In this document: positions 1 to 64,000 of the stretch, piece by piece | Layout of the letters: each line of letters begins with the position of its first letter | Position numbering within the stretch: position 1 is the stretch's first letter | Source: a bacterium | Lineage (GTDB): Bacteria > Krumholzibacteriota > Krumholzibacteriia > LZORAL124-64-63 | NCBI GenBank assembly: GCA_024229695.1 | Contig: JAAESD010000232.1 | Coordinates: forward strand, 35,809 to 99,808 | DNA: 64,000 bases | Direction: 5' to 3' | Translations under genes and position numbers: made by a program | Notes under the pieces: model-generated | The model's input: only the letters and a program-made list of their open reading frames with translations | What the model was told of the DNA's origin: nothing | Databases searched by the model: none

Positions 1-1551
1 AATGCATGGAGTGGATATTCAGATGTTTCAATGCGTGTAAATATCTGGCACGACGAACAGGATGATGTTTACAGCAAAGGTGAAAGTGTAAGAGCTCATT
101 TTGAAACTAATCAAGATGCCTATGTTGTCGTCTATAGGATAGACAGCGAGGGCGAGGTTACAATATTATGGCCTCGAAGCAGGTTCGATGATGGTTCTAC
201 TTATTCAGGACATACCTATAATCTTCCTGCACCGGGAGCTCCCAGAATCAGGGCTGGTAGCGAAAATGGTGTAGAGTATATTGAGGCAATTCTGTCCGCT
301 TATCCTTTTGATTTGCGAGAGCTCCAAGTCGATTTTCATCATGAAAATCTGGATGTCCAGTGGGATTATTATGTCGCTGGCGATCCATTTTTGGCAATCA
401 ATGAGGTCAACTTTGCTGTAACTGGTCTTGAAGATCCTGAAGATTACATAGTAACAAATTATACAAGTTACTATGTGGGCAGGGAAGTAGAGCACCCTAG
501 ATACCTATGTACTCAGTGTCATGATGTGAACCAATACCACCCATATAGAGACAATTGCCATATTAACGTTCATTACGATTATGGTTGGGATAATGATTGG
601 TATGTCAGCTATGGATTCTATCCAGCTTATTACTATCCAGTTTATTATTATGTCGATCCTTGGACATCAAGACCATGGGTTAACTATTGGTACAATCCTT
701 GGTATTACTGGCCATCGTCTGGTTATGCCTGGGGTTGGGATTATTACGCATGGAACTATTCTCCATACTGGAATGGCGGAGCTTATGTCCGATATAAAGA
801 AGCGGACAGACGTTATCGGCCAATTAGCAAATCTACAAGATACAGCAAAACTAGTGCAGATAGGCTGAGTAGAATACCGAAGAAAATGATGAAAGATGGG
901 CGCCCATCTAAAACAATGAAAGATAAGATGGAGCGCAAATTGGCTCAATCTAAAACTGAACAGACCAGAGGCACAAAACTGGGATACAAAAATACTGGGC
1001 GTAGCCTCCATTCCTATACGCCAATTGTACGAAGCCAAAACAGTCCAGCTTCAACACCTGGAATCAGAGTTCCAGATAGAATTCAAACTACAACTGGATC
1101 CTCAGTAAAAATTCGTGGAAATAGTGGCGGAATTCGTACTAACAATAATACCGATCAACGCTACATTCGACCTGACTCTGGTACCAGAAACAGTGAAAGG
1201 CCTGTTGTTAAACCTTTAGAGCCCAGAACACGCGGGGACAGGATTTGGACTGGCAATAGCACTAAGCAAAAACCTAAAGCGAGACCAAAAACGTCAACTA
1301 CTCGCAGTTCAACTGTCAAGAGTAGCAGTAAACCGAAAAAGTCTTCGGATAGCACAGTAAAAAAGAGCAGTTCCAATACTTCAAGAAGTAAATCTAGCAC
1401 TGTAAAAAAGAGCAGTTCTAATACTTCAAGAAGTAAGTCCAGCTCTGTAAAAAATAACAGTTCCAGTAGGTCCGGGAGCTCATCTCACAGTAAGTCGTCG
1501 GGTAAATCCAGCGACAGTGGGAGCCGGACTGGAAGCAGGTCACGCCGATAA
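1..1551 (+). CDS. Hypothetical protein, 5'-partial (the frame is open from base 1). It has a DUF4384-like N-terminal region (YVVVYRIDSEGEVTILWP), a Tyr/Trp-rich low-complexity segment, and a highly basic Ser/Thr/Lys/Arg-rich repetitive tail
   Basis: ORF 31..1551 has no in-frame stop between base 1 and 31. The composition is striking: a YYYPVYYYVDPW...WYYWPSSGYAWGWDYYAW segment is followed by a repeated STVKKSSSNTSRSKSS C-terminus. Confidence 0.6.
   Translation, partial: NAWSGYSDVSMRVNIWHDEQDDVYSKGESVRAHFETNQDAYVVVYRIDSEGEVTILWPRSRFDDGSTYSGHTYNLPAPGAPRIRAGSENGVEYIEAILSAYPFDLRELQVDFHHENLDVQWDYYVAGDPFLAINEVNFAVTGLEDPEDYIVTNYTSYYVGREVEHPRYLCTQCHDVNQYHPYRDNCHINVHYDYGWDNDWYVSYGFYPAYYYPVYYYVDPWTSRPWVNYWYNPWYYWPSSGYAWGWDYYAWNYSPYWNGGAYVRYKEADRRYRPISKSTRYSKTSADRLSRIPKKMMKDGRPSKTMKDKMERKLAQSKTEQTRGTKLGYKNTGRSLHSYTPIVRSQNSPASTPGIRVPDRIQTTTGSSVKIRGNSGGIRTNNNTDQRYIRPDSGTRNSERPVVKPLEPRTRGDRIWTGNSTKQKPKARPKTSTTRSSTVKSSSKPKKSSDSTVKKSSSNTSRSKSSTVKKSSSNTSRSKSSSVKNNSSSRSGSSSHSKSSGKSSDSGSRTGSRSRR
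1351..1473 (+). repeat. 45-bp tandem repeat, about 2.7 copies, encoding the STVKKSSSNTSRSKS protein repeat
   Basis: The units agcacagtaaaaaagagcagttccaatacttcaagaagtaaatct, agcactgtaaaaaagagcagttctaatacttcaagaagtaagtcc and agctctgtaaaaaataacagttccagtagg are read directly from the sequence. Confidence 0.7.
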
Positions 1552-1750
1552 GGTGTGCCTGTCGTTGGTATAACTTTCCCCCCATTGTGGCCGGGTGGCA
1601 AGTGGAAGCAGGAATCTTGAAAAGGTTGGCGCCTGAGATTTCAGTTAAAGCAGGTTGGCCGGTTAGTTACCAACGAATGAGGCAGATGGGTCGGATTCTA
1701 GATTGCAACTCAGGGGTGCAATCTGGATATCTGGCCCTGAAGCCATTTAA

Positions 1751-1779
1751 TTGACGACATTAGCCTACAGGCCTATAAT
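1751..1779 (+). promoter_or_regulatory. Sigma-70-type promoter: TTGACG, 17-nt spacer, TATAAT
   Basis: TTGACG lies at 1751-1756 and TATAAT at 1774-1779. This is about 45 nt upstream of the 1823 start codon. Confidence 0.45.
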
Positions 1780-1822
1780 TCCCATTCTGTCGTGACACAG
1801 TTTTTTTTTGGAAGGCTACACC

Positions 1823-4800
1823 ATGTTGAGGAAGTTCCTCACTTTATCGGTACATGTAATTTTGTTGGCTGTTATGGTTAAGCCTGTAATATCAGCTCAG
1901 ATTGTCAGCCCTGGCGATCTTTTAAATAATTCAGTAGATAGAGCTGAACTTTCTGCAAAAGTTGATATTGGTAAAAAACTTTGGCAGAGTAAACCTTCAG
2001 TTGTCCAACATCAGAGATTGAATGGACGTAGTGCTCCTGATTCTCTTCATGCAATTATTCTGATATGTGATTTTCAAGACTATAAATTTTATGGTCAATG
2101 GGATGAAATGGATCAGGACCTTCTGCTAAACCCTTATGGTGATTTTTATTATACTGCTCATGACTCTTTATACTATGGAAACCAATTTGCTAATGTTGCG
2201 ACATATTTTGATGAAGTAAGTGGAAGCCAATTTACTCTCGATTATGATGTCTGCGGGACTGTAGCAACTCTACCAAATGACATGGGGTGGTATGGCAATC
2301 ATCCTGATGAAGGGGAACAACGATTCCTTCTAGTACAGCATACAGTTGAGATCCTGGATCAATATGTAGATTTTTCAAATTACGATACGGTAATTCTGGT
2401 GCATGCCGACGCTGGTGAAGAGACCGATGTTAATGGTGATTCACCGGAGCAGATTCATAGTAGCTATCTTGGTGAAGCTGATTTTGAAGAAGCTTATGAT
2501 GACACAATTTTAACTCAACCTTGGATTGAAACAGCTGACGATGCAATCGTTAACAAGGTTTTAGTTTTGCCTGAATATGAATTCCAGGATTTTGATCATC
2601 CTTATGGTGGTCCAACAGGGTCACTTGGCGTTTATTGCTTTGTGGTTGGACAAAGATTGGGAATGCTGCCCCTATTTGACCCAACTCCTGGAGGAAGTCC
2701 CGACAGTGCTGGGATTGGCAATTTTGGTCTAATGGGATATGGATTGTTTTTAGGTGGTGGTTTGATTCCTTCTCATCCGTGTGCTTACAATAAAGTTCTT
2801 ATGGGCTGGCTTGAACCTTACACTGTTCTCCCAAATCAAGTTGAAGAGCTCTTTTATCTATTTCCAGCAGAGCATCCAGGGGTTAATACCTGTGCTAGAG
2901 TCGAGATTTCAAGTAGTGAATATTTTCTATTGGAATATCGATTGCAAGATCCTGATGACAATGGCATTTTCTCATTTGGCGATGATAAAAACAGTAATGG
3001 TATTCCCGACTTTTACGATGTAAGTGAGCCTGGTGGTCTCCCTACCTGGGGAGTCAGTTTTTTTGATGCCACTGAAGATTCAATAGAAACACTGGTTGGC
3101 AGTGAATTCGATTTCTTTATGAGTGATAATACTGGAAGACCTGAAGGAGTAAAGGGTGCAGGCAGTGGAATCTATATCTGGCATATCGATGAATGGGTGA
3201 TAAACAATATTATTCAGTCTGGTAGTAGTGCTTTCAATGGAGATTCCCAGCGCAAAGCTGTAGACTTGGAAGAGGCTGACGGGATTCAGGACTTGGATGC
3301 CATGCGAGGAATCTATGTTTTGGGTGGTGACTATGATAGCTACCGTCAGGAAGACTATTCCTCATTTACGCCGGAAACTCTTCCCAATACAGATACCGCT
3401 GGGGGAGTTAGAACTGGAATTGTAATTGACAATATTTCTGCACTTGCTGATTCGATGACGTTTAATTGCTCAATTGTCAGTACAGATTCTCCAATCGAAT
3501 TAATAAGTGATATACAAATGCCAGGAATTGATTTGTCTGGCTGTCATCTGCTTGCGGTAGATCTCGATAATAATGGGACTCTTGAAATAATTACTACTGC
3601 TGGCAATACTGTGTATGCATTCAATGCTGATGGCTCAGAATATTTCACCGTAACTGTTGACGATGTAAATGATGAAGAGGTTGCTTGGTCGGGCTCTCCA
3701 GCAGCGGGTGATTTTAATAATGATGGATACTCGGAGATTGTATTGTCATCAAATGTGGGTGTATTTGCCTTTGATAGAGAAGGTGTTTGGACACTTTTAT
3801 ATGAAATGGATGACTGCCCATTACCTCCAATGCTAACTGATACTGGTTCAATTGTTGTTGTTGAGTATCAGGAATTATTAGATGAATATCGGTTATTGAT
3901 AATTGGGCACGAAGGTGAAAGATTATGGTCGTTGATAATGCCGGCAGGTGTCGTTACCGGAGTTCCACCAGTTCTTTGGGATGATTACATTGTTTTGCCG
4001 ATTTCTGATGAGGAAGCCGGAAGCTCAGTGTTAATTTGCAGGCCCGAAGAAAGCCATATACTTGATTTGCCAGTAGAAGTTTGTGGTTACCAGATGTATT
4101 GCAATAGTGAGCAGCTGTTTATTCCACTTGACCAAGGGGCTTTGGCAACTGTCTTTAAAGATAATCTCCAGGAAGTTGTTCTCTGGGAAAACAGGGTTGA
4201 TGTTGCCTCCTCTATTGCACCTGGTTTGTTCTTCACAAGTAATGATGTTTTTGCATCTACAGGTCAGAGCGGTCACTATCAGGTTGGATGGCCAGCTCGT
4301 CCAAGATCAGCAATAACTGCAACTGATTTCGATAATTCTCCAACTCCCTTGGTTTATACTGATTTAGCTGGAAATGAATTTGTATTGTTTACAAGCAGTG
4401 ACGGCAGGTTGTTTTTGTACGATAAGTATGGTGGGCTGGTTGATGGCTGGCCCCTGGCAGGTGCTGGCACTCCAGCGGGGACTGCTATACTTGTAGATAT
4501 AGATTCAGATTCTGTACTGGAACTAGTTGTTGCAAGTGCTACAAATAGATTGTCTGCTTCAATTGGTGAAGAGTCTATTGGGGAACTTGTTTCAAGGCTC
4601 ATGTTTTACAGGTTAACAGGAACTGATGGGTTTACTAGTAAGTGGTCGATGTCCGGAGGCAGTCCAACAAGAAGTGGATTCAATGTTGAAACTGGCGAAT
4701 CTGGTGATGGATTAATTGAACTGGAATCAGTTGTTTGCTATCCATCTCCATTAACATCGGGTACTTTATTTGTTAGAGCAGAATCATTGGGAGAGTGTGA

Positions 4801-4996
4801 CTTTCAGGCTGTACTTTACAATCTCGAAGGTGAAGAGGTTGCTCGAAGTGATGTACGAAATGTATCTGGTGTTGAACCAGTGGAAGTTGAACTCGTTGTT
4901 GACCATATCGCATCTGGGTTGTATGTGTGTCGTGTTATTGCCAGCGATGGTGATGTCACTAAGGTTTTAGTTAAATCTGTAGCGGTTGCCAGATAG
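1823..4996 (+). CDS. Large secreted M6 (immune-inhibitor-A-like) metalloprotease-family homologue with a degenerate zinc site, FG-GAP/beta-propeller-like repeats and a T9SS C-terminal sorting domain
   Basis: An N-terminal signal peptide (LLAVMVKPVISAQ) is present. An M6-like block (VILVHADAGEETD ... GVYCFVVGQRLGMLPLFD ... NKVLMGWLEP) sits where InhA proteins carry HEXXHxxGxxD. FG-GAP-like repeats include DLDNNGTLEIITTAG and AGDFNNDGYSEIVLSS. The C-terminus (CYPSPLTSGTLFV...GLYVCRVIASDGDVTKVLVKSV) resembles a T9SS sorting domain. The ATG at 1823 is preferred over the TTG at 1808 because of the SD sequence ggaagg. Confidence 0.7.
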   Translation: MLRKFLTLSVHVILLAVMVKPVISAQIVSPGDLLNNSVDRAELSAKVDIGKKLWQSKPSVVQHQRLNGRSAPDSLHAIILICDFQDYKFYGQWDEMDQDLLLNPYGDFYYTAHDSLYYGNQFANVATYFDEVSGSQFTLDYDVCGTVATLPNDMGWYGNHPDEGEQRFLLVQHTVEILDQYVDFSNYDTVILVHADAGEETDVNGDSPEQIHSSYLGEADFEEAYDDTILTQPWIETADDAIVNKVLVLPEYEFQDFDHPYGGPTGSLGVYCFVVGQRLGMLPLFDPTPGGSPDSAGIGNFGLMGYGLFLGGGLIPSHPCAYNKVLMGWLEPYTVLPNQVEELFYLFPAEHPGVNTCARVEISSSEYFLLEYRLQDPDDNGIFSFGDDKNSNGIPDFYDVSEPGGLPTWGVSFFDATEDSIETLVGSEFDFFMSDNTGRPEGVKGAGSGIYIWHIDEWVINNIIQSGSSAFNGDSQRKAVDLEEADGIQDLDAMRGIYVLGGDYDSYRQEDYSSFTPETLPNTDTAGGVRTGIVIDNISALADSMTFNCSIVSTDSPIELISDIQMPGIDLSGCHLLAVDLDNNGTLEIITTAGNTVYAFNADGSEYFTVTVDDVNDEEVAWSGSPAAGDFNNDGYSEIVLSSNVGVFAFDREGVWTLLYEMDDCPLPPMLTDTGSIVVVEYQELLDEYRLLIIGHEGERLWSLIMPAGVVTGVPPVLWDDYIVLPISDEEAGSSVLICRPEESHILDLPVEVCGYQMYCNSEQLFIPLDQGALATVFKDNLQEVVLWENRVDVASSIAPGLFFTSNDVFASTGQSGHYQVGWPARPRSAITATDFDNSPTPLVYTDLAGNEFVLFTSSDGRLFLYDKYGGLVDGWPLAGAGTPAGTAILVDIDSDSVLELVVASATNRLSASIGEESIGELVSRLMFYRLTGTDGFTSKWSMSGGSPTRSGFNVETGESGDGLIELESVVCYPSPLTSGTLFVRAESLGECDFQAVLYNLEGEEVARSDVRNVSGVEPVEVELVVDHIASGLYVCRVIASDGDVTKVLVKSVAVAR

Positions 4997-5021
4997 AAAG
5001 CAACTTAAGAGAGGAATAGAG

Positions 5022-5936
5022 ATGTTTCGAAGTAAAGAATCTTTCATTGCATTGCTGATGTTAGTTGTAGTTGCGCTTCCGTTTGTACAAGCTGAGGCTG
5101 GTGAGCCAGGTGAATCTGGGTTTCTTTCACTGCGTTTGCCTGTGGGAGCAAGAGAAACGGCTATGGGTGGTGCAGGTGTTGCATCGGCAACAGGAGCATC
5201 AGCAGTTTTCTGGAATCCTGCATTAGCCGCATTTGAAGCAACAGGGACGGACTTGTTATTACAGCACCAGCGCTGGCTGGGACTTTTTGATAAGGAAACA
5301 CTGTTGGTTTCTCATCGTAATTCTTTGGGTAATTTTGGGTTTATATTCTCTGGTATTTATTCTGATGATATCGGCCGTTACGGAGAAGAATCTGTGGGAA
5401 TTCAGGAAGGCAGCTTTAACCCTTATCAGGTTGCGATTGGTTTGTCATATTCCAGGACAATTACAGATGCACTGGCTGCTGGATTGACTGTTAAATTTCT
5501 GCATGAAGAAATTGATGTTTATGGTGGCAGTGGATTTGCTTTTGATTTTTCTCTGGCACATAAAGCCATTGTTGATGGCTTATGGTTTGGCGCATCGTTG
5601 ACGAATATGGGATCAGATATAACTCTGGATACTGAACCATATAGATTGCCAACTGCACTGAGAGTTGGATTTGGATATGATGTTCTCAGTAGCATGACTA
5701 TTGCTGGCGATGTAGTCGTTCCAAACGATGGCAATGAAAAAGCACATATTGGAGCTGAGTACAGAATATTTTCAGTATTTGCTTTGAGAGCAGGGACCAA
5801 GATTAATTATGAATCGCAAGGTTTTACCGCTGGCGCAGGGTTTACAAGAGGACAAATGATAGTTGGCTATGCTTTTGAAGATATGATTAACGATTTAGAT
5901 CCTTCACACCGCTTTTCAATTGAGATGCGATACTAG
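5022..5936 (+). CDS. PorV/PorQ-family (T9SS-associated, FadL-like) outer-membrane beta-barrel protein
   Basis: A signal peptide is followed by the motif LSLRLPVGARETAMGGAGVASATGASAVFWNPALAAF, which is typical of the PorV/PorQ family. The C-terminus is aromatic (EMRY). The gene lies 25 nt downstream of the T9SS cargo gene. The start at 5022 is preferred because of the SD sequence agagagga. Confidence 0.55.
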   Translation: MFRSKESFIALLMLVVVALPFVQAEAGEPGESGFLSLRLPVGARETAMGGAGVASATGASAVFWNPALAAFEATGTDLLLQHQRWLGLFDKETLLVSHRNSLGNFGFIFSGIYSDDIGRYGEESVGIQEGSFNPYQVAIGLSYSRTITDALAAGLTVKFLHEEIDVYGGSGFAFDFSLAHKAIVDGLWFGASLTNMGSDITLDTEPYRLPTALRVGFGYDVLSSMTIAGDVVVPNDGNEKAHIGAEYRIFSVFALRAGTKINYESQGFTAGAGFTRGQMIVGYAFEDMINDLDPSHRFSIEMRY

Positions 5937-5939
5937 AGA

Positions 5940-6689
5940 TTAAACAGGGTCGGAGTCATCTGCGAAATCATGCAGACTGATCCGGCCCTCTTTCCACAGT
6001 CCGTAACTTTCTGATCCTATCCAGCTGCCAAGTGAGACCAGCTTCTTTTTCTGGTTCTCAATTATCATTGGATGATGGATGTGCCCCATAAGCAGGATGT
6101 CCCAGTCGCCTTCAAGGGAAGATAGCTTCTTTTCTGCCTTTCTCTCAATTTCCGGAATTTCATCGCGCGAAGCCTTGCGGCTAGTGCCACTAAGCCACTT
6201 GGAAAAGAGGTAGAGCAGTTCAGGGTGTAGTGATTTGGCCAGGAAAATTCCAAGCCTGGTACGGACAATCTTGCGAAAACCACTGTACAGGAAATCTTTT
6301 CCCAATAAACCATCGCCATGAATTAAGCGAATGACTGTATCACCTAAATGGATGTTTTGTGCCTCTGCAGATTCAGGAGTGCTGTATCTTTTATGGAAAT
6401 AGGCGGCTGCCCAGATGTCGTGATTGCCACCTATGAATCTCAGTTTTGTTCCTGCAGCACAGACTTCATCCAGTTTTTCAAGAATGGAATCATATCCACG
6501 AAGTCTGAAATGAGGGTAATCAAACCAGAAATCGAAAATGTCTCCCAGGAGGATAAGCTCGTCAACTTGCTTACTCATATCTAAAAATTTGAGGAAGTGT
6601 TTGACTTTGATTTCTTCTTTTTTGTCGGGTACCAGATGAAAGTGAGTGTCCCCAACAAAAAGGCACGTTTTAGTTTTTTCATTGTACAT
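5940..6689 (-). CDS. lpxH: UDP-2,3-diacylglucosamine diphosphatase (LpxH)-like calcineurin-type phosphoesterase
   Basis: Metallophosphatase motifs FVGDTHFH, LGDIFDFW and GGNHDIW are in LpxH-like order. The length is 249 aa. Confidence 0.65.
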   Translation of the reverse strand: MYNEKTKTCLFVGDTHFHLVPDKKEEIKVKHFLKFLDMSKQVDELILLGDIFDFWFDYPHFRLRGYDSILEKLDEVCAAGTKLRFIGGNHDIWAAAYFHKRYSTPESAEAQNIHLGDTVIRLIHGDGLLGKDFLYSGFRKIVRTRLGIFLAKSLHPELLYLFSKWLSGTSRKASRDEIPEIERKAEKKLSSLEGDWDILLMGHIHHPMIIENQKKKLVSLGSWIGSESYGLWKEGRISLHDFADDSDPV

Positions 6690-6745
6690 AATTAGAACTT
6701 ATTATATGAAATAACGTATTACGGCAAGAGGATTTTCTAAATAAC

Positions 6746-7132
6746 TTGAGGGAGCAGAAAAAAATGTCACTTTTTGATGAAGTAAAACGCAATTTGGTTG
6801 AGTGGTATGGAGTAGCCGCTGACAAAACTGGAGTAGCCGCAAAGGTTGGAGCTCGCAAGTATGATATCTTTGGCATTAGCAGAGATATCGAACGTCAGTT
6901 CAGTGAAATAGGTGATATTGTCTATAATGGCATAGAGTCCGATCGTTCAGACATTCTGGAAGATCCTGTGTTGTTGGAACTTGTTGAAAAAGTACGCAAG
7001 CTTGAAAAAGAGATGGCATCCAAGCAAGCTGAAATTGCCGATATAAAAACGGCTGATAGTGAAATAGAGTCAGATGAAGTTGAAGAAATTGTTGTTGAGA
7101 TAGTTGATGAGAAACCTGTTGACAGCGAATAG
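6746..7132 (+). CDS. Small acidic hypothetical protein (128 aa)
   Basis: An ORF with the SD sequence gagggag lies 8 nt upstream. It has no recognisable motif and is divergent from the lpxH-like gene. Confidence 0.45.
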   Translation: MREQKKMSLFDEVKRNLVEWYGVAADKTGVAAKVGARKYDIFGISRDIERQFSEIGDIVYNGIESDRSDILEDPVLLELVEKVRKLEKEMASKQAEIADIKTADSEIESDEVEEIVVEIVDEKPVDSE

Positions 7133-7301
7133 TGCTTTCTGATACAATCGGTTTTAGATTCCCTACTAAGTTGGCTTTGCCGGAGCTGACAAAAAACTAC
7201 CTGCTTAAATTTTGCTGTTCTCAGTAACCGTATGTTTTAACCTGTTTTACAGGTTGGTTTACCGGGTTAACGCCTGATAATCCCATGGAAGTTGAGAAAG
7301 C

Positions 7302-8150
7302 ATGAATGGAACACACATACCACAGACTCATGAAAGATCCTTGGATATCTATTTTAAGGAGATTAACAAGTTTGCGCTATTGACTCGTGAACAAGAATCT
7401 GAATGCGCCAGACAGATTAGAGAGGGAGACAATGAAGCTCTGGAATTACTTGTGCAGTCTAATCTCAGGTTTGTTGTTACGGTAGCTAAAAAGTATATGT
7501 ATCATGGATTATCACTTTCGGATTTAATTAATGAAGGCAATCTGGGGCTTATGAAAGCTGCCACCAGATTTGATGAGAAGCGTGGATTCAAGTTTATTTC
7601 TTACGCTGTGTGGTGGGTAAGGCAATCGATTTTACAGGCATTGCTTGATAGTGGCAGGATGGTTCGATTACCACAAAATCAGACCGCAGTTTTGCTGAAG
7701 ATCAATAGATCCAGAAATAAGCTGGAAAGTAGTGGTGTTGATTCTCCTAATGCTGAACAATTATCCAAGGATTCAGGAGTTGATATTAATCATGTCAGGA
7801 TTGCAATAAAGCTGGGCGGAGCGATGGTACCTTTGGATGATACCGGTTCCCAGGACAGTGAAAGACCGTTACTTGAAACTATTACTAATGATAATGATGC
7901 CACTACAGACCAGGGCGTTATGGAGAGAGTTCTTAAGGAAGATATTTTAAGCAGCCTTAGTTGTCTTACTCCTCGTGAAAAAGATATTGTAATTATGTAT
8001 TACGGGTTGGGCCATGATGAGGCAATGACTCTGGAAGCAATTGGCAAGACTCTTGGTTTAACTCGTGAGCGTATAAGGCAGATCAAAGAAAAATCGTTGG
8101 AGAAAATGCGCCAGCAGGTAGAAGTGTCTGCTCTTGTAGATTACTCTTAG
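7302..8150 (+). CDS. RNA polymerase sigma factor, sigma-70 family (short, primary or group-2-like)
   Basis: Region 2 (DLINEGNLGLMKAATRFDEKRGFKFISYAVWWVRQSI) and a region 4 helix-turn-helix (LTPREKDIVIMYYGL...TLEAIGKTLGLTRERIRQIKEKSL) are both present. Confidence 0.85.
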   Translation: MNGTHIPQTHERSLDIYFKEINKFALLTREQESECARQIREGDNEALELLVQSNLRFVVTVAKKYMYHGLSLSDLINEGNLGLMKAATRFDEKRGFKFISYAVWWVRQSILQALLDSGRMVRLPQNQTAVLLKINRSRNKLESSGVDSPNAEQLSKDSGVDINHVRIAIKLGGAMVPLDDTGSQDSERPLLETITNDNDATTDQGVMERVLKEDILSSLSCLTPREKDIVIMYYGLGHDEAMTLEAIGKTLGLTRERIRQIKEKSLEKMRQQVEVSALVDYS

Positions 8151-8177
8151 ATGCTTGTGTTGTAATGAGATTGACTT

Positions 8178-9128
8178 TTGGGCTGTTTTGAGTATCTTTG
8201 TCGTCATCTGGCAACCGAAGATGACTTTAAACGGGGCGCAATTTACTTGTTAAAGAAAAAATACAATTTTTTATACATCCCTCAGGATGAAAGCGTAACA
8301 AAACGTTTTTCTATTAAATCTGCGACGGTTGCGTACGTGGCACTTGGGCTGTTCTGCCTGTTTTTAACTTCAGGATTATATTTCTACGGTTTGACTCAAG
8401 GAGTCAGCTGGCTACCTGGTGGTTCTGCTATTCAGCATGAGAACAGCAGGCTGGTTTCTGAACTTAAGTTTCTTGGTGATCGTGTTGTTATGTTGAAAGA
8501 TGCAATTTCAGCTTCGTATATGGTTCAGGAGCAAGTGGCGCTTGTTGCCGGGATTGACCCGATGGATGAAAATGTTCGGGAAGCTGGAGTTGGTGGTAGG
8601 CAGCATGAAGTTTCTGCATCTCCATCAAGTCAATTGCATATGAGTCTGGATACGCTGCTTAGGCAGGCCAGAATTCAGCGCAGCGGTTTTGAAGCTATTC
8701 TGGATACTCTTGATGCCAGAGAGTTGGTACGCGGCCATATTCCAGCAATCAGGCCAGTTGATTCAGGTTGGCTAAGTTCTAGTTTTGGAAGACGTAATGA
8801 TCCATTTACTGGTAAATCGAAATTTCACAGAGGTCTGGATTATTCAGTACCCACTGGTACTCCAGTATTAGCTACTGCAGATGGTGTAATAAAATCAGTA
8901 CGGCATGATCGCGGTTTTGGAAAATTAATCCGAATTGATCATGGCAATGGTGTGGTTACTACTTATGCGCATTTGTCAAAATGGAATGTCAAGCAGGGTC
9001 AAGAAGTTAAGCGTGGTGACGTGATTGCTGAATCAGGAAACACCGGCCGCTCTACTGCTCCGCATATTCATTATGAAGTTGCTGTGAATGGCAGATATGT
9101 AAACCCCGGATCGTACGTAATTAATTAA
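8178..9128 (+). CDS. M23 family metallopeptidase (murein endopeptidase-like) with an N-terminal membrane anchor
   Basis: M23 motifs are present: HRGLDYSVPTGTPVLATADGVI, IDHGNGVVTTYAHLS and GNTGRSTAPHIHYEV. Confidence 0.85.
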   Translation: MGCFEYLCRHLATEDDFKRGAIYLLKKKYNFLYIPQDESVTKRFSIKSATVAYVALGLFCLFLTSGLYFYGLTQGVSWLPGGSAIQHENSRLVSELKFLGDRVVMLKDAISASYMVQEQVALVAGIDPMDENVREAGVGGRQHEVSASPSSQLHMSLDTLLRQARIQRSGFEAILDTLDARELVRGHIPAIRPVDSGWLSSSFGRRNDPFTGKSKFHRGLDYSVPTGTPVLATADGVIKSVRHDRGFGKLIRIDHGNGVVTTYAHLSKWNVKQGQEVKRGDVIAESGNTGRSTAPHIHYEVAVNGRYVNPGSYVIN

Positions 9129-9233
9129 CAGCTTTTTTCTTAGTTTTCCGTTAATCTAGGTTGCACTGTAGCTTGTCTGTGGTACTTTCTATATTGTGGT
9201 TTTTGCTATGGTTCTCGATTAAGAAAGGCAGCT

Positions 9234-10556
9234 ATGCTGGCAGTTTTTTTGCGTGCTTTTAAATACAATACTCCTCGATGCTTTTTTATAGTATCAGTGT
9301 TGCTGATTTCTCTATTTCATGCATCTGGAGTTACGGCTGCCCCAGTAGTTGAAAAAGTTAGATTTTACACAGCTCCAGACCACACCAGAGTAGTTCTGGA
9401 TTTATCCAGTGACAGTAAATATAAAGTTACTCGATTTACCAACCCTGAAAGAATTGCGATAGATGTAATTGATGGTTCTTTTTCAAGTGATAAAACTATT
9501 TCGGTAAATGATGGTGTTTTATTCAGAATTAGGAGAAACCCATTAAGTAACAAAGCACAGGTAGTACTTGATTTGACTGGGGAATTGTCTTTCAGAGACT
9601 TTGCTCTTAAGGCAGCTGGAGACAGACCGCATCGAATTGTTGTCGATGTATATTCTGCAGACAAAAAACAAATCACTAAGCCAAAGAAAAATGAAAATAT
9701 TATTACGGTAGTAATTGATCCAGGTCATGGCGGGATTGATCCTGGCTGCATAAAAAACGGAATTAGGGAGAAGGATGTTGTTCTCAAGGTTGCCCACGAA
9801 CTGAAGCGAATAATTGATAAACAGAAAAACATGCAAGCAGTATTGACTCGTGATAAAGATTATTTTTTGAGCCTTTCAAAACGGTATAAAAAAGCTGAGG
9901 CTGTTGGAGGGGATCTGTTCATATCCATTCACGCCAATTCCCATAAGAGCAGATCTTTAAGTGGAACCGAAGTTTTTATTTTGTCGCTTGATAAGGCAAC
10001 TGATGAAGAGGCACACAAGCTGGCTGATTTTGAGAATGCTTCAGATTCTCTGGGATTGCCTCCTGGAAATAAATCAGATGATGATGTGGTGTCAATTCTG
10101 ATGGATATGAAGAAAACACACATGGTAAATACTTCCAGTATTTTTGCCGACGAGATTATGGGAGCAATTCGCAGATCCAATGTGTTGTCTGTCAGGAGAG
10201 TCAAACAGGCGGGGTTTGTTGTATTGCGTTCAACATTGGATATGCCATCAGTTTTGATTGAGACCGGTTTTTTGAGCAACTCTGGAGATAGAGCAATTTT
10301 GTCAACAACCGACGGACAAAAGAAGATTGCACAAGCTTTGAATGACGGCATAAGGAGCTACTTGGGGATTCCTGAAATTAAGCCTGCAAAGGCAGAGTGG
10401 TCGCTTCGTTATAAAGTCAAAAGAGGTGACTCATTATGGAAGCTCGCCAGGCGGCATGGAACCACTGCTAGCAAAATCAAGGAAATCAATAAGTTGAAGT
10501 CTGATAATATCATGATTGGGCAGAGAATAAAATTACCTGCAGAGAGTGGGAAATAA
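9234..10556 (+). CDS. N-acetylmuramoyl-L-alanine amidase (AmiC-like) with an N-terminal AMIN domain and a C-terminal LysM domain
   Basis: The Amidase_3 core is VIDPGHGGIDPGC...ISIHANS...GFLSN. The AMIN-like N-terminus is RFYTAPDHTRVVLDLS. LysM is YKVKRGDSLWKLARRHGTTASKIKEINKL. Confidence 0.85.
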   Translation: MLAVFLRAFKYNTPRCFFIVSVLLISLFHASGVTAAPVVEKVRFYTAPDHTRVVLDLSSDSKYKVTRFTNPERIAIDVIDGSFSSDKTISVNDGVLFRIRRNPLSNKAQVVLDLTGELSFRDFALKAAGDRPHRIVVDVYSADKKQITKPKKNENIITVVIDPGHGGIDPGCIKNGIREKDVVLKVAHELKRIIDKQKNMQAVLTRDKDYFLSLSKRYKKAEAVGGDLFISIHANSHKSRSLSGTEVFILSLDKATDEEAHKLADFENASDSLGLPPGNKSDDDVVSILMDMKKTHMVNTSSIFADEIMGAIRRSNVLSVRRVKQAGFVVLRSTLDMPSVLIETGFLSNSGDRAILSTTDGQKKIAQALNDGIRSYLGIPEIKPAKAEWSLRYKVKRGDSLWKLARRHGTTASKIKEINKLKSDNIMIGQRIKLPAESGK

Positions 10557-11480
10557 ATGAATAAAACGGCTCTGAAAATATTTTGTCTTGTTGTGTCGTT
10601 GTTTATATGGATACAGGTTGCTGCTACGCACAAAACAATTAGAGATATTTCAATTCCATTGGAGCTGACAGGTCTGAATGATGGGTTAACTCTGGCAGGT
10701 TCTCAGTGGCCTGATGTTATCTCAGTGAGAGCTACGGGCAGCAAGCTGGATTTTTTCCTCAACAGGTATTTTGGCAGGAATCTTGGTTTTGCATCAGTTG
10801 ATGTTTCTCATTTAGTGCCGGGTACCAATGTCCAACAGCAAGTATCATTCACAGACATAAATACACCACTCAGCGAGTTGACAATAGTGCCTCCAGTTTG
10901 GTTGAATCTGATCCCTGATACGATAGATTCTGTTGAAGTAAGAGTTGAAGTTGAATTTACCGGATTGCTCAATTCCAACATAATGTTTGTTGATGAGCCG
11001 ACTGTTGAACCAGAGTTCGTGACTTTAGTAGGGCCATCGCGCCTGATGGTTGACGGGCTTTTTGTTCCTACTGAGCCGATTGATCTAGCAAGGTTGAACA
11101 GTTCAGGTCCGATAACTCGGCGGCTGAAAATTCCATTCAAAGAGCTGCAATGCAATGCAGAGGTTGCTGTAATTTCAGTAGAAATTTCAACGTTGGGGCA
11201 GAAGACATTCAACCATATTCCAATTGTTGCGTTGAAAGATGCGAATTACGGGAATGTAATTGTGACTCCTCCTGTTGTTGATATTGTTATTGAGGGTCCA
11301 GTCGATCTGTTGGCCGGGCTTGATCCTGATGAGATTTCAATTCTGATTTCTTTAACTGGGCTTGAACCTGGAACGCATGATTTGCAAGCTCAGGTTCAGT
11401 TGCCAGATAATTTCAGGATGGTAGGCATGGAGCCGGAACAGTTTAATGTGGTGATAGGCGCAAACCAGGCGCAGGAGTGA
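10557..11480 (+). CDS. YbbR-like (CdaR-like) domain protein, membrane-anchored
   Basis: An N-terminal transmembrane segment is followed by repeated YbbR-like segments (VTLVGPSRLMVDGLFVPTEPIDL, VVDIVIEGPVDLLAGLDPDEISILI). The fit is moderate. Confidence 0.5.
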   Translation: MNKTALKIFCLVVSLFIWIQVAATHKTIRDISIPLELTGLNDGLTLAGSQWPDVISVRATGSKLDFFLNRYFGRNLGFASVDVSHLVPGTNVQQQVSFTDINTPLSELTIVPPVWLNLIPDTIDSVEVRVEVEFTGLLNSNIMFVDEPTVEPEFVTLVGPSRLMVDGLFVPTEPIDLARLNSSGPITRRLKIPFKELQCNAEVAVISVEISTLGQKTFNHIPIVALKDANYGNVIVTPPVVDIVIEGPVDLLAGLDPDEISILISLTGLEPGTHDLQAQVQLPDNFRMVGMEPEQFNVVIGANQAQE

Positions 11481-11483
11481 TTG

Positions 11484-12758
11484 ATGAGCATTAAGTATAG
11501 AAAGCCAAAAGGGACTCGGGACCTGATGCTCCTGGAGATGGAGCGCTGGCAGTGGTGTGAAAGTAAATGGCGCGAAGTTCTGGCACGATTCGGGTATGGA
11601 GAAATCAGAACCCCGTCGTTTGAATCTACAAGTCTGTTTACGCGGTCTGTGGGTTCTGGAACTGATATTGTGGACAAGGAAATGTACACGTTTGAATCTA
11701 AAGGCGGGGAGAGCTTTTCCTTGAGGCCGGAAGCGACCGCATCGGTGGTCAGAGCTTATTTGGAAAATGGTTTAACCAGACAACCTGGTACAGTGAAGTT
11801 CTACTATATGGGACCGATGTTTCGTTATGACAGACCACAAGCTGGAAGATACAGGCAATTTCATCAAGTAGGTGTTGAAGCAATTGGCTCTAGCAGCCCG
11901 GTACTTGATGCAGAAGTTGTTCGGTGTGCAACCTCATTATTTGAAGCTGTGGGTGCCGATGATTTGACAGTCCAGGTAAATAGTATTGGCTGTGAAAATT
12001 GCAGGCCATCATATGTAGATGATTTAAGAAGCTGGGCGCAAGGTAAAAAAGATGAATTCTGTGATACTTGTGTTTCCAGAGTCGAATCGAACCCATTACG
12101 ATTGTTTGACTGTAAAAATGAAGGGTGCCAAAAATTATTGGCCGATTTCAAACCAATAAGTGAAGCTTTGTGTGATGACTGTAAAGACCACCATACACAA
12201 TTTTGTGACACACTGGATGCTCTTTCCGTGAGATATGAGAATGATGACTCGTTAGTTCGAGGACTCGACTATTATACAAGGACCACGTTTGAAATTTCTG
12301 CAGGATCCGGGTTGCGCCAAAGTGCTTTGTGCGGAGGTGGAAGATATGATTATCTTATTGGGCAATGTGGTGGCCCAACAACACCGGCTGTAGGATTTTC
12401 TGCCGGGGTTGAGCGGATTGTACGCCACTTGTATAATCAGGAATATGATCACCAGCGAAGCAGGCAGTCTATTGTAGATGTTTTTGTGGTTTGCATGAAC
12501 AGACAGGCACAGCAATTTGCCTTACAGCATGCAGACAAGCTTCGATCTGTTTGCAGGGTTGAAATCGATACAACGGACAGAGGTGTCAAAGCGCAGATGA
12601 AGGCAGCAGTTTCTCGAGAATCATCGGTAGTGTTAATTGTTGGTGATGATGAGATTAACAATAATCAGTTTCAGATGAAGAACATGGAAACAGGACAACA
12701 ATTGCCAGTTAGCAATGAAGATCTTATTGCAGCTGTGCAGGAGGTACTCGCAAAGTGA
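11484..12758 (+). CDS. hisS: Histidine--tRNA ligase
   Basis: Class II HisRS motifs KGTRD, FSLRPEATASVVRAY and FRYDRPQAGRYRQFHQ are present. The SD sequence aggag lies before the ATG at 11484. Confidence 0.9.
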   Translation: MSIKYRKPKGTRDLMLLEMERWQWCESKWREVLARFGYGEIRTPSFESTSLFTRSVGSGTDIVDKEMYTFESKGGESFSLRPEATASVVRAYLENGLTRQPGTVKFYYMGPMFRYDRPQAGRYRQFHQVGVEAIGSSSPVLDAEVVRCATSLFEAVGADDLTVQVNSIGCENCRPSYVDDLRSWAQGKKDEFCDTCVSRVESNPLRLFDCKNEGCQKLLADFKPISEALCDDCKDHHTQFCDTLDALSVRYENDDSLVRGLDYYTRTTFEISAGSGLRQSALCGGGRYDYLIGQCGGPTTPAVGFSAGVERIVRHLYNQEYDHQRSRQSIVDVFVVCMNRQAQQFALQHADKLRSVCRVEIDTTDRGVKAQMKAAVSRESSVVLIVGDDEINNNQFQMKNMETGQQLPVSNEDLIAAVQEVLAK

Positions 12759-14527
12759 AAAGCAATAAATACAGGACACATAGATGTGGCCAGGTCAATC
12801 TTGAATCAAAAGGCCAGGAAGTAGCACTTTCAGGTTGGGCTGCAAAAATAAGGGATATGGGTGGCGTCACTTTTATCGATTTGCGTGACCGTTATGGTGT
12901 TGTTCAGGTAATTTTTGAGTCAGATGAATTGGCGTTAGCTTCTGGAAAAGTTAAGCTGGAATCTGTGATTTCAATTAATGGAACAGTTCGGCCAAGACCA
13001 GATGGTATGGTTAATAAAGACATGCCAACTGGAGAAGTTGAAGTTGTTGCATCGTCGCTGGAAATTTTGAATGGCAGCAAACCATTGCCATTCCAGTTGG
13101 ATAAAGCTGGAGATACAAGTGATGAGCTGAGACTTAAGCATCGATATATTGATTTACGACACCCACGCATGGCAAACAACATGGTAATCAGGCACAAAGT
13201 AACGGCCGCTGTGAGAAACTTTTTATCGGAAAGGGATTTTCTTGAAATTGAAACTCCACTGCTGATTAAAACTACTCCTGAAGGTGCCAGGGATTATGTA
13301 GTTCCCAGTCGTGTTCATCCAGGTAGCTTTTATGCTTTACCTCAATCACCTCAGTTGTATAAACAAATTCTGATGGTGTCGGGGATGGACAGATATTATC
13401 AGTTGCCTCGGTGTTTGCGTGATGAAGATTTGCGTAAAGACAGACAGCCAGAGCATACTCAGATTGATATTGAAATGAGTTTTATAACTGAAGAGGATAT
13501 CTATACTCTGGTTGAGGGTATGGTTGGCGATTTGTTCAAGAAGTCGATAGGTGTTGAGTTGCCTGCTCAATTTCCGAGAATGAATTATGTTGAGGCAATT
13601 GAAAAGTATGGCTCGGATAAACCAGACTTAAGATTTGGTTGTGAAATACAGAATATTGAAGATTTGGTGTCAGACTGTGGCTTTGGCGTTTTTGAGAATG
13701 CTGTTAGCTCTGGCGGGACTGTCCGCTGCCTTTTGGCCAGTGGTTTGTCTGGCTATAGCCGAAAGCAAATTTCTGAACTTGAAGATGAGGCTAAAAAACG
13801 AGGCGCTGGTGGATTGGCATTCGTCAAGATTGGAGCCGATGGCCCTGAAGCTGGAATCAGTAAATTCTTCAATGATGAATTCAAAGCTGGTTTGATTGAA
13901 AGAACCGGGTGCGTTGAAGGTGATTTGATTTTGTTCGGTGCTGGAAATGCAGCGGCAGTTTTTGAGCCACTGGGAGCAGTTCGTTTAGCTTTGGCTGAGC
14001 AGGAAAATTGGATTGATAAAAGTCAGTGGGCATTTACCTGGGTTTGCAGCTTCCCAATGTTTGAGAAAAAAGATGATGCTGAACATTGGACAGCTTGTCA
14101 TCATATGTTCACAATGCCAGACGATGAAACTGTCGGCAAGTTGGAAACTGATCCAGGTGCTACGTATGGTCAACTGTATGATCTTGTGTGCAATGGTGTT
14201 GAACTTGGTTCTGGTAGTATCAGAATCCATCGACGTGATATTCAGGAAAAAGTGTTTGAATTGGTTGGAATGGATAAAGAAGAATACGATTCCAAGTTTG
14301 GCTTCTTCCTTGATGCACTTGAATACGGAGCGCCTCCTCATGGGGGAGTTGCACTAGGTCTTGATAGGCTGGTTATGCTATTAACTGATAGCAGTTCACT
14401 TCGTGATGTTATCGCTTTCCCTAAAACTCATATGGCCTCATCGCCACTGGATAATTCTCCCGGTGGAATCAGTGCAGCGCAGCTTGAGGAATTGGGATTG
14501 GAAATTGTTGAAAGAGAGTCTGAATGA
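12755..14527 (+). CDS. aspS: Aspartate--tRNA ligase
   Basis: An N-terminal OB fold (RTHRCGQV...GWAAKIRDMGGVTFIDLRDRYG) is followed by a class II core (FYALPQSPQLYKQ..., GGVALGLDRLVMLL). The GTG start overlaps the hisS stop. Confidence 0.9.
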   Translation: MKSNKYRTHRCGQVNLESKGQEVALSGWAAKIRDMGGVTFIDLRDRYGVVQVIFESDELALASGKVKLESVISINGTVRPRPDGMVNKDMPTGEVEVVASSLEILNGSKPLPFQLDKAGDTSDELRLKHRYIDLRHPRMANNMVIRHKVTAAVRNFLSERDFLEIETPLLIKTTPEGARDYVVPSRVHPGSFYALPQSPQLYKQILMVSGMDRYYQLPRCLRDEDLRKDRQPEHTQIDIEMSFITEEDIYTLVEGMVGDLFKKSIGVELPAQFPRMNYVEAIEKYGSDKPDLRFGCEIQNIEDLVSDCGFGVFENAVSSGGTVRCLLASGLSGYSRKQISELEDEAKKRGAGGLAFVKIGADGPEAGISKFFNDEFKAGLIERTGCVEGDLILFGAGNAAAVFEPLGAVRLALAEQENWIDKSQWAFTWVCSFPMFEKKDDAEHWTACHHMFTMPDDETVGKLETDPGATYGQLYDLVCNGVELGSGSIRIHRRDIQEKVFELVGMDKEEYDSKFGFFLDALEYGAPPHGGVALGLDRLVMLLTDSSSLRDVIAFPKTHMASSPLDNSPGGISAAQLEELGLEIVERESE

Positions 14528-15531
14528 TCAGTCGTGAGGACAGGATACAAACAGCTGACCCAGGTGAGGTGATTGTATCTCTTGCCGGACTGGACCAATC
14601 GACATTTCTGGGCTGGAATGATTCTAATTTGAAGCTGTTGGAGAAGCGGTTTCAAGGCTCTTTGACTGTCCGTGGTGAATTAATGATGCTGCGCGGCAAG
14701 GGGCAGGATGCTACTGAATTCAGTGAAGTAGTTCTGGACTTGGTGGATATGCTGGAGCAGGGATTAACTGTTGATGAAGTTGCGGTAAATTATGTTCTGG
14801 GCAAAAGGCTGGATGAGAAAGAAGAAACAAATTCTGTTGATCCGATGTGTGATGTCCTCTTTCATACAACAGGAAGCAGGAAAGAAGTCAGGGCAAAGAC
14901 AAAAGGCCAAAGAGAGTATATCGAATCTATCCGCAATAATGATGTAGTTTTTGCTGTGGGTCCTGCTGGTACTGGAAAGACCTATCTTGCAGTGGTCATG
15001 GCAGTGGACTATCTGACAAAAAAACTTGTCGACAGGATTATTCTGGTGCGGCCGGCAGTTGAAGCTGGCGAGCAGCTTGGATTTTTGCCTGGCGATCTTC
15101 AGGATAAAATCGATCCATACTTAAGGCCGTTGTATGATGCTCTTGCCGATACTGTAGGCCTGAGTAGAATACAGCAATACATGAGTAGTGGTGTGATTGA
15201 AGCTGCTCCGTTGGCATTTATGCGTGGTAGAACTTTGAACAATGCTTTTGTGATTCTGGATGAGGCTCAAAATACAACAATCGGGCAGATGAAAATGTTT
15301 TTAACACGTCTTGGGCATCAATCCAAGGCTGTGATTACAGGTGACATTACTCAAGTTGACCTTAACGAGAAAGAAAACTCTGGGCTGATTCTGGTTCAGG
15401 ATGTTTTGGCAGAGACTGAAGGGGTCGATTTTGTGGAATTGTTCCAGGATGATGTTGTTAGGCATCCGCTAGTGCGCAAAATTGTCGACGCTTTCAGCAA
15501 AGCGGAGAAATCCAACTCAATTAAGGAGTAG
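14524..15531 (+). CDS. phoH: PhoH-like ATPase
   Basis: A Walker A motif (GPAGTGKTYLAV) and the PhoH motif ILVRPAVEAGEQLGFLPGDL are present. The gene overlaps the aspS stop in an ATGA arrangement. Confidence 0.9.
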   Translation: MISREDRIQTADPGEVIVSLAGLDQSTFLGWNDSNLKLLEKRFQGSLTVRGELMMLRGKGQDATEFSEVVLDLVDMLEQGLTVDEVAVNYVLGKRLDEKEETNSVDPMCDVLFHTTGSRKEVRAKTKGQREYIESIRNNDVVFAVGPAGTGKTYLAVVMAVDYLTKKLVDRIILVRPAVEAGEQLGFLPGDLQDKIDPYLRPLYDALADTVGLSRIQQYMSSGVIEAAPLAFMRGRTLNNAFVILDEAQNTTIGQMKMFLTRLGHQSKAVITGDITQVDLNEKENSGLILVQDVLAETEGVDFVELFQDDVVRHPLVRKIVDAFSKAEKSNSIKE

Positions 15532-17742
15532 TTGATGGACTTCAGGGCATTTATAAATCGTCCTTTTAGTAGGAAGTCTTCAGCCAATGACTCTAACAAT
15601 ATCCCGGTGTGGATTTTTAGTGTGATCGCTGGCGTTTTAATTACAGTTTTGCACTTAATGATAATCCCTGTTACTCCCGGGCTGGATATAACTTTTCCAA
15701 GCGAAGGAGAAATTTCTGATAAAGAGTATCGAGCTCCTTTTGATTTTTCTGTTTCCCTGCCACAACAAGATATCGAGCTAAGGCAATTTCAAAGAGTATT
15801 GGTTGAACCACCAGTTGTAGATAATAATCAGATTGAAGTAGATAAGAGATTGTCAAAGTTTGAGAACTGGTCGGAACAGTTTCTTACTCATCTATCAATA
15901 CCTTCTTCAAGATCAGACAAAATCGGTTTGTTAGTTTTGCAGTTTCCAGAAATAACTGAGGCCGATCTGGAGTATGTTTTCAACCTGGAAGACCCTGAAG
16001 AATTTACTGTTGCTGCTGAAAATACAATGGAGCAGCTATACAGTCAGGGTGTGGTGAATGAGTTGCCTGTCGGTAATTACCGAGAAGTAATAATTCTAAA
16101 TTCCGGTCAGGAAAAAACAGTCCTTGTGAGTGAGCTGATTCCGCATTTTGCCATGATCGATTCTCTGGAATCATTGCTTTATACGCAATTACACAATCGT
16201 GATACTGCAAAATGGGGTGCACAGTTTTTAGATTATTTTGTAGAGCCCAATTTACAATACAATTCAATCGAGACTCGTAAGAGGCAGCAAAATGCTCGGG
16301 AATCAGTTTCGGTGACACATGATTTTATAAAGGGCGAAAGAGTTATTGGTAGAGGCGACAGGGTAACTATATCAGAAGCAGCTTTCCTGGAAGGTTTGAA
16401 GTCAAAAATGGAAGCCGCTGGCATGCTTTCCAGTGATGAGGACAGGTCAGTTCTTCCAAAGCAGGTTTCCAGAGTTTTAACGATTGCCCTTATTTTACTG
16501 ATGTTCGGTTGGGTAGCATCGCAATATTTCAAAGAAATTATATTAAATCTCAGACAACTGATTGCTGTTACCTTGCTACTCGGGTTATTTGTCTTTCTGG
16601 CAGTCTTCTGTATGGGGCAAGTCTCTTTAGGTATCTTTGCTTTGCCGATTCCGCTACTTACTGTCCTGTTGACAGCTCTATTCAGGGATAAGGTAGGCTA
16701 TGCCGTAAGTATTCTTCTTGTCGGGTTATTGGCACCAATCTCCGGTGTTGAAACTCAGCACCTGATGTACTGGCTGTTGATTGGTGTATTTTCTGTATCG
16801 ATGGTTCGCAGAATCAGAACCCGCGACAGATACTACAAAACAATAGCGGCTTTGGTAGCTCTGAATCTGTTTTTGATTACTCTGGCAAGACTTTCCTCGG
16901 GGTCGATAGATGGCTTATGGCACTTGTATCTGGTAGGTGTTGCAACTCCAGTTGCATCAATTGCAATAGCACTATTTTTGTTACCATTAGTTGAGCCGGC
17001 AATCGGTGTAAGTAGCGATTTGACTTTATTGGAATTGTCTGATCTTAACCATCCTTTGCTGAAACAAATGGCTCTTGAGGCACAGGGAACATTCCATCAT
17101 AGTCAGGTTGTGGCTCAACTTGGAGAGCAGGCAGCCAGAGCTATCGGCGCAAACTCGATTTTAGTTAGAGTTGGAGCCCTGTTTCACGATATCGGAAAGT
17201 TGAAGAAACCTGAGTATTTCATTGAAAATCAGGGTGGTGGTCCTAATAAACATGATGAGCTGTCGCCTAATATGAGTGCATTGATTGTTTCTGCTCATGT
17301 TAAAGATGGAGTTGAAATGGCCAAAAAGTGGCGATTGCCACAGATAGTTATCGATTTCATTCCAGAGCACCACGGCACAGGAATTATGAAGGTTTTTTAC
17401 CACAAGGCTATGGAAGCAGATCAGAGCAAGACGATTAATGTTTCGAGTTTTCGTTACCCCGGGCCAAAGCCCCAGAGCAGAGAAACTGCTATACTTATGC
17501 TTGCCGATGCTATTGAAGCAGCAACCAGATCTCTTGCCAAGCCAACACCTGGAAGAATAAGGGAAGTTACAAAGACAATAGCCGATGCCAGGATGCTTGA
17601 TGGTGAGCTGGATGAATGCCAATTGACAATTTCAGATCTTGCGAAAATCAGAGCTGCCTTTATTCCGCTGTTAGCGGGTATTCATCATGCCAGGATTGCT
17701 TATCCCGGGCAGAATAAAGAACAGAAGAGTAGTGATTCCTGA
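15532..17742 (+). CDS. 7TM receptor with an intracellular HD hydrolase domain (YqfF/PgpH-like, a putative cyclic-di-AMP phosphodiesterase)
   Basis: Multiple transmembrane helices precede the HD domain (ALFHDIGKLKKPEYFIENQ ... LADAIEAATRS). The gene sits between phoH and ybeY, as in the Bacillus yqfE-yqfF-yqfG arrangement. Confidence 0.8.
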   Translation: MMDFRAFINRPFSRKSSANDSNNIPVWIFSVIAGVLITVLHLMIIPVTPGLDITFPSEGEISDKEYRAPFDFSVSLPQQDIELRQFQRVLVEPPVVDNNQIEVDKRLSKFENWSEQFLTHLSIPSSRSDKIGLLVLQFPEITEADLEYVFNLEDPEEFTVAAENTMEQLYSQGVVNELPVGNYREVIILNSGQEKTVLVSELIPHFAMIDSLESLLYTQLHNRDTAKWGAQFLDYFVEPNLQYNSIETRKRQQNARESVSVTHDFIKGERVIGRGDRVTISEAAFLEGLKSKMEAAGMLSSDEDRSVLPKQVSRVLTIALILLMFGWVASQYFKEIILNLRQLIAVTLLLGLFVFLAVFCMGQVSLGIFALPIPLLTVLLTALFRDKVGYAVSILLVGLLAPISGVETQHLMYWLLIGVFSVSMVRRIRTRDRYYKTIAALVALNLFLITLARLSSGSIDGLWHLYLVGVATPVASIAIALFLLPLVEPAIGVSSDLTLLELSDLNHPLLKQMALEAQGTFHHSQVVAQLGEQAARAIGANSILVRVGALFHDIGKLKKPEYFIENQGGGPNKHDELSPNMSALIVSAHVKDGVEMAKKWRLPQIVIDFIPEHHGTGIMKVFYHKAMEADQSKTINVSSFRYPGPKPQSRETAILMLADAIEAATRSLAKPTPGRIREVTKTIADARMLDGELDECQLTISDLAKIRAAFIPLLAGIHHARIAYPGQNKEQKSSDS

Positions 17743-18248
17743 TGCAACTGGTAGTCAATAATCGTACTGAAACTGCATCATCCTGGTTTGATAACGGTTT
17801 TATTGATGAGATTCAGAAACTTGTTGCACCGATAGGGCTGGATGTCTGGTCTGCTGGTCTGATAATTGTGGGTGATGAAGAAATTCAGACAATTAACCGT
17901 CAATTCAGAAGTAAAGATTATGTGACAGATGTTCTCTCTTTTTCCCATCTGGTTTTGTGTGATATTGATATCGCTACAATTAAAAAGGGTAAAGGTTATG
18001 CAGCAGATAATTTGTTCCTGGACCAGATGGAGACTCAAATTGGTGAGATAATTATTGCACCTGAGTTCGTGTCTTGCAGGTGCAAAGAGAATGATTGGAA
18101 CATCTCTGATGAATTAGCAATGCTTGTTGTTCACGGAGCTTTGCATTTAATGGGATGGGATCATGAAGAAGAATCTCAAAAAGAGAAAATGCGGCAACTG
18201 GAATCAGAGCTTTTAGCTTTAACTGACCGAAGCCACCCACTGGCTTGA
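17742..18248 (+). CDS. ybeY: Endoribonuclease YbeY (rRNA maturation factor)
   Basis: The zinc motif HGALHLMGWDHEEE is present. Confidence 0.9.
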   Translation: MQLVVNNRTETASSWFDNGFIDEIQKLVAPIGLDVWSAGLIIVGDEEIQTINRQFRSKDYVTDVLSFSHLVLCDIDIATIKKGKGYAADNLFLDQMETQIGEIIIAPEFVSCRCKENDWNISDELAMLVVHGALHLMGWDHEEESQKEKMRQLESELLALTDRSHPLA

Positions 18249-18267
18249 CTTTAGGAGATGACAGTAA

Positions 18268-19563
18268 ATGAGTTATGGCATACTGGTAGCCATTTTTGCT
18301 TTTTGTATTGCGATGCTGACAGCTGGTCTTCAAGCTGCACTTTATCGTATTGGTGGGTTGCATCGAAATGGGCTTCTGGAAGAAGATCAACTAAACAGTT
18401 CTCTGTTATCCACCACTGAAAATCCCAGGCATTTTATTTTAGCTACAGGTACAATTCATCTCATGGCTTTGAGCTTGATGTCCGTCGCTCTTGTTATGGT
18501 GGGATTACTGCTATGGCCAGAATTGCCGATCTGGCAACTTCTTGTTTACGGAGTAATTGTTGTATCTGTTATTGGAAGTGTTGGGAACGTTTTAGTTAAA
18601 ATGTTTGCCTCAAGATCTGCTGTCGCATATGCAAATGCCTCAGTAAGGATACTCTTCCCGTTCATGATAATATTGAAGCCGTGGACATCCTTGTTACTGA
18701 AAATAACAGGGCCCGATGAAGAAGATTTGTGGGCAGTGGATGCAATGGCACACTTGTCTTCTGGTGAAATCAGGAGCTTGCTAGGTGAGCAGGATAGTGG
18801 CGTAGATCTAGAGGATGAAGAAAAGGAAATGATTCAAAGTATTTTTTCTTTTCATGAAACGACAGTTAAAGAGATAATGATTCCCAGAATCGATGTTATC
18901 GCTCTGAATTCTGAACTTCCCGCAGCTGATGCAATTAAAATTGTAGTTTCTTGCAGACACTCAAGGGTTCCAGTATTTGATGGTAGTATTGACAAGGTAG
19001 TTGGGCTGCTATATTCAAAAGACCTTTTGGCCCTTGTTGAGAATAATAAGTTATCTGTAGATGATACAACCATTTCTGGATTGGTCAGACCAGCATGCTT
19101 TATACCTGAGAGCAAAAAACTTGACGAAGTATTGGAAGAATTCAGAAGCAGTCGTATACATATGGCTGTTGTCGTCGATGAATATGGTGGAACAGCTGGG
19201 CTTGTAACTCTTGAAGATGTTTTAGAGGAAATTGTTGGTGAAATTGAAGATGAATTCGATGAGCAGGAAACGCTCTATGAGTGGTTGGATGAATATTCAA
19301 TGAGGGTTGACCCCAAAATCGATTTGGAAGATTTACGGGATTTGCTGGGTGTCAACTTGCCTGTTGATGGTAGCGAAACACTTGCTGGTCTTGTTTATGA
19401 AGCTGGTGGGAAAGTACCTGAGGTCAAGGACCAGGTCACAATTGCAGAATTGGAAGTTCTAGTGGAAAAAGTTGAGGATCAAAGGATATTACAGGTTAAA
19501 TTGATAGCTTCCAATCCACTACCTGGGTTTAGTCAGCACCAACAGGAGGATGATAATGGCTGA
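18268..19563 (+). CDS. CNNM/CorC/TlyC-family transporter with DUF21 transmembrane, CBS-pair and CorC_HlyC domains
   Basis: An N-terminal transmembrane domain is followed by a CBS pair (IMIPRIDVIALNSE..., RIHMAVVVDEYGGTAGLVTLEDVLEEIVGEIEDE) and then a CorC C-terminal domain. Confidence 0.85.
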   Translation: MSYGILVAIFAFCIAMLTAGLQAALYRIGGLHRNGLLEEDQLNSSLLSTTENPRHFILATGTIHLMALSLMSVALVMVGLLLWPELPIWQLLVYGVIVVSVIGSVGNVLVKMFASRSAVAYANASVRILFPFMIILKPWTSLLLKITGPDEEDLWAVDAMAHLSSGEIRSLLGEQDSGVDLEDEEKEMIQSIFSFHETTVKEIMIPRIDVIALNSELPAADAIKIVVSCRHSRVPVFDGSIDKVVGLLYSKDLLALVENNKLSVDDTTISGLVRPACFIPESKKLDEVLEEFRSSRIHMAVVVDEYGGTAGLVTLEDVLEEIVGEIEDEFDEQETLYEWLDEYSMRVDPKIDLEDLRDLLGVNLPVDGSETLAGLVYEAGGKVPEVKDQVTIAELEVLVEKVEDQRILQVKLIASNPLPGFSQHQQEDDNG

Positions 19564-20200
19564 TATCCGTCGACATTTTTTAACTGGGATTCTGACAGTT
19601 ACTCCTGTTGCAGTAACTTGCTGGATTACCTGGAAAGTTTATCTGCTAATTGATGGTTTTATTCGTCCATTACTCGAACAGATTCCTTTCTTGAGAGACA
19701 ATGTACCATCGTTTGTAAATACTGTTGCAGGAGTTATAGTGAGTGCAATTCTGATTGTGCTTATTGGTGTATCAGCAAAAAATCTACTTGGAGCAGCTTT
19801 CTTCAGAACTTTTGACAGATTGATGGACAAGATTCCAGTTGTCAGAGGTATTTTCCATATTTCCAAGCAGATTTCAGAAGTGCTTTTGAGTAACTCAAAT
19901 TCAGCTTTCCAAAAAGTTGCAATGTTTGATTACCCACGTTCAGGTATCAAGGCATTGGGGTTTGTTACAAGTGATGACCCTGATAAAGCCAACATAAATG
20001 TATTTCTTCCTACTACACCTAATCCGACTTCCGGGTTCATGCTGATCTTGCCCCGGGCGGACGTACAAATTTTAGACATGTCGGTTGAAGAGGGGATCCG
20101 GTTAATCATTTCCGGTGGATCAGTAGTTGAAAATTCATATGCGGATATAATTGAGCAGGCGATTGCAGGCAGCAAGCAAACAGGAGAGTCCAATGACTGA
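19550..20200 (+). CDS. DUF502-family membrane protein
   Basis: Two N-terminal transmembrane segments are followed by PVVRGIFHISKQISE...GFVTSDD, which is DUF502-like. Confidence 0.6.
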   Translation: MIMADIRRHFLTGILTVTPVAVTCWITWKVYLLIDGFIRPLLEQIPFLRDNVPSFVNTVAGVIVSAILIVLIGVSAKNLLGAAFFRTFDRLMDKIPVVRGIFHISKQISEVLLSNSNSAFQKVAMFDYPRSGIKALGFVTSDDPDKANINVFLPTTPNPTSGFMLILPRADVQILDMSVEEGIRLIISGGSVVENSYADIIEQAIAGSKQTGESND

Positions 20201-21620
20201 TGAGAATATTAAATCAGTTGATAACAGTTCCGAGGAAACATTTTTGGATCCTGCTACAATGGATATTCAGTGGCATGAATATTCAGAGAAGTTTGAGGAT
20301 TTACTTAATGATGGACTTGACTCAGAGCTTATAGAGCTCGCAACTGATATTTCGCCTGGTGATTTATCAGAGATAGTCAAGCCTTTGAGTGTTGACGATA
20401 CTGTTAAATTAATAAGTTTATTGCCTCGAGAGCTTGCTTCCGATGTTCTGGCTGAAATTGACAAGCGTAGTGCTTCTGCTTTTGTGACTTTACTCGATGT
20501 CGAAGAAATTGCTGATATCGTAGAGGAAATGCCCTCCGATGAGGCTACGGACTTTCTTGGCGAGCTTGAAGATGAAAAAGCTCTTGAAATTCTGGCAGCA
20601 ATGGAGCCTGAAGAGCGTCAAGAAGTAACAGAGCTGCTGAAGTATGAGTCTGACAGTGCAGGCGGGTTGATGGCCAAAGAGTTTCTGGCCGTCTCAGAGA
20701 CTGCAGATTGCTTAACAGCAGTTAATGCTCTGAAGGAACTTGACCCTGATGACCTTGATGAGATTCACTATATATACACGATAGATGAAGCCGGGAAGCT
20801 GCTGGGCCGTATCAGGCTGGTTGAGATGTTGATGAAGCCTTGGTCCACACCTGTTGCAGATGCAATGGAAAGAGACCCTCATTGTGTTGAAGCGGATTTG
20901 GACCAGGAAATGGTTGCCCAGTTTGTGAGAACTCACGATTTGGTTACTCTTCCTGTTGTTGATCATGATGGTGTTTTGCTAGGAGTAATTTCAGCCGATG
21001 ATGTTATTGATGTAATTGAAGAAGAAGCAACAGAGGATTACTCACGTCTTGCTGGTACCAGTGTGGATGAGTTTGGTGAAACCTCTCCCTTGAGGATTGC
21101 ACGTTCCCGCTTGCCGTGGCTTTTGGCAGCTCTGGTTGGGCAAGTTGGATGTGTGTTTATGATGAAATCCTTTGAGGCAGGCCTTGCAGCAACAGTAGCT
21201 TTGACTTTCTTTATCCCTGCGATTATGGCAATGGGTGGAAATACAGGTATTCAAACGTCTTCAGTAGTAGTACGTGGTCTGGCAACTGGTGAAGTAGATG
21301 TATTTCACATTGGCAAATATTTGTTGAGGGAGCTCGGTACTGCGCTGATTACAGGCGGTGTGATAGCAATTTGCATGTACTTTGTAGCACTCTTTATTGT
21401 AGGCAACTATCAGCTGGCACTGGTGCTCACTATTTCCATGTTGTCGGTCATTGTATTTGCAGCACTTGTTGGCACATCGATACCTTTGATTCTTCACAGA
21501 ATTGGAATAGATCCTGCCATAGCAACTGGCCCATTTATCACAACAAGTAACGATATCGCAGCAATTCTTATTTATCTTACGATGGCATCTCTGCTGTTGT
21601 CTGAAGGGGTAGGAGCGTGA
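20193..21620 (+). CDS. mgtE: Magnesium transporter MgtE
   Basis: An MgtE N-domain, a CBS pair (TLPVVDHDGVLLGVISADDVIDVIEEEATED) and C-terminal transmembrane helices with the GGNTGIQ motif are present. The start at 20193 is preferred (SD sequence aggag); the ORF extends back to 20151. Confidence 0.85.
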   Translation: MTDENIKSVDNSSEETFLDPATMDIQWHEYSEKFEDLLNDGLDSELIELATDISPGDLSEIVKPLSVDDTVKLISLLPRELASDVLAEIDKRSASAFVTLLDVEEIADIVEEMPSDEATDFLGELEDEKALEILAAMEPEERQEVTELLKYESDSAGGLMAKEFLAVSETADCLTAVNALKELDPDDLDEIHYIYTIDEAGKLLGRIRLVEMLMKPWSTPVADAMERDPHCVEADLDQEMVAQFVRTHDLVTLPVVDHDGVLLGVISADDVIDVIEEEATEDYSRLAGTSVDEFGETSPLRIARSRLPWLLAALVGQVGCVFMMKSFEAGLAATVALTFFIPAIMAMGGNTGIQTSSVVVRGLATGEVDVFHIGKYLLRELGTALITGGVIAICMYFVALFIVGNYQLALVLTISMLSVIVFAALVGTSIPLILHRIGIDPAIATGPFITTSNDIAAILIYLTMASLLLSEGVGA

Positions 21621-22408
21621 CAACAATTTCCAGACCGGTAATCTCATCTGAAGCGATGGTTTTGCGAGTCTGGCCAACTGGAGAAACCAGTGTTATTGCG
21701 TCGTTACTAACCGAAGAGTCAGGTTTTGTAAAGGTCATTGCCAAAGGGGCCCGCAACAGCAAATCGAATCTCAGGCCCCTGGTTCAACCCGGGACGATTG
21801 TTGACGTAGAATATACAGTTGTTGAAGGTCGCGATTTGCAATATCTGCGCGGGGGCAGCGTCAGTCTTGGAACTTCTAAGGCAAGTCTGACTCTGGAAAA
21901 GACAGCCTATTTGCTGGCTATTGTGGAAATAATTGATCGATGTAAGCCCACTGGTAAGGATGTCGATCTGTTTCATCTTTGCCGACGCTTTATGGAAGTG
22001 TTATCGTCACTACCTTCAAGTGTGAATGCTTCCGCATATTACAGGTTCCTGTTGGAGTTACTGAATATGCAGGGACTTGCGCCGACGTTGAATCGATGTT
22101 CAAATTGTCGGGCAGACATGTTAGATGACAGTACATCGGTTTATTTTTTTAGTTATTCATCTGGCGGTATTGTTTGTGCCAATTGCTTGGACACAGCCAA
22201 GGCTGGCAGGGATTTAACGCCTCCAGTGTACAGCAATTTACGTAAGCTCCTTGAACAAGGAATAGATACAGGTCCACCAGTGACCAGGCAGGTTGATAGA
22301 GAAACTGGAATTGTGTTACACAGATTTCTTGAATACCATTTGCCAGATTATAGATTACCAGCAGCACTTGATATGCTGAAAGTTTGCAAGGTTAACAAAG
22401 AGAGCTAG
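21617..22408 (+). CDS. recO: DNA repair protein RecO
   Basis: An N-terminal OB fold (VLRVWPTGETSVIASLLTEESGFVKVIAKGAR) is followed by a Zn finger CxxC...CxxC (CSNCRAD...CANC). The GTG start overlaps the mgtE stop. Confidence 0.8.
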   Translation: MTTISRPVISSEAMVLRVWPTGETSVIASLLTEESGFVKVIAKGARNSKSNLRPLVQPGTIVDVEYTVVEGRDLQYLRGGSVSLGTSKASLTLEKTAYLLAIVEIIDRCKPTGKDVDLFHLCRRFMEVLSSLPSSVNASAYYRFLLELLNMQGLAPTLNRCSNCRADMLDDSTSVYFFSYSSGGIVCANCLDTAKAGRDLTPPVYSNLRKLLEQGIDTGPPVTRQVDRETGIVLHRFLEYHLPDYRLPAALDMLKVCKVNKES

Positions 22409-22426
22409 GCTCCAAAGGTGAAAGAT

Positions 22427-23311
22427 ATGATGGATTATCAAGAGATGATTGCAAAATTACAACAGTTCTGGAGTGACCAGGGTTGTGTGATTATTCAACC
22501 ATACAATTCTGAAGTAGGTGCAGGGACATTCAACCCAGCCACGTTCTTGAGGTGCCTTGGTCCTGAGCCATGGAAAGTTGCATATGTTGAGCCAAGTCGT
22601 CGACCAAAAGATGGTCGATATGGTGAGAACCCAAACAGGGTTCAGCAGTTTCTGCAGTACCAGGTGATTTTGAAGCCAAATCCAGCAGACTCTCAGGAGC
22701 TTTACCTTGAGTCCTTGCGTGCAATCGGAATTGAACCAGCAGAACATGATATCAGATTTGTTGAAGATGATTGGGAATCACCAACTCTAGGTGCTGCAGG
22801 TCTTGGTTGGGAAGTCTGGATTGACGGTATGGAAATATCCCAATTTACATATTTTCAACAAGTAGGTGGTTTAAAGGTAGATCCTGTTTGTGTTGAACTT
22901 ACTTACGGTCTTCTGCGGATTGCTATGTATATTCAGGGAGTTGAGCATGTCAACGATCTGATGTGGGGTGGTGGACTTACCTGGGGAGATATCCAGGGAC
23001 AATACGAAAAAGAATATTCCGAGTTTAACTTTGAAAAAGCCGATGTAGAGATGTATCGACGAAATTTTGAGGAAAAAGAAGCAGAAGCTCTTGGGTTGAT
23101 TGAGGATGGGCTTATTTTTCCCGGTTATGATTCAATAATTAAATGTAGCCATATTTTTAATTTGCTTGAGGCTCGCGGTGCAATTTCAGTTACCGAAAGA
23201 ACCGGTTATATAAAGAGAGTGCGAACTCTATCGAGGAAAGTTGCAGAAGCATATCTGACCAAGCGTGAGGAAATGGGGTTCCCGTTGTTGAATCGTGAGG
23301 TGTCTGAATAA
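22427..23311 (+). CDS. glyQ: Glycine--tRNA ligase alpha subunit
   Basis: The conserved block [58 protein letters not shown] is present. Confidence 0.9.
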
Positions 23312-25470
23312 TGTCTGAAATAAAGAGAACAGGATTTCTATTTGAAATTGGTACCGATGAATTACCAGCTCGTTTTCTGCCTGTAGAACAAAAGCATGTG
23401 GAGAAATCTCTGGGAGTTGCGTTAACAGACCTAAGGCTTCCCTATGAGGCCATGCAGGTGTTTGTTGCGCCCAGGCGGCTTTCAATTCTGATTGATGGTC
23501 TTGCTGTTTCACAAGAAGATGTAACTGTTGAGATTAAAGGTCCACCTGCAAAGATTGCTTTTGATGACGATGGCAAACCAACAAATGCAGCTGTCGGCTT
23601 TGCTAAGAAGAACGGGATTGATGTTTCTGATTTGTATGAGATTGATGACGGCAAGGGACAGTTTGTCGGAGCAAAGAAATATGTTCTAGGTAAGTCTGCT
23701 GCAGAGCTGTTGTCTGAGAAAATTCCTGAAATCCTGAAAACAATACCTTTTCCAAAAACTATGCGGTGGGGCAGCAGTGATTTTGTCTATGCCCGACCAA
23801 TTCAGTGGTTGGTTGCTTTATTGGACAAGGAAGTTGTGCCTGTTGAGTTTGGCAGTCATATAGCTGGCAGAGTGTCCAGGGGACACAGAACACTGGCATT
23901 GGGTAGAGAAATATCGATTGACAGTTCGGATAGCTATCTAACTCAACTCCAAGATAACTTTGTAATTGTTAATCAAAACCTCAGGATGGAAATAATATCC
24001 AAAGGCATAAGTGAAGCTCTTTCAAACATCGAAAATGCAAAGTGTATGGATGATCAGGATTTGTTAATCGAGGTTGCAAACATATGTGAATATCCGACAC
24101 CATTTGTTGGCTCATTCAGTGAAGACTTCTTTGAGCTTCCAGATGAGGTTATTGTTACGGCTCTTAAATCCCATCAACGATATTTTTCTGTTGAGAAAAA
24201 AGATGCACCTGGTCTGCTCCCGTATTTCGTTGCAGTCAGAGATGGTGGTTCTGAGGCTTTGGATAATGTCAGGCACGGAAATGAGAAGGTTCTCAGGGCA
24301 AGGCTAAGTGATGCACTCTTTTATTGGGAGTTTGACCAAAGGCAAACCCCGGACGAACATATTTCCAGACTCTCAAGCGTTACTTGGATTGAAGGCTATG
24401 GCTCAATGCTGGACAAAGTTGAACGCGTTAAAAAGCTTACCAAATGGATTTGGGAAAACGGAGCTGGTGTAGACGAAATGCCTGCAGATTTGGTCAGGAC
24501 AGCTGAAATATACAAGTTTGATCTGGTCACAGAGATGATTAAAGACGGTAAGGAATTTACAAAACTTGAAGGACTTATTGGTGCTCGCTATGCTGCTGCG
24601 GCAAAAGAGAGCAGCCAGGTCTGTGATATTTTGCAGGAGTACAACAGGCCTCGTTCTGCTGGTGACGAAGTCTCAGAAAACAAGTTGGCGTCAATACTGT
24701 CGATTGCCGAGCGAATTGATACCCTGGCTGGTTGCTGGCTGGCAGGATTTTCTCCAACCGGAGCTAAAGATGCTTATGCTTTGCGCAGGCACACATTGTC
24801 TACTCTCAGAATAATGGCAGCTCACGATCTGCATATAAATATCCCGGAACTACTCACAGCTGCTCTGGCCAGTTATACAGAATCTGACAACAGCGACAAT
24901 GCAATCCAGGAGATGGAAAAATTTGTATCAACCAGGCTTCTTGGATATTTCGAAAATCTTGGCTATGAAGGTGACGTTGTTAGAGCTGTCTTACCAACTC
25001 ATGGGCAGGATCCTGTAGATGCGCTAAAGTGGGTAGAGGCGCTTTCTGCTTACAGAAGCAAGGATGATTTTGTCAAATTAGCTACCGGATTCAAACGATG
25101 TAGAAATATTCTGGGAGAAAATGTACTGCGTGGCCAAGATCGCAGATTATCTCCCGAGCGCTGGGGGAAAGGTGGAATGTCCCCAGAAGGTGTCAATTTC
25201 GACTCTTTACCCGAACCAGCCGAGATTTCTTTGCGTGATAGCGTACGTCATGAAATATCAAATCTGATAGCTGCTGAATCTGAGCAGGACTATAATACAG
25301 TATTTTCAGTTTTATCCGGTTTAGGGCCTGCAATTGACGAATTTTTCGATTCTGTGAGAGTAAATACCGATAATCAAGAATTAACGAGCATTCGTCATGA
25401 TTTTTTACGTGAAATACACTCTCTTTTTGCAAGGTATGCTGATTTCTCTGAAGTTGTACCTTCAGATTAG
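23311..25470 (+). CDS. glyS: Glycine--tRNA ligase beta subunit
   Basis: A 719-aa ORF lies immediately after glyQ, overlapping its stop. GlyS-like segments such as TPFVGSFSEDFFELPDEVIVTALKSHQRYF and a C-terminal anticodon-binding region are present. Confidence 0.88.
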   Translation: MSEIKRTGFLFEIGTDELPARFLPVEQKHVEKSLGVALTDLRLPYEAMQVFVAPRRLSILIDGLAVSQEDVTVEIKGPPAKIAFDDDGKPTNAAVGFAKKNGIDVSDLYEIDDGKGQFVGAKKYVLGKSAAELLSEKIPEILKTIPFPKTMRWGSSDFVYARPIQWLVALLDKEVVPVEFGSHIAGRVSRGHRTLALGREISIDSSDSYLTQLQDNFVIVNQNLRMEIISKGISEALSNIENAKCMDDQDLLIEVANICEYPTPFVGSFSEDFFELPDEVIVTALKSHQRYFSVEKKDAPGLLPYFVAVRDGGSEALDNVRHGNEKVLRARLSDALFYWEFDQRQTPDEHISRLSSVTWIEGYGSMLDKVERVKKLTKWIWENGAGVDEMPADLVRTAEIYKFDLVTEMIKDGKEFTKLEGLIGARYAAAAKESSQVCDILQEYNRPRSAGDEVSENKLASILSIAERIDTLAGCWLAGFSPTGAKDAYALRRHTLSTLRIMAAHDLHINIPELLTAALASYTESDNSDNAIQEMEKFVSTRLLGYFENLGYEGDVVRAVLPTHGQDPVDALKWVEALSAYRSKDDFVKLATGFKRCRNILGENVLRGQDRRLSPERWGKGGMSPEGVNFDSLPEPAEISLRDSVRHEISNLIAAESEQDYNTVFSVLSGLGPAIDEFFDSVRVNTDNQELTSIRHDFLREIHSLFARYADFSEVVPSD

Positions 25471-25492
25471 GTTTTATTTGATTTACAACTTT

Positions 25493-25527
25493 AGTCAGGA
25501 CTTCAAGTTGAAGTCCTGACTTTTTTA
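25493..25527 (+). terminator. Rho-independent terminator ending the glyQS array
   Basis: The 14-bp perfect stem agtcaggacttcaa / ttgaagtcctgact is followed by TTTTTT. Confidence 0.75.
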
Positions 25528-25538
25528 CATTTAAGGTA

Positions 25539-25567
25539 TTGACTCAATATTAGATTTTATGTACAAT
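25539..25567 (+). promoter_or_regulatory. Sigma-70-type promoter: TTGACT, 17-nt spacer, TACAAT
   Basis: TTGACT lies at 25539-25544 and TACAAT at 25562-25567. This implies a leader of about 270 nt before the 25847 start. Confidence 0.5.
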
Positions 25568-25846
25568 ACACGTTGCGACTCAAACAAAGGTAAAAGTTTT
25601 TTCCACTTGCGACGTTGTGCCGTTCCACTTTCTAGTGAGATCCTAACTTGACACTTACTTGCTAGTTTGCGAGTCACCACGTCGAAAGCTTCCAACTGAG
25701 AACATTCTGTTTTCAGCAGTGGTGCTATCGACAGGAATTTCACTTTTGCCTAATCTGTAGGGTTTCGATACCGCTTGAGCGGCGGCGTCGGAACAAGTCC
25801 TTTCACCTTTACCATTTGTTAATTGAATTAACAGTGGGGGGAAAGT

Positions 25847-28831
25847 ATGAGAAAACTCACTCTCGTTAGTTTGGCCTTGGTTATTCTTACCGGATCTGCA
25901 CTTGCTTCTATTGGATCTTACGATCTAGCTGACGGCAAATATGAGCAGGTCTTTAATGCAACTCCAATGAATGCATCACGTGCAGACACCGTTTATCTTA
26001 TCGGTGGACCTGACCGTGACGATGGTAAATTCCAAGATGATCTTTCAGGTACACAACCTGAAGATGAAGGTTGGTTTGGTGTAGACCTTACTGCAAAAGT
26101 CCCAACCTGGCATGTTAGTACTTATCGCACAGGTGTAAACACTGCATATTGTGGCGATGAGCTTATTCCTTCTTGTGGCGTCGGCGATCCTATCGGTGGC
26201 TACGCAAACTCTTACTGGGAGCTTCTAGACTGGTCTGGAACTGCTCCTGATCCTTTAGCAGCCACAGTTGTTGACGTTACTGGAACAATCTGGTACGACA
26301 ACGAGCCTGGTTATGACTACACATACTTTGCTGTAGAAGAAACAGGCGGAATGATGGCGTATGGAACATGGAACGGTATTGGCGATGCTGAAGCTATCGC
26401 TGTTAACGTTACTGTTGATCCTGCTAATTATATTGGCCCTGGTCTTGATCAAATCCACGTACAGTTCATCGGTGGTTCTGATAGTGCTTGGTCGGATTCT
26501 GATTGTGATTGGCCAACTCAAGGTCACACAAACCTTGATGACATTGCTGTATCATTTAATGGCACTCAAGTGATTTTCGATGATTTCGAAAGTGGCCTTG
26601 GTGTTAACTGGACAGTTGTTCTACCACCTGCTGTTGGCGACTTTGCTAAAGTATGGCCACGTCTAGGTGACGCTGATGAATGTAAATCAAATGATTCACC
26701 TCAGTTTGCTTTCATCGATGATGGTCTTGTTGTTCCTGGTACCGGTGGTACTCTTGGAGTGGGAGACGCAACTTATGGTCCTGGTGGCTGGGCAGTCAAC
26801 CTTCTTGGTGGACTTGCTGGTCCTGATTACCATCACCAGAATGAAATCTGGTCTCCAGTTTTAGCGTACCCAGTAGGTGCTTATGATGGAGCTCAGTTTG
26901 ATTACGATGTATATCGTCATCAAATTCTTAATAATGGACTTTTCTATGTATGGCATGTTCGTTCTTCAATTGACAACGTCAACTGGACATCATGGCAAGA
27001 TCGTAACTTTGTATACTATGGTGGTCCAGACTACCTGCGTATTGAACAACCAGTTACTGACTTGTTGGAGCCTGGTCGTATGTTCGTTCAGCTTGCTATT
27101 GGTACAAATGAGTTGGGTTACCTCTGGGGCTTTGAAGGCACTGATGCAACTCCAGGTCCTTACTTTGACAATGTCTCTTTCAGAGTTTACGAGTTTGGTG
27201 GTCCTGGTATCTCCACTCGTGAAATTGATATAGCACAAGACAACTTCCCTGCTATTGGTACTATTAACTATGGTGATCTAGCAACTAACGATGTTAGATT
27301 TGACATGGCTAGAAATATTGCCCTTGAAGCGGATATGATTAACCTTCCTGGTGACTCAATTGTCTTTGACATTGTTGCTGTTCGTACAGGTTCAGTTCTT
27401 GCTGGTATTCCAACTCTGAATTACCACATGGACAGAAACCCTCTGTTCGATCCAGTCCGAAACCCTGCATACCCAGCTGTTGATACAGTCGTTGGTGACT
27501 CAATCTTCCTGGACACAGGTGCTTTGATAGCAGATCGTTACAGTTTTGATCTTCCAGATGATGAAGACTTCTTCTTCCCTGGTGATGTAATTCATTATTA
27601 CATTTCTGCTTCAGACGACCTTGGTGGAACATCCACATTGCCATCAGACCTTGATGGTTTTGGTGTTTTCCCAGGTGATCCTCTGTATCAACCATTTATT
27701 TGGAACAGTAGCTATGTTGTTCGCGCTCTTCCTACAATGGAAGATGAGCTTGGCGCTCAGCCTGCCATTCTGTTATGGAATGACTTTGCTGACCGTGGTG
27801 GCGAAAATGAGTGGCAATATGCTCTGAACACTCTTGGTTACCAAGAAGGTGTTGACTATGATTACTACTATACCAATGGTCCTTCCTCTGGTGTAGGTAA
27901 TGGTCTTGGTGGACGTGCAACTCCTTCCACACTTGCTGGTTATGAGACTCTTCTCTATACCTCAGGTAACCTTGGATCATTTACTCTAAGTAATGGTGAC
28001 TATGCTAACGATCCTGGTGATGATATCACTTTGGTTAATGACTGGTTAGAACTAGGTGACAAGAACGTATTGTTCACCGGTGATGATCTGGCAGATGACT
28101 TGATGGCTTCTGGTGCAAACGGAATCTCTTTCGTTAGTACCTGGTTGTCAGTTGACTATCTTGGTGATGACTTACGTCCAGTTATTGGTGGACAGTCTGC
28201 ACCTCTGGTACTGCCAATTGTTGGTAATACTGTTGGCCTGACCACAGAGTTTATTGCATATGGTGGCTGCCCTGTATTCAACGACTTTGACATGGTTTTC
28301 CCAAATGGTACTTGTGAGCGTATTGCTGAATTTGCCGATGCTTCTGGTAACGGTGGAGTTTACAATGGTTATGCTGCAGGTGTTTACAATTGGGATGTAA
28401 CATATACAGCAGATGTAGTCTACTTCCCAGTTGACTTCATGTACTGGTATAACACAGGTGCACCTGGAAACGCTCGTGCAGCTGCTCTAAATGAAATTCT
28501 GTTATTCTTTGGCCATCTTGGTAGTAGCACTCCTACTGGCGTAGTGCCAGGTGCTGGAACCTTTGCAGCCAAGAACTTCCCGAATCCATTTAACCCATCT
28601 ACTAAAATTGAATGGACCATCCCTAGTGCTGGCGATCTTTCAATTAAGGTATACAACGTTCAAGGTGAGCTCGTTAAGACTCTCATGGACGAAGTTGTTT
28701 CAGAAACTTCAGGTGTAAAGACCTGGAATGGTACAAACAACGCTGGTAGCGATGTTGCTTCTGGTATCTACTTCTATGAAGTACGTTCAGGCAGCAATGT
28801 TACTGTTAACAAAATGGCTCTCGTTAAGTAA
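25847..28831 (+). CDS. Large secreted hypothetical protein with a canonical T9SS C-terminal sorting domain
   Basis: A signal peptide (MRKLTLVSLALVILTGSALA) is present. The C-terminus FPNPFNPSTKIEWTIPSAGDLSIKVYNVQGELVKTLMDE...SGIYFYEVRSGSNVTVNKMALVK matches the T9SS sorting-domain pattern. No catalytic motif was recognised. Confidence 0.75.
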   Translation: MRKLTLVSLALVILTGSALASIGSYDLADGKYEQVFNATPMNASRADTVYLIGGPDRDDGKFQDDLSGTQPEDEGWFGVDLTAKVPTWHVSTYRTGVNTAYCGDELIPSCGVGDPIGGYANSYWELLDWSGTAPDPLAATVVDVTGTIWYDNEPGYDYTYFAVEETGGMMAYGTWNGIGDAEAIAVNVTVDPANYIGPGLDQIHVQFIGGSDSAWSDSDCDWPTQGHTNLDDIAVSFNGTQVIFDDFESGLGVNWTVVLPPAVGDFAKVWPRLGDADECKSNDSPQFAFIDDGLVVPGTGGTLGVGDATYGPGGWAVNLLGGLAGPDYHHQNEIWSPVLAYPVGAYDGAQFDYDVYRHQILNNGLFYVWHVRSSIDNVNWTSWQDRNFVYYGGPDYLRIEQPVTDLLEPGRMFVQLAIGTNELGYLWGFEGTDATPGPYFDNVSFRVYEFGGPGISTREIDIAQDNFPAIGTINYGDLATNDVRFDMARNIALEADMINLPGDSIVFDIVAVRTGSVLAGIPTLNYHMDRNPLFDPVRNPAYPAVDTVVGDSIFLDTGALIADRYSFDLPDDEDFFFPGDVIHYYISASDDLGGTSTLPSDLDGFGVFPGDPLYQPFIWNSSYVVRALPTMEDELGAQPAILLWNDFADRGGENEWQYALNTLGYQEGVDYDYYYTNGPSSGVGNGLGGRATPSTLAGYETLLYTSGNLGSFTLSNGDYANDPGDDITLVNDWLELGDKNVLFTGDDLADDLMASGANGISFVSTWLSVDYLGDDLRPVIGGQSAPLVLPIVGNTVGLTTEFIAYGGCPVFNDFDMVFPNGTCERIAEFADASGNGGVYNGYAAGVYNWDVTYTADVVYFPVDFMYWYNTGAPGNARAAALNEILLFFGHLGSSTPTGVVPGAGTFAAKNFPNPFNPSTKIEWTIPSAGDLSIKVYNVQGELVKTLMDEVVSETSGVKTWNGTNNAGSDVASGIYFYEVRSGSNVTVNKMALVK

Positions 28832-28854
28832 TTTACTTTTCGTTTAGTCTTTGT

Positions 28855-28883
28855 GGCGCCCCTTTTCAGGGGCGCCTTTTTTT
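28855..28883 (+). terminator. Rho-independent terminator
   Basis: The structure is ggcgcccc-ttttca-ggggcgcc followed by TTTTTTT. Confidence 0.8.
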
Positions 28884-28940
28884 GTGTATCTGCTTTGAAC
28901 AAAATATTTTAATTTGCAACAAGTTAAAGTAAAGTCTGGG

Positions 28941-28970
28941 TTGACACTGTTACGGTTCAATCCCTATATT
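28941..28970 (+). promoter_or_regulatory. Possible sigma-70-type promoter (TTGACA ... CTATAT/TATATT)
   Basis: TTGACA lies at 28941-28946 and a -10-like CTATAT sits 17 nt downstream. The -10 element is weak. Confidence 0.3.
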
Positions 28971-29101
28971 TCATTGGAAGAAGTATAGTAGTCTTGACCC
29001 TGAAACTTCCAAGTTGATCTTGGTTGGTTTTCGTGACAGCAGTGTGTTTTTTACAATTGAAACCATTGCTGTTTGCGGTGTATGAAAGGCGTACACTGAA
29101 T

Positions 29102-31771
29102 ATGACAATGAGAAAACGCTTGGCTGTGTTTTACCTGGTTCTTTTGGTTTTAATTATCGGGTCCCTAATTGGTTGCCGAGCTTTTAATCCAGAAGTGGTT
29201 ATTGTTAATCGTCCACCTGAGACTTTTATTATTGGTGCACCTAATGAGGAAGCAGGTGGCTATTTCCATTACCATTTATTCTGGTATGGTTCTGATGATG
29301 ACGGGCATGTAGAGCGGTTTGTCTGGGCACTGACTGATAGTACCGTTCAGGACGATGAAACAGATGAAGATGAAGAGGATGCAAGATTCAACCCTGCGCT
29401 TCATATCAATACTTTGGATATAGGCCACTGGACTACCAGAACAGACACTATTTTTGATTTCCAGATTGGGTTGGGATCATTGACGTCGGTTGATAAGACT
29501 TTTCATATTGTTGCTGTTGATGATAGAGGAGACTACGATCGAACGCCAGCGCGATTATATTTCCTGATAAATGCGTTAGGATCTCCGTCTATAACTTTCT
29601 TGACTGAAGAATATGGAATTGAAACTGAGTTGCAAGCGGGAGAGGTTGATACTTTCAGTTATGGCAAGCCATATGCTTTGAGCTGGACGGGAGAGACTCC
29701 TAACATTCGTTCTTTCACTGATGAGTTACTTGCTGAGCGAGATACTGTTTTTTCTATTGACCCTGATACCGGTGAACCTGTTTATGATGGACTGCTTGGC
29801 TTTAAGTATAAAATTTCACTTGCTGATTGTGATGATGCTATCGAGGATTGCTGGAATCCACGCCAGTTTGATGATGCTGTGAATGACAGTGTCAGCTTCT
29901 TTGGTGGAGTGACTCGCGTTGATTTTACAAACGATGGATCAGGTGCAGGGCTTTTCAACAGGGTAATCGCCAGTGGAACTCATACCTTACTTGTAAATTC
30001 AATTGATGTTGCAGGTGTAGAAGTATCAGCTATAGATAGAAGGCAATATTTTGTTGTGAACTATGATCCAGATACACATCTGGTTCTTGAAAGTGACCCT
30101 GCTGCCCTGCAGGATCCATTTGGAAATGATGGTCTGACTTATCCTTATTACACAGTATGGACAGCTGAAGCTACAGGTCTGGTTGAATCTGATCCTGTAT
30201 CCTTTTCCTCAGGGGAGAGACTACCTCATCGGGCAAAGGTTGTTTTTAAGATTCTGGGTTGGGATGATGCAAGAGATCTCAGACTGTTGGATAACCCGGA
30301 CAATCAAGTTGATTCAGGAGTAACTTTTCAATCTAAAATTGAAGGTGTTGCCTTTTTCACTGGCACAACTTCAAGTTACAGATTTAGAACGCAGTACAAT
30401 GATTTGACCTGGACTCCAGACTGGAATGATTATAATACTGTTTCGGCAGACACAATCAGTTTTTTAACAGGTCCTGCCGAGTTTGAATTCAGGGCCCGGT
30501 CAGTTGATGAACACACCCGTCGAGATAACAGCTTCAGCAATATTGAGTTTTCAGCTAACTTTGAGCCATCTATTACCTTTATAGAAACTGTTGTCAACAG
30601 TGAATCCAGTTATCAGATTGGTGATGAGATTCCAAGTGAGCCGGATACTTTGTGGTGCAGCTTTTTTAATGCTCCAAGTCCCTTGCCTGGTGAAGACTGG
30701 AAACATCTGAATTTTGTTACCACTCCTCAAACTTGTTGGGTCAATCCTGTGTCAGGTTCTACTACTTTTCAGGAACCAAATAATTTAGATGGTTTGCTGG
30801 TAATCCCTGGTAACTTCTATGAATATGAACTTTACTTCACTGGTGATGATAATCAGTTGGAGAAACGTTTCAGTGCTGACAGAGCGCCACATCAGGTTAA
30901 TAACAATCCCATTGATCGTGCTCCTTCATGGAGGTTTGAAGTAAGATCTGAACATGATCCTGATAACGTTTTGAATGACGGTGGATTGATTGATAATATT
31001 ACGGCTGTTACCACGGAAGCAGAAAATTGGACACATGTTGATGATAATCCACGTGTTCCAATTGTTATTGATGAAGACGGCGTTTGGCGTGCTCGTATAG
31101 ATGTTTTTGTACCTAATATTCTGGCTGCTACTAGTCCATATTACTTTGCTGGTTATTATTTACCTACATTAACGGATAATCATGGTAATTACCTTGTGCC
31201 AGCACCCTGGATTGCAGATTCAGACGCAAGTGATTGGTCTTATGACCAAGGTCTGCGGCAAATGACAATTTATGCTCCAGAGAGAGAGCAATTCCTTAAC
31301 CGTCAATTGCCTCTGGCTGTTCAAGCAGGAACAGGTTCCGGCGATGATTATGAGCAGATGTATATTTGGGATTTTGAGTCTGTTGTAGATAATGGTGATA
31401 GTGTAGTCCTTACCTCAGCAGTGGATCTTGAAATCGGTCCAGAGGGTCTGGATGGGATGACATTACAGCTCAGAGATGACACTTTTGCTTGGTCGGTTGT
31501 TCCACTTACTACTCCACAGTTGGGCTTGAATACTGTATCTGCGGTAATGCGTGATGCAACTACAATGGATGCCAATCCCAACAGGTGCCGATATGTATAT
31601 TACACAGCTCTTCGAGTACCGGAGTTCCATGGCGATTCTGGATCGGAACCGTATCCAGGTTTTGCTGAAAAACTAAAATTGCATCAATTCTGTCTGGAAA
31701 GTGAATTAGTTGAAAAACAGTTCTACATGTGCTTTGTTGGCAATGACTTTATATATCCACCTAGGCCTTAA
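29102..31771 (+). CDS. Large hypothetical lipoprotein that is a paralogue of the next gene and contains repeated modules with a W-G-D-DG motif
   Basis: A lipoprotein-type signal (MTMRKRLAVFYLVLLVLIIGSLIGC) is present. The segment HYHLFWYGSDDDGHVERFVWAL aligns with SFSWTGIDPDGEIVGYYWKI in the downstream gene. The ORF extends back to 29024 (TTG). Confidence 0.65.
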   Translation: MTMRKRLAVFYLVLLVLIIGSLIGCRAFNPEVVIVNRPPETFIIGAPNEEAGGYFHYHLFWYGSDDDGHVERFVWALTDSTVQDDETDEDEEDARFNPALHINTLDIGHWTTRTDTIFDFQIGLGSLTSVDKTFHIVAVDDRGDYDRTPARLYFLINALGSPSITFLTEEYGIETELQAGEVDTFSYGKPYALSWTGETPNIRSFTDELLAERDTVFSIDPDTGEPVYDGLLGFKYKISLADCDDAIEDCWNPRQFDDAVNDSVSFFGGVTRVDFTNDGSGAGLFNRVIASGTHTLLVNSIDVAGVEVSAIDRRQYFVVNYDPDTHLVLESDPAALQDPFGNDGLTYPYYTVWTAEATGLVESDPVSFSSGERLPHRAKVVFKILGWDDARDLRLLDNPDNQVDSGVTFQSKIEGVAFFTGTTSSYRFRTQYNDLTWTPDWNDYNTVSADTISFLTGPAEFEFRARSVDEHTRRDNSFSNIEFSANFEPSITFIETVVNSESSYQIGDEIPSEPDTLWCSFFNAPSPLPGEDWKHLNFVTTPQTCWVNPVSGSTTFQEPNNLDGLLVIPGNFYEYELYFTGDDNQLEKRFSADRAPHQVNNNPIDRAPSWRFEVRSEHDPDNVLNDGGLIDNITAVTTEAENWTHVDDNPRVPIVIDEDGVWRARIDVFVPNILAATSPYYFAGYYLPTLTDNHGNYLVPAPWIADSDASDWSYDQGLRQMTIYAPEREQFLNRQLPLAVQAGTGSGDDYEQMYIWDFESVVDNGDSVVLTSAVDLEIGPEGLDGMTLQLRDDTFAWSVVPLTTPQLGLNTVSAVMRDATTMDANPNRCRYVYYTALRVPEFHGDSGSEPYPGFAEKLKLHQFCLESELVEKQFYMCFVGNDFIYPPRP

Positions 31772-31806
31772 TTGGTCAAAGTTGGTTTGTCTACAGGAGG
31801 TTGGGT

Positions 31807-34326
31807 TTGTTAATCAGAAATAGGTATGCAGTAGCTGTGCCACTGATTGTCTTATTGAGTGTGATGGCCATGATGTATGGTTGTTCTCCAAGTGATCAGC
31901 TTGGTGGGGCTGAACTGAATAATGCCTTGCCAGATACAAGAATTACAGGTACTCCGCCGGTTCTTCGGGAGACAGATTTTATTGTCAGCTTCAGTTGGAC
32001 AGGCATAGATCCAGATGGTGAAATAGTTGGTTACTATTGGAAGATTGCCAACAACGGCATTGACGGGTTGGGCGTACTGGATACACTCACAATAGATCCA
32101 GCAACCGGTGATACTTTAAATCCATGGTTTTATACAGAAGCAACAGATACAACCTTTATTGTCTTAGCCCGTGAGCTTGGATTTGAAGGAGATTCATGGT
32201 TGCCTGAAAACGAGCAACGCTTTTACGAGCATCATTCACTTTTCATAAAGGCTGAAGACAATGATGGCGGGCTTGATCCAACCCCTGCCCACATAACTTT
32301 TACTGCTACAACACTTGCTCCATCCATAACATTAACCAGTCCTTCTACCTGGACCGGACAAGACTATTCTGTTTCCAGCCCTACTACTGTATCTTTACAG
32401 TGGGCCGGGGTTGATCCTGATTTCGAATTAGGTGTTCCTATTAAGGTCAGGTACCTGAATAAAAGAGCTATCGGTCCGGATGGTAATTACGTTACTACCA
32501 GTTATGGATTCTATCAAAACGTTGATTTTCTGGTAGATTTTAATGACTCATTATGGAGTGACTGGGTTAGATATGGTGATGATCCCGAGGATCGTATTTA
32601 TACAAAAGCAGATATCCAGATAAGAGATGATGATGGTGAAAGAATTGCCTATCTCTTTGCACTTCAGGCACAAGACACTGCTGGAGCTGTAAGCCAGGAC
32701 AGGATTTATAATAGAACTGTATATAATTTTAAAGTTAGTGAAGGTCAATCCCCATCACTTAACGTTAGAGAACGGTATCTTGGTGCAAGAGATTATTCTG
32801 GCGTAAATGGGGTTGCAAGATTTGATATCGCAAAGAATCAGCCTCTTGAGTTTAGTTGGTATGCCTCTGCTGAACATTACGGTGGGGAAGTTATTGCTTA
32901 TCGTTATGGGTGGGATGTTGAAGATCCAAACAACGAAGAAGATCCGGGCTGGTCAGTTTCCTGGGGTAATACAGCTTTACACAAAAAGGCACCAATTAGG
33001 TCTTTTTCAAACTCCACGCACAGTCTTATTGTCCAAGCAATTGATAACTCGGGGTTGATTACCAGAGCGACATACTATGTGGCAGTTGTACCTGTGCCAG
33101 ATCCAGCTGCCCAGTTCCCGTTGCTACTTATTGACGATGTAGTAGATCACAATACAAATGCCTGGCCTACTCCTGGAGGCGCTTCTCAATACGAAGACAT
33201 CAAGCGTGATGGGTTCTGGGATGAAGTTCTGGCTGGTCAGGGCGGAGTTTCCGGATATGAGCCAGCAGTTCATTCAATAGATGTTGAATCGAACAGTTTA
33301 TTTGGTTACCGAGATGCGGTTAACTACAGAGTTTTACTTTGGACAACTGCTTACGGTTCACGTTATGTGACTGACTTGTTTGCTGGAACGTCCCAGTATG
33401 TCTGGCTGGCAGCCTATCAACAAAGTGTTGGAAACTTGTTTATGGCAGGAGCAAGTTCCATGTATAACTTTTCAAAGGAGCCTGGAGACACACGATCTTG
33501 GGCAATGCCAATTATTTATAACACTTCCGATGAAACAGTGACTTGTGAGAATGTGCGTTTGATTGGATATGGCACTCGTGAAGAAGAAGGTACCGGGGAA
33601 ATAATTAGAGTTGGAACAGAGCTCTATCCGTATAGAACCAACGGGATGTCTGTCATTGACTTGCTGTCCCCTTCTTTCATATATGAATGCTATTACAGTG
33701 GTGACAGAAAGTCTTCGTGTGTTGGAACCAGGGCAATTACAATTGACCAGGATTTCAAGGATAACTACGTCGACTTCGGGGCATTTCCAGATACAATTGA
33801 AGTCTCACACGATATTATTTGGTGGGATTTTGAACCAGACCTTAATTATGGCGAGGAAATTCCCTCCGTCAACAAACCATACTTGCTTGGCGCTAGTGAT
33901 GAGTTTTATGACATCAATGTGACAGCAAGACCAACACCATGGTCTCCACAATTAATGCCAGATGGCAGTTTGGCTGTAGAGCCAATGTGGCGCCTTTATA
34001 CTCGCTATGACTGGATAATGAACCAACATATTCTTCCAGATTCAGCTGGGGTAATAATAGACTTTGCATATCCTACATTTGCTCCTTCAGACACATGTGG
34101 TGACATTGCATTTGAATTTGGTGGGGAGTATGCCGGTGGTGCTCATGAATATACCAAATTAAATCAGGTACCTCTTGGAGTCTTCGTCTGGCAAACAACC
34201 GAGTCCAAGCCTGGTGGCAAGCCTGATGTGTTATGGGGCTTTGACCCATATGCATTTGATAGAGATCCTATAAAACAAGCCATTCGCTGGGTTCTTCTGG
34301 ACCATTTTGAGCTTGATAGTAATTAG
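31807..34326 (+). CDS. Large hypothetical lipoprotein that is a paralogue of the previous gene and contains at least three modules with a W-x-G-x-DPD-G-x-I/V...Y-x-W motif
   Basis: The SD sequence aggagg lies before the TTG at 31807. The signal peptide is MLIRNRYAVAVPLIVLLSVMAMMYGC. The modules are SFSWTGIDPDGEIVGYYWK, SLQWAGVDPDFELGVPIKVRY and EFSWYASAEHYGGEVIAYRYGWD. Confidence 0.65.
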   Translation: MLIRNRYAVAVPLIVLLSVMAMMYGCSPSDQLGGAELNNALPDTRITGTPPVLRETDFIVSFSWTGIDPDGEIVGYYWKIANNGIDGLGVLDTLTIDPATGDTLNPWFYTEATDTTFIVLARELGFEGDSWLPENEQRFYEHHSLFIKAEDNDGGLDPTPAHITFTATTLAPSITLTSPSTWTGQDYSVSSPTTVSLQWAGVDPDFELGVPIKVRYLNKRAIGPDGNYVTTSYGFYQNVDFLVDFNDSLWSDWVRYGDDPEDRIYTKADIQIRDDDGERIAYLFALQAQDTAGAVSQDRIYNRTVYNFKVSEGQSPSLNVRERYLGARDYSGVNGVARFDIAKNQPLEFSWYASAEHYGGEVIAYRYGWDVEDPNNEEDPGWSVSWGNTALHKKAPIRSFSNSTHSLIVQAIDNSGLITRATYYVAVVPVPDPAAQFPLLLIDDVVDHNTNAWPTPGGASQYEDIKRDGFWDEVLAGQGGVSGYEPAVHSIDVESNSLFGYRDAVNYRVLLWTTAYGSRYVTDLFAGTSQYVWLAAYQQSVGNLFMAGASSMYNFSKEPGDTRSWAMPIIYNTSDETVTCENVRLIGYGTREEEGTGEIIRVGTELYPYRTNGMSVIDLLSPSFIYECYYSGDRKSSCVGTRAITIDQDFKDNYVDFGAFPDTIEVSHDIIWWDFEPDLNYGEEIPSVNKPYLLGASDEFYDINVTARPTPWSPQLMPDGSLAVEPMWRLYTRYDWIMNQHILPDSAGVIIDFAYPTFAPSDTCGDIAFEFGGEYAGGAHEYTKLNQVPLGVFVWQTTESKPGGKPDVLWGFDPYAFDRDPIKQAIRWVLLDHFELDSN

Positions 34327-34393
34327 AAATAGCAGGTGGCACATCTTTGTGATGGTGCCGCCTCTGTAAAATGTTCCGAAAGGTGGACTGGCT

Positions 34394-36736
34394 GTGAAAT
34401 TTTGGCCAAACCGTTTGTACGCAGGTATCCATGCACTATTACTGATTACTATATTATCAGGAGTTTTTTCAGTACCTGTTTACGCACAGGATGATGCCTG
34501 CATGGGTGATGATTTGAGAGTACTATCACCATCTTCTGTTGATGTACAATTATCGCTTGAAGGCAGGTTTGGTGCAGTTGTGACCTGGCCGGAGGTGCCA
34601 GATGATATTTCTACGTGTTCAAGCTCAGTAAATTTAGTTGATGTCGATTTTGATATCGACCTTACAGGAGCATTTGCAGATATTGTTGACAGGGAACTGA
34701 ATTTTTATGTTGAAGCTCCTGGAATTATTGGCAGCCAGACGGATAACAGAGTTGTTTTAGCATGGAGCAATGCAAATCAGGAAGCCACCGGCTCAGTCAT
34801 TGGTGAGATAAATCTTTCCAATAGTGGCGGGGCTTATTATTACGATGCAGGATCTTCTCAATGGCTGCAATACAATACAAATTTGCCAATGAATCTTCCT
34901 TATACTGATTTAGGTGCGTTTTCAGCAGCAGTTGGTGCTCAAGAAAAAGTCTTCGCACAAATCTCTTCAAGTGAGTTCTTCTTCGGTTTGTGGATGAGTA
35001 CTACAGATGAAAATGGGGCTAATTGGAGCAGAATTGCCGAGACTCAATTTCCTGATGGACGATTGAATGATTTTGAAGTTTTATGCTCAAGTTTTTCACC
35101 TGATAATTCAAATACCCTGGTTCTTGGAACAAGTAATGAAGGACTCTGGTTAAGCGTAGATGATGGATCTTCTTTCACTCAAGTTGTCGATGGTTTTGAG
35201 GATATTACAAATTGGTCAAATAAACCTGTAACAAGCATTAACTGGGTAGACTCATCACATCTTTATATTGCTGTTAAAAATGCTGGTGTGTACCTGTCAT
35301 CGGATTCTGGTGCATCGTTCAACTCTATTGGCTTGAATGTTGATCTTGTCGGAAACCCTGGCTCCGCTGGTACTGCTGCCTATACAGTAAACCAGATATT
35401 TATTGATGAGGCTGATGTTAATCATATTTACCTTGCTGTTGAAGATTACTGCTTGTATGAAACAACTGATGCTGGAGATTCATGGATCTGGCCAGCTCAA
35501 TCACTGGTTCTTGATGGATCAACTCTAATTCCGGTTAATGGACTAACAATTGTTGTTGATGACAGTTCTGTCATTGTTGGAACGGAGACCAGCGGTATTT
35601 TCAGGACTTCTGATTCTGGTGAAACATGGACTAATGACACAGAGATACTATTTGCTGAAGATACACCAGAGATACTGAATATTATTAATGACCAAAGCCA
35701 ATCCAGACTGCTTGCAATTGCCGATCAATATGGACTTTTAGAGTGTGCGTACGGCGATGATCAATGGGTTGCTCCTTTGGTAGATTTACCCGGAAACACG
35801 GATTGCTCAAAACTGGCAATATCCAGTAATTCGATACTTTGGGTCGCAACTGAAAGAGGTGGTATATTCCAGCCAGATTCATCTCTGTCACTATCTAGCA
35901 CAATCTATAAATCAAGAACTGAAGTGGGCTATCAAGATCTGGAATTTGGAATTAACCTTCTTATCGGTGAAGGTACGCTTTTAGAAACTACAGCATTCGA
36001 CCTGATTTTCCAGGATTTTCAAGGCTATGCTGTTTGGCGGAGTCAGTTTGGTAGCATGGAAGACATGCAACTTATTGGCCTCTATGATAAAAACAATCCA
36101 GAGACATGTATGCTTGATTATTGTGGATATGAAAATTATCCAGTAGAGCCAGAGTGTTGGGCTGAAAAGAGGTCCGCATGTTATGACTTCAGTACTCCTG
36201 GGATGGTAACATTTTTTGATGATGGTATTTTTAACAGCTTCATTTATTATTATGCAGTTTCAACATTTGATTCTGGTAATACAGCTACTATTTCAGGGCC
36301 TGCAATTACCAATGACCCCCTGTATTCACCTCGGTTTCCAAATGATCCATTGATACCGCTTGATGAATTTGGTGATCCAATACTTGTTGGCGATGGGAAC
36401 ATTGTCCGATTTGATGCCAACAGAGACGCCATGAGTGTTGATAGTGAAGAAGCTGTTTATGCATACCCAAATCCGCTTCGGCTTGAAGCTGGATTCCCTG
36501 AAGCACCTGGCGAATTAGTTACTTTTACAAACCTACCCGCAGGTTCCAGAGTAATGGTTTTCACAGTTTCCGGGGATATTGTTGCTGATTTAACTCCTGA
36601 TTTACAGGAGGGACGAAATATTAAATGGTTTACGAGAAATGATTCAGATGAATTGCTTGCATCAGGTGTTTATATTTATAAAGTCGAATCACCTGGCCGT
36701 GAGGACTATTTCAGCAAGATAATTATTATCAGGTAA
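34394..36736 (+). CDS. Secreted BNR/Asp-box repeat protein (sortilin/Ycf48-like beta-propeller repeats) with a T9SS C-terminal sorting domain
   Basis: The signal peptide ends at VPVYA|QDD. Asp-box-like SxDxGxTW motifs include SDSGETWTN, TDAGDSWIW, SDSGASFNS and VDDGSSFTQ. The C-terminus AYPNPLRLEAG...GVYIYKVESPGREDYFSKIIIIR is a T9SS sorting domain. The GTG start carries the SD sequence aaaggtgg. Confidence 0.75.
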   Translation: MKFWPNRLYAGIHALLLITILSGVFSVPVYAQDDACMGDDLRVLSPSSVDVQLSLEGRFGAVVTWPEVPDDISTCSSSVNLVDVDFDIDLTGAFADIVDRELNFYVEAPGIIGSQTDNRVVLAWSNANQEATGSVIGEINLSNSGGAYYYDAGSSQWLQYNTNLPMNLPYTDLGAFSAAVGAQEKVFAQISSSEFFFGLWMSTTDENGANWSRIAETQFPDGRLNDFEVLCSSFSPDNSNTLVLGTSNEGLWLSVDDGSSFTQVVDGFEDITNWSNKPVTSINWVDSSHLYIAVKNAGVYLSSDSGASFNSIGLNVDLVGNPGSAGTAAYTVNQIFIDEADVNHIYLAVEDYCLYETTDAGDSWIWPAQSLVLDGSTLIPVNGLTIVVDDSSVIVGTETSGIFRTSDSGETWTNDTEILFAEDTPEILNIINDQSQSRLLAIADQYGLLECAYGDDQWVAPLVDLPGNTDCSKLAISSNSILWVATERGGIFQPDSSLSLSSTIYKSRTEVGYQDLEFGINLLIGEGTLLETTAFDLIFQDFQGYAVWRSQFGSMEDMQLIGLYDKNNPETCMLDYCGYENYPVEPECWAEKRSACYDFSTPGMVTFFDDGIFNSFIYYYAVSTFDSGNTATISGPAITNDPLYSPRFPNDPLIPLDEFGDPILVGDGNIVRFDANRDAMSVDSEEAVYAYPNPLRLEAGFPEAPGELVTFTNLPAGSRVMVFTVSGDIVADLTPDLQEGRNIKWFTRNDSDELLASGVYIYKVESPGREDYFSKIIIIR

Positions 36737-36779
36737 TTCCGAACTCCGGTTGAATTTACGGAGTCTATTGGCTAAATTT

Positions 36780-36812
36780 GAGCCCGGCATTTATGTCGGG
36801 CTCATTTTATTT
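36780..36812 (+). terminator. Probable rho-independent terminator
   Basis: The stem gagcccggcat / atgtcgggctc has one mismatch and is followed by ATTTTATTT. Confidence 0.5.
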
Positions 36813-36882
36813 CAAATAGACGAAAGCGTCTTTTGTCAGTCTAGAAAATGTTATGAACAAGGTCAACAATGGAGGCAACCTC

Positions 36883-39567
36883 ATGGCCGAGAAGCAAGTT
36901 TATTTTTTTGGTAAAGACGAAACTGAAGGTAATGGAAAGCAGAAAGCTCTGTTAGGTGGAAAAGGTGCCAATCTTGCTGAGATGGCCAGCCTGGGTATTC
37001 CTGTTCCTCCGGGTTTCACAATCACAACTGATTACTGTATCAGCTATCTGAAAGATAGAAAAATTTCTGATGACTTGAAAAATGAAGTTGCACAAGCAAT
37101 CTCAAAAGTTGAGAAAGTTATGGGAAAAAAATATGCTGATAAGGATGACCCGCTGTTACTCTCTTGTCGCAGTGGTGCTAAAGTTTCAATGCCTGGCATG
37201 ATGGATACTGTTCTGAACATTGGGCTGAATGATGAAACTGTACTTGGTCTGGTAAAGCAAAGTGGCAATGAAGAATTCGCCTATGACTGTTACCGTCGAT
37301 TAGTCCAAATGTACTGTGATGTTGTGATGGGTGTTGATGGTGAAAAATTTGAAGATGCAATCGATGCATTAAAATCAGATGTTGGCGTAAAGCTTGACTC
37401 TGAATTTAGCGCAGATCATTTGCGAACTCTTATTTCTACATTCAAAAGTATAACAAAAGAAGAATGTGGAATAGAATTCCCGACGGATCCAGTTGAGCAG
37501 CTATGGGGCAGTGTTGAAGCTGTATTTCGTAGTTGGGATACGCCAAGAGCAATTACCTATCGTGAAATGAACAGGTTCCCACATGATATGGGTACTGCTG
37601 TAAACGTTCAGGCAATGGTCTTTGGTAATATGGGTGAAAACTCTGCAACTGGTGTTGCTTTTACAAGGGATCCATCAACTGGTGAAGACTTCTTCTACGG
37701 TGAGTTTCTTGTCAATGCACAGGGCGAAGATGTTGTTGCTGGAACCAGAACGCCACAATCATTGAATAATGATGGCCGGCACAGGCTTCCTGATGGCAGC
37801 CCTGCAAAAGACATGGAAACCCTGGAAGAAATTATGCCGGAAGCATACAAAGAACTTGCAGATATCAGAGATACATTGGAAAAACATTACTCTGAAATGC
37901 AGGATGTAGAGTTCACAATTCAAGATGGCAGACTATGGATGCTCCAGACAAGAACTGGTAAGCGTACCGGTATATCAGCATTGAGAATTGCTGTTGAAAT
38001 GTATAACCAGAAATTGATGACTCTTGATCAGGCTTTAATGTCTGTTGACCCGGAGATGCACCTGGACCAGATGCTTCATGAGCAGATTGATCCGGATGCT
38101 GAGCTTGAAGTATTGGGACTGGGACTTCCTGCTTCACCTGGAGCAGCTTGTGGAGAAATAGTCTTTACTGCTGAAGCTGCTGTTATTGCTGCTGCTGGCA
38201 AAGATGTTGTATTGGTCAGGAAAGAGACAAGCCCTGAAGATATCGATGGCATGAACTCAGCTACTGGTATTCTAACTGCTCGTGGTGGTATGACCAGCCA
38301 TGCTGCTGTTGTTGCTCGTGGCATGGGTAAGCCATGTGTTGCTGGCTGTGGTGAGCTTATTGTGAATTCTGCTGCAGGTACAATGGAAATTGGCGGCAAA
38401 ACTTTCAAGGCTGGCGATGAGATTTCTCTTAACGGTACTAAGGGTCATGTAATTAATGGACTGGCTCCACTTGTAGCGCCAAATCTTGAAGACCATAATC
38501 TCACTACTTTAATGGGCTGGGCTGATGAGATTCGTCGAATGAAAGTTAGAACAAATGCTGATTCACCTGATGATGCTAAGCAAGCAATCAAATTTGGTGC
38601 TCAAGGTATTGGACTAACCAGAACAGAACACATGTTCTTTGGTGATGAACGTATTTCAAAAATGCGTGAAATGATTCTTGCAGAAAATGTTGAAGGCAGG
38701 ATTAAGGCACTAGCTCATATACTGCCAATGCAGCAGGCTGATTTTGAGGGTATTTTCCGCGCAATGAACGGATTCCCTGTAACTATTCGTTTGCTTGATC
38801 CACCACTACATGAATTCCTGCCAACTTCAGATATGACTGAGAAGATTAAGTCATTGGCTGGTGAATTGAATGTTTCTTACGATCATCTTGTACAGCGTAT
38901 TGATGCTCTTCATGAGTCAAATCCTATGCTGGGTCATCGTGGTTGTCGTCTTGGATTGACATATCCTGAGATTTATGAAACTCAAGTTGAAGCAATCATC
39001 AGAGCAGCACTTGTTGTTAAAGGTGAGGGTGTAGACGTTCAGCCGGAAATAATGATACCACTGGTTGGTACTGTGAAGGAACTTGCTAATCTGAGAACGA
39101 TGGCAGTTGAGTTGGCTGATAAGTTGATTAAAGATTCTGGAACCGATCTTTCTTACCTTGTAGGAACAATGATTGAAATTCCAAGAGCCGCTTTGCTTGC
39201 TGATCAAGTTGCAGAGCATGCAGATTTCTTTAGTTTTGGCACTAATGACTTGACCCAGATGACATTTGGATATAGTCGTGACGATACCAAGGATTTTGTT
39301 GATAATTATATCAGAAAAGGCATTCTGCCTTCTGATCCATTCCAGCAGCTGGATCAAACCGGTGTTGGACAGTTAGTTGAAATGGCTTGTCAAAAGGGTC
39401 GCACAACTAATGGCGATATACACCTGGGAATCTGTGGTGAGCATGGTGGAGATCCAAGCTCAGTCGATTTCTGTCATCGTGTAGGATTGGATTATGTAAG
39501 TTGTTCACCGTTCCGTGTTCCAATTGCTCGTTTGGCAGCTGCTCAGGCAGTAATCAGGAATCGGTAG
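36883..39567 (+). CDS. ppdK: Pyruvate, phosphate dikinase
   Basis: An ATP-grasp N-terminus, the phosphohistidine motif GGMTSHAAVVARGMGKPCVAG and a PEP-utilising C-terminal TIM domain are present. The SD sequence ggagg lies before the ATG at 36883; the ORF extends back to 36853. Confidence 0.9.
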   Translation: MAEKQVYFFGKDETEGNGKQKALLGGKGANLAEMASLGIPVPPGFTITTDYCISYLKDRKISDDLKNEVAQAISKVEKVMGKKYADKDDPLLLSCRSGAKVSMPGMMDTVLNIGLNDETVLGLVKQSGNEEFAYDCYRRLVQMYCDVVMGVDGEKFEDAIDALKSDVGVKLDSEFSADHLRTLISTFKSITKEECGIEFPTDPVEQLWGSVEAVFRSWDTPRAITYREMNRFPHDMGTAVNVQAMVFGNMGENSATGVAFTRDPSTGEDFFYGEFLVNAQGEDVVAGTRTPQSLNNDGRHRLPDGSPAKDMETLEEIMPEAYKELADIRDTLEKHYSEMQDVEFTIQDGRLWMLQTRTGKRTGISALRIAVEMYNQKLMTLDQALMSVDPEMHLDQMLHEQIDPDAELEVLGLGLPASPGAACGEIVFTAEAAVIAAAGKDVVLVRKETSPEDIDGMNSATGILTARGGMTSHAAVVARGMGKPCVAGCGELIVNSAAGTMEIGGKTFKAGDEISLNGTKGHVINGLAPLVAPNLEDHNLTTLMGWADEIRRMKVRTNADSPDDAKQAIKFGAQGIGLTRTEHMFFGDERISKMREMILAENVEGRIKALAHILPMQQADFEGIFRAMNGFPVTIRLLDPPLHEFLPTSDMTEKIKSLAGELNVSYDHLVQRIDALHESNPMLGHRGCRLGLTYPEIYETQVEAIIRAALVVKGEGVDVQPEIMIPLVGTVKELANLRTMAVELADKLIKDSGTDLSYLVGTMIEIPRAALLADQVAEHADFFSFGTNDLTQMTFGYSRDDTKDFVDNYIRKGILPSDPFQQLDQTGVGQLVEMACQKGRTTNGDIHLGICGEHGGDPSSVDFCHRVGLDYVSCSPFRVPIARLAAAQAVIRNR

Positions 39568-41634
39568 ATGCAACTGGACTGGCAATTTGCCTCACCCTTG
39601 AGGTTGATGCTTGTTATAGTAATAATGGCGGTGGGCTTAATAGCCCGCCGCCATTATCTGTTTACGGAGCCTTTACCCGGTTTATGGACTCGCAGGTTGT
39701 TGACTTCCATACGTGTAATTGTACTGGGAATCATAATTCTGCTGATTGCTTCGCCATCGATATTAATTACTAAAAATGAAGATATATTGCCGGAGATTGT
39801 AGTTGCTGTTGATAACTCGCTGAGTATGCAGATTGATGATAGTAAACTTGGTTCAAGGTGGGATACGGGTAAGAGATATGCGTCGATGGTTGATTCTCTG
39901 TTGGCAGACAAGCCTGTGGAAATTCACTTATTGAGTGGGAATGGTTTTGGGCAGCTGGGCAGGCTTGACGGACAACCTGAAAGTACTGGCAGTGATCTTG
40001 GACAGATGGTTGTGCAGTCAAGTAGGTACAACAGAAATATCTCTGGTGTGATTCTAGTCAGCGATGGGCATTCAACAGTTTCCAGATCAAATTTACGAAA
40101 TTCGCCGGGAGTGCAGACGGTAATTGTGGGTGTTGGTGATATTACTGGACCACCAGATCTTGTCTTGCACAATGTGAGAGTCCCTGAGATTGCGTACAGT
40201 GGCGAAAAATTAATTATAGAAGCAGATATAAGCGTCAGCGGTATCTCTGATCAGCATTTAGTGAATGTAGTGCTGAGTTGTGAAGATAAAATAGTTGGTT
40301 CTTATGATGGATTGTTGGGCTCTGGTGATATTGTTTTGCATATGGAAATTCCGTTCATTCCAGAATCGACAGGTTTGCAGTTGCTGGATCTGACTTGTGA
40401 GCCACTTGTCAACGAGCGTTTCCAATCGAACAACAAAGTGTCAGTGGCAGTTACCGTGCATCCTGGTAGGTCGAGAGTTTTAATGTTGACTAATAAGCCG
40501 GACTGGGATGCGAAGTTCATGAGTCGGGCTGCTCTGCTCGAGCATCGGTTAGAGTTGTTTGTTGCGTACAAAGCTCCATCCGGTTGGACTCTTTCCGATT
40601 CTCTGACATCGTGGGATTTACCTTCTAAAAAAGAGGATTGGTTGCAGTGGGATGGAGTGATTCTTGGCGACTATCAAGGCTCTGTCAATGGTCTTGAAGA
40701 TGCCGTTGAGGCAGGCTGTGGACTATTGGTATTAGGTGGCAACTCCAGGTTTGATTCATTGGCAGGAGTACGTTCAACTGGTGTTGTGCAAGGGGATTGG
40801 CTGTTGCGTCGAGCTGAGATTGAACAGCAGCATCCACTACTCAATGGGTTGTACGGAGTACCTTTGGATATTAACAGCCACTGGCTGTCACCGATGTCTG
40901 AAGTTGTTGGTTGTGAAACCAGTGGACAGGTACTTCTGGAGGCTGTCTGGAAACAGACTTTGCCGTTGTTGGTTGTTAATGAGAATGGCGCTGGAAGAGT
41001 GGCCTGGTTTGGAAGTAATGAATTGTGGTCGATGCAGTTCTGGCAGCCGGTTTCAGATATAACCAGTCATCCGGTTGTGAAATTGGCTCAGAATATGCTT
41101 GCCTGGGTTGCTGATGGAGATCGATCGGGCAAAATTGTACTTTCAGGTAAGCGCAATGTTTACGACGTGGGGCAGATTGTTCATATTACAGGGGTACTGG
41201 CAGATTCAGACTTAGCAGCTGTGAGTGCTCAACTGAATAATCTTGAATCAGGAAAGACCACAGAATATAGCATGTTTGGGGCAGGGGAAGGTCGGTATGC
41301 ATTGGAATTGCCTCAACTTGAACCTGGTAAGTACTCTGTTTCTGTTGATGGTGCAGAGTTGAATTTTGCGGTCGTTGAGTCTGGAGTTGAGTCTACCCAG
41401 GTTACTCAAAATGTTTCAGCCCTAAAGTCTACTGCAAGCTCTACAGGGGCTGAGTACATCAATGGGGAATCTCAGTTGCTTGTAACTGAATTGCTTGAAC
41501 AGTTCGATTTAAAATCCAGAACTGGTGTCATACGCACAAGGTATAGCCTTGGAAGTAGCTGGTGGTTGGTCGTTGGTATTGTTTTGTTATTGTCTATTGA
41601 ATGGTTTACACGTCGACGATTAGGTATGCTGTAG
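39568..41634 (+). CDS. Membrane protein with an N-terminal pair of transmembrane helices, a VWA-like domain (MIDAS-like motif DNSLS) and a C-terminal transmembrane anchor with an RRR tail (BatA-like)
   Basis: Two N-terminal hydrophobic helices precede VVAVDNSLSMQIDD (DxSxS) and ILVSDGHST. The C-terminus is GSSWWLVVGIVLLLSIEWFTRRRLG. Confidence 0.6.
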   Translation: MQLDWQFASPLRLMLVIVIMAVGLIARRHYLFTEPLPGLWTRRLLTSIRVIVLGIIILLIASPSILITKNEDILPEIVVAVDNSLSMQIDDSKLGSRWDTGKRYASMVDSLLADKPVEIHLLSGNGFGQLGRLDGQPESTGSDLGQMVVQSSRYNRNISGVILVSDGHSTVSRSNLRNSPGVQTVIVGVGDITGPPDLVLHNVRVPEIAYSGEKLIIEADISVSGISDQHLVNVVLSCEDKIVGSYDGLLGSGDIVLHMEIPFIPESTGLQLLDLTCEPLVNERFQSNNKVSVAVTVHPGRSRVLMLTNKPDWDAKFMSRAALLEHRLELFVAYKAPSGWTLSDSLTSWDLPSKKEDWLQWDGVILGDYQGSVNGLEDAVEAGCGLLVLGGNSRFDSLAGVRSTGVVQGDWLLRRAEIEQQHPLLNGLYGVPLDINSHWLSPMSEVVGCETSGQVLLEAVWKQTLPLLVVNENGAGRVAWFGSNELWSMQFWQPVSDITSHPVVKLAQNMLAWVADGDRSGKIVLSGKRNVYDVGQIVHITGVLADSDLAAVSAQLNNLESGKTTEYSMFGAGEGRYALELPQLEPGKYSVSVDGAELNFAVVESGVESTQVTQNVSALKSTASSTGAEYINGESQLLVTELLEQFDLKSRTGVIRTRYSLGSSWWLVVGIVLLLSIEWFTRRRLGML

Positions 41635-41660
41635 TTCCTCCCGGAATGTGATTTTATCAC

Positions 41661-43337
41661 TTGATTCGATCTGTTATTTGTTTCCTCTTGATTGCCAGAG
41701 TTTGCTCAGCAGTTTTGGTGCTGAACGAAGTAATGTATGACCCTGCCGGCGCTGATGCTGGTAAGGAGTTTATCGAATTATATAACAGTGGTTCTGAACC
41801 GCTGTCTCTTCTAGGGGTGCAGGTAGCTTTTGCAAATGGAGCAAATGGGCCAGACTGGCAAACACGATGGGTTGGCAGTGAGCACCATAGTATAGAGGCG
41901 GGTGGATTTTTCCTGATTGCCGATACCGGTTGGGATGGCAATGCCGATGCAATAGCAAACCTGGACCTCCAGAATGGCCCAGATGGAATAATGCTCACTC
42001 GTGAGGGTACTTATCTTGACCTCCTGGGCTATGGACCATTGCAGCATGAGGGGCTTTGTGAAGAGATTCCGCATCCAGGGTCAGGGTCTGGCAAGTCTAT
42101 AGGTAGAAAACCTGATGGTAATGATACCGATGTTAATAGCCTCGACTGGTTCATACTTGAAGAACCAAATCCCGGTTCAGAAAATTTCAGGCAGTTTTCA
42201 ATTGCATCAGTTGATTTGGAGCATTGGCCACCAGTTCTATTAATTGGTTCTGGAACAGTTGTAAGTAAAATCACTCTTTTTAATGATGGCCTTCAGAACA
42301 TTTCATCAACCAATATTCAGATTAATGCCGACGGTGTTGAAGTAGGATCAACATATATTACAGAGATTGAATCCGGTTCTTCTGCAGACGTTTATCTGAC
42401 TTGGTCTATTTCACATGCAGGTTCATATGAAATTGAACTGACATTTTCCAACAGCGAAATATCGGCAATTAATTTGGGCGTATATCAGTCCGGCTTATTG
42501 GGGTTGGTTTTATCTGAAGTGATGGCAGCCCCAGGGGCTGAAAGTTGTGAATGGATAGAGGTAGAAAACTACACTGATGAAGTCATGGATTTATCCGGTT
42601 ATCGAATTAAAGATGCAGACAACGAGTCACAACCAATACCAAATGTCTCAATTTATCCCAATCAGAAAATTATAATCGCTCAGAGTGCTGATGTTTTTAC
42701 GCAATGGTGGTTGAGTGAACAGCAAAATGGAGCGTGGCCAGATTGCAGTATGCCAGTGCTTGTTGAATTGGATGGGAGCTGGCCGACCATTAATAATTCT
42801 GCGCCGGATGATCGTAACTACGCTGATTATATCTGCCTGATGCTCCCTGAAAGAGTTGTAATAGACTGGTTGCATTTAGGGGATAGTTGGCCCATCCCTG
42901 CAGCTCGTTCTGTTGAGCGAGTTAATAGAGAACCGATTGGTGACCCAAGTTGGAACTGGCGACCATCTACTGCAACAGCACGCTCAACTCCTGGATGTTC
43001 GAATAGTGTAAGTGGTGGACCGGTTGTCCACTCAGCTGTAATTGCGAAACCAAATCCGGTCACAGATGGCGTACAGCACATATCGTTTTTTGTGAGTCCT
43101 CCAGCTACTGGATGGCAGGCGAGAATTTTTAATTTATCAGGCAAGTGTGTCAGGGAACTTGGTGGGGATCAACTTGGTGAAGGGCCCCGAGATATTTTCT
43201 GGCAAGGAAATGATGATAGTGGCAAACAGTTGTCGTCGGGAGGATATATCCTGCTTGTACAGCAGGTCAATGATTCGAATGAATTGCTTTGGTCTGACAA
43301 GCTTTTGCTGGCAATCGATTATGGCGCAATACGATGA
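41661..43337 (+). CDS. Tandem lamin-tail-domain (LTD) protein with a T9SS C-terminal sorting domain
   Basis: Two LTD-like segments are present: LVLNEVMYDPAGADAGKEFIELYNSGSEPLSLLGVQV and LVLSEVMAAPGAESCEWIEVENYTDEVMDLSGYRIKD. The C-terminus AKPNPVTDGVQHISFFV...ARIFNLSGKCVREL...GGYILLVQQ is sorting-domain-like. Confidence 0.7.
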   Translation: MIRSVICFLLIARVCSAVLVLNEVMYDPAGADAGKEFIELYNSGSEPLSLLGVQVAFANGANGPDWQTRWVGSEHHSIEAGGFFLIADTGWDGNADAIANLDLQNGPDGIMLTREGTYLDLLGYGPLQHEGLCEEIPHPGSGSGKSIGRKPDGNDTDVNSLDWFILEEPNPGSENFRQFSIASVDLEHWPPVLLIGSGTVVSKITLFNDGLQNISSTNIQINADGVEVGSTYITEIESGSSADVYLTWSISHAGSYEIELTFSNSEISAINLGVYQSGLLGLVLSEVMAAPGAESCEWIEVENYTDEVMDLSGYRIKDADNESQPIPNVSIYPNQKIIIAQSADVFTQWWLSEQQNGAWPDCSMPVLVELDGSWPTINNSAPDDRNYADYICLMLPERVVIDWLHLGDSWPIPAARSVERVNREPIGDPSWNWRPSTATARSTPGCSNSVSGGPVVHSAVIAKPNPVTDGVQHISFFVSPPATGWQARIFNLSGKCVRELGGDQLGEGPRDIFWQGNDDSGKQLSSGGYILLVQQVNDSNELLWSDKLLLAIDYGAIR

Positions 43338-44056
43338 AGGTATGGTTGTTTGTTCTGTTGGCTGTACTTGTTGGGAATGCATCTGCTGGTTTCAGAGATG
43401 CTGATCAGGGGTGGGTTATTCCTCCCGACGATTGTAGAGAGAGAAACACAGGATATTTCGGCGCAGTTTCAGTGAGTTCATTATATCAAATGCCAGAACT
43501 GCCAATGCAGTCAGTCCTGTCGGGTTGGTCTTCAGAGAAATGGCATATGGCATTCAGGTGGCACAAACTGGGAGGTGATGTATACAGAGAAGATTCGTTG
43601 TCAGTGGATATGCTGTTTGGTGGAAGTTTAAAATTTGGAATCAAAGTGGAACACGAATCGCAGCAGTTTTCAGATGTTCCAGGATGGAACACTTTATACA
43701 GTTTTGTTACTCGGTATGATTATCGTGAATCAATAACTTTAAAATCTACCACTCCGATTTCAGGGGCAATGCTTGCGACCAGAGATTATGAGCAACTATT
43801 GATGATTATACGAAGCGAGGATGTTTTATTCGCTCTGGGGATAGATGATACCAATTCTGGTGAAAAAAGTGTTAGACTTGGGCTTGATTGGTTGCTTCAT
43901 CACATGTTCCGGGTCGGAGCAATAGTTGATACAAGCTCAAGCTCTACTGGATTGACCACATCAATTAAAATCGGCAAAATTCTAACTAGAAGTTCTCATC
44001 TGGCACATCCCGAGCTTGGAATGACGCACAGGTGGCAGCTGATTATTTCAAGATGA
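43334..44056 (+). CDS. Secreted hypothetical protein (240 aa)
   Basis: A signal peptide (MKVWLFVLLAVLVGNASA) is present. The ATGA overlap with the upstream gene suggests translational coupling. Confidence 0.5.
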   Translation: MKVWLFVLLAVLVGNASAGFRDADQGWVIPPDDCRERNTGYFGAVSVSSLYQMPELPMQSVLSGWSSEKWHMAFRWHKLGGDVYREDSLSVDMLFGGSLKFGIKVEHESQQFSDVPGWNTLYSFVTRYDYRESITLKSTTPISGAMLATRDYEQLLMIIRSEDVLFALGIDDTNSGEKSVRLGLDWLLHHMFRVGAIVDTSSSSTGLTTSIKIGKILTRSSHLAHPELGMTHRWQLIISR

Positions 44057-45543
44057 TTGTTATAACAGTTTTATGCTTGTTGTGTTTCATCTCTTCAGTA
44101 TTTGCACAGGAATCTGACGAGATTGAAATGATGGTAGAGGATGGTCTGATTTCTTCGGAACAAGTAGAGGACTTGTGGTTCCAGGAGATTGATGCAAGTG
44201 CAAAATCAAATTTGTATATTAAAGCAGAACAGTTAACTGTCAGGTCATTTGGTTCAATCTATTCAGTTAGCGGCGGTCTGTATTTCAGGCAAAAATATCA
44301 GGAGCACGTTGCCAGGAGTGGCTTTGTGGCTGCTGGATTTACTGGGCTTGAACTTATAGTTGGTAAGGTGATTGCGGAGTCTGGGATGGGGTTGCTGATA
44401 GCTGATCCAGGACGCTGGCGTTCCATGAGTGCCACTTCACCTCTGGGGAAATCTGAAAAACATATCAGGGGATCCACTTCAACATCAACTCAATCAGAGT
44501 CTGATTCCTACAGCCTTGGATATCATACAAGATGGCTCAGGGGAGCAGTCATAGTTGAAGCTGATAACCTGAAAAATATATGCGGATATGTATCGACTGC
44601 TTTTGGGCCAGTCCGCTCAACTGTTACAATTTCAAAACGCAATGGCGGGCAGGGAGCTTCGGTCTTTGGAAGTATCGATTCCCCCAGTTTTACTGTTCAA
44701 TCGGAAATCGCCAGTTTCAGGCGAGGTTTATACGCGGTGTCATATGCACATTCTTCTCTATTTTCATATTCAGGGAAAAAGGGGAAACTGGAAATGTTAG
44801 CAGCAGTTAGTGAACCTGGATTTCAGTTTGATAATGGCAGAGTGCCGGTGGTTTTGCCTAGCACTGGTGGCTCCGGTTTGGCGTTGAGATGGTTCTATAA
44901 ATGCAGCTCTGATGTGAATCTTTCATCGCTGTTTGCTAGTTCCCGATCGAGGTATTTGACCGATACAGGTTATGCTGTTGCCAGAAGAACAAAAATACAA
45001 ACCGGAATCAGTTTGAAACTTGATAATGATCTCAACACAGGTGGCATGGTAGTAATAGATTATTATGGCAAGTCGGGTTGGCATAGTATTGCACAGTGGC
45101 TCCCTTATTCAAAAGAATCGGAGAATTTGCAAGTACGTTTCAGCAGTTGGGCTCAGAAATATTGGAACGATTACAGGATGAAACTTGCTGTTAAATATAC
45201 AGTTAAGGAGAATAAGTATTATTTGAATGACGAAGTTATTCCGATGGAATCAAGGATATTGTTTAATATCAGAGTAGATAAACAATCGGATAGTGGATTT
45301 GGAATAAAATTTGAGTATGGACACGCATGGGGTGACCAATTGGATATCGTGACTGTGTCAGTTCCAAGTGCAGGGCAGATGCGATCATTCCATTGGTCCA
45401 GGCGTAATGATTTATGGTTGGTCAGTCTCAATCACAAAAGTAAATCTGGAATTATTTCACTGACATTCGACAAGAGCAAAGTAGAGCCATACGGATTGCG
45501 CGATTATTCTGCTCAATTGTACTGGCAGAAAAACTGGAGATGA
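44053..45543 (+). CDS. Secreted hypothetical protein, possibly an outer-membrane beta-barrel
   Basis: A signal peptide (MIVITVLCLLCFISSVFAQE) is present. The sequence shows an alternating hydrophobic pattern and a Tyr/Trp-rich C-terminal region. The start overlaps the upstream stop. Confidence 0.5.
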   Translation: MIVITVLCLLCFISSVFAQESDEIEMMVEDGLISSEQVEDLWFQEIDASAKSNLYIKAEQLTVRSFGSIYSVSGGLYFRQKYQEHVARSGFVAAGFTGLELIVGKVIAESGMGLLIADPGRWRSMSATSPLGKSEKHIRGSTSTSTQSESDSYSLGYHTRWLRGAVIVEADNLKNICGYVSTAFGPVRSTVTISKRNGGQGASVFGSIDSPSFTVQSEIASFRRGLYAVSYAHSSLFSYSGKKGKLEMLAAVSEPGFQFDNGRVPVVLPSTGGSGLALRWFYKCSSDVNLSSLFASSRSRYLTDTGYAVARRTKIQTGISLKLDNDLNTGGMVVIDYYGKSGWHSIAQWLPYSKESENLQVRFSSWAQKYWNDYRMKLAVKYTVKENKYYLNDEVIPMESRILFNIRVDKQSDSGFGIKFEYGHAWGDQLDIVTVSVPSAGQMRSFHWSRRNDLWLVSLNHKSKSGIISLTFDKSKVEPYGLRDYSAQLYWQKNWR

Positions 45544-45650
45544 CGGCTTTGACTTCCGGTAGTAATTCAGGTAGTTTTGAGCTCTCAAGTAATCACAAAC
45601 AGTTCAAGCCATAGCCAGAATGAATATGGTATAAATAGAGGAGACAGTTG

Positions 45651-46595
45651 ATGGATCGTTTAGTAATAGCACTTGGTGGTAATGCAATAATACCTGTCGG
45701 TAAAGACGGAAGCTACAATGATCAATATCAATTGACCAAAGAAGTCATGTTGCAAATTGCTACAATTGCCGATGAAGGCAATGAAGTTGTTATGACTCAC
45801 GGTAACGGCCCAGTTGTTGGCAATATTATGTTACGGCAGGATGCTGGCTTCAAGGTACATGGAATTCAACCGATGCCTCTGTTTGTATGTGGTGCTGATT
45901 CCCAAGGTGGTATCGGCTATATGATGCAGCAGATTCTTCAAAATACATTGCTGGATAAAAATATTTCCAAACCAGTTGCATCAGTTATTACACAAGTCAG
46001 GGTTGATAAAAACGACCCCGGGTTCAGCAATCCAACAAAACCGATAGGGCCATTTTATACAGAAGAAGAAGCTAAACGGGTTATGGCTGATCATAATTTT
46101 ATTATGCGCGAGGATGCCGGCAGAGGTTGGCGCAGAGTAGTAGCAAGCCCAAAGCCATTGGAAGTTATCGAGTTTCCAGCCATCAGTGCATTAATGGATG
46201 CTGGAGTGATTGTTATTGCTGTTGGTGGTGGTGGAATACCAGTTATTTATTGTGAAGAAAATCATCTTGAGGGTGTTGACGCTGTTATCGATAAAGATCT
46301 TGCAAGTGAACTTCTTGCTGAGCTGGTTGACGCCAATGTATTGGTGATTGTTACTCAAGTAGACAAAGTATACACTGGGTTCGGCACACCTGATGAAAAA
46401 GCCATCGACAATATTACAGTTGCCGAAGCAAAAGTACTGATGGATAACGGCGAATTTCCTGCCGGTAGCATGGGGCCAAAAATTGAATCGGCAATCAAAT
46501 TTATTGAGCAAGGTGGAGACAGAGTACTGATAACTGATCCGTACAAGCTTTACGATGCAATACATGGGAAAGCTGGTACCATAATAACCCGCTGA
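45651..46595 (+). CDS. arcC: Carbamate kinase
   Basis: The conserved blocks ALGGNAI, VVMTHGNGPVVGNI and GGGIPV are present. Confidence 0.85.
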   Translation: MDRLVIALGGNAIIPVGKDGSYNDQYQLTKEVMLQIATIADEGNEVVMTHGNGPVVGNIMLRQDAGFKVHGIQPMPLFVCGADSQGGIGYMMQQILQNTLLDKNISKPVASVITQVRVDKNDPGFSNPTKPIGPFYTEEEAKRVMADHNFIMREDAGRGWRRVVASPKPLEVIEFPAISALMDAGVIVIAVGGGGIPVIYCEENHLEGVDAVIDKDLASELLAELVDANVLVIVTQVDKVYTGFGTPDEKAIDNITVAEAKVLMDNGEFPAGSMGPKIESAIKFIEQGGDRVLITDPYKLYDAIHGKAGTIITR

Positions 46596-46612
46596 TGTTT
46601 AAGGGGTGTTAG

Positions 46613-47944
46613 ATGAATGAAAAGGTTTTGGTTGTAGGTTCCGGAGGTAGGGAGCATGCAATTATCAGGCAGCTTTCGATATCGCCAGCAGAGCTGTCGC
46701 TCTATTGTACTCCGGGTAATCCAGGTACATCTGAATTGGCAACCAACATAAGTCTTGATACCGGAACCAATGATGAGATTGTAAAATTTTGTGTGGATAA
46801 CAATATTGATTTAGTAATTATAGGCCCGGAAGATCCATTGATAAACGGAATGTCAGATGCTTTGCGCAACGCAGGGATTCTTGTTTTTGGTCCAGGTGAA
46901 GCTGGCGCAAGGCTTGAAGGTGACAAGGAGTATGCCAAGGAATTAATGAAAGCTGCGAATGTCCCAACCGCATCTTATAAGCCATTTTCTTCTTATAATG
47001 ATGCTGTGAATTATATTGAATCTGCTGACTTTCCACTTGTTGTGAAAGCTTGTGGTGCTGCTCAGGGGAAAGGTGTTGCGGTTTGTGAAACTAAATCAGA
47101 AGCTGAAGAACATCTATCTATCTGCTTTAATGACAACCAGTTTGGCGATGCAGGGCAACAGATAATTATTGAGGACTGTTTAGTAGGACCTGAGCTTTCT
47201 GTTCTGGTTATTACCGATGGTGATTCATATGCACTTCTAGCACCATCGAGAGATCATAAACGAGTTGGTGAAGCAGATACGGGTCCCAATACAGGCGGTA
47301 TGGGAGCTTTTGCAACTGGTGAACTTGTTCCGGATGGTCTTGGAAAAGTGATTTGCGACCAAGTGGTTGACCCGGTTTTGGCAGAGCTTAAAAAACGTAA
47401 TATTGATTATCGAGGTGTCCTGTATGTTGGGCTGATGCTCACTGAAGATGGCCCTCAAGTTCTGGAATTCAACACTCGTTTTGGTGATCCAGAAACGCAG
47501 GTTGTGTTGCCACTCTTGAATTGTGATTTCTTTGAATTGACAAGAAGTGTTGCGCAGCACGGTTTGGCAAAATACTTGGGGCAGATTTCTGATAGCAATG
47601 CAGCTCCTTTAAATTGGCCCGGGAACGGTATTACTTTTTGGGGAAAAACAGCGATGGTTGTTGTTGGTACTGCTGCAGGTTATCCAGGCAGTTATCCCAA
47701 GGGTGACAAGATTGATTTACCTGATGACAGTGAGTTTGCGTGGATAGTTCACGCGGGCACTAAAATGGAAAATGAAAAACTGGTTACTTCTGGTGGCCGA
47801 GTTTTAGGTGCAGTAGGAATCGCAGATGAATTTACCACTGCTTCGGAAAAAGCGTATGCTTTGATATCGGAAACAAACTTTAAAGGGATGAATTACCGCA
47901 GTGACATTGGTGCGGGGTTTAATAAGGAGAATGACGATGGTTAA
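46613..47944 (+). CDS. purD: Phosphoribosylamine--glycine ligase
   Basis: The N-terminus (KVLVVGSGGREHAI) and an ATP-grasp core are present. Confidence 0.9.
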   Translation: MNEKVLVVGSGGREHAIIRQLSISPAELSLYCTPGNPGTSELATNISLDTGTNDEIVKFCVDNNIDLVIIGPEDPLINGMSDALRNAGILVFGPGEAGARLEGDKEYAKELMKAANVPTASYKPFSSYNDAVNYIESADFPLVVKACGAAQGKGVAVCETKSEAEEHLSICFNDNQFGDAGQQIIIEDCLVGPELSVLVITDGDSYALLAPSRDHKRVGEADTGPNTGGMGAFATGELVPDGLGKVICDQVVDPVLAELKKRNIDYRGVLYVGLMLTEDGPQVLEFNTRFGDPETQVVLPLLNCDFFELTRSVAQHGLAKYLGQISDSNAAPLNWPGNGITFWGKTAMVVVGTAAGYPGSYPKGDKIDLPDDSEFAWIVHAGTKMENEKLVTSGGRVLGAVGIADEFTTASEKAYALISETNFKGMNYRSDIGAGFNKENDDG

Positions 47945-48419
47945 AAGTGCAAAGACACCAAGAGTTATGATTGTGCTGGGAAGTAGTTCAGATCTTCCTG
48001 TGATTGAAGGATGTAAGAGTCTGCTGGAACGCTTTGGTATTTCTTATGGTGTTGAGGTTGCGTCGGCACATAGGCAACCAGCTAAACTGCATAGAATTTT
48101 AAATAAGTGTGATAAAAACGGGACCCAGGTTTACATTGCTGTTGCTGGTATGGCAGCTCATTTGCCTGGTGTTATGGCTTCATTGACGGACAAGCCTGTG
48201 ATTGGAGTTCCTGTTGCTGCTGGTGCACTGGCAGGAGTGGATGCATTGCTTTCAATAGCTCAAATGCCTGGTGGTGTTCCAGTTGCTACCGTTGCAATCG
48301 GTTCTTCGGGTGGTAAAAATGCGGCAGTTCTTTCTGCAAGAATCTTTGCACTAAGTGATAAAAAAATTGAAGCTGCTCTTGTTGAGTATCGGAAGTACCT
48401 TGCTAAAGGTGGCAAGTAA
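47937..48419 (+). CDS. purE: N5-carboxyaminoimidazole ribonucleotide mutase
   Basis: The blocks MIVLGSSSDLPV and AGMAAHLPGVMASLTDKPVIGVPV are present. The SD sequence aaggaga lies before the ATG at 47937. Confidence 0.9.
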   Translation: MVKSAKTPRVMIVLGSSSDLPVIEGCKSLLERFGISYGVEVASAHRQPAKLHRILNKCDKNGTQVYIAVAGMAAHLPGVMASLTDKPVIGVPVAAGALAGVDALLSIAQMPGGVPVATVAIGSSGGKNAAVLSARIFALSDKKIEAALVEYRKYLAKGGK

Positions 48420-49013
48420 TTGCACAAAACCTCTGAAAAGTCAGTAGTTGTTGATTGCTTGAATTCTGGGGGGATTGTGCTGATGTCAACAGATACAATC
48501 CCTGGATTTCATTGCCGAATTGATAAGCCAGAGGCAATTCGCAGAATCAGAAAAATAAAAGGCAGGTCGGATGATAAGCCATTTTTAATATTGGCTGAAT
48601 CTGTAGTAGCATGCGAAAAACTTGTTGGTGAGTTGAATGATAAAGCCAGGCAGTTACTTTCAAGCTGCTGGCCGGGACCTTTTACATTCATTTTGTCGTG
48701 TAATAATAATCTTGATGAAAATATTAATTCAGGCTTATCCACAGTTGCCATCAGAGTCCCTGACAACAAAGAGTTATTGAGTATTTTAGCTGAAATTGAT
48801 AGCCCACTTGTTTCAACCAGCGCAAATCGAGCAGGGGACAATCCTCTTATGTTCGAAGAGGCTGTAAATGAATTTTCCAGTGAAATCGACCATGTTTTCA
48901 CCGGCATTTCTATCGATTCCTACACATCAGGTTCTGCTATAGTTGATCTGACCGTTTGGCCACCAGAGTTGATTAGAGAAGGGCCGCAAACTCTTCCTGT
49001 ATTAGCTGACTAG
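48420..49013 (+). CDS. tsaC: L-threonylcarbamoyladenylate synthase (YrdC/TsaC/YwlC family)
   Basis: The YrdC fold motifs are present: GGIVLMSTDTIPGFHC and VSTSANRAGDNP. The start is uncertain (TTG). Confidence 0.7.
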   Translation: MHKTSEKSVVVDCLNSGGIVLMSTDTIPGFHCRIDKPEAIRRIRKIKGRSDDKPFLILAESVVACEKLVGELNDKARQLLSSCWPGPFTFILSCNNNLDENINSGLSTVAIRVPDNKELLSILAEIDSPLVSTSANRAGDNPLMFEEAVNEFSSEIDHVFTGISIDSYTSGSAIVDLTVWPPELIREGPQTLPVLAD

Positions 49014-49079
49014 CGCTCTTGACGGTTGAAGTAGTGACACATACTTTTCTCTTGTACTATACAAACAAGGTCGATTTTG

Positions 49080-49556
49080 ATGATTGTACTCTTTTTCTGT
49101 ACAGGTAACACTTGTCGCAGCCCTTTGGTTGAAGCTGTGGCGAAAAATGCGCTGAGTGCTGTTGATGTTGATTGTGTTTCAGCTGGAACACATGCATCAC
49201 CTGGGCAGAGAGCATCGAATGGTTCAATTGCTGTTGGCATGCAGAATGCAATCGATTTAACTCAGCACAAGTCACAGTTGTTAACTGCTGATTTGCTTGA
49301 AAATGTTGATTGGGTAATTGGAGTTACCAAGTCCCATCTCTGGACTTTTCGACAACAATTCCCACAGTTCTGTGGTAAGCTGGGTTTACTGGGATTACCA
49401 GGGAAACAGATTACCAAGCTATCGGAAATGTCTGGTGGCCAGGACATTGCTGACCCTTGGCAAGGCTCAATTGAGTCTTATAACAAGATGGCTGATTCAG
49501 TCATTAAATATACGAATCAGTGGGCAGAATATTTTAAGATGGAGATTGTGAAATGA
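49080..49556 (+). CDS. Low-molecular-weight protein phosphatase (YwlE-like, Cys-X5-Arg P-loop)
   Basis: The P-loop CTGNTCRS is followed by the conserved DPW near the C-terminus. Confidence 0.8.
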   Translation: MIVLFFCTGNTCRSPLVEAVAKNALSAVDVDCVSAGTHASPGQRASNGSIAVGMQNAIDLTQHKSQLLTADLLENVDWVIGVTKSHLWTFRQQFPQFCGKLGLLGLPGKQITKLSEMSGGQDIADPWQGSIESYNKMADSVIKYTNQWAEYFKMEIVK

Positions 49557-49996
49557 AAATTGCAATTGGTTGTGATCATCGAGGCGTTGATCACAAGACT
49601 ATGATAATCAATGAGTTGACAGAGCTTGGGCACGAAGTAGTTGACTGCGGCTGTGACGGTTCTGCCTCTGCAGACTACCCTGATCCAGCTTTTGCTGTTG
49701 GTAATAATGTTGCCGATGAAAAGTGTGCTCGTGGTATTTTGATTTGTGGATCCGGTATCGGTGTCAGCATCGCTGCAAACAAGGTAAAAGGTGTACGTGC
49801 TGCTCTTTGCTGGACTATTGAAATGTCAAAGACAACAAGACAACACAACGATTCCAATGTAATATGTTTCAGTGGTGATTACACATCTCCTGAAGCCGCA
49901 CTTGAAATGGCTTTGTGCTGGCTGAGTTCTGATTTTGAAGGCGGCAGACATGGTCGTCGAGTTCAAAAAATAATTGATTTTGAAAACCAGATCTAA
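49553..49996 (+). CDS. rpiB: Ribose-5-phosphate isomerase B
   Basis: The motifs MKIAIGCDHRG and ILICGSGIGVSIAANKVKGVRAA are present. Confidence 0.85.
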   Translation: MKIAIGCDHRGVDHKTMIINELTELGHEVVDCGCDGSASADYPDPAFAVGNNVADEKCARGILICGSGIGVSIAANKVKGVRAALCWTIEMSKTTRQHNDSNVICFSGDYTSPEAALEMALCWLSSDFEGGRHGRRVQKIIDFENQI

Positions 49997-50026
49997 CAGA
50001 TCTGTTCTATAACTTGGAGGAAAGAG

Positions 50027-51271
50027 ATGACCTGTAATTTGCATAAGAGTGATCCGGAAATTGCTGCAGTTTTAGACAGTGAACTGGCACGACAAAGAGA
50101 CCAACTGGAAATGATTGCCAGTGAGAATTTCACAAGCCATGCTGTTATGGAGGCAATGGGTAGTGTACTGACAAACAAGTACGCTGAGGGTTACCCGGCA
50201 AAACGCTATTATGGCGGTTGTGAACATGTAGATACTGCAGAAGACCTGGCTCGTGATAGAGCATGTGAGCTTTTTGGCGCAGACCATGCCAATGTGCAAC
50301 CACATTCAGGATCGACAGCAAATATGATTGCCTACATGGCATTTCTTAAACCAGGGGACAAGATACTTGGTCTGTCACTTTCTCATGGTGGTCACTTGAC
50401 TCATGGTCATCCGGTGAATTTTTCCGGAATGCTTTATGAAGCAATTCATTATGAAGTTGACCAGCAGACCGAGACTATTGATTACGATGCTCTACGCAAA
50501 CAAGCCCTTGCAGAGAAACCTGCAGTTATTATGGGTGGCGCATCTGCTTATCCTCGTTTCTGGGATTATGAACAGTTGAGGTCTATAGCAGATGAAGCAG
50601 GCTCAGTATTGATGTTTGATATGGCGCATGTTGCTGGTTTGATTGCAGGTGGTGTTCACCCTAATCCAGTTCCATTTTGTGATGTCGTAACTTCAACAAC
50701 TCACAAAACACTTCGCGGACCACGTGGTGGTCTGGTGTTGGCAAAAGAAGAGTTTGCCAGTGCGATAGACAAGGTCGCTTTCCCTGGTGTACAGGGTGGA
50801 CCATTTATGCATGTGATTGCTGCAAAAGCTGTTTGTTTCAAAGAAGCAAAAACAGCTGAGTTCAAAGCATGGGCACAGCAGACAATTGATAATGCATCGG
50901 CTCTTGGACAAAGACTTCAGCATCATGACTTCCACCTTGTAAGTGGCGGAACCGATAACCATTTGCTCTTGGTAAATCTGACTAACAAAGGTCTTTCCGG
51001 CAAGAAAATGGAAGCACTGTTGCACAAGGTTGGAATTACAGTTAACAAGAACACCGTTCCATTTGATTCAAGAAGCCCATTTGTAACAAGTGGTATCAGA
51101 ATCGGAACTCCGGCACTGACATCACGTGGTATGGGAACTGCTGAAATGGAAAAGATTGCTGACATAATTGCTGGTTCCCTTGAGCACAGGGATGATGAAG
51201 ATAAATTGGCGAAATTGTTTGATGAGTCCAGGGAACTATGTTCTAATTTCCCTCTTTACCCTGAAATGTAG
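50027..51271 (+). CDS. glyA: Serine hydroxymethyltransferase
   Basis: The motifs LIASENFTS and the PLP-lysine region [12 protein letters not shown] are present. Confidence 0.92.
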
Positions 51272-51280
51272 GGCTGAAAA

Positions 51281-51751
51281 GTGAAGTGCACTAGCTGTGG
51301 CAAAGACAATGACAAGGTAATTGACAGCAGGAGTGCCAGAGGCGGGCTTGCAATACGTCGCCGCCGTGAATGTCTGGATTGCGGAGAACGATTTACAACT
51401 TATGAATATATTGAGCTCAAGCAGATGCTGGTTGTAAAAAGAGATGGTCAGCGGGTTGAATACGATCGTTCAAAAGTCATTGCAGGTTTGATTGCAGCAT
51501 GTCAAAAAAGGCCAGTCAGCATTGAGACAATTGAGAATATTGCCAGTGAAGTTGAGCATGAATTGGCAGCTGATTTTGCAACAGAAGTCGATTCAATGAA
51601 AATTGGAGAGTTATTGATGACCAAACTGAGTGAGATTGACAAGGTAGCTTATGTCAGATTTGCTTCAGTTTACAGGTCGTTCAAAGATGTGGATGAGTTC
51701 ATGAAAGAACTTCGTGGGCTTTTAGATAACGAAAAGGGTAGCAGTGACTGA
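51281..51751 (+). CDS. nrdR: Transcriptional repressor NrdR
   Basis: A Zn ribbon (MKCTSCG...CLDCGERFTTYE) precedes an ATP-cone. Confidence 0.9.
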   Translation: MKCTSCGKDNDKVIDSRSARGGLAIRRRRECLDCGERFTTYEYIELKQMLVVKRDGQRVEYDRSKVIAGLIAACQKRPVSIETIENIASEVEHELAADFATEVDSMKIGELLMTKLSEIDKVAYVRFASVYRSFKDVDEFMKELRGLLDNEKGSSD

Positions 51752-52508
51752 TACTGCAGATAACAAAGAAACAACCAAAAAGGATATGTCGTTTCTCGAT
51801 CACCTTGATGAGTTGCGATCGGTACTGATTGCTGCGCTTGCTGCTTTGGTTGTTGTCTCTGGTGCTTGCTGGTTTTTTTCCAAACCGCTTTTGGACATGC
51901 TGGTAGGGCCGATTTCTGCAATTGACGATAATAATGTTTATTTTCTGCAGCCTGCAGAAGCATTTCTGACCAGAATGAAACTCGCTCTGGCATGTGGTTC
52001 ATTTATAATTCTGCCATATGTTCTGTGGCGAATATACCATTTTATTATGCCTGGCCTTCATGACAAGGAACGTAGATTTGCAGTACCGTTACTGTTAGCT
52101 ACAGTGTCCCTGTTTTACCTTGGTGTAGCATTTGCCTACATAGTACTGGTGCCAAAAGTAATTGCGTTTATGCTCAGTTTTGGAACTACCAGTATGTTAC
52201 CGATGATTAGTATCGGTTCGTACTTTGCGTTTGTAGCAAGGCTTTGTCTGGCTTTCGGCATGGTATTTGAGCTGCCGCTGGTGGTTTTTTTATTGAGTGT
52301 TCTGGGTGTTGTTAATCCAGTTATCTTGTTGCGTGGCTGGCGATTTGCCTTAATCGGAATTGTAATATTTTCAGCAGTTCTGACTCCGCCTGATGTTATC
52401 TCACAATTGATTATGGCAGGCCCAGTGATGGTGCTTTATATATCATCCGTACTGATTTCAATGGCTGTTACAAGAAAACGTCGCAAAAAAAAGTCAGATG
52501 AGGAATAA
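51744..52508 (+). CDS. tatC: Twin-arginine translocase subunit TatC
   Basis: The segment FLDHLDELRSVLI, six transmembrane helices and the TatC signature are present. Confidence 0.85.
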   Translation: MTDTADNKETTKKDMSFLDHLDELRSVLIAALAALVVVSGACWFFSKPLLDMLVGPISAIDDNNVYFLQPAEAFLTRMKLALACGSFIILPYVLWRIYHFIMPGLHDKERRFAVPLLLATVSLFYLGVAFAYIVLVPKVIAFMLSFGTTSMLPMISIGSYFAFVARLCLAFGMVFELPLVVFLLSVLGVVNPVILLRGWRFALIGIVIFSAVLTPPDVISQLIMAGPVMVLYISSVLISMAVTRKRRKKKSDEE

Positions 52509-52537
52509 CACTTCATGAGTGTGATAGAAAGGCTCTG

Positions 52538-53542
52538 ATGTCGCTGATCGATAAAGAAAGAATCAAATTAATAGCTCTTCAGGGTATGATATCCTCGGAG
52601 CTGAAGCGCTTCTCTGCTACTTACGATACCTTGCTGACTGGTGAGACTTCATACATAGACGAGATCTGTAAATATGTAAAAAATGGTAAGAGCAAACAGT
52701 TCAGACCTACCTTGTTACTTGTTGCTGCAAAATCTGATCAACATACTTCCGATGAAGTGATTACAGCTGCTGCCTGTGTTGAGATGATTCATACTGCTAC
52801 TTTGTTGCATGATGATTTTATCGATGAGTCAGACACACGTCGTGGACAACCTTCTGTAAATGCCAAATATGGAAATGCAGTGGCACTGATAATGGGGGAT
52901 TATCTATATAGTAAAGCGCTCGATACTTTGGGTAGCAATGAAATGTTCGAGCCTTTGGCTTTGTTATCAAAAACGACAATGTTGATGAGCAAGGCTGAAA
53001 TGTTGCAGCAGGAAACACGAGATGACTTGTCTATTTCTGAAGAAAAATATCTGGAAATAATTGATTGCAAAACAGGGTCTCTTATTGAGTCTGCCTGTAC
53101 TATAGGTGCTGGATTTAATAAAGAGCTATCAAAGCACAAAGATGCATTTGGTAAGTTTGGCTTGAATCTGGGAAGGGTATTTCAGATTACTGATGACCTC
53201 TTTGATTACCTTGGTGACCCAAGACGCTTGGGCAAGCCTACTGGCCTTGACTGGAGCGAAGGTAGAATTACACTGCCGTTTATTTTTGCATTCAACAATG
53301 CAGATAATCAAAGTAAGGAAAATCTTCTAGCTGAGTATCAAGAGTGCAAAGAGGGAGCTCTTGACTCTATGTGGCCAGAAGTAAAAAGTTTCGTGGATCA
53401 GTTCGGGGGCATTGATTATGCCAGATCCCTTGCTGCCAAATTTGGAGATGATGCAAAAAGTGCAATCTGTGACATAGCCGGTGGTCGCCAACGGGAACTT
53501 CTGGATGTCTCTGTAGAATATGTTTTGAACCGCCTGAAATAA
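52538..53542 (+). CDS. Polyprenyl diphosphate synthase (trans-isoprenyl diphosphate synthase, IspB-like)
   Basis: The first (LLHDDFIDESDTRRG) and second (FQITDDLFDY) Asp-rich motifs are present. Confidence 0.85.
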   Translation: MSLIDKERIKLIALQGMISSELKRFSATYDTLLTGETSYIDEICKYVKNGKSKQFRPTLLLVAAKSDQHTSDEVITAAACVEMIHTATLLHDDFIDESDTRRGQPSVNAKYGNAVALIMGDYLYSKALDTLGSNEMFEPLALLSKTTMLMSKAEMLQQETRDDLSISEEKYLEIIDCKTGSLIESACTIGAGFNKELSKHKDAFGKFGLNLGRVFQITDDLFDYLGDPRRLGKPTGLDWSEGRITLPFIFAFNNADNQSKENLLAEYQECKEGALDSMWPEVKSFVDQFGGIDYARSLAAKFGDDAKSAICDIAGGRQRELLDVSVEYVLNRLK

Positions 53543-53554
53543 CCTGGGGAAAAA

Positions 53555-54010
53555 ATGACAACTGAAAATTTACCGTGGTACAAAAAAGATGACTCAAAAG
53601 AGTTTTTGACCGCTGAAAAAGTAATCTATGCCGCGCTGTCCAAAAAGGCAGAGAACATCGTTGTTCTTGATCTGAGGGGCAATTCAGATATTGCTGACTT
53701 TTTTGTTGTTATGACTGCTACAACCAATGTGCAAGTGAGTGCAGTAAGTCGCTCTATTACTAACAAGTTAATCAAATTTGGCGAGAAACCTCTTTATAAA
53801 GAGGGTGAGGATACTCAGAACTGGGTGTTGATAGATTATTTTGACATCGTAGTTCATGTGATGCAGCCAAAAACGCGAGAATACTATAATCTGGAAAAAT
53901 TATGGGGTGATGTTCAGCGATTGGATGTTCCTGAAGATTACTTTGATAATCAGGAAGTACGTGACCGGCATCCAGAGCTGTTTGATGCTGATGAGGTGGA
54001 AAGCGAATGA
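53555..54010 (+). CDS. rsfS: Ribosomal silencing factor RsfS (Iojap)
   Basis: The segments VVLDLRGNSDIADFFVVMTATTNVQVSAVSRSI and IVVHVMQPKTREYYNLEKLWGD are present. Confidence 0.85.
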   Translation: MTTENLPWYKKDDSKEFLTAEKVIYAALSKKAENIVVLDLRGNSDIADFFVVMTATTNVQVSAVSRSITNKLIKFGEKPLYKEGEDTQNWVLIDYFDIVVHVMQPKTREYYNLEKLWGDVQRLDVPEDYFDNQEVRDRHPELFDADEVESE

Positions 54011-55749
54011 CAATAGTTGAGATAATCAAAAAGGAACTCGCCAGTAAACTTGAACTTGTCGGTATTTATGAAGGCGATGTTGAAATATCACTGGAAAAGC
54101 CGCGTGACAGATCACATGGTGATTTTAGTAGTAGCGTTGCGTTGGCTTCAGCAAAAAAACTGAAAAGAAATCCACGGGAACTTGCCAGTGAACTTGCTGC
54201 TAAACTGGAGTTTGATACCAATCTGATATCTGATGTCGAGATTGCTGGGCCTGGATTTATTAATTTCAGGCTGACCAAAAGCCATAAACTGGGGCAGATG
54301 CTTGATCTCTGGAATGAAGTTGGGGCTGTTGAGTCAATTAAAACCGGTAACAACAAGCGGATAAATATCGAATTCATAAGTGCCAATCCCACTGGGCCTC
54401 TGAATGTTGTATCTGCTCGAGCTGGTTCATTTGGTGCAACGCTGGTCAAACTGTTAAAAGCAACCGGATATGATGCACATGCTGAATACTATGTGAACGA
54501 TGCAGGCCGGCAGGTCATGTTGCTTGGTAGAAGTCTGCGTGCAAGGTTACTAGAAATCAAAGGTGCCGATTTTGAATTCCCTGAAGGTGGTTACAAGGGA
54601 AAATATATTACTGTAATGGCAGAAGAACTTATCGATTTGGATTGTGATGCTATTCAAGCTGCAAGCCAGGTTTTCAATGATGAAAGTTTTCAACGGGTGA
54701 CAGCACCTGAAGGAACTGCCGCCCAGTGGCTGGAGCTGCCAGAAGAAGAGTCTGCGAAAAGTTTTTCCAAGTATGCTTTGATGAAGATTCTTACATGGCA
54801 AAGGCAAACTTGCCGAAGGTTTAACCTGAAGTTTGACACCTGGTATTTTGAATCTGAGCTGTATGAGTCAAAGAGAATTGAAAGAGCTTATGATAAACTG
54901 AAAAGTAATGGAGTTACTTACAGTCTTGATGATGCTGTCTGGTTTCGATCAACTGATTATGGTGACGAAAAGGATAGGGTAATTGTCAAGAGCGATGGTG
55001 CAGCAACCTATTTTTTAGCTGATATTGCTTATCATTATCATAAGTTTCAACGTGGCTTTGAACATGCTATCAATTTTCTTGGTCCTGACCATCATGGACA
55101 CATTCCAAGAATGCGTGGTGCAATGAAAGCACTTGGTGTTCCAGATGGTTGGTTGGAAATACAGATACTACAGCAGGTTAATTTTGTAGAAGATGGCAAA
55201 CCAATAGATATGTCAAAGCGTGAAGGCCAATTCGTTTCGATGGATGCTCTTGCAGATGATGTTGGTGCTGATGTTGCCAAGTATATATTCCTGACCAGAA
55301 AGCCAAACTCACATCTGGATTTCGATCTCGATCTGGCTCGTGAACAGTCAAGTGACAACCCGGTGTTTTATGTTAAATATGCTCACGCCAGGATTTGCTC
55401 TGTTTTACGCAAGGGCATGGAACAGGGAATGGACCCAGGTGAGCCCGATATCGAAACATTGAAATACCTTTCCGATGAGCACGAATTAGCATTGATCTCG
55501 GAGCTTATAAGATTGCCTGATGTAATTGCAGGGTCTGCAAAAGCCAGAGAGCCACACAGGCTGACTCTATATCTTGATGATATTGCTGGCCACTTTCACC
55601 AGTTCTATCACAATTGCAAGATTGTTTCTGATAACAAGGAAACAACTTTGGCTCGATTACAATTGTCATTGGTTACAAAAGATATCCTGGCCAGAGTTCT
55701 TGGTCTGGTCGGTGTGGAAGCACCAGAATATATGGGAGATAAAGATTAG
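54007..55749 (+). CDS. argS: Arginine--tRNA ligase, with a non-canonical HIGH region
   Basis: An ArgRS N-terminal add-1 domain, the block ISANPTGPLNVVSARAG, DMSKREG and a C-terminal DALR anticodon-binding domain are present. The length is 580 aa. Confidence 0.8.
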   Translation: MTIVEIIKKELASKLELVGIYEGDVEISLEKPRDRSHGDFSSSVALASAKKLKRNPRELASELAAKLEFDTNLISDVEIAGPGFINFRLTKSHKLGQMLDLWNEVGAVESIKTGNNKRINIEFISANPTGPLNVVSARAGSFGATLVKLLKATGYDAHAEYYVNDAGRQVMLLGRSLRARLLEIKGADFEFPEGGYKGKYITVMAEELIDLDCDAIQAASQVFNDESFQRVTAPEGTAAQWLELPEEESAKSFSKYALMKILTWQRQTCRRFNLKFDTWYFESELYESKRIERAYDKLKSNGVTYSLDDAVWFRSTDYGDEKDRVIVKSDGAATYFLADIAYHYHKFQRGFEHAINFLGPDHHGHIPRMRGAMKALGVPDGWLEIQILQQVNFVEDGKPIDMSKREGQFVSMDALADDVGADVAKYIFLTRKPNSHLDFDLDLAREQSSDNPVFYVKYAHARICSVLRKGMEQGMDPGEPDIETLKYLSDEHELALISELIRLPDVIAGSAKAREPHRLTLYLDDIAGHFHQFYHNCKIVSDNKETTLARLQLSLVTKDILARVLGLVGVEAPEYMGDKD

Positions 55750-56658
55750 ATGTCTATCTTAGTTGTCGGGTCTGTTGCATACGATACTATTGAAACTGTT
55801 TCTGAACGACGTGAAAAGCAACTTGGAGGAAGTGCGAGTTATTTTTCGATTGCTGCTTCCCGGTTTTCGTCTGTGCGTGCTGTTGGCGTTGTTGGCGATG
55901 ATTTCAGGCAATCTGATATGGACTTACTTGTTTCCAAAGGTATAGATGTTGCTGGTATTGAAAGAGCAGAAGGAAAGACTTTTTCATGGTCAGGTAGATA
56001 TCATCAGGACATGATAGAGCGAGATACTCTTGCAACTGAGCTAGGAGTATTTGAAACTTTCCAGCCAGTTCTTCCTATTGGCTGGTCTGAGTCTCCTTAT
56101 GTTTTATTGGCTAATATACATCCATCGTTACAGTCTGATGTTCTATCTAAAATGAAATCATCGAAGCTTGTAATTTTAGATACTATGAATCTTTGGATTA
56201 AAAATACCAGAGAGGAATTAGTTTCGGTTTTAAAAGATGTGGATATTTTGCTTGTTAACGATAGCGAAGCCAGACTTCTATCAGGTAAAGAGAGCCTGTC
56301 TGAAGCAGCTACAATTATCAGAGACATGGGACCAGAGAAAATTGTAATCAAAAAAGGTGAGCATGGTGCATTGCTGTTTTGTAAAGATTCAGTACTTGCT
56401 GTACCAGCTATAATCCTGCCGGAAGTAGTTGATCCAACAGGAGCTGGCGATAGCTTTGCCGGTGGTTTTATTGGCCATCTTGCTGCTGAAGGTGCAGATC
56501 GTAACAGTTCTGACCTGGTTTTCAGGCAGGCGATGGTCAGTGCTACAGCAGTTGCGAGCCATTGTCCAGAAGCTTTTAGTGTTGAAGGATTATTGTCAAT
56601 GGATGAAAATAGCTATCAAAGCAGGAGAGATACTCTTTTAGATATGATGGTGCCGTGA
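55750..56658 (+). CDS. PfkB-family carbohydrate kinase (ribokinase-like)
   Basis: The N-terminal ILVVGSVAYD and the anion-hole motif DPTGAGDSFAGGFI are present. Confidence 0.8.
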   Translation: MSILVVGSVAYDTIETVSERREKQLGGSASYFSIAASRFSSVRAVGVVGDDFRQSDMDLLVSKGIDVAGIERAEGKTFSWSGRYHQDMIERDTLATELGVFETFQPVLPIGWSESPYVLLANIHPSLQSDVLSKMKSSKLVILDTMNLWIKNTREELVSVLKDVDILLVNDSEARLLSGKESLSEAATIIRDMGPEKIVIKKGEHGALLFCKDSVLAVPAIILPEVVDPTGAGDSFAGGFIGHLAAEGADRNSSDLVFRQAMVSATAVASHCPEAFSVEGLLSMDENSYQSRRDTLLDMMVP

Positions 56659-56757
56659 GCTAAAATCTTTTCAGTTGTGGAATAATTAGATATTTGTTAC
56701 TATCAGTCTGAGAAGGAACTTTGTTATTACCTCAAGGAAGAGAATAGGAGCCCATAT

Positions 56758-57525
56758 ATGGAACAGCATGATAATGACAACTCATGGGTTCAGGATGCTG
56801 AAAACTGGATATGCCAAATAAAAGATGTTCGCCAGTGCAAAATTGATCTTGATAATGCCGGGGAAGTTGTTGGTGTACATGTAGTTGCTGCAATGGACCG
56901 TGATCCTAAACAAATTGTAAGGGATGTAGAGGGACTGCTGAAAGCTCGTCTTGATCTCGATATTTTTTATAAAAAAATTGGTGTTGTTCAGGTTGTTGAT
57001 GGTGAAAGTTCACATTTGAATCAAAAGGCTGCACCTGTACCTGTTTCTAAGCCAATTTCAAGCAAACCCACGCAAATTTCAAAACAACCACCAGCCAAAC
57101 CTGTTGCAAGACCTGCTCCAGCTGTTATATCACGCCTGGTTTGTGAGTCTGTTTCAGTTCGAAGTGGTCGTAATCTTTCAGCTGAAGTAGAACTCAAAAA
57201 TGGGGATGAAAGTTTTACTGGTATTTGCAAAGGGTCAAATAGTACCGGAAATGACTTGATGCTTGTAGCCAGCGCATCTGTTTCTGCACTTAATAAATTA
57301 CTTGATGGTGACATGGAGCTGGCTTTATCGGAAATAAGGGAAGCCAATGTTTCTGGTGACAAAGTGTTGCTTGTTGCTATAGAGTTGATTTCTGGCAGGA
57401 AAATAGAAAAGCTGTATGGGACTTGTGCCATTCAGCGAAACTTGCACCAAGCTGTTGTTTACTCAGTTCTGGATGCAGTTAACAGGAAACTATCTGTAAT
57501 TTCCAACATGGGAACTGCAGGATAG
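56758..57525 (+). CDS. Hypothetical protein (255 aa) with a Pro/Lys-rich linker in the middle
   Basis: The ORF has a linker PVPVSKPISSKPTQISKQPPAKPVARPAPA. No domain was recognised. Confidence 0.45.
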   Translation: MEQHDNDNSWVQDAENWICQIKDVRQCKIDLDNAGEVVGVHVVAAMDRDPKQIVRDVEGLLKARLDLDIFYKKIGVVQVVDGESSHLNQKAAPVPVSKPISSKPTQISKQPPAKPVARPAPAVISRLVCESVSVRSGRNLSAEVELKNGDESFTGICKGSNSTGNDLMLVASASVSALNKLLDGDMELALSEIREANVSGDKVLLVAIELISGRKIEKLYGTCAIQRNLHQAVVYSVLDAVNRKLSVISNMGTAG

Positions 57526-57754
57526 GGCTTGAGCGGGATCGGTTTTTTGATAAAACCGAGCGGAGCGAATAAGAGCGGAGCGCCTCAACTGTCATAGCGG
57601 TGGCAGTTAGTTCGTAACTGAAACGGAGGTGTTACTATGCTTGAATTCCTAATTGGTTTATTTTGGAAATGGGAATGGTAATTTCTAATTGATAAAACCG
57701 GTTCCGCTTTAGCACATTCACTCTCATAATTACTTTAAACTGCAGGTTGTATTT

Positions 57755-59095
57755 TTGATTCGCCCAATAATAAGCAGAGTTCCGTTTTATACTTTCTACA
57801 GTGCAACACTGTTGTTTGGTGCGCTTCTGATTTCCTATCTGATCCTGGTTGATTTTAATCTTGCAACCACAAATTATTTTCACGTAGTGGTGTTCTTTTC
57901 CGCACTGCTGATTGCTGATACCAAGATGGTTCAGACTCAAGCTCGCGGTAGTGGCAAGGTTATGTCATCACGAGCATTTGATTTGGCAATGGTGGTAATA
58001 TTTGGTCCTGCTGTAGCTGCAGTTATGGCTTCTACATCAGCACTGTTGCGTGGTTTTGTTTTCAAAACAACTTCACCGCGCAAGGCAATGTTTAATGCTG
58101 CTATGATGGCTTCTGCGTGTGGCATGTCCGGAATGGCATTCAATCACTTGCCATGGCATCATCAAACCAGTGACATCAGGTTTTTACTACCTCTATTTAT
58201 AGCAATGCTTATTTATTCTGTTGTGAATACATCTTTGGTAGCAATTGTCCTGAGTGTTGACAGAGGTATACCACTTCGGGAAATATGGCATCGTGATTTC
58301 CGTTGGGGTACGATGAGTATTCTGATGGAGCTCCCGTTTGCTGCGACAATCATATTGCTTTATCACCAAATAGGTATTTGGTCATTGCTTATATATCTAC
58401 CGATTTTCATTTTGTTGACAACTGCAATCCGTGCGTTGAAGGACATGAAAGAAGCCCACATGACGTGGCTTGCTGTGCTTGCAACTCAACTGGAAGCTGA
58501 TGAGCCTTACACTCATGGTCATAGCTATCGCGTGGCTCGATATTCTGTTCTCGTTGGTAGGGAAATGGGTGTTTCACCGCAGGGACTTGTTGATCTCGAG
58601 TATGGTGCACTGATGCATGATATCGGCAAGATTCAGGTTACAAAAGATATTGTGTGTAAACCTGGCCGACTGACAGAGAATGAATTTGATACATTGGCAG
58701 CTCACCCGGAATTTGGTGCCGATATTGCTGAGATGCTGAATCTGGCACCTGGAGCAATTGATTTAATCAGGCATCACCATGAACGACCTGATGGTAAAGG
58801 TTACCCCGATAAACTATCGGGCGATCAGATAACCCAAGGTGCAGCAATTGTAAACGTATGTGATGCATTTGATGCCATGACAAGTAATCGTTCTTATCGA
58901 ACTGCCTTAACGGTTGAAGCTGCAATTTCCGAGCTGAAAAAGTATCGCGGCACACAGTTCAACTCAGATGCAGTTGATGCTTTGCTTGGGCTTGTAAATA
59001 GAGGCGAGATTGACGTCGGTGCAACAGACGAAACCGACAAAATGGTCAAGGAAATCCAACAGATTGTTGCCAAACATCAGTCTAATTCAGACTGA
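57755..59095 (+). CDS. HD-GYP domain phosphodiesterase (putative c-di-GMP phosphodiesterase) with an N-terminal multi-transmembrane sensor region
   Basis: The HD-GYP signature is HDIGKIQV...HHERPDGKGYP. The N-terminus is hydrophobic. The TTG start is uncertain. Confidence 0.75.
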   Translation: MIRPIISRVPFYTFYSATLLFGALLISYLILVDFNLATTNYFHVVVFFSALLIADTKMVQTQARGSGKVMSSRAFDLAMVVIFGPAVAAVMASTSALLRGFVFKTTSPRKAMFNAAMMASACGMSGMAFNHLPWHHQTSDIRFLLPLFIAMLIYSVVNTSLVAIVLSVDRGIPLREIWHRDFRWGTMSILMELPFAATIILLYHQIGIWSLLIYLPIFILLTTAIRALKDMKEAHMTWLAVLATQLEADEPYTHGHSYRVARYSVLVGREMGVSPQGLVDLEYGALMHDIGKIQVTKDIVCKPGRLTENEFDTLAAHPEFGADIAEMLNLAPGAIDLIRHHHERPDGKGYPDKLSGDQITQGAAIVNVCDAFDAMTSNRSYRTALTVEAAISELKKYRGTQFNSDAVDALLGLVNRGEIDVGATDETDKMVKEIQQIVAKHQSNSD

Positions 59096-59113
59096 CACAA
59101 AACGGAGATTCAA

Positions 59114-60124
59114 ATGAAATACAGTGACAGCGGTGTTAATATAGATGCTGCTCAAAAAGCTCTTGCAGGTGCAAAATCAGCTGTAAAGTCTACCTGGAAT
59201 GAAAGTGTACTTGGAGATTTAGGCTCTTTTGGAGGGTTGTATCGGACAGCTCCCGGGCATCCGTTGTTAGTTGCAAGTGTTGATGGAGTTGGCACAAAAG
59301 TAAAAATTGCTGTAGCTGCTAATCGTTTTAATACTGTGGGCCAAGATTTAGTAAATCATTGCGTAAATGATATTTTGGTTCAGGGTGCCCTGCCTCTATT
59401 CTTCCTGGATTATTTTGCCACAGGCAAACTTCAGGACGGTATGCTTGAAGAAATACTTGATGGTTTCTCCAAAGCTTGTCGAGAAAATCAGTGTGCTCTT
59501 CTTGGTGGCGAAACTGCCGAAATGCCTGGTGTTTATATTGAAGGCGAGTTCGATCTTGCGGGTTGTATTGTAGGCCAGGTTGAAGAAGAAAATCTTGTTG
59601 ATGGAAGTGCTATCCAGGCTGGAGATGTTGTCTGGGGGCTAGCAAGTTCTGGTCTGCATACCAATGGCTATTCCTTGGCCAGGTCTGCACTTTTGGATGT
59701 TGGTGGCTACGATGTTTCCGACATAGCCCCGGGGATGGAAGTATCTATTGCCGATGCTTTGCTGGCAGTTCACAGAAGTTATCTGACAGAAGTTAAATCG
59801 ATTTGGGAAACTTGTGGGGCAAAAACAATTCATGGCATGGTTCATATAACCGGTGGTGGATTCTATGATAATATCCCCAGAATTGTTCCTGATGGAAAGA
59901 CAGTTTTTGTAGATACCAACAAGTGGGAAGTTCCTCCGATATTCAAGTTGATTGCCAAGTGTGGTGAAGTTGAAAAAACAGAAATGTATCGAGTTTTCAA
60001 TATGGGAATTGGTATGATCTTGATTATGCCTGAAGGGGTGGATCCCAATTCTGCTGCCGGAGTTGATGCGATTAGAATTGGTAAAGTAACAGATGGTGAC
60101 CAAAAGGTTATTGTGGATATCTAA
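59114..60124 (+). CDS. purM: Phosphoribosylformylglycinamidine cyclo-ligase (AIR synthetase)
   Basis: The segments YSDSGVNIDA and VDGVGTKVKIA and a PurM fold are present. Confidence 0.9.
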   Translation: MKYSDSGVNIDAAQKALAGAKSAVKSTWNESVLGDLGSFGGLYRTAPGHPLLVASVDGVGTKVKIAVAANRFNTVGQDLVNHCVNDILVQGALPLFFLDYFATGKLQDGMLEEILDGFSKACRENQCALLGGETAEMPGVYIEGEFDLAGCIVGQVEEENLVDGSAIQAGDVVWGLASSGLHTNGYSLARSALLDVGGYDVSDIAPGMEVSIADALLAVHRSYLTEVKSIWETCGAKTIHGMVHITGGGFYDNIPRIVPDGKTVFVDTNKWEVPPIFKLIAKCGEVEKTEMYRVFNMGIGMILIMPEGVDPNSAAGVDAIRIGKVTDGDQKVIVDI

Positions 60125-60323
60125 CTGTATTTTGTGGACAAGTATTGCTACTAGTTGACACTTGCTCAACGTGTTGTTGCTTATGGCGTTACGCTATCGT
60201 GCCTATAACTGGTATAAAGTGTATCGTTTTGGTGACACCTACTCAGGATTAACAATATAAACCGGATTTCATATTATCGGTTGATTGTTAACAGGTTACT
60301 AAAAAGTTATTATAATCATAATT

Positions 60324-60340
60324 CTGGCGCACATTCTGCA
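60324..60340 (+). promoter_or_regulatory. Candidate sigma-54 (-24/-12) promoter: TGGCGCA-N4-CTGCA
   Basis: The sequence ctggcgcacattctgcaagc has the GG and GC dinucleotides at the canonical 10-nt spacing, close to the TGGCACG-N4-TTGCW consensus. It lies about 35 nt upstream of the regulator start. Confidence 0.4.
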
Positions 60341-60344
60341 AGCT

Positions 60345-60369
60345 GTTACTCCTTTACATAAGGAGTAAC
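60345..60369 (+). promoter_or_regulatory. Perfect 10-bp inverted repeat that sequesters the SD sequence: gttactcctt-tacat-aaggagtaac
   Basis: Read directly from the sequence. The right arm contains the SD sequence AAGGAG and lies 3 nt upstream of the TTG start at 60373. Confidence 0.5.
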
Positions 60370-60372
60370 CTA

Positions 60373-61869
60373 TTGACAAACGGCACAAAATTTCTCCAAT
60401 CGGAGTTACAAAGCTTTCCATCTAGTTCCAGTCCTGTAGCAATTTGGGTTGTAAAAAAATCTGGAAACGGTACAGATACAACACTTCATCAATTAATTGG
60501 CGAAGTACTGGGAGGAGTAGGCAATCAACCGCAGCCGGCACCTCCAATGAATAAGCTTTTGGCAATTATTGGGAAAAAGAAACTTAAAATCACAATCAAT
60601 AAAAGTAGTTCGATTAAATATTGGGTTAGTCCGATTGGCACAACCGGAGCAGTAGCACTGCAGTACAGGAGTGATAGCTCGTGGTGTGATGCAATTGAAT
60701 TCTGGGCTGACAAATTTACTTCGAAAATAAGCATTATCTTTGAAGAATTATCTCAAAATGTAACTCATGACCTGATTGCAGAACACCACCGTCGACAACA
60801 AAAAGAGCTCTTTGATCCAAAAAATTATGAGTCGACAGGGAAGACTCGTATCCCTGTATATTTGCCGCGTAGAACGGAATTGCCAGAACCCGAATTTATT
60901 GATGGTGCACCAGGTATTGTTGGAGTTTCCAGGGAGATATGTGAGGCTTGTTCAACAGCAATTAGTATCGCAACAAGCGATGTCAATGTTCTATTGAAAG
61001 GTGATAGTGGTACAGGCAAGGAGCTGTTTGCGAAATTGATTCATCAGCGAAGCCTGCGGAGCCAGCAAGTTATGGTTGGAGTAAACTGTGCCTCTTTGCC
61101 GGAATCACTTTTTGAAAGTGAGATATTTGGCCATAAATCAGGTTCATTTACAGGTGCGGTTGGTGACAAAACCGGTTTATTGGAATCAGCAAATGGCGGC
61201 ATATTTTTCCTTGATGAGATTGGGGATATGCCTATTAACATGCAGATAAAATTATTAAGAGTAATCCAGGAAAAAAAGTTGCGAAGAATAGGAGAGCTAC
61301 AAGATAGGGAAATCGATGTCAGAATTATTTCAGCGTCCCACAAGAATCTTCAAGAGGAAATTGTGCAGAGCAAATTCCGGCTTGATTTATACTATCGACT
61401 AATGGTAGTGCAGGTTTCAATACCATCATTGAGGCATAGACCAGAAGATATTATTTATTTGCTATCTTATTTTTTACAACAAAATCGTGGTCAACAACAC
61501 AGAACTGAAATTGAGGAAGAAGCACTTTATGCGCTGCAGTCATATCAATGGCCTGGCAATGTGAGAGAGCTGGAGAATGAAACCAGAAGATGGTGCGCAC
61601 TAAATAGAGACAGCAGCTGTATAAAGCTGGAGCAATTATCATTAGAGGTTCAAAAAGCAGCAGGCAGGGATGTCGAGGCTCATGACCTGGTTAGCTTGAG
61701 ACCCTTGACCGAAGCAACAGAACTGCTTGAAAGGTATCTGATTCGCAAGGCAATTGCCGCATCATGTGGTAGCAAAACAATCGCTGCAAAACAGTTAGGT
61801 ATGTCCAGACAGGGATTGTATAAAAAAATAAGACGATTTGACATGTCTGACCTATTGCAAACAAGTTGA
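60373..61869 (+). CDS. Sigma-54-dependent transcriptional activator (AAA+ domain plus Fis-type helix-turn-helix) with a non-receiver N-terminal domain
   Basis: Walker A (GDSGTGKE), GAFTGA (GSFTGA), the ESELFGH motif and a C-terminal helix-turn-helix are present. The first ~170 aa carry no receiver Asp signature. Confidence 0.8.
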   Translation: MTNGTKFLQSELQSFPSSSSPVAIWVVKKSGNGTDTTLHQLIGEVLGGVGNQPQPAPPMNKLLAIIGKKKLKITINKSSSIKYWVSPIGTTGAVALQYRSDSSWCDAIEFWADKFTSKISIIFEELSQNVTHDLIAEHHRRQQKELFDPKNYESTGKTRIPVYLPRRTELPEPEFIDGAPGIVGVSREICEACSTAISIATSDVNVLLKGDSGTGKELFAKLIHQRSLRSQQVMVGVNCASLPESLFESEIFGHKSGSFTGAVGDKTGLLESANGGIFFLDEIGDMPINMQIKLLRVIQEKKLRRIGELQDREIDVRIISASHKNLQEEIVQSKFRLDLYYRLMVVQVSIPSLRHRPEDIIYLLSYFLQQNRGQQHRTEIEEEALYALQSYQWPGNVRELENETRRWCALNRDSSCIKLEQLSLEVQKAAGRDVEAHDLVSLRPLTEATELLERYLIRKAIAASCGSKTIAAKQLGMSRQGLYKKIRRFDMSDLLQTS

Positions 61870-61889
61870 CTTGAAGCTATGTTCTGCAG

Positions 61890-63431
61890 ATGAAAAATAC
61901 ATTTGCAGCAACAAAATCATTAATATCTTTCCCTGATTTTCTCAGCCTTTTGGCGGGATTTATTGCAACTGTCGCAATGCCACCATACCAAGTCTATGGC
62001 TGGGTGATATTGCCATCTCTTGCGTTATTTATTTATGCTCTTTCGTTAAGCAAAAAACCTGCAAAATCTGCTTTTTTGTTCGGCGTTGCCCACCAGGCCT
62101 CTCTTTTGCAGTGGCTGTTTTTTCTTATACCAGAAGCATCGATTTCGTACCGTTGGATGATTCCGATGGCTGGTTCGCTGGTGGTTGTCTATGTATCAAT
62201 GTTCTATTTATTGTTTGGTCTGTCTTACAGAATTGTCAGGAATCGATTTGGTGGCACTGTAGCCTTATTGTCGATGCCTGTTTTATGGGTTGGTATGGAA
62301 TTGTGGCGATCGGTTGGGGAGATGGGATTCCCGTGGTGCTTAACCGGAGCTTCCGCTTTAACATTCCCAAAACTCTTCCCGATAGTTTCAGTTACTGGAG
62401 AGCTTGGGCTTGGTTTTATATTATTCACAACTGCATTGTTTTTAGTTTCGCTGTTCAAGAAAAACAGAACAGTAATGGCGTTCTGCAGTATCACCGTTTC
62501 CCTGCTACTAATTGTTTCAGTTTTTGTTGCCAATAAGCAGCCCCCGGTTCAAGAGACAGATTCAATTCGAATATCTGCTGTGCAAGCCAATGTGTCATTG
62601 AAAGACAAGTGGGATCCAGAGAAGGTCGATGCCTCTATAGAGCCATACACTTTATTGACCGAAGATGCTGTTGCTGATTCAGCAGAGCTGATAGTTTGGG
62701 CTGAAACTGCAGTACCTGCATTTTTGCGTTATGACAGAGAGAAACTCAAGTGGATTAAAAGTCTCTCTGACAGTAATGATGTTTTTCTCTATGCAGGTTT
62801 TCCCGATGCTTCCAGAAACAGTGACGGCGAGATGGATCGATTCAACGGTTCTGGATTATTTACTCCTGACGGAAAGATATTAGCCAGATATTCTAAACAC
62901 CACCTGTTGCCTTTTGGTGAAAGAATGCCTTTTCAGTCACTGATTCCATGGCTGGGTAAAATGGATTTTGGACAGGCAGAATGGATTCCTGGCAACAAAC
63001 CTGAGGGGATTGCTGTTCCTGGTACCAATGCAGTTGTATCCGGGTTGATTTGTTTTGAATCAATATTTTCCAGTCTGGTTGGAATGACTGAAAAAAGTGG
63101 TACAAATATTCTGGTGAACATTACAAACGATGGCTGGTTTGGCAAAAGAGCTGGTCCTGTTCAACACGCTGAGTTAGCCAGATTGCGTTCTGTTGAGTAT
63201 GGGATGCCACTGGTCAGATGTGCCAACAACGGGATGAGCTATATCTGTGACAATAAAGGTATTATTGTTGAAGAATTGCCGCTGTATGTTCAGGGCGTAA
63301 TCACAGCCGATGTTTTCCCGGCAAGCCGCAAATCATATTTTGCCACACACGGGTATAAGCCTTTGTCGATAGTTATAATCGTCTGGATTTTTGCTTCAGC
63401 AGTACTTGATTTAAGGAGGAGAAATGCCTGA
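61890..63431 (+). CDS. lnt: Apolipoprotein N-acyltransferase
   Basis: An N-terminal multi-transmembrane region is followed by a CN-hydrolase domain (LIVWAETAVPAF, ICFESIF). Confidence 0.85.
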   Translation: MKNTFAATKSLISFPDFLSLLAGFIATVAMPPYQVYGWVILPSLALFIYALSLSKKPAKSAFLFGVAHQASLLQWLFFLIPEASISYRWMIPMAGSLVVVYVSMFYLLFGLSYRIVRNRFGGTVALLSMPVLWVGMELWRSVGEMGFPWCLTGASALTFPKLFPIVSVTGELGLGFILFTTALFLVSLFKKNRTVMAFCSITVSLLLIVSVFVANKQPPVQETDSIRISAVQANVSLKDKWDPEKVDASIEPYTLLTEDAVADSAELIVWAETAVPAFLRYDREKLKWIKSLSDSNDVFLYAGFPDASRNSDGEMDRFNGSGLFTPDGKILARYSKHHLLPFGERMPFQSLIPWLGKMDFGQAEWIPGNKPEGIAVPGTNAVVSGLICFESIFSSLVGMTEKSGTNILVNITNDGWFGKRAGPVQHAELARLRSVEYGMPLVRCANNGMSYICDNKGIIVEELPLYVQGVITADVFPASRKSYFATHGYKPLSIVIIVWIFASAVLDLRRRNA

Positions 63432-64000
63432 TCCTGTCAATACTATTGTATTGCTGTCTGGGAGTGGTCGTACTCTTGAAAATCTGATTGATAAAATTTC
63501 CTCAGAAAATCTGCCAATTAATATTAATGCTGTGGTTTCAAGTCGAAAAGATGTCAGAGGATTAGAAGTAGCTGAAGCAGCAAATATCGACACAAATATT
63601 TTTCAGCGTAAAAAGTACTCATCTGTAGCTGAACACAACAAGGCAATTAACAACTGGATTTCTCCATATGAACCTGAGCTGATTCTATTGGCAGGGTATC
63701 TTTGTTTCTATCATTTGCCTGAGTGGTTCAAAGGTATTGCTCTGAATATTCATCCTGCATTGCTGCCAAAATATGGTGGCAAAGGATTTTACGGCGACCG
63801 AGTTCATCGGGCTGTGCTGGATAATAATGATGCAGTAACCGGGTGCACTGTGCATCATGTAACTGATGAATATGATGCAGGTTCAATTGTCGCTCAGAGA
63901 GAAGTTTCGGTGTTACCTGGAGATGATATCGATACATTAGCTGCGCGTGTTTTCGACGCTGAATGTAAATTGTATCCTGAAGCTATCAGAAAAGTAATTG
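63424..64000 (+). CDS. purN: Phosphoribosylglycinamide formyltransferase, 3'-partial (runs off the window end)
   Basis: The segments TIVLLSGSGRTLENLI, IHPALLPKYGG and CTVHHVTDEYDAGSIVAQ are present. The SD sequence aaggagga lies before the ATG at 63424. Confidence 0.85.
   Translation, partial: MPDPVNTIVLLSGSGRTLENLIDKISSENLPININAVVSSRKDVRGLEVAEAANIDTNIFQRKKYSSVAEHNKAINNWISPYEPELILLAGYLCFYHLPEWFKGIALNIHPALLPKYGGKGFYGDRVHRAVLDNNDAVTGCTVHHVTDEYDAGSIVAQREVSVLPGDDIDTLAARVFDAECKLYPEAIRKVI

Follow-up and report, generated by a model that had tools for sequence, protein, structure and literature searches.

A putative lineage-specific cell-surface protein set encoded by two conserved transcription units in Krumholzibacteriota

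Introduction

What is the role of four large exported proteins that are encoded side by side, at one chromosomal position, in nearly every genome of a bacterial phylum? We know of no cultured member of the Krumholzibacteriota and of no description of their cell envelope, and in the literature on Krumholzibacteria or Krumholzibacteriota we found nothing on these genes. We analyzed them in a window of 64,000 nt (the whole stretch of DNA considered here; assembly GCA_024229695.1, contig JAAESD010000232.1, positions 35,809-99,808 of the forward strand) from the Krumholzibacteriota lineage LZORAL124-64-63, and refer to them as P1 to P4.

Results

Four genes in two conserved transcription units

We found four plus-strand open reading frames with lengths similar to those given in an earlier note on this DNA, which had described four co-directional genes of 994, 890, 840 and 780 amino acids (Table 1). 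Depending on which start codon is used (29024, 29102 or 29108), P2 has 887-915 residues (887 in the NCBI annotation); its residues are numbered here from 29099. P3 probably starts with the TTG at 31807, 6 nt downstream of AGGAGG, with 31801 as the other candidate.

Table 1. Features of the P1-P4 locus, in window positions.
Feature	Position	Strand	Description
glyS intrinsic terminator	25493-25521	+	Upstream boundary; 13-bp stem, then T run
P1 promoter	25539-25567	+	TTGACT-17-TACAAT, 10/12 consensus match
Candidate structured P1 leader RNA	25572-25846	+	Conserved blocks in 26-32 loci; covariance model
P1	25847-28831	+	994 aa; putatively Sec/T9SS-secreted; SPI signal peptide; multi-copy family
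P1 T9SS type-A C-terminal sorting domain	28577-28816	+	Residues 911-990
P1 intrinsic terminator	28855-28876	+	9-bp stem with 8 GC pairs, plus T7
P2-P3-P4 operon promoter	28941-28970	+	TTGACA-18-TATATT, 11/12 consensus match
P2	29102-31771	+	Putative lipoprotein, lipobox LIG-C; chain of Ig-like beta-sandwich domains
P2 N-terminal PKD-like domain	29204-29584	+	Carries motif LFWYGSDDDGHVERFVWAL
P3	31801-34326	+	Putative lipoprotein, lipobox MYG-C; 839-841 aa (start 31801 or 31807)
Three PKD/FN3-like beta-sandwich domains of P3	31918-33096	+	Residues 40-173, 174-315 and 316-432; motifs FSWTGIDPDGEIVGYYW and WAGVDPD
P3 C-terminal alpha/beta domain	33097-34323	+	Predicted class-I glutamine-amidotransferase-like (ThuA-like) fold
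P4	34394-36736	+	780 aa; N-terminal domain, BNR/Asp-box propeller, Cys-rich FN3-like domain, C-terminal sorting domain
P4 PorZ-like T9SS C-terminal domain	36464-36733	+	Residues 691-780
Terminator closing the P2-P3-P4 operon	36779-36804	+	11-bp stem and T run

The same note had proposed bounding terminators, a promoter for P1 alone with a leader of about 270 nt, and an operon of genes 2-4 with gaps of 35 and 67 nt, and we recovered each of these. Terminator-like hairpins are present at 25493, 28855 and 36779, a promoter-like element precedes a P1 leader of ~272-275 nt, and by our count 29-35 nt separate P2 from P3 and 67 nt separate P3 from P4. P2-P3-P4 form one unit and P1 a separate one, an arrangement retained throughout the phylum.

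The signals that delimit the two units are shared by relatives. The P1 promoter is conserved in the form CTATTGAC[TG]-N17/18-TAnnnT in 39 of 39 loci examined, the P1 terminator hairpin keeps its position across 23 loci, and a hairpin with a T run is also found at the position of the glyS terminator in other loci. The promoter ahead of P2 is invariant phylum-wide as GTTGACAC-N13-ATCCCTATATTT, and its elements GTTGAC and CCCTATATTT are unchanged among 23 loci. The P2, P3 and P4 genes overlap in some relatives.

In ~60 of 79 loci the order recO-glyQ-glyS-P1-P2-P3-P4-ppdK is kept, at identities as low as 30%, so the loss of synteny in relatives that had been named as a possible refutation was not seen. 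At 25-27% identity, P1-P2-P3 still adjoin glyS while downstream genes change; P1 is absent from this position in four loci. Because collinearity extends to recO, glyQS, ppdK and two genes downstream, some of the synteny may stem only from overall genome conservation in the class. The cluster is present in all habitats sampled (marine, soil, sludge and groundwater), and P3 paralogs located elsewhere again adjoin proteins with a C-terminal sorting domain (CTD) or P1 paralogs. Retention of the four genes in a constant place phylum-wide makes them promising candidates for a core surface structure. The earlier description of the locus as an island did not survive: GC content is 0.41-0.45 over the whole window without compositional anomaly, and the flanks are syntenic too.

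P2 and P3 begin with a shared PKD-like domain

Signal peptides had been reported for all four proteins, and we confirm them: the lipobox cysteine is invariant in the P2 and P3 families, and P1 and P4 have SPI-type N-termini. The lipobox reads LIG-C in the P2 family (G25 and C26 invariant, n = 77 sequences) and MYG-C in the P3 family (C28 invariant, G27 conserved in at least 90%, n = 91 sequences). The window also contains a gene for Lnt (61890-63431).

P2 and P3 had been described as sharing a novel module that recurs at least three times per protein and could not be placed in a known Ig-like or PKD family. Neither statement held. We found the strict pattern a single time, at P3 residue 64, and a loose form once, at P2 residue 60; the core W-x-G-x-[DT]-P-[DN] has two copies in P3 and one in P2. 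The beta-sandwich fold does repeat: P3 has three such domains and P2 at least four. Three independent lines of evidence mark the module as a divergent PKD-type Ig domain, which shows both the beta-sandwich fold of that type and the DPDG...Y-x-W signature. The apparent novelty was thus an over-call, a module lacking an HMM match that proved to be a divergent PKD domain through profiles and structure. Window P2 and P3 have no Pfam or NCBIfam match at E <= 1 and do not reach the PKD gathering threshold, matches to the PKD HMM among relatives are weak (13 of 48, best E 7.6e-4), and the database entries for both proteins read 'hypothetical protein'. The module profile also matches giant proteins with Big_13 Ig repeats. 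Compared with PKD domains (PF00801/PF18911; for example the ColH collagenase PKD and Vibrio PrtV PKD1) and with their relative Big_13, a bacterial Ig-like repeat, the P2/P3 domains fall below Pfam thresholds and are longer, at 125-140 residues versus ~85 for PKD, with long insertions; unlike PKD, they retain the motif in just one or two copies per protein.

Profile comparison with hhalign matched the P2 N-terminal domain to P3 domain 1 at 99% probability (E 3e-18), indicating that the PKD-like domain directly behind the predicted lipid anchor is homologous in the two proteins. In an all-vs-all comparison of the four proteins, the kinship of P2 and P3 stood for this N-terminal domain and failed for the other domain pairs; these, and P1 versus P2, showed no significant similarity apart from a common C-terminal strand motif.

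Overall, P2 resembles a string of beads, and its Foldseek matches include SGBP-B, SiiE, PrgB and the Deinococcus HPI S-layer protein. Like SusE/F-like and SGBP-B surface glycan-binding lipoproteins, adhesins and S-layer proteins, it is a putatively lipid-anchored Ig-like string; however, it has no SusC/SusD context and no sequence similarity to any of these.

The predicted P3 structure (pLDDT 90.9) places an alpha/beta head behind the Ig-like domains. This head has no Pfam or NCBIfam match and no invariant His or nucleophile Cys. The model gives it a ThuA/GATase1-like fold; it has no conserved Cys-His-Glu triad and is probably catalytically dead. Its identity to non-catalytic ThuA-like/GATase1-like domains (PDB 1t0b, 2gk3 and 3rht; the GIFT domain of IFT52; OST48) is 8-15%. 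It differs from ThuA-like/GATase1-like proteins in its ~400 residues, large insertions and missing triad, and, unlike them, it shares a chain with a lipid anchor and three Ig-like domains. The P3 fold also resembles the beta-sandwich and GATase1-like accessory modules of GH2, GH42, GH164 and fucosidases.

P1 and P4 carry type IX sorting signals

The earlier note had assigned canonical type IX secretion system (T9SS) sorting domains to P1 and P4. The assignment stands for P1, which scores above cutoffs (PF18962, 32.7 bits with a cutoff of 27; TIGR04183, 30.9 with a cutoff of 23) and has 34 of 35 relatives with a sorting-domain match. For P4 the picture is mixed: its TIGR04183 score of 20.6 bits is 2.4 under the cutoff of 23, and Pfam CTD models match just 2-4 of 40 P4 relatives, but the P4 CTD aligns clearly with that of PorZ (5m11), by profile at E 3e-11 (positions 671-770 versus 654-744) and as a single sequence at E 1e-4. 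The single-sequence alignment brings the YPNP and SGVY motifs into register. As a PorZ equivalog (NF052228), P4 scores 41.6 bits versus a cutoff of 260, and as a PorU sortase (NF033707), P1 scores 30.9 bits versus 420; both matches are confined to the CTD.

The BNR/Asp-box propeller proposed for P4 is borne out by its relatives, with Sortilin-Vps10 matches in 40 of 40 and BNR matches in 32 of 40. It spans ~residues 205-515 and is followed by the Cys-rich FN3-like domain at ~520-690; deep relatives have lost the propeller and retain the FN3-like and CTD part only. The P4 profile matches GH74 and other BNR structures (E 1e-26) over ~150-180 residues of Asp-box blades. GH74 xyloglucanases have two seven-bladed propellers that form the catalytic cleft. 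With ~310 residues, the P4 propeller region has room for one.

Our test for T9SS machinery covered the window; core sprA and porKLMN lie outside it. Within it, a PorV/PorQ-family barrel is encoded at 4986-5936 (NF033709, 158.9 bits, cutoff 90). Like T9SS type-A cargo and PorZ (P. gingivalis PG1604, PDB 5m11), P1 and, probably, P4 end in a CTD beta-sandwich with YPNP and SGVY motifs, and P4, like PorZ, joins a beta-propeller to a PorZ-like CTD, with the PorV/PorQ-family barrel nearby. Unlike PorZ, P4 has one BNR-type propeller, P1 has no recognizable PorU protease domain, and the host lies outside Bacteroidota. Sequence evidence supports the assignment of P1 and P4 as T9SS-type cargo and of P2 and P3 as lipoproteins, and the locus would be a case, outside Bacteroidota, in which such cargo has its own dedicated lipoproteins.

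P1 (~105 kDa; mature pI 4.05, K+R 3.8%) is conserved mostly at Asp residues, many of them invariant. Asp-dominated conservation is typical for Ca-stabilized surface modules. The mean column identity of P1 is 42%, unusually high for a coat protein, and a binding or active site may lie at its strongly conserved motifs, among them YYTNGPSSGVGNGLGGRAT; the ~600 unassigned residues may contain a cryptic enzyme fold. We did not recognize a gingipain-type Cys/His protease dyad among the conserved P1 residues, and PDB profile searches with P1 and P2 returned the CTD only (as FlgD-Ig) or no match. Some P1 relatives have InhA-like MAM/jelly-roll matches. P1 paralogs occur in tandem, and one array of five adjoins a GH57-CTD protein. 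We considered a GATase1-like domain at P1 residues 637-752 and do not claim it (hhalign versus the P3 C-domain, 9-26% probability, E 7e-4 to 4e-3); comparison of P1 with a neighboring M6-like CTD protein shows no kinship.

A surface assembly and its alternatives

Neither the four proteins nor their relatives matched a catalytic or enzyme family, in agreement with the initial reading that the four lack recognizable catalytic motifs. Because no catalytic domain is detectable, we infer a non-enzymatic structural or ligand-binding outer-membrane assembly. We propose, at a probability of about 0.45, that the locus encodes a lineage-specific Krumholzibacteriota cell-surface protein set in two conserved transcription units. 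All four proteins have a pI of 4.0-4.3 and are low in Lys+Arg relative to cytoplasmic neighbors. P1 would be transcribed from its near-consensus promoter with a structured leader and leave the cell through Sec followed by the T9SS, by means of its type-A CTD. P2 would form a rod of Ig-like domains behind the anchor-proximal PKD-like domain, P3 would present its dead ThuA/GATase1-like head on a PKD-like and two further Ig-like domains, and P4 would be a BNR propeller delivered through the T9SS by its PorZ-like CTD. The four proteins would lie on the cell surface in physical association, perhaps as a coat or adhesin, with the lipoproteins as membrane-anchored stalks or partners of the T9SS-delivered proteins. 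A bolder version is that the quartet is an undescribed surface machine defining Krumholzibacteriota, with Ca-stabilized P1 on PKD-stalk P2/P3, a PorZ-like P4, and a riboswitch-like leader gating P1 on an envelope or metabolic signal; we regard this as unlikely.

The locus could instead encode a glycan capture or degradation apparatus like a Bacteroidota polysaccharide-utilization locus, with glycan-binding P2/P3, a GH74-like P4 and P1 as carbohydrate-binding or -active cargo. The GH74 xyloglucanase matches of the P4 family, the glycosidase-accessory fold of P3, the SGBP-B-like P2, the InhA-like matches of some P1 relatives and the GH57-CTD protein beside the five-P1 array all point this way. 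The GH74 matches, however, rest on generic Asp-box blades, with one propeller in P4 where two are needed, and the locus has no SusC/SusD pair, transporter, regulator or recognized glycoside hydrolase catalytic domain. Its presence in every sampled habitat is also unlike niche-specific substrate loci, and we consider a glycan apparatus doubtful. We give still less credence to the four proteins belonging to the T9SS machinery, as accessory or attachment parts, with P4 as a PorZ counterpart, P1 as PorU and P2/P3 as machine lipoproteins. The P4 CTD is nearer the PorZ CTD than the generic model (NF052228, 41.6 bits, versus TIGR04183, 20.6 bits), sizes are similar (P4, 780 aa, versus the 758-residue PorZ chain 5m11 and the 757 positions of the NCBIfam model; P1, 994 aa, versus the 1156-residue PorU chain 6za2), and phylum-wide conservation in a housekeeping-type location suits a core machine. 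Yet the equivalog scores are far under cutoff and come from the CTD only, a multi-copy P1 with tandem paralogs is atypical of a machine part, deep relatives have lost the P4 propeller, and P1 shows no recognized gingipain-type dyad.

That the four genes are no functional unit at all, being unrelated envelope genes kept together by class-wide chromosomal collinearity, would fit the collinear recO, glyQS, ppdK and downstream genes, the separate transcription of P1 and its absence from four loci. P2-P3-P4, however, lie 29-67 nt apart or overlap behind a single invariant promoter, P1-P2-P3 adjacency persists to 25% identity despite changing downstream genes, P2 and P3 share the anchor-proximal domain, and P3 paralogs recur next to CTD cargo; we find this reading improbable. 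An inserted island, with lipoproteins built from a new repeat module outside known Ig-like and PKD families, would suit the missing Pfam/NCBIfam matches and 'hypothetical protein' entries of P2 and P3, but it is contradicted by the fold and profile results, which give three independent lines for PKD and extend to Big_13 giants, and by an unremarkable composition and a position conserved across the phylum. It is the least credible of these readings.

A structured leader upstream of P1

The newest element that we found at the locus is the P1 leader. Independent RNAalifold runs on two clades yielded the same architecture, in which a long-range helix pairs 25588-25604 with 25734-25750 and a 3' hairpin (25800-25845) is predicted to pair with the GGGGGG ribosome-binding site at 25836-25841. 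With the covariance model we found a single copy in each syntenic locus (window copy 40.7 bits, E 5e-12) and no match upstream of P1 paralogs, in P1-less loci or in the deepest relatives. In the alignment, 95% of cells pair, versus 42-58% in slid controls, and double changes occur in 22 of 38 pairs, a level reached by 0 of 500 shuffles, with the pair counts biased toward structure because the alignment was fitted to the model. The minimum free energy is -86.4 kcal/mol (z -3.47). An Rfam scan of 25400-37000 at E <= 1 returned terminator-like noise only, none of it in the leader, and the leader had no covariance-model match among 4227 Rfam families.

The leader, supported by covariation, is a candidate for a new cis-regulatory RNA that could enter RNA family databases. 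Because the 3' hairpin pairs with the ribosome-binding site, P1 translation is probably off by default; it may be opened by some signal (a ligand, protein, sRNA or temperature), and the leader would in this way regulate P1. Like other leaders in which the ribosome-binding site is sequestered (riboswitch expression platforms, RNA thermometers and S-layer gene leaders), it is long (~275 nt), has covarying helices and a hairpin that pairs with the Shine-Dalgarno sequence, and occupies a fixed place before one gene family. Unlike the known ones, it lies outside all Rfam families and is confined to one class of one candidate phylum. We consider a leader peptide unlikely, since every frame of the window leader contains stops and the indels are not codon-sized. 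We also considered an internal box, ACTTGACAC, as a second promoter and rejected it because no -10 element lies downstream; in clade A, this box pairs with GCGAGU.

The P1–P4 quartet is a conserved gene set made from known folds

ORF calls confirmed the coordinates and architecture of four co-directional genes proposed in the earlier note. The gaps are 376 nt (glyS-P1), 267 nt (P1-P2), 29-35 nt (P2-P3) and 67 nt (P3-P4). An NCBI MAG protein 100% identical to P2 has 887 aa, and the TTG start of P3 is better spaced from AGGAGG than the other start.

Coordinates of features in the window and at other loci
Feature	Position	Strand	Basis or remark
M6-like CTD protein, then PorV/PorQ-family barrel	1808-5936		NCBIfam models
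Terminator-like hairpin 3' of glyS	25493
Near-consensus promoter 5' of P1	25539-25567
P1	25847-28831	+	ORF, 994 aa
Terminator-like hairpin 3' of P1	28855
Near-consensus promoter 5' of P2	28941-28970
P2	29024-31771	+	ORF; likelier starts ATG 29102 (889 aa) or ATG 29108 (887 aa)
P3	31801-34326	+	ORF; alternative start TTG 31807 = 839 aa
P4	34394-36736	+	ORF, 780 aa
Terminator-like hairpin 3' of P4	36779
P1 paralog tandem array, locus L087	6689-23042
P1 paralog tandem array, locus L086	6962-12991

Full-length relatives number in the hundreds for each of P1, P2 and P3; those with labels belong to Krumholzibacteria/-ota or Latescibacteria, and their only Pfam domain is the T9SS C-terminal sorting domain (CTD). 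Scanning one genome per GTDB species, we recovered 79 loci, essentially all from Krumholzibacteriota-type MAGs. Tblastn with the window proteins found the order recO-glyQ-glyS-P1-P2-P3-P4-ppdK plus two further genes in ~60 of these loci, down to ~30% identity, and P1 absent from four. Very distant relatives (25-27% identity) retain glyS-P1-P2-P3, followed by a short P4 with only an FN3-like and a CTD part. Because the order persists at both depths, the quartet is syntenic in relatives, and the earlier note's reading is not refuted on that ground. Gene order without any functional unit is one alternative reading, which we rate improbable.

The quartet had also been described as an island. GC content is flat (0.41-0.45) over the whole 64 kb, nearly all genes lie on the + strand, and the neighbors are the housekeeping genes recO, glyQ, glyS and ppdK, so it is not a compositional island. 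The + strand holds 44 of the 47 ORFs of 150 aa or more in window 1-64000, where GC skew is positive throughout and cumulative skew climbs monotonically; the window is part of one leading-strand replichore. Downstream of ppdK (39568-45543) are a membrane protein of 688 aa that matches no family, a 558-aa LTD, CARDB and FlgD-Ig/CTD protein, and two other ORFs without assignment; in most loci the first two of these genes keep synteny with the quartet.

Two conserved transcription units and a structured P1 leader

Our data show two conserved transcription units, with terminator-like hairpins after P1 and P4 as previously proposed. In each of the 39 loci measured, the glyS-P1 spacer is 323-445 nt long; it contains a conserved promoter, CTATTGAC[TG]-N17/18-TAnnnT, as well as the terminator of glyS. 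The P1-P2 spacer (208-347 nt in 37/39 loci; 942 nt in L018 and 1466 nt in L043) has a terminator hairpin, and its promoter, GTTGACAC-N13-ATCCCTATATTT, is invariant. This invariance of the P2 promoter holds across 23 divergent loci and includes the extended ATCCCTATATTTCA around the -10 (window 28941-28975; columns 231-263 of alignment A8), and conservation beyond the need of a -10 hexamer hints at a bound regulator.

The most original element of the cluster is a candidate leader RNA 3' of the P1 promoter, 260-320 nt long with invariant blocks, between proteins only ~45% identical. RNAalifold on clade B predicted a long-range two-part helix (GACAA/UUGUC, UUCCC/GGGAA) around ~180 nt, a set of internal stems, and a 3' hairpin pairing with the GGGGGG ribosome-binding site (SD). 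RNAalifold run independently on the clade of the window (clade A) gave the same architecture (GGGCAAAA/UUUUGCCU, UUCC/GGAA, SD hairpin), in agreement with the single-sequence MFE fold (-86.4 kcal/mol, z -3.47).

We built a covariance model from clade B; searched against 1.23 Mb, it found exactly one copy per syntenic locus, including all clade-A sequences outside the training set (window leader: 40.7 bits, E 5e-12), and none before P1 paralogs, including every tandem-array copy, in loci without P1 or in the most distant relatives. In a 39-sequence alignment fitted to this model, which favors structure, 95% of cells pair (slid controls, 42-58%), and 22 of 38 pairs have double changes, in 130 cells versus 33.5 shuffled (reached by 0/500 shuffles); a pre-model count on a MAFFT alignment was weaker, in the same direction. 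No Rfam family matches. These results show a structured leader whose predicted hairpin would sequester the SD, and we propose that it gates P1 translation. The deepest relatives (L083 4294-4691; L084 4057-4518) keep a promoter and a 400-460-nt spacer before a P1-like gene; the leader motif was not found in these spacers, and in L083 a G-run ribosome-binding site persists 3' of a possible hairpin.

Sorting signals and folds point to a possible outer-surface assembly

Sec, lipoprotein and T9SS sorting signals occur across the quartet, as do Ig-like/PKD, GATase1-like and BNR folds; the "novel module" of the earlier note is wrong, and the quartet is a lineage-specific set composed of known folds. 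All four proteins are extremely acidic (pI 4.0-4.3), with no detectable catalytic family.

The assignment of P1 as T9SS cargo holds: its CTD exceeds type-A thresholds, as in 34/35 syntenic relatives. Outside the CTD, Pfam, NCBIfam and PDB gave no match to P1, and four relatives have InhA-like MAM matches. Conserved residues among 119 family members are mainly Asp; two are His and a few Cys. P1 is part of a multi-copy family: the window's own MAG carries a further tandem pair (GY752_11220/11225), and another genome has five consecutive ~1010-aa paralogs 3' of a GH57-CTD protein and an ABC transporter.

The BNR propeller claimed for P4 holds and is of BNR/Sortilin type (Sortilin-Vps10 matches in 40/40 relatives, BNR in 32/40). 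Among propeller structures, GH74 enzymes and a glycosyl hydrolase with BNR repeats match P4 at E 1e-26 to 1e-25. Its supposedly canonical CTD scores slightly below the generic cutoff, yet aligns with the PorZ CTD.

We infer that the four proteins together would form a structural or binding assembly on the outer surface. A glycan-capture apparatus is unlikely, if less so than the other alternatives. That the quartet supplies T9SS accessory parts is improbable; against whole-protein PorZ and PorU equivalog models, P4 and P1, respectively, score far under cutoff. Some genomes carry extra P3-like lipoproteins elsewhere (L025 1932-12496; L032, L028, L071). L025 has three, and a protein whose C-terminus is P4-like stands between one of them and the other two. 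Other copies adjoin a full P1 paralog or proteins with a T9SS CTD; this recurrent pairing supports a lipoprotein-cargo partnership.

The genome has T9SS parts, since the window encodes an outer-membrane barrel of the PorV/PorQ family (NF033709, 158.9 bits, cutoff 90) and, overlapping it by 11 nt, a 1062-aa protein that has an FG-GAP repeat and whose T9SS CTD is borderline. The latter resembles a "T9SS-dependent M6-like inactivated metalloprotease", scoring 206 bits against NF052323 (below cutoff); the two look like a cargo-plus-shuttle pair. PMC12398890 reports T9SS for the FCB superphylum. The window also encodes apolipoprotein N-acyltransferase Lnt (61890-63431; CN_hydrolase and LNT_N), and this genome can therefore probably make triacylated lipoproteins, which is relevant to P2 and P3.

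Follow-up and report, generated by a model that had tools for sequence, protein, structure and literature searches.

In T9SS linked pairs (SprB-SprF, PG1035-PorP and other PorP/SprF-like systems), the gene of a Sec/CTD surface protein is located directly upstream of the gene of a 14-strand FadL-class barrel (PMC9143113, PMC12618676). Cargo with a C-terminal domain (CTD) is bound by PorV and PorP-like proteins, which are FadL-family barrels with 14 strands; porP-like genes adjoin their cargo genes (PMC9143113), and linked substrates require their cognate PorP/SprF shuttles (PMC12618676). Together with PorV and its type A cargo, these pairs are the closest described system to the two middle genes, g2 and g3, of the four-gene string (g1 to g4) analyzed here within a 64,000-nt stretch of DNA (the window) from an uncultured marine relative of Krumholzibacteriota. 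The pair of an M6-like inactive protease and PorV2 (NCBIfam NF052323/NF052325), of which the window holds an example at 1808-5936, can also be likened to g2-g3. The known T9SS pairs lack a second barrel of ~25 strands and an inner-membrane VWA protein, whereas the g1-g4 string has both. Among known systems, g1 can be compared with the BatA/BatB aerotolerance-type VWA proteins (Bacteroides Bat operon; Borrelia BB0173; PDB 4jdu, 3ibs), and it resembles the PF07090 GATase1_like/DUF7408 proteins that close DUF4159-MoxR-DUF58-BatA operons, e.g., in Acidobacteria locus L058; solved GATase1-like domains are 3rht, 2gk3, and 3soz. For g4, the comparison is with large plugged barrels (TonB-dependent receptors, FimD/PapC ushers, LptD, MtrB), given its predicted size of 22-26 strands, early non-strand insert, signal peptide and, in most orthologues, C-terminal Trp.

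Our analysis shows that, in Krumholzibacteriota and uncultured FCB bacteria related to them, the genes ppdK-g1-g2-g3-g4 form a conserved string and are packed closely together. The window DNA confirmed all four ORFs of g1-g4 on the forward strand, and the initial annotation had placed these ORFs, both ATGA overlaps, the signal peptides and a DNSLS motif correctly. The features of the locus are as follows:

36779..36804, + strand, terminator-like hairpin in the interval between a PorZ-like gene and ppdK (consensus scan alone)
36853..39567, + strand, ppdK, pyruvate, phosphate dikinase, 904 aa (TIGR01828, 1314 bits)
39568..41634, + strand, g1, 688-aa predicted inner-membrane protein
39586..39771, + strand, N-terminal helix pair of g1, aa 7-25 and 50-68, with Arg-rich connecting loop (hydropathy)
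39781..40167, + strand, VWA domain of g1, ~aa 72-200, ends approximate (orthologue profile)
40636..41112, + strand, GATase1-like domain of g1 (class I glutamine-amidotransferase fold), ~aa 357-515 (profile match)
41542..41598, + strand, C-terminal transmembrane helix of g1, aa 659-677 (hydropathy, alignment)
41661..43337, + strand, g2, 558 aa, secreted, TTG start
43065..43325, + strand, C-terminal domain of g2, aa 469-555, resembling a T9SS type A sorting domain
43334..44056, + strand, g3, 240 aa, signal peptide and outer-membrane beta-barrel
43991..44031, + strand, invariant motif of g3, (S/T)-S-H-L-x-H-P-x-L-G-x-T-H-R (alignments)
44053..45543, + strand, g4, 496 aa from ATG, signal peptide and outer-membrane beta-barrel

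The ppdK stop codon (TAG, 39565-39567) directly abuts the ATG of g1 in the junction TAGATG, and ppdK is therefore probably the first gene of the operon. The transcription unit very probably begins at ppdK rather than at g1, with its probable 5′ boundary at the predicted upstream hairpin, which has an 11-bp stem with seven G-C pairs and a T-rich tail. Direct reading places the ATGA shared by the g2 stop and g3 start at 43334-43337, and that of g3 and g4 at 44053-44056. Hydropathy revealed N-terminal signal-like segments in g2, g3 and g4. That of g2 is obtained only with the TTG start at 41661, and other gene callers start 19-24 codons later. The ORF listing also allows a longer g4 from a GTG at 44032; the NCBI product P0036, at 496 aa, is 100% identical to the ATG-started form.

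The two-helix N-terminal anchor, C-terminal helix and RRR tail annotated for g1 were all seen by hydropathy, with helices at aa 7-25, 50-68 and 659-677 followed by RRRLGML. Following the positive-inside rule, the Arg-rich loop of the helix pair is placed in the cytoplasm, and we infer a three-helix inner-membrane topology in which the body of the protein is predicted to face the periplasm. In line with this, the BatA-domain protein BB0173 of Borrelia, for which three helices and a periplasmic MIDAS site were shown experimentally, has the same helix layout (PMC5700661). The proposed VWA domain with BatA-type topology and a conserved MIDAS-type motif is supported at profile level only, by an orthologue profile that matched the solved VWA structures of BatB (3ibs, E 1.1e-5) and BatA (4jdu, 5.5e-5). 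The single g1 sequence, in contrast, matched no Pfam or NCBIfam family and gave nothing with the TIGR02226 and Pfam VWA models even at E<=10. Its MIDAS-type residues are D82-x-S84-x-S86 (the DNSLS motif, aa 82-86), S142 and D166. All 28 family members compared share S84, S86, D166 and G167; the alignment shows that most orthologues have Glu in place of the first Asp, and T at the S142 position.

As in BatA/BatB, two N-terminal helices precede a VWA domain with the DxSxS...T/S...D pattern that is predicted to be periplasmic (PMC5700661), and a C-terminal helix follows. However, g1 is twice as long, matches neither BatA PF07584 nor TIGR02226, and adds Ig and GATase1-like domains. Unlike in Bat operons, no MoxR or DUF58 gene was found near g1 in the window, nor were BatB-E or a TPR partner. 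The large periplasmic region noted initially is present, but by profile comparison it resolves into several domains, so that the body has the predicted order VWA, CARDB-like Ig, GATase1-like, filamin/MG2-like Ig. The orthologue profile matched the GATase1-like fold of 3rht with E 2.6e-10, and 9 of 28 family members matched PF07090; at the nucleophile position of this domain most orthologues have Leu, and Cys is limited to the clade to which the window belongs. With this Ig, GATase1-like, Ig region, g1 is less close to BatA than to the PF07090-type protein found at the end of DUF4159-MoxR-DUF58-BatA operons. PF07090/DUF7408 proteins have the same length as g1, full-length similarity with E 1e-20 to 1e-9, and the same order of VWA, Ig, GATase1-like and Ig domains and a C-terminal helix with an EW..RRR tail, conserved in the g1 alignment as EW-x-x-RRR-x-G-x-L. 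The window's g1 differs from their recognized members in falling below every Pfam threshold, and from their loci in having ppdK upstream and an LTD cargo and two barrels downstream.

Of the two LTD domains and the T9SS sorting domain annotated for g2, the former were found (PF00932, 90.5 bits over two stretches) and the latter fell short of the T9SS sorting model TIGR04183, with which g2 gave no match. The protein consists of a signal peptide, LTD at aa 18-125, CARDB at aa 203-261 (31.8 bits), a second LTD from ~aa 281, and a C-terminal Ig-like domain, which barely passes FlgD_ig (28.2 versus a cut-off of 27 bits). Weak matches (E ~1e-4) link this C-terminal region to the C-terminal regions of the PorU and T9SS-dependent M6-like protein models. 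A profile of 13 CTDs from g2 orthologues matched the CTD of the protein encoded at 25847-28831 in the window with E 2.2e-6, and the latter passes both PF18962 and TIGR04183. The g2 CTD thus resembles a genuine type A sorting domain, to which it is tied through this profile match only.

Neither g3 nor g4 matched a known family, which agrees with their annotation as proteins without recognizable domains. However, g3 is itself structurally predicted to be a compact 14-strand barrel of the FadL/PorV class, with the fatty-acid channel FadL as best structural match. Its invariant motif spans the last beta-hairpin (strands 13-14); back-translated into a DNA pattern, it occurs once in the window versus zero expected matches, and at 45 true loci across species-representative genomes. 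In contrast to PorV/PorQ and PorP/SprF, g3 shows no detectable sequence relationship to these barrels, is much more compact at 240 aa, and carries its own SHLxHPxLGxTHR hairpin; g2, unlike PorP/SprF type B cargo, has a CTD that looks type A. Barrel prediction confirmed the barrel-like nature suggested for g4, giving about 25 strands (22-26-strand size). Its fifth strand is followed by a conserved insert of 47 residues that forms no strand (aa 105-151, motif GxGLLxAxPGR), and most orthologues end in a C-terminal Trp. Unlike the plugged barrels, g4 has no Plug, TonB-box, usher, LptD, Omp85, POTRA or TonB-receptor domain or family detectable by sequence, and its Foldseek TM-scores are <0.5 against everything, which makes the structural match that of a generic barrel only. 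The roughly 170 representatives of the g4 family all belong to this lineage, and g3 and g4 are absent outside this context among 1.84 billion representative proteins. Both represent new sequence families limited to this lineage, in which each is found once per genome and apparently universally. The beta-barrel nature of g3 had been overlooked initially, as had the g2 CARDB domain and the ppdK-g1 abutment.

Gene linkage, expected from the initial annotation, was conserved in every relative examined. The order ppdK-g1-g2-g3-g4 and the 4-nt overlaps recur across Krumholzibacteriota and relatives, in about 45 genomes at species level, and g1-g2-g3-g4 is intact in 45 of 45 species-level loci as far as each sequence reaches. 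The spacing between ppdK and g1 is 0-15 nt in 20 of 21 loci, and g1 is packed tighter against ppdK than against g2 (gap of 26-91 nt). The g2-g3 junction is a 4-nt start/stop overlap in 26 of 32 species and a 1-nt overlap in five more (31/32 overlapping), and g3-g4 show the 4-nt overlap in 34 of 39; both overlaps are more than chance. Insertions and deletions occur just downstream of the block (x5, aminotransferase) and never within g1-g4. Identity is 23-26% for g3 and g4 versus 55-70% for housekeeping neighbors (ppdK, 68-70%). Syntenic in the same genomes are three large upstream surface proteins, ppdK, arcC, purD, purE and sua5, and the flanking arcC, purD and purE are as syntenic across the lineage as g1-g4, indicating that gene order is conservative in general in this lineage. 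Distant g1 relatives are found in MoxR-DUF58-BatA operons or unrelated contexts, without LTD, g3 or g4.

A functional surface module, as first suggested, is plausible but unproven by synteny, since the housekeeping flanks are equally syntenic. That the four envelope proteins have no joint function, g1 being a Bat-like stress or scaffold protein, g2 an adhesin, g3 a small FadL-like channel and g4 a large porin or uptake channel, and that only frozen gene order keeps them together, would fit this synteny, the g1 relatives in other phyla that lack the other three genes, the FadL match of g3 and the resemblance of g4 to uptake receptors. We nevertheless regard it as unlikely, because 4-nt overlaps persist at both junctions in ~90% of species despite ~23% protein identity, all observed indels lie outside the block, and g3 and g4 occur only in this context; overlap-coupled genes mostly encode subunits or pathway partners. 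Somewhat more doubtful is a self-contained export and display pathway independent of T9SS shuttling, in which g4 would be the conduit that threads or houses g2 in the manner of a plugged large barrel (usher, LptD, MtrB), with g3 as an accessory barrel and g1 as the partner in the inner membrane that spans the periplasm. The g4 insert is reminiscent of the plug that lies between early barrel strands in ushers, g2 lacks a TIGR04183 match, and all four genes are limited to one lineage and move together. However, besides the missing barrel families and low TM-scores of g4, the block has no chaperone-like or energy-supplying component, and the g2 CTD is similar to type A sorting domains encoded in this genome, where a T9SS is present. 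It is also improbable, and in our view the least probable of these readings, that g3 and g4 are general outer-membrane machinery for many substrates, e.g., the lineage's PorQ/PorP-type attachment barrels or accessory BAM barrels such as BamG, with g2 merely encoded alongside. Their single, apparently universal occurrence agrees with such a role, and the invariant histidine-rich g3 hairpin points to a conserved interface and not to one co-evolving with a cargo that changes fast; yet their divergence relative to housekeeping genes is unusually fast for core machinery, their translation is in every case coupled to that of g2, and a recognizable PorV/PorQ-family protein is already encoded elsewhere in the genome.

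The reading towards which we lean, though short of calling it probable, is that g2 is a surface cargo with dedicated PorV/PorP-like docking barrels, operon-encoded with the g1 anchor. Sec-exported g2 would cross the outer membrane via the organism's T9SS, after which g3 and g4 would take it over and keep it on the cell surface. In this scheme g3 would be a shuttle or anchor barrel specific to this cargo (compare PorV with type A cargo, or PorP/SprF-like barrels with neighboring type B cargo) and g4 the larger partner or platform of g3. From the same transcript, g1 would reach across the periplasm, where its MIDAS site may bind a periplasmic part of the outer-membrane assembly and so tether that assembly to the inner membrane, and the 4-nt overlaps might keep g2, g3 and g4 in fixed proportion. 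This docking role is weakened by the equal synteny of ppdK, arcC, purD and purE, by the closer packing of g1 to ppdK than to g2, and by the distant g1 relatives that occur without LTD, g3 and g4. Moreover, the type A cargo proteins known so far rely on the general PorV and need no private barrel, and to our knowledge none of the described T9SS shuttle or anchor systems includes anything like a ~25-strand barrel. In its support, the order g1-g4 is kept despite the divergence of g3 and g4 to ~23% identity, the starts of g3 and g4 keep overlapping the preceding gene, and indels spare the block. The profile link of the g2 CTD to a type A sorting domain, the published PorV and PorP/SprF pairs, and the BB0173 layout in the case of g1 also speak for it. 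The organism does have a T9SS, as the product of 4986-5936 in the window passes the cut-off of the curated PorV/PorQ family (158.9 versus 90 bits) and several neighboring proteins in the window carry Por_Secre_tail domains. The window also provides a precedent, in which the gene of a T9SS type A cargo, the M6-like inactive protease (1808-4996), is overlapped by that of the 14-strand PorV/PorQ-family barrel (4986-5936).

The four plus-strand genes under study, g1 to g4, were found at the positions proposed in the initial annotation and are directly preceded by a gene for pyruvate,phosphate dikinase:

36853-39567, + strand: ppdK, pyruvate,phosphate dikinase (TIGR01828, 1314 bits)
39568-41634, + strand: g1, 688 aa
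41661-43337, + strand: g2, 558 aa from a TTG start
43334-44056, + strand: g3, 240 aa
44053-45543, + strand: g4, 496 aa

Both ATGA start/stop overlaps described in that annotation, at g2-g3 and g3-g4, are legible in the sequence. Absent from it were two further features, namely the ppdK stop codon, which directly abuts the g1 ATG as TAGATG (39565-39570), and a strong terminator-like hairpin just upstream of ppdK (36779-36804). Since a scan of the window also called no terminator-like site between g4 and the gene that follows it, ppdK-g1-g2-g3-g4 most likely forms the transcription unit. A scan for sigma-70 promoters found fewer sites in the real than in the shuffled sequence and was uninformative.

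The junctions are maintained across species. The gap between ppdK and g1 is 0-15 nt in 20 of 21 loci, the exception being L019 with 141 nt, and in 17 of the 21 loci (L001-L053) g1 lies in the ppdK reading frame, separated from it by a single stop codon (mostly TAG) and 0-5 codons. This in-frame single stop prompted us to consider a PpdK-g1 read-through fusion, which we set aside because it would invert the topology of g1; on these topological grounds a fusion seems unlikely, and the junction may represent plain termination-reinitiation coupling. The gap between g1 and g2 ranges from 26 to 91 nt. The g2 and g3 genes overlap by 4 nt in 26 of 32 species and by 1 nt in five more, and a 4-nt overlap joins g3 and g4 in 34 of 39 species.

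To follow the block through other genomes, the conserved motif of g3 was back-translated to a DNA pattern and scanned in a collection with one genome per species. The pattern matched once in the window, where none was expected, and in 47 stretches of the collection, where base frequencies predict about one by chance. All but two of the 47 are real; those in Puniceispirillum and an alphaproteobacterium are chance matches. The 45 loci are labeled Krumholzibacteriia or Krumholzibacteriota or are loosely named, for example "bacterium" or "uncultured Fibrobacteraceae", with single cases of Latescibacterota and "Gemmatimonas sp."; these inconsistent names (L009-L055) suggest mislabeled MAGs, and the pattern can be used to mark the lineage. 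As far as the stored 8-kb blocks extend, the gene order is ppdK-g1-g2-g3-g4. Independent distribution of the genes, which the initial annotation had named as evidence against a functional surface module, was thus not seen inside the lineage, with the order kept in the loci examined.

Amino acid identity between the window and three of these loci (L005-L007)
PpdK: 68-70%
ArcC and PurD: 55-60%
g2: 33-37%
g1: 29-31%
g3: 23-26%
g4: about 23%

The g2 protein matches the LTD domain (PF00932) in two stretches with 90.5 bits, above the Pfam gathering score of 34.3, as the initial annotation had proposed. Additional Pfam matches are to CARDB (31.8 bits) and FlgD_ig (28.2 bits, cut-off 27). The T9SS sorting domain also claimed for this protein is indicated only by a profile of its C-terminal domain (CTD): neither TIGR04183 nor PF18962 matched g2 or the 12 orthologs scanned with it, while a profile of 13 ortholog C-termini matched the CTD of another window protein, 25847-28831, with E 2.2e-6, and that CTD passes both PF18962 and TIGR04183. 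By blastp, g2 shares 36% identity (E 1e-4) with the CTD of up1, and T9SS-specific models (PorU, T9SS-dependent M6-like protein) match g2 weakly, at E about 1e-4 and through C-terminal regions only. Based on the CTD profile match, the usual PNP...IFNxxG...W.G.D..G...SG.Y pattern in its tail and the T9SS parts of the organism, g2 is a probable type A T9SS cargo. Its start (41661-41735) is called differently in sister genomes, 19-24 codons later, giving 534 or 539 instead of 558 aa. By hydropathy, a signal-like N-terminus results only from the TTG at 41661, and ortholog alignments extend into the region 41661-41735.

T9SS parts are present in the organism, as judged from the proteins of the window, in which the core genes porK, L, M, N and sov do not lie. 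The 316-aa product of 4986-5936 (+ strand) passes the curated PorV/PorQ cut-off (NF033709, 158.9 versus 90 bits). Its gene overlaps by 11 nt the gene at 1808-4996 (+ strand), which encodes an M6-like inactive metalloprotease of 1062 aa (NF052323, 206 bits, short of the equivalog cut-off) with a borderline sorting domain (TIGR04183, 22.9 bits, cut-off 23). The two genes are a second cargo-plus-barrel pair in the window, with a layout like that of g2-g3.

Both g3 and g4 have signal-peptide-like N-termini by hydropathy. The initial annotation had described the g3 product as a secreted protein without recognizable domains; indeed, g3 and four orthologs gave no match in Pfam or NCBIfam at E<=1-10, including NF033709, PF11751 and TIGR03519, yet its AlphaFold2 model (alignment of 27 sequences; pLDDT 88.3, pTM 0.83) shows a short N-terminal segment followed by 14 antiparallel strands. 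Thus, g3 is predicted to be an outer-membrane barrel of the FadL class with 14 strands, and its gene adjoins that of a probable CTD cargo. Its positional orthologs are true homologs (22-29% identical) and share an invariant (S/T)SHLxHPxLGxTHR motif across the last hairpin as well as a conserved G-x-R-D-x-x-D-x-W at the mature N-terminus. A diverged PorV was considered and rejected, as hhalign against the PorV/PorQ-family protein of the window returned a probability of 0.3%; nor did hhalign support g3 and g4 as paralogs.

For g4, the initial guess of a beta-barrel is borne out by the AlphaFold2 model (alignment of 108 sequences; pLDDT 86.6, pTM 0.84), which has about 25 strands. The fifth strand is followed by an insert of 47 residues that form no strand (aa 105-151); this insert contains GxGLLxAxPGR, the most conserved motif of the family. 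In structural comparison, g4 groups with large barrels (FhuA 17.3, FimD 17.1, PapC 16.5, MtrB 15.1), and its Foldseek TM-scores, all below 0.5, indicate a generic barrel only. No Pfam or NCBIfam match was found for g4 and three orthologs. Its positional orthologs are true homologs, about 23% identical. Word-indexed searches with g4 or concatenated g3+g4 returned relatives of 78-100% identity only, and an exhaustive profile search of 1.84 billion representatives retrieved only 170 proteins at E<=0.001; seemingly full-length members have about 480-620 aa, and the shorter entries, which align over just a portion of the profile, are apparently truncated. A C-terminal Trp, a trait of many outer-membrane barrels, ends 20 of 28 g4 orthologs and 14 of 31 g3 orthologs; in the g4 of the window, Trp is the second-to-last residue. 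We regard g3 and g4 as two new outer-membrane barrel families.

The first gene, g1, had been annotated as a BatA-like VWA membrane protein. The architecture agrees, with hydropathy helices at aa 7-25, 50-68 and 659-677, the last followed by RRRLGML, and with the DNSLS motif at aa 82-86. As a single sequence, g1 matched nothing in Pfam or NCBIfam, and TIGR02226, BatA (PF07584) and VWA, the models proposed for checking it, failed even at E<=10. At the profile level, using Krumholzibacteriota-type orthologs only, g1 matched three solved structures: 3rht, a GATase1-like protein (E 2.6e-10, profile positions 374-556), the BatB VWA domain 3ibs (E 1.1e-5, positions 71-210) and the BatA VWA domain 4jdu (E 5.5e-5, positions 72-210). 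With a wider profile of the family, two Ig domains are added, one CARDB-like and one filamin/MG2-like. The MIDAS residues D82-N-S84-L-S86, S142 and D166 are present, and S84, S86, D166 and G167 are invariant in 28 family members, with the first MIDAS position being Asp in the clade of the window and Glu in most orthologs. Since the GATase nucleophile position is not conserved, the GATase1-like domain is probably structural. By the positive-inside rule, the bulk of g1 is predicted to be periplasmic, given the Arg-rich loop that connects helices 1 and 2 and the RRR tail. In line with this, the Borrelia BatA-domain protein BB0173 was shown experimentally to have a three-helix layout with a periplasmic VWA/MIDAS (PMC5700661).

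Homologs of g1 comprise same-species proteins (88-91% identity), a single protein at 62% and, in Krumholzibacteriota MAGs, a group at 29-35%. The search also retrieved more distant relatives over the full length (E 1e-20 to 1e-5), some with PF07090 (GATase1_like), VWA or DUF7408; nine of the 28 aligned members match PF07090, the window protein itself not being among them. The BatA label therefore holds for architecture and topology but not for models or operon: the nearer relatives are PF07090-type proteins closing DUF4159-MoxR-DUF58-BatA operons, such as that in the Acidobacteria locus L058. This distant Acidobacteria relative does have a MoxR/DUF58 context, whereas no MoxR, DUF58 or further Bat genes were found near g1 among the window genes scanned, and no such operon context in L001-L007.

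With the anatomy, conservation and coupling of the block and the T9SS parts of the organism established, it is a serious though tentative possibility that g2 is exported by Sec and then by the T9SS, held by g3 and g4 and tied to the inner membrane by g1. Here, g3 would be a cargo-specific 14-strand shuttle or anchor that takes up g2 and holds it at the surface, g4 would be its larger partner, and g1 would link the outer-membrane assembly to the inner membrane via its periplasmic MIDAS site. T9SS cargo with a private shuttle barrel is the known system closest in working to the block, and the argument is one of analogy: PorV and its PorP-like counterparts, FadL-family barrels with 14 strands, bind CTD cargo of type A or type B, and porP-like genes adjoin their cargo genes (PMC9143113); in F. 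johnsoniae, linked substrates require cognate PorP/SprF shuttles (PMC12618676); and the gene pair 1808-4996/4986-5936 shows this layout within the window. However, g3 fails the sequence-model test for PorV/PorQ and PorP/SprF despite belonging to the same structural class, the CTD of g2 is probably of type A, not type B, and described cargo-barrel pairs have no counterpart to the about-25-strand barrel or the inner-membrane VWA/GATase1-like protein. Alternatively, g1-g4 could be an undescribed Krumholzibacteriota envelope-spanning assembly in which the two new barrels and the MIDAS-bearing inner-membrane protein jointly export or mount the LTD protein not simply by T9SS shuttling, its expression tied by translation to the central-metabolism enzyme PpdK; we consider this the most improbable of the readings.

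That the four genes are unrelated neighbors in a frozen gene order is unlikely. Synteny is equally strong for arcC, purD, purE and sua5 downstream and for the genes of three large surface proteins upstream, so that gene order alone is no proof of shared function, and g2-g4 were not found beside distant g1 relatives in Acidobacteria, Flavobacterium and a metagenome contig; the association of g1 with g2-g4 is specific to the Krumholzibacteriota-type lineage. The discriminating evidence is instead the persistent overlaps together with indels (an extra 484-560-aa gene, an aminotransferase) that occur right after g4 and at no point within the block. Somewhat less likely again is that g4 provides a self-contained display route of the usher or LptD kind. 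Neither g4 nor three orthologs matched, in Pfam or NCBIfam, the plug and TonB box of TonB-dependent receptors, the plug and N/C domains of fimbrial ushers or the N-terminal jellyroll of LptD, and the structural match is to the barrel only. Lower still we place the proposal that g3 and g4 are general outer-membrane machinery with g2 merely adjacent, to which their lineage-wide occurrence would be suited and the retained g2-g3 overlap would not. Both the structural assignments and the coupling across the phylum are solid; the functional link among the four genes is inferred, and the organisms are uncultured.

The sorting of T9SS cargo to its final destination is an active field, in which work has been confined to Bacteroidota and their PorV and PorP/SprF barrels. 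Docking of g2 as proposed would show a distant FCB phylum relying on a same-class barrel of unrelated sequence, along with another, large barrel and a VWA protein of the inner membrane, which would widen the known range of cargo-docking solutions; if g1-g4 are merely unrelated neighbors, the result is ordinary. Two lineage-wide families of unknown function gain a structural assignment with confident models, and one member of a widespread, functionless GATase1-like/Bat-like membrane family gains a context suggesting a partner.

In most species, two extra genes lie between g4 and arcC:

L005 16643-19570: both extra genes
L006 16016-18736: both extra genes
L007 16608-19633: both extra genes

The first, x5, encodes 484-560 aa without a family match, in which some 110 residues at the C-terminal end are very conserved; the second is the aminotransferase. 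Both are missing from the window (45544-45647) and from L049, and five other species lack the first only. We rejected x5 as a fifth module member: its product has no signal peptide and looks helical, its conservation is far higher, and the window does not contain it.

Just upstream of ppdK, three genes for large secreted proteins keep their order across the lineage:

29024-31771, + strand: large secreted protein, 915 aa
31801-34326, + strand: large secreted protein, 841 aa
34394-36736, + strand: large secreted protein, 780 aa

The first two share a common N-terminal region. The third has BNR/sortilin-type propeller matches and the length of PorZ, and its CTD resembles the PorZ one most closely (E 5.7e-11, well short of the PorZ cut-off). 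Elsewhere, 18268-19563 (+ strand), adjoining ybeY and mgtE, encodes a GldE-like CNNM/CorC-family protein (TIGR03520, 251 bits, cut-off 376) that is possibly linked to gliding or T9SS or is perhaps just a Mg/Co transporter. Every 2-kb bin has a positive GC skew, and only seven of the 51 ORFs of at least 140 aa are on the minus strand, six of them inside longer plus-strand ORFs and the lone stand-apart one (5940-6689) being an LpxH-like gene; thus, the window is on one replichore, with genes co-oriented with replication.

Follow-up and report, generated by a model that had tools for sequence, protein, structure and literature searches.

[quoted passage not shown] The HIGH form of the Bacillus stearothermophilus TrpRS is 'TIGN', in which positions 1 and 4 are polar non-His residues (Thr and Asn), so that Asn at position 1 and Ser or Asn at position 4 are chemically plausible phosphate ligands. 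The nearest precedent for the enzyme described here is IleRS2, a natural and widespread housekeeping class I synthetase with a G/AXHH motif that departs from HIGH at its most conserved positions, 1 and 3 (Brkic et al. 2023, PMC10485003). A shift of the helix tip accommodates the change, which that paper calls surprising and not recognised before; the change indicates that an altered HIGH without catalytic cost is possible in a housekeeping class I enzyme (PMC10485003). The same work states that several class I synthetases have an activation rate about 1000-fold lower once the first His is mutated, and that the HIGH Gly is strongly conserved to give the adenine space; with these two constraints, the activity of an enzyme carrying N-V-V-S at this site is not self-evident. 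Another known system is the ArgRS of T. thermophilus, in which, according to the passages of PMC8318970 that cite Sekine et al. (2001), the KMSK signature is degenerate and a lysine of the HIGH loop compensates. It shows that an ArgRS can do without one class I signature if a catalytic lysine comes from another place.

The window, which is the whole 64-kb stretch of DNA that was analysed, has a uniform GC content and probably comes from a member of Candidatus Krumholzibacteriota. It contains an argS gene encoding an ArgRS of 580 amino acid residues, which lacks HIGH (HIGH-less, N-V-V-S subfamily) and has a reading frame unbroken across its 580 codons. The gene, its neighbours and the features of its product are as follows:

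53555..54010, + strand: rsfS, ribosome silencing factor (TIGR00090, 112.6 bits against a cut-off of 56.9).
54007..55749, + strand: argS, arginine--tRNA ligase (TIGR00456, three ArgRS Pfam domains and AlphaFold2 model).
54025..54273, + strand: N-terminal ArgRS additional domain, residues 7-89 (PF03485, E=1.1e-22).
54334..55260, + strand: class I catalytic (Rossmann-fold) domain, residues 110-418 (PF00750, E=4.3e-14; the strand and helix order of the model agrees).
54379..54420, + strand: SANPTGPLNVVSAR, residues 125-138, comprising the end of strand beta1, the loop and the N-terminus of the usual HIGH helix (helix from residue 134 in the model).
54403..54414, + strand: N133-V134-V135-S136 at the H-x-G-H positions (gap-free alignment to 3fnr, 2zue and 1iq0).
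54799..54801, + strand: Q265, covarying with HIGH loss (Gln in 65 of 79 HIGH-less and Ile in 37 of 47 canonical representatives).
55081..55095, + strand: G359-P360-D361-H362-H363 (at 360, Pro in 75 of 79 HIGH-less and Ala, as G-A-D-H-H, in 37 of 47 canonical representatives).
55174..55176, + strand: Q390, beside the universally conserved Q389 and before the strand to the MSK loop (Gln in 56 of 79 HIGH-less; Phe, Leu or Met in 44 of 47 canonical representatives).
55207..55227, + strand: D401-M-S-K404-R-E-G407, the KMSKS-type mobile loop (catalytic Lys kept; low pLDDT, as is usual for a mobile loop).
55372..55734, + strand: DALR anticodon-binding domain, residues 456-576 (PF05746, E=7.2e-31).
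55750..56658, + strand: PfkB-family sugar kinase, starting on the base after the argS stop.

The protein scores 393.2 bits with the TIGR00456 equivalog model (cut-off 261.65), and the match runs over residues 6-576 and over positions 4-569 of the 569-position profile. It shows the three-domain architecture of ArgRS, with PF03485, PF00750 and PF05746 each above the gathering score; in characterised ArgRS, the N-terminal additional domain binds the D-loop of the tRNA. The AlphaFold2 model has a pLDDT of 90.8 and a pTM of 0.88, and the order of its strands and helices is that of a Rossmann-type catalytic fold. Its 20 best PDB matches with Foldseek are all ArgRS, followed by CysRS and MetRS. The window protein is thus classed as an ArgRS by homology and fold and not by the HIGH signature, and the rest of the machinery is intact: N-terminal tRNA domain, invariant residues, MSK loop and DALR domain.

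The segment 54361..54441 is in frame with the argS ORF and encodes residues 119-145, INIEFISANPTGPLNVVSARAGSFGAT. Where canonical ArgRS read SANPTGPLH(I/V)GHAR, the window protein reads SANPTGPLNVVSAR, and no His is found in its residues 110-157. Alignment of the motif without gaps puts N-V-V-S at the positions of H-x-G-H: the nearest solved ArgRS, that of C. jejuni (3fnr), shows SANPTGPLHIGHAR, the same columns are HMGH in P. horikoshii (2zue) and HVGH in T. thermophilus (1iq0), and all PDB ArgRS that align at the motif have HxGH. The codons are AAT GTT GTA TCT, with five base differences from CAT GTT GGT CAT. The original prediction, made from the letters of the DNA, had described this replacement and its five substitutions in an otherwise conserved argS, together with an MSK-type loop (DMSKREG), a DALR domain and an rsfS-argS housekeeping context, and in all of these points it agrees with the alignment, the direct reading of the loop at residues 401-407, the PF05746 match and the gene order. 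In the loop, the second (catalytic) Lys of the KMSKS-type motif is kept and the first is replaced by Asp.

The C. jejuni ArgRS 3fnr was the best match with both phmmer (E=1.6e-86) and Foldseek (E=4.6e-36, TM 0.88 on the target). The two proteins are alike in the catalytic core, the MSK loop and the DALR domain, and they have in common the blocks SANPTGPL...AR, YVNDAG, TY..ADIAYH, G.DHHG and Q.V...MSKR.G; however, 3fnr shows H-I-G-H, G-A-D-H-H and K-M-S-K, while the window protein shows N-V-V-S, G-P-D-H-H and D-M-S-K, as well as Gln265 and Gln390. The T. thermophilus ArgRS, whose motif region reads SVNPNKELHVGH, has an intact HIGH and a degenerate KMSKS, whereas the window ArgRS has lost HIGH and obligatorily keeps the MSK lysine. 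IleRS2 differs in that it retains two His residues, with positions 1 and 3 swapped and His3 doing the job of His1, while the motif of HIGH-less ArgRS has no His and, unlike IleRS2, has Val where Gly or His is expected. Furthermore, IleRS2 is linked to mupirocin hyper-resistance, whereas for HIGH-less ArgRS no link to an inhibitor is known. In TrpRS, position 3 is still Gly, which is absent from HIGH-less ArgRS.

The argS gene sits in a conserved housekeeping core operon. Its ATG (54007) overlaps the stop of rsfS, which ends at 54010, as ATGA, and rsfS, argS and pfkB, the third gene, form a tightly packed unit. The order glyA-nrdR-tatC-polyprenyl synthase-rsfS-argS-pfkB-...-purM is kept on the 2.37-Mb contig ERZ25039549:contig_7410, with 65% protein identity, and the window also encodes hisS, aspS, glyQ and glyS. 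Among the loci of HIGH-less argS in species genomes (at least 120), rsfS is directly upstream in 32 of the 120 listed, and the surroundings include a polyprenyl synthase in 21 and pfkB in 14. All-against-all clustering of the ORFs around the 120 loci listed found no universal neighbour or partner protein, so that a dedicated partner encoded beside argS and supplying the lost residues in trans was rejected. A T-box leader, which was sought as an independent sign of regulation by tRNA-Arg charging, gave no Rfam match upstream of argS in 17 Bacillota loci or in the window.

All 120 closest homologues of the window protein (62-97% identity), which are Krumholzibacteriota-like, show N-[VI]-V-[SN]: 113 have exactly N-V-V-S and the other seven have conservative variants. 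In the 150 best clusters at 50% identity, Val or Ile replaces the Gly in 71. With the query and seven added Krumholzibacteriota sequences, 79 of 158 sequences are HIGH-less. A scan of species genomes with a degenerate DNA pattern found at least 120 loci, and every one listed lies in an ORF of argS length. The loci listed come from about 24 named groups of phylum or class level, including cultured Leptospira; among them are Cloacimonadota, Leptospirales and other Spirochaetota, Poribacteria, Eisenbacteria, Bacillota, Actinomycetota, Zixibacteria, Fibrobacteraceae, Gemmatimonadota and others. Other sequences that carry the variant are the Poribacteria chromosomes OZ244829.1 and OZ246979.1, Cloacimonadales OY782499.1 and Leptonemataceae OZ253574.1. 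The many phyla in the representative search and the genome scan rule out that the trait is confined to Krumholzibacteriota. In the Leptospiraceae, all 120 matches listed show N-I-V-S, and the Leptospira species with it include L. biflexa Patoc, L. santarosai, L. weilii, L. kmetyi, L. licerasiae and L. fainei. HIGH-less ArgRS is a large and apparently undescribed group across many bacterial phyla, Leptospira included; a full-text search limited to open-access PMC and bioRxiv found no paper on an ArgRS without HIGH, and no solved structure of one was found. Across many phyla, hundreds of sequences carry the variant as a fixed trait under purifying selection. The original prediction had proposed an alignment of diverse ArgRS to see if N-V-V-S variants make up a clade, and such variants were found as this large subfamily. 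It had also held that the observation would be refuted if the substitution were common in bona fide ArgRS of known activity; in substance it is common, in proteins assigned as ArgRS from their sequence.

Comparison of the 79 HIGH-less sequences with 47 canonical representatives showed a Lys at position 404 in 77 of the former and 24 of the latter (Fisher p=8.4e-12), and MST replaces MSK in 22 of the 47 canonical relatives. The 'SK' of the MSK loop is present in all 102 readable genome loci among those listed. Loss of HIGH and the keeping of the KMSKS-loop lysine are thus tightly coupled. Other changes that covary with it are Gly to Ala at 137 and 139, Ile265Gln, Ala360Pro (GPDHH instead of GADHH) and Gln390, and Q265 is invariant in an alignment of Krumholzibacteriota and Leptospira. 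Both the HIGH-less and the canonical groups keep E122, S125, N127, P128, T129, G130, P131 and R138. At least 90% conservation in both the HIGH-less and the HxGH groups was found for E122, S125, N127, Y335, D339, Y342, H343, D361, H362 and Q389, among them positions near the arginine pocket and the N-terminal bracket that ArgRS of this type have in common. By comparison with the yeast structure, we take E122, Y335 and D339 to be the arginine pocket, and N127 is presumably equivalent to yeast ArgRS residue 153, the N-terminal backbone bracket. No conserved His or Lys was gained by the HIGH-less group in residues 119-174, and no Lys or Arg is present in the loop 128-132 before the motif in any group, so that a His or Lys relocated in the style of IleRS2 or of T. 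thermophilus was discarded.

Profile HMMs with the motif and the covarying columns masked classed correctly 112 of 119 held-out sequences. In a neighbor-joining distance tree, the HIGH-less sequences are not resolved as one clade and require 13 parsimony state changes, and distances within and between groups are nearly equal (about 0.60); the tree is compatible with one origin of the HIGH-less form and with several. Intermediate forms of the motif (T-x-G-H, H-x-G-N and x-x-A-H) also occur. To judge from the masked HMMs, HIGH-less ArgRS constitutes a coherent subfamily of bacterial KMSK-type ArgRS in which H-x-G-H is changed to N-[V/I]-V-[S/N/Q].

On this evidence, we consider it probable that the window protein is the working housekeeping ArgRS of its host, that it belongs to a widespread HIGH-less subfamily and that its remodelled ATP site depends on the MSK lysine; its argS would be the ordinary ArgRS gene of the organism. 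We infer tRNA-dependent arginine activation and tRNA-Arg charging (EC 6.1.1.19) from essentiality where the gene is the sole copy. In yeast ArgRS, backbone contacts to the adenosine phosphate are made at residues 153 and 405, and the ground-state contacts of HIGH are few (PMC5919687). In the HIGH-less enzyme, ATP may likewise be held by backbone contacts independent of side chains, one of them at the invariant Asn127. Asn133 and Ser or Asn136, at the N-terminus of the helix, could take over from the two imidazoles as hydrogen-bond donors to the phosphates, and stabilisation of the transition state would move to Lys404 of the mobile loop, which for this reason could not be lost. Where other class I enzymes have the Gly that leaves space for the adenine, Val135 might be fitted by the covarying repacking at 137, 139, 265, 360 and 390. 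We infer these catalytic roles of N133, S136, K404 and the covarying residues from the alignment. The arrangement would be the mirror of ArgRS with degenerate KMSKS: either signature may degenerate, and in these data never both.

A broader proposal is put forward tentatively, with somewhat less than even confidence: that this is an old, multi-phylum subfamily of housekeeping ArgRS without any conserved HIGH residue, including Leptospira (pathogens too) and most candidate phyla of the FCB group, and the first class I lineage to activate its amino acid without a HIGH His, by means of a co-evolved ATP site (N-V-V-S, G-P-D-H-H, Gln265 and Gln390) that needs the KMSKS lysine; as far as we found, it is undescribed. 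If the subfamily enzyme is the sole ArgRS where it is present, HIGH would be dispensable, and the strict retention of the KMSKS lysine suggests a simple rule, by which an ArgRS may lose either signature and not both. Annotation based on signatures, such as a HIGH pattern of the PROSITE type, will miss HIGH-less ArgRS, and automatic annotation of a 'HIGH region' is misleading in them. The ATP pocket of the Leptospira ArgRS would differ from that of the human enzyme at its most conserved point, which is relevant to inhibitor design.

We also considered that the enzyme is an active ArgRS whose ATP pocket was remodelled under selection for resistance to a naturally occurring inhibitor resembling arginyl-adenylate or ATP. 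This is a claim on why the variant exists, compatible with a working ArgRS, and we regard it as unlikely. In IleRS2, alteration of HIGH positions 1 and 3 makes the Ki for mupirocin up to 1000-fold higher while costing little in catalysis, and the altered form is widespread (PMC10485003). Selection for a transferable resistant allele could give both the patchy, multi-phylum distribution of HIGH-less ArgRS and the displacements of ArgRS, for which 10 horizontal displacements are counted, among the highest numbers for universal genes (PMC3151239). However, the pattern fits equally well with neutral drift through redundancy between HIGH and the KMSKS lysine, and none of the 120 loci listed has resistance or biosynthetic genes beside argS, the commonest neighbours being rsfS, polyprenyl synthase and pfkB. 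Moreover, the literature search turned up no natural inhibitor of the ArgRS ATP site, and none is known to us.

Still less probable is a non-catalytic or regulatory role for the window protein as an ArgRS paralogue (a pseudo-synthetase, a tRNA-Arg binder or an arginine sensor), with charging done by a canonical argS elsewhere. All three conserved HIGH residues are lost, and non-catalytic relatives of ArgS are known, for instance NrtL (NF045898), which shares a C-terminal DALR-type region. The NrtL model, however, matches only residues 416-576 of the window protein, with 118.3 bits against a cut-off of 340, while the protein is a full-length, three-domain ArgRS with a catalytic domain and scores well over the ArgRS equivalog cut-off. 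The protein retains, under strong constraint, the MSK lysine and the residues that never vary in canonical ArgRS, and a mere binder would need neither; furthermore, the gene holds the conserved housekeeping position after rsfS. A search for a second argS in the 64-kb window found none. The distribution in Leptospira also speaks against a paralogue, since the HIGH-less form is the ArgRS of every Leptospira sampled and ArgRS (COG0018) was reported as single-copy in all 191 genomes of a survey with Leptospira among its groups (PMC3151239). The N-I-V-S form must therefore be active there, and an active, single-copy form makes a non-catalytic paralogue unlikely. L. interrogans, which we believe to be the Leptospira species within the 191-genome set, is absent from the 120 Leptospiraceae matches listed, and its motif is deduced from its relatives. 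Of the two possibilities left by the original prediction, a paralogue of this kind is not supported, and tolerance of an unusual ATP-site architecture by the organism is supported but was too narrowly drawn, as the trait defines a subfamily of many phyla.

A sequencing error, a doubt that the original prediction had raised, or an assembly or frameshift artefact in the contig, for which only the unusual sequence itself speaks, can be dismissed, given the continuous frame of argS, the homologues from independent samples with N-V-V-S or conservative variants of it, the uniform Leptospiraceae matches, and the motif family in at least 120 species genomes with different codons. Across the 120 species genomes listed, the motif positions use every synonymous codon. 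The one free codon of the search pattern encodes Ser in 86 of these 120 loci (with both AGY and TCN codons), Asn in 32 and Gln in two, and never His.

The gene examined here is probably the ordinary argS of a Krumholzibacteriota-like bacterium, and the features that locate its altered signature are:

53555..54010, + strand, rsfS, which overlaps the argS start codon in ATGA, with GAGGTGG upstream
54007..55749, + strand, argS, encoding a 580-residue protein
54361..54441, + strand, region in frame with argS, residues 119-145 = INIEFISANPTGPLNVVSARAGSFGAT
54403..54414, + strand, N133-V134-V135-S136, codons AAT GTT GTA TCT
from the base next after the argS stop codon, pfkB-family kinase gene

Homology, architecture and fold place the protein in the arginyl-tRNA synthetase (ArgRS) family. 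It scores 393.2 bits against the NCBIfam ArgRS equivalog model TIGR00456 (cut-off 261.65) over its whole length, and all three ArgRS Pfam domains are present. NrtL, an ArgS-related anticodon-binding protein, was rejected as an identity, with 118 bits against a cut-off of 340 and a match confined to the C-terminal part. The nearest solved structure, C. jejuni ArgRS (3fnr, E=1.6e-86), aligns without gaps across the motif as SANPTGPLHIGHAR, and the equivalent residues are HMGH in P. horikoshii and HVGH in T. thermophilus; therefore N-V-V-S occupies the H-x-G-H positions. Replacement of HIGH, as claimed in the original prediction, is thus confirmed by in-frame reading and by alignment to solved ArgRS, the codons give the same count of five substitutions relative to CAT GTT GGT CAT, and the MSK-type loop (D401-M-S-K-R-E-G407) and DALR domain are both found intact as described.

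The best 120 matches in a collection of 5.8 billion proteins (62-97% identity) all carry the variant, as NVVS in 113, NIVS in five and NVVN in two; across these matches, few parts of the protein are more conserved than the motif and the residues around it. Sources that give a phylum or class place the organism in Candidatus Krumholzibacteriota or Krumholzibacteria. An exhaustive HMMER search over 1.84 billion cluster representatives extended the comparison to the best 150 50%-identity clusters (37-59% identity to the query). Val or Ile takes the Gly position in 71 of these, mostly as N-[VIA]-V-[SNQ], with V, L or G rare at position 1; the rest show the canonical H-x-G-H (47) or intermediate forms (32). 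Other signature variants, found in 32 of 158 aligned sequences, include T-x-G-H, H-x-G-N, T-L-G-N and H-x-G-T, as well as the Gly to Ala forms H-V-A-H, T-V-A-H and S-L-A-H. Variants such as T-x-G-H, H-x-G-N and H-V-A-H may be evolutionary intermediates, and HIGH seems unusually plastic in ArgRS of this type.

A degenerate DNA pattern for NP[TV]GPxN[VI]Vx[AG]R, run on 185,579 species genomes, matched at least 120 loci, and all 120 listed lie inside argS-length ORFs. Going by record title, the listed loci belong to Cloacimonadota (at least 13), Leptospirales (at least 12), other Spirochaetota (at least seven), Poribacteria (at least 11, five of them complete chromosomes), Eisenbacteria (at least eight), Bacillota (about 17 among the matches listed) and Actinomycetota (at least six); at least two each belong to Krumholzibacteriota, Zixibacteria, Fibrobacteraceae, Calditrichota, KSB1, Armatimonadota and FCPU426, and at least one each to Latescibacterota, Gemmatimonadota, Eremiobacterota, Saccharimonadales, Melainabacteria, Verrucomicrobiia, one Bacteroidetes MAG and others, while 21 among the matches listed are unclassified. 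Across the 120 listed loci the motif positions use every synonymous codon, and the unconstrained codon of the pattern encodes Ser in 86 (58 AGY and 28 TCN), Asn in 32, Gln in two and His in none. Varied codons restricted to Ser, Asn and Gln indicate that purifying selection has long maintained a polar residue other than histidine at this position. A sequencing error, one explanation originally considered, is refuted by the variant in 120/120 best matches and by these varied codons. The unusual ATP-site architecture proposed instead is borne out, although not as the peculiarity of one organism: it is a property of a large ArgRS subfamily.

HMMs built with the motif and co-varying columns masked still assigned 112 of 119 held-out sequences to the correct group, so that the enzymes with a replaced signature (HIGH-less) form a coherent subfamily and not scattered point variants. 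As to whether the N-V-V-S forms make up a clade, the groups are thus separable, but a neighbor-joining tree did not distinguish one origin from several. Such a scattered taxonomic distribution agrees with a published survey that ranks ArgRS, at 10 displacement events, among the universal genes most often displaced (PMC3151239).

In a single alignment of 79 HIGH-less and 47 H-x-G-H sequences, few columns separate the two groups:

Residues distinguishing canonical from HIGH-less ArgRS (numbering of the window protein)
position 133: canonical His; HIGH-less Asn
position 135: canonical Gly; HIGH-less Val
position 136: canonical His; HIGH-less Ser/Asn/Gln
position 137: canonical Gly; HIGH-less Ala
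position 139: canonical Gly; HIGH-less Ala
position 265: canonical Ile; HIGH-less Gln
position 360: canonical Ala (GADHH); HIGH-less Pro (GPDHH)
position 387: canonical Leu; HIGH-less Ile
position 390: canonical Phe/Leu/Met; HIGH-less Gln

In this alignment the HIGH-less group shows no gained His or Lys and no basic residue in the pre-motif loop, so the change is neither an IleRS2-type relocation nor a HIGH-loop lysine of the T. thermophilus kind. Of all features, the MSK-loop lysine (position 404) is most strongly associated with loss of HIGH, being present in 77/79 HIGH-less and 24/47 canonical sequences (Fisher p=8.4e-12); 22 of the 47 canonical sequences have Thr there (M-S-T-R). Furthermore, S-K is found in 102/102 listed genome loci with a readable loop. 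These M-S-T-R relatives have no compensating Lys or Arg in the pre-HIGH loop (residues 128-132), and so do not use the T. thermophilus solution either. Either the HIGH histidines or the KMSKS lysine can be lost, but loss of both is never seen in these data. The sequence comparison suggests a testable rule, that an ArgRS could do without HIGH only if it retains the KMSKS lysine. In this lineage Asp replaces the first lysine of K-M-S-K (D401, window 55207-55209, D-M-S-K-R). Position 401 is Lys in 44/79 and Asp in 6/79 HIGH-less sequences, most of which keep K-M-S-K-R; this variability places the strict constraint on the second lysine only.

By class I criteria the window ArgRS lacks the textbook HIGH and has the KMSKS lysine. 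The alternative that it is a non-catalytic paralogue is unlikely: its core-region location, its conserved residues and the Leptospira N-I-V-S form are indirect evidence, all of it in favour of a working enzyme. Sixteen positions with at least 90% conservation among canonical relatives are just as constant in the HIGH-less group (E122, S125, N127, Y162, N164, D165, Y335, D339, Y342, H343, D361, H362, Q389, M402, R405 and G407); binding of tRNA or arginine alone would not require the whole set. Cultured Leptospira carry a HIGH-less ArgRS, that of L. ilyithenensis reading SANPTGPMNIVSAR, and its best 120 matches, among them L. biflexa Patoc, L. kobayashii, L. santarosai, L. weilii, L. alstonii, L. 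kmetyi, L. licerasiae, L. fainei and L. wolffii, show N-I-V-S, G-P-D-H and K-M-S-K-R in 120/120. TIGR00456 also counts among the GTDB bac120 single-copy markers. ArgRS is reported as single-copy in 191 sampled genomes, Leptospira being among the groups (Creevey et al., PMC3151239); should Leptospira have no other ArgRS, charging of tRNA-Arg there must fall to the N-I-V-S enzyme.

An AlphaFold2 model of this presumably working enzyme (pLDDT 90.8, pTM 0.88) keeps the class I topology, and its best 20 structural matches are all ArgRS. Strand 118-126 is followed by a helix beginning at residue 134, which puts N133 at the helix cap, the usual place of the first His; the MSK loop is the sole low-confidence part of the core. 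We take the invariant N127 to correspond to residue 153 of yeast ArgRS. In class I enzymes the adenosine phosphate is held mainly by two side-chain-independent backbone hydrogen bonds, from residues 153 and 405 in yeast ArgRS, and ground-state contacts to HIGH are few (Kaiser et al., PMC5919687). ATP binding could accordingly be kept through such backbone contacts, with Asn133 and Ser/Asn136 donating hydrogen bonds to the phosphates where the imidazoles otherwise would. Lys404 would bear most of the transition-state stabilisation and for that reason could not be lost, and changes at the co-varying positions 137, 139, 265, 360 and 390 may make room for the larger Val135 side chain, which takes the place of the Gly that faces the adenine.

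This proposal mirrors the known KMSKS degeneracy of ArgRS (PMC8318970, citing Sekine 2001). The nearest precedent is IleRS2, a natural housekeeping class I enzyme whose altered HIGH (G/AXHH) was termed surprising and previously unrecognised by its authors (PMC10485003); the same work notes that several class I enzymes are impaired about 1000-fold when their first His is mutated, and that the HIGH Gly makes room for adenine. In comparison, HIGH-less ArgRS is more radical, with neither His nor Gly in the motif, and has no known inhibitor link. N-V-V-S occurs in none of the PDB ArgRS aligned or matched here, and no description of HIGH-less ArgRS was found in open-access PMC and bioRxiv full text; an older report may exist elsewhere. 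The sequences are already public, annotated plainly as arginine--tRNA ligase, and at family level this is apparently an undescribed variant of a textbook enzyme.

The housekeeping context also holds, with rsfS directly upstream of argS. The gene order is glyA, nrdR, tatC, polyprenyl synthase, rsfS, argS, pfkB, conserved hypothetical, HD-GYP protein and purM, and the order round argS is likewise kept on a 2.37-Mb contig (L001) despite only 65% ArgRS identity; rsfS lies immediately 5' of HIGH-less argS in 32/120 listed species loci. GC content is uniform (about 42-44%) and the + strand carries nearly every gene. GC skew is strongly positive across the window (0.07-0.21), which is what a core region on the leading strand should show.

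The window also contains hisS, aspS, glyQ and glyS (11481-14527 and 22418-25470), with a 4-nt overlap between hisS and aspS. Between 25847 and 45543 lies a series of very large ORFs (994, 915, 841, 780, 688, 558, 240 and 503 aa), broken up by a pyruvate phosphate dikinase gene (36853-39567). Most are without a Pfam match, type-IX-secretion-style C-terminal sorting or FlgD-Ig domains occur in two, and a lamin-tail and a CARDB domain in one; the series resembles a block encoding uncharacterised secreted or cell-surface proteins. At 56758-57525, a 255-aa protein without an NCBIfam match shows a low-complexity Pro/Ala/Ser-rich linker in its middle; its relatives lie downstream of argS on the same strand in 14/120 listed loci, mostly non-adjacent, and L001 has an ORF without a Pfam hit at the equivalent position. 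In Leptospira (L016, 2958-4778, - strand), the HIGH-less argS is followed by a CinA-like gene and preceded by one for a 7TM-HD membrane protein, so that the rsfS-argS-pfkB unit is a feature of FCB-type lineages and not of the whole subfamily. A CinA-like gene is immediately 3' of HIGH-less argS in 10/120 listed loci.
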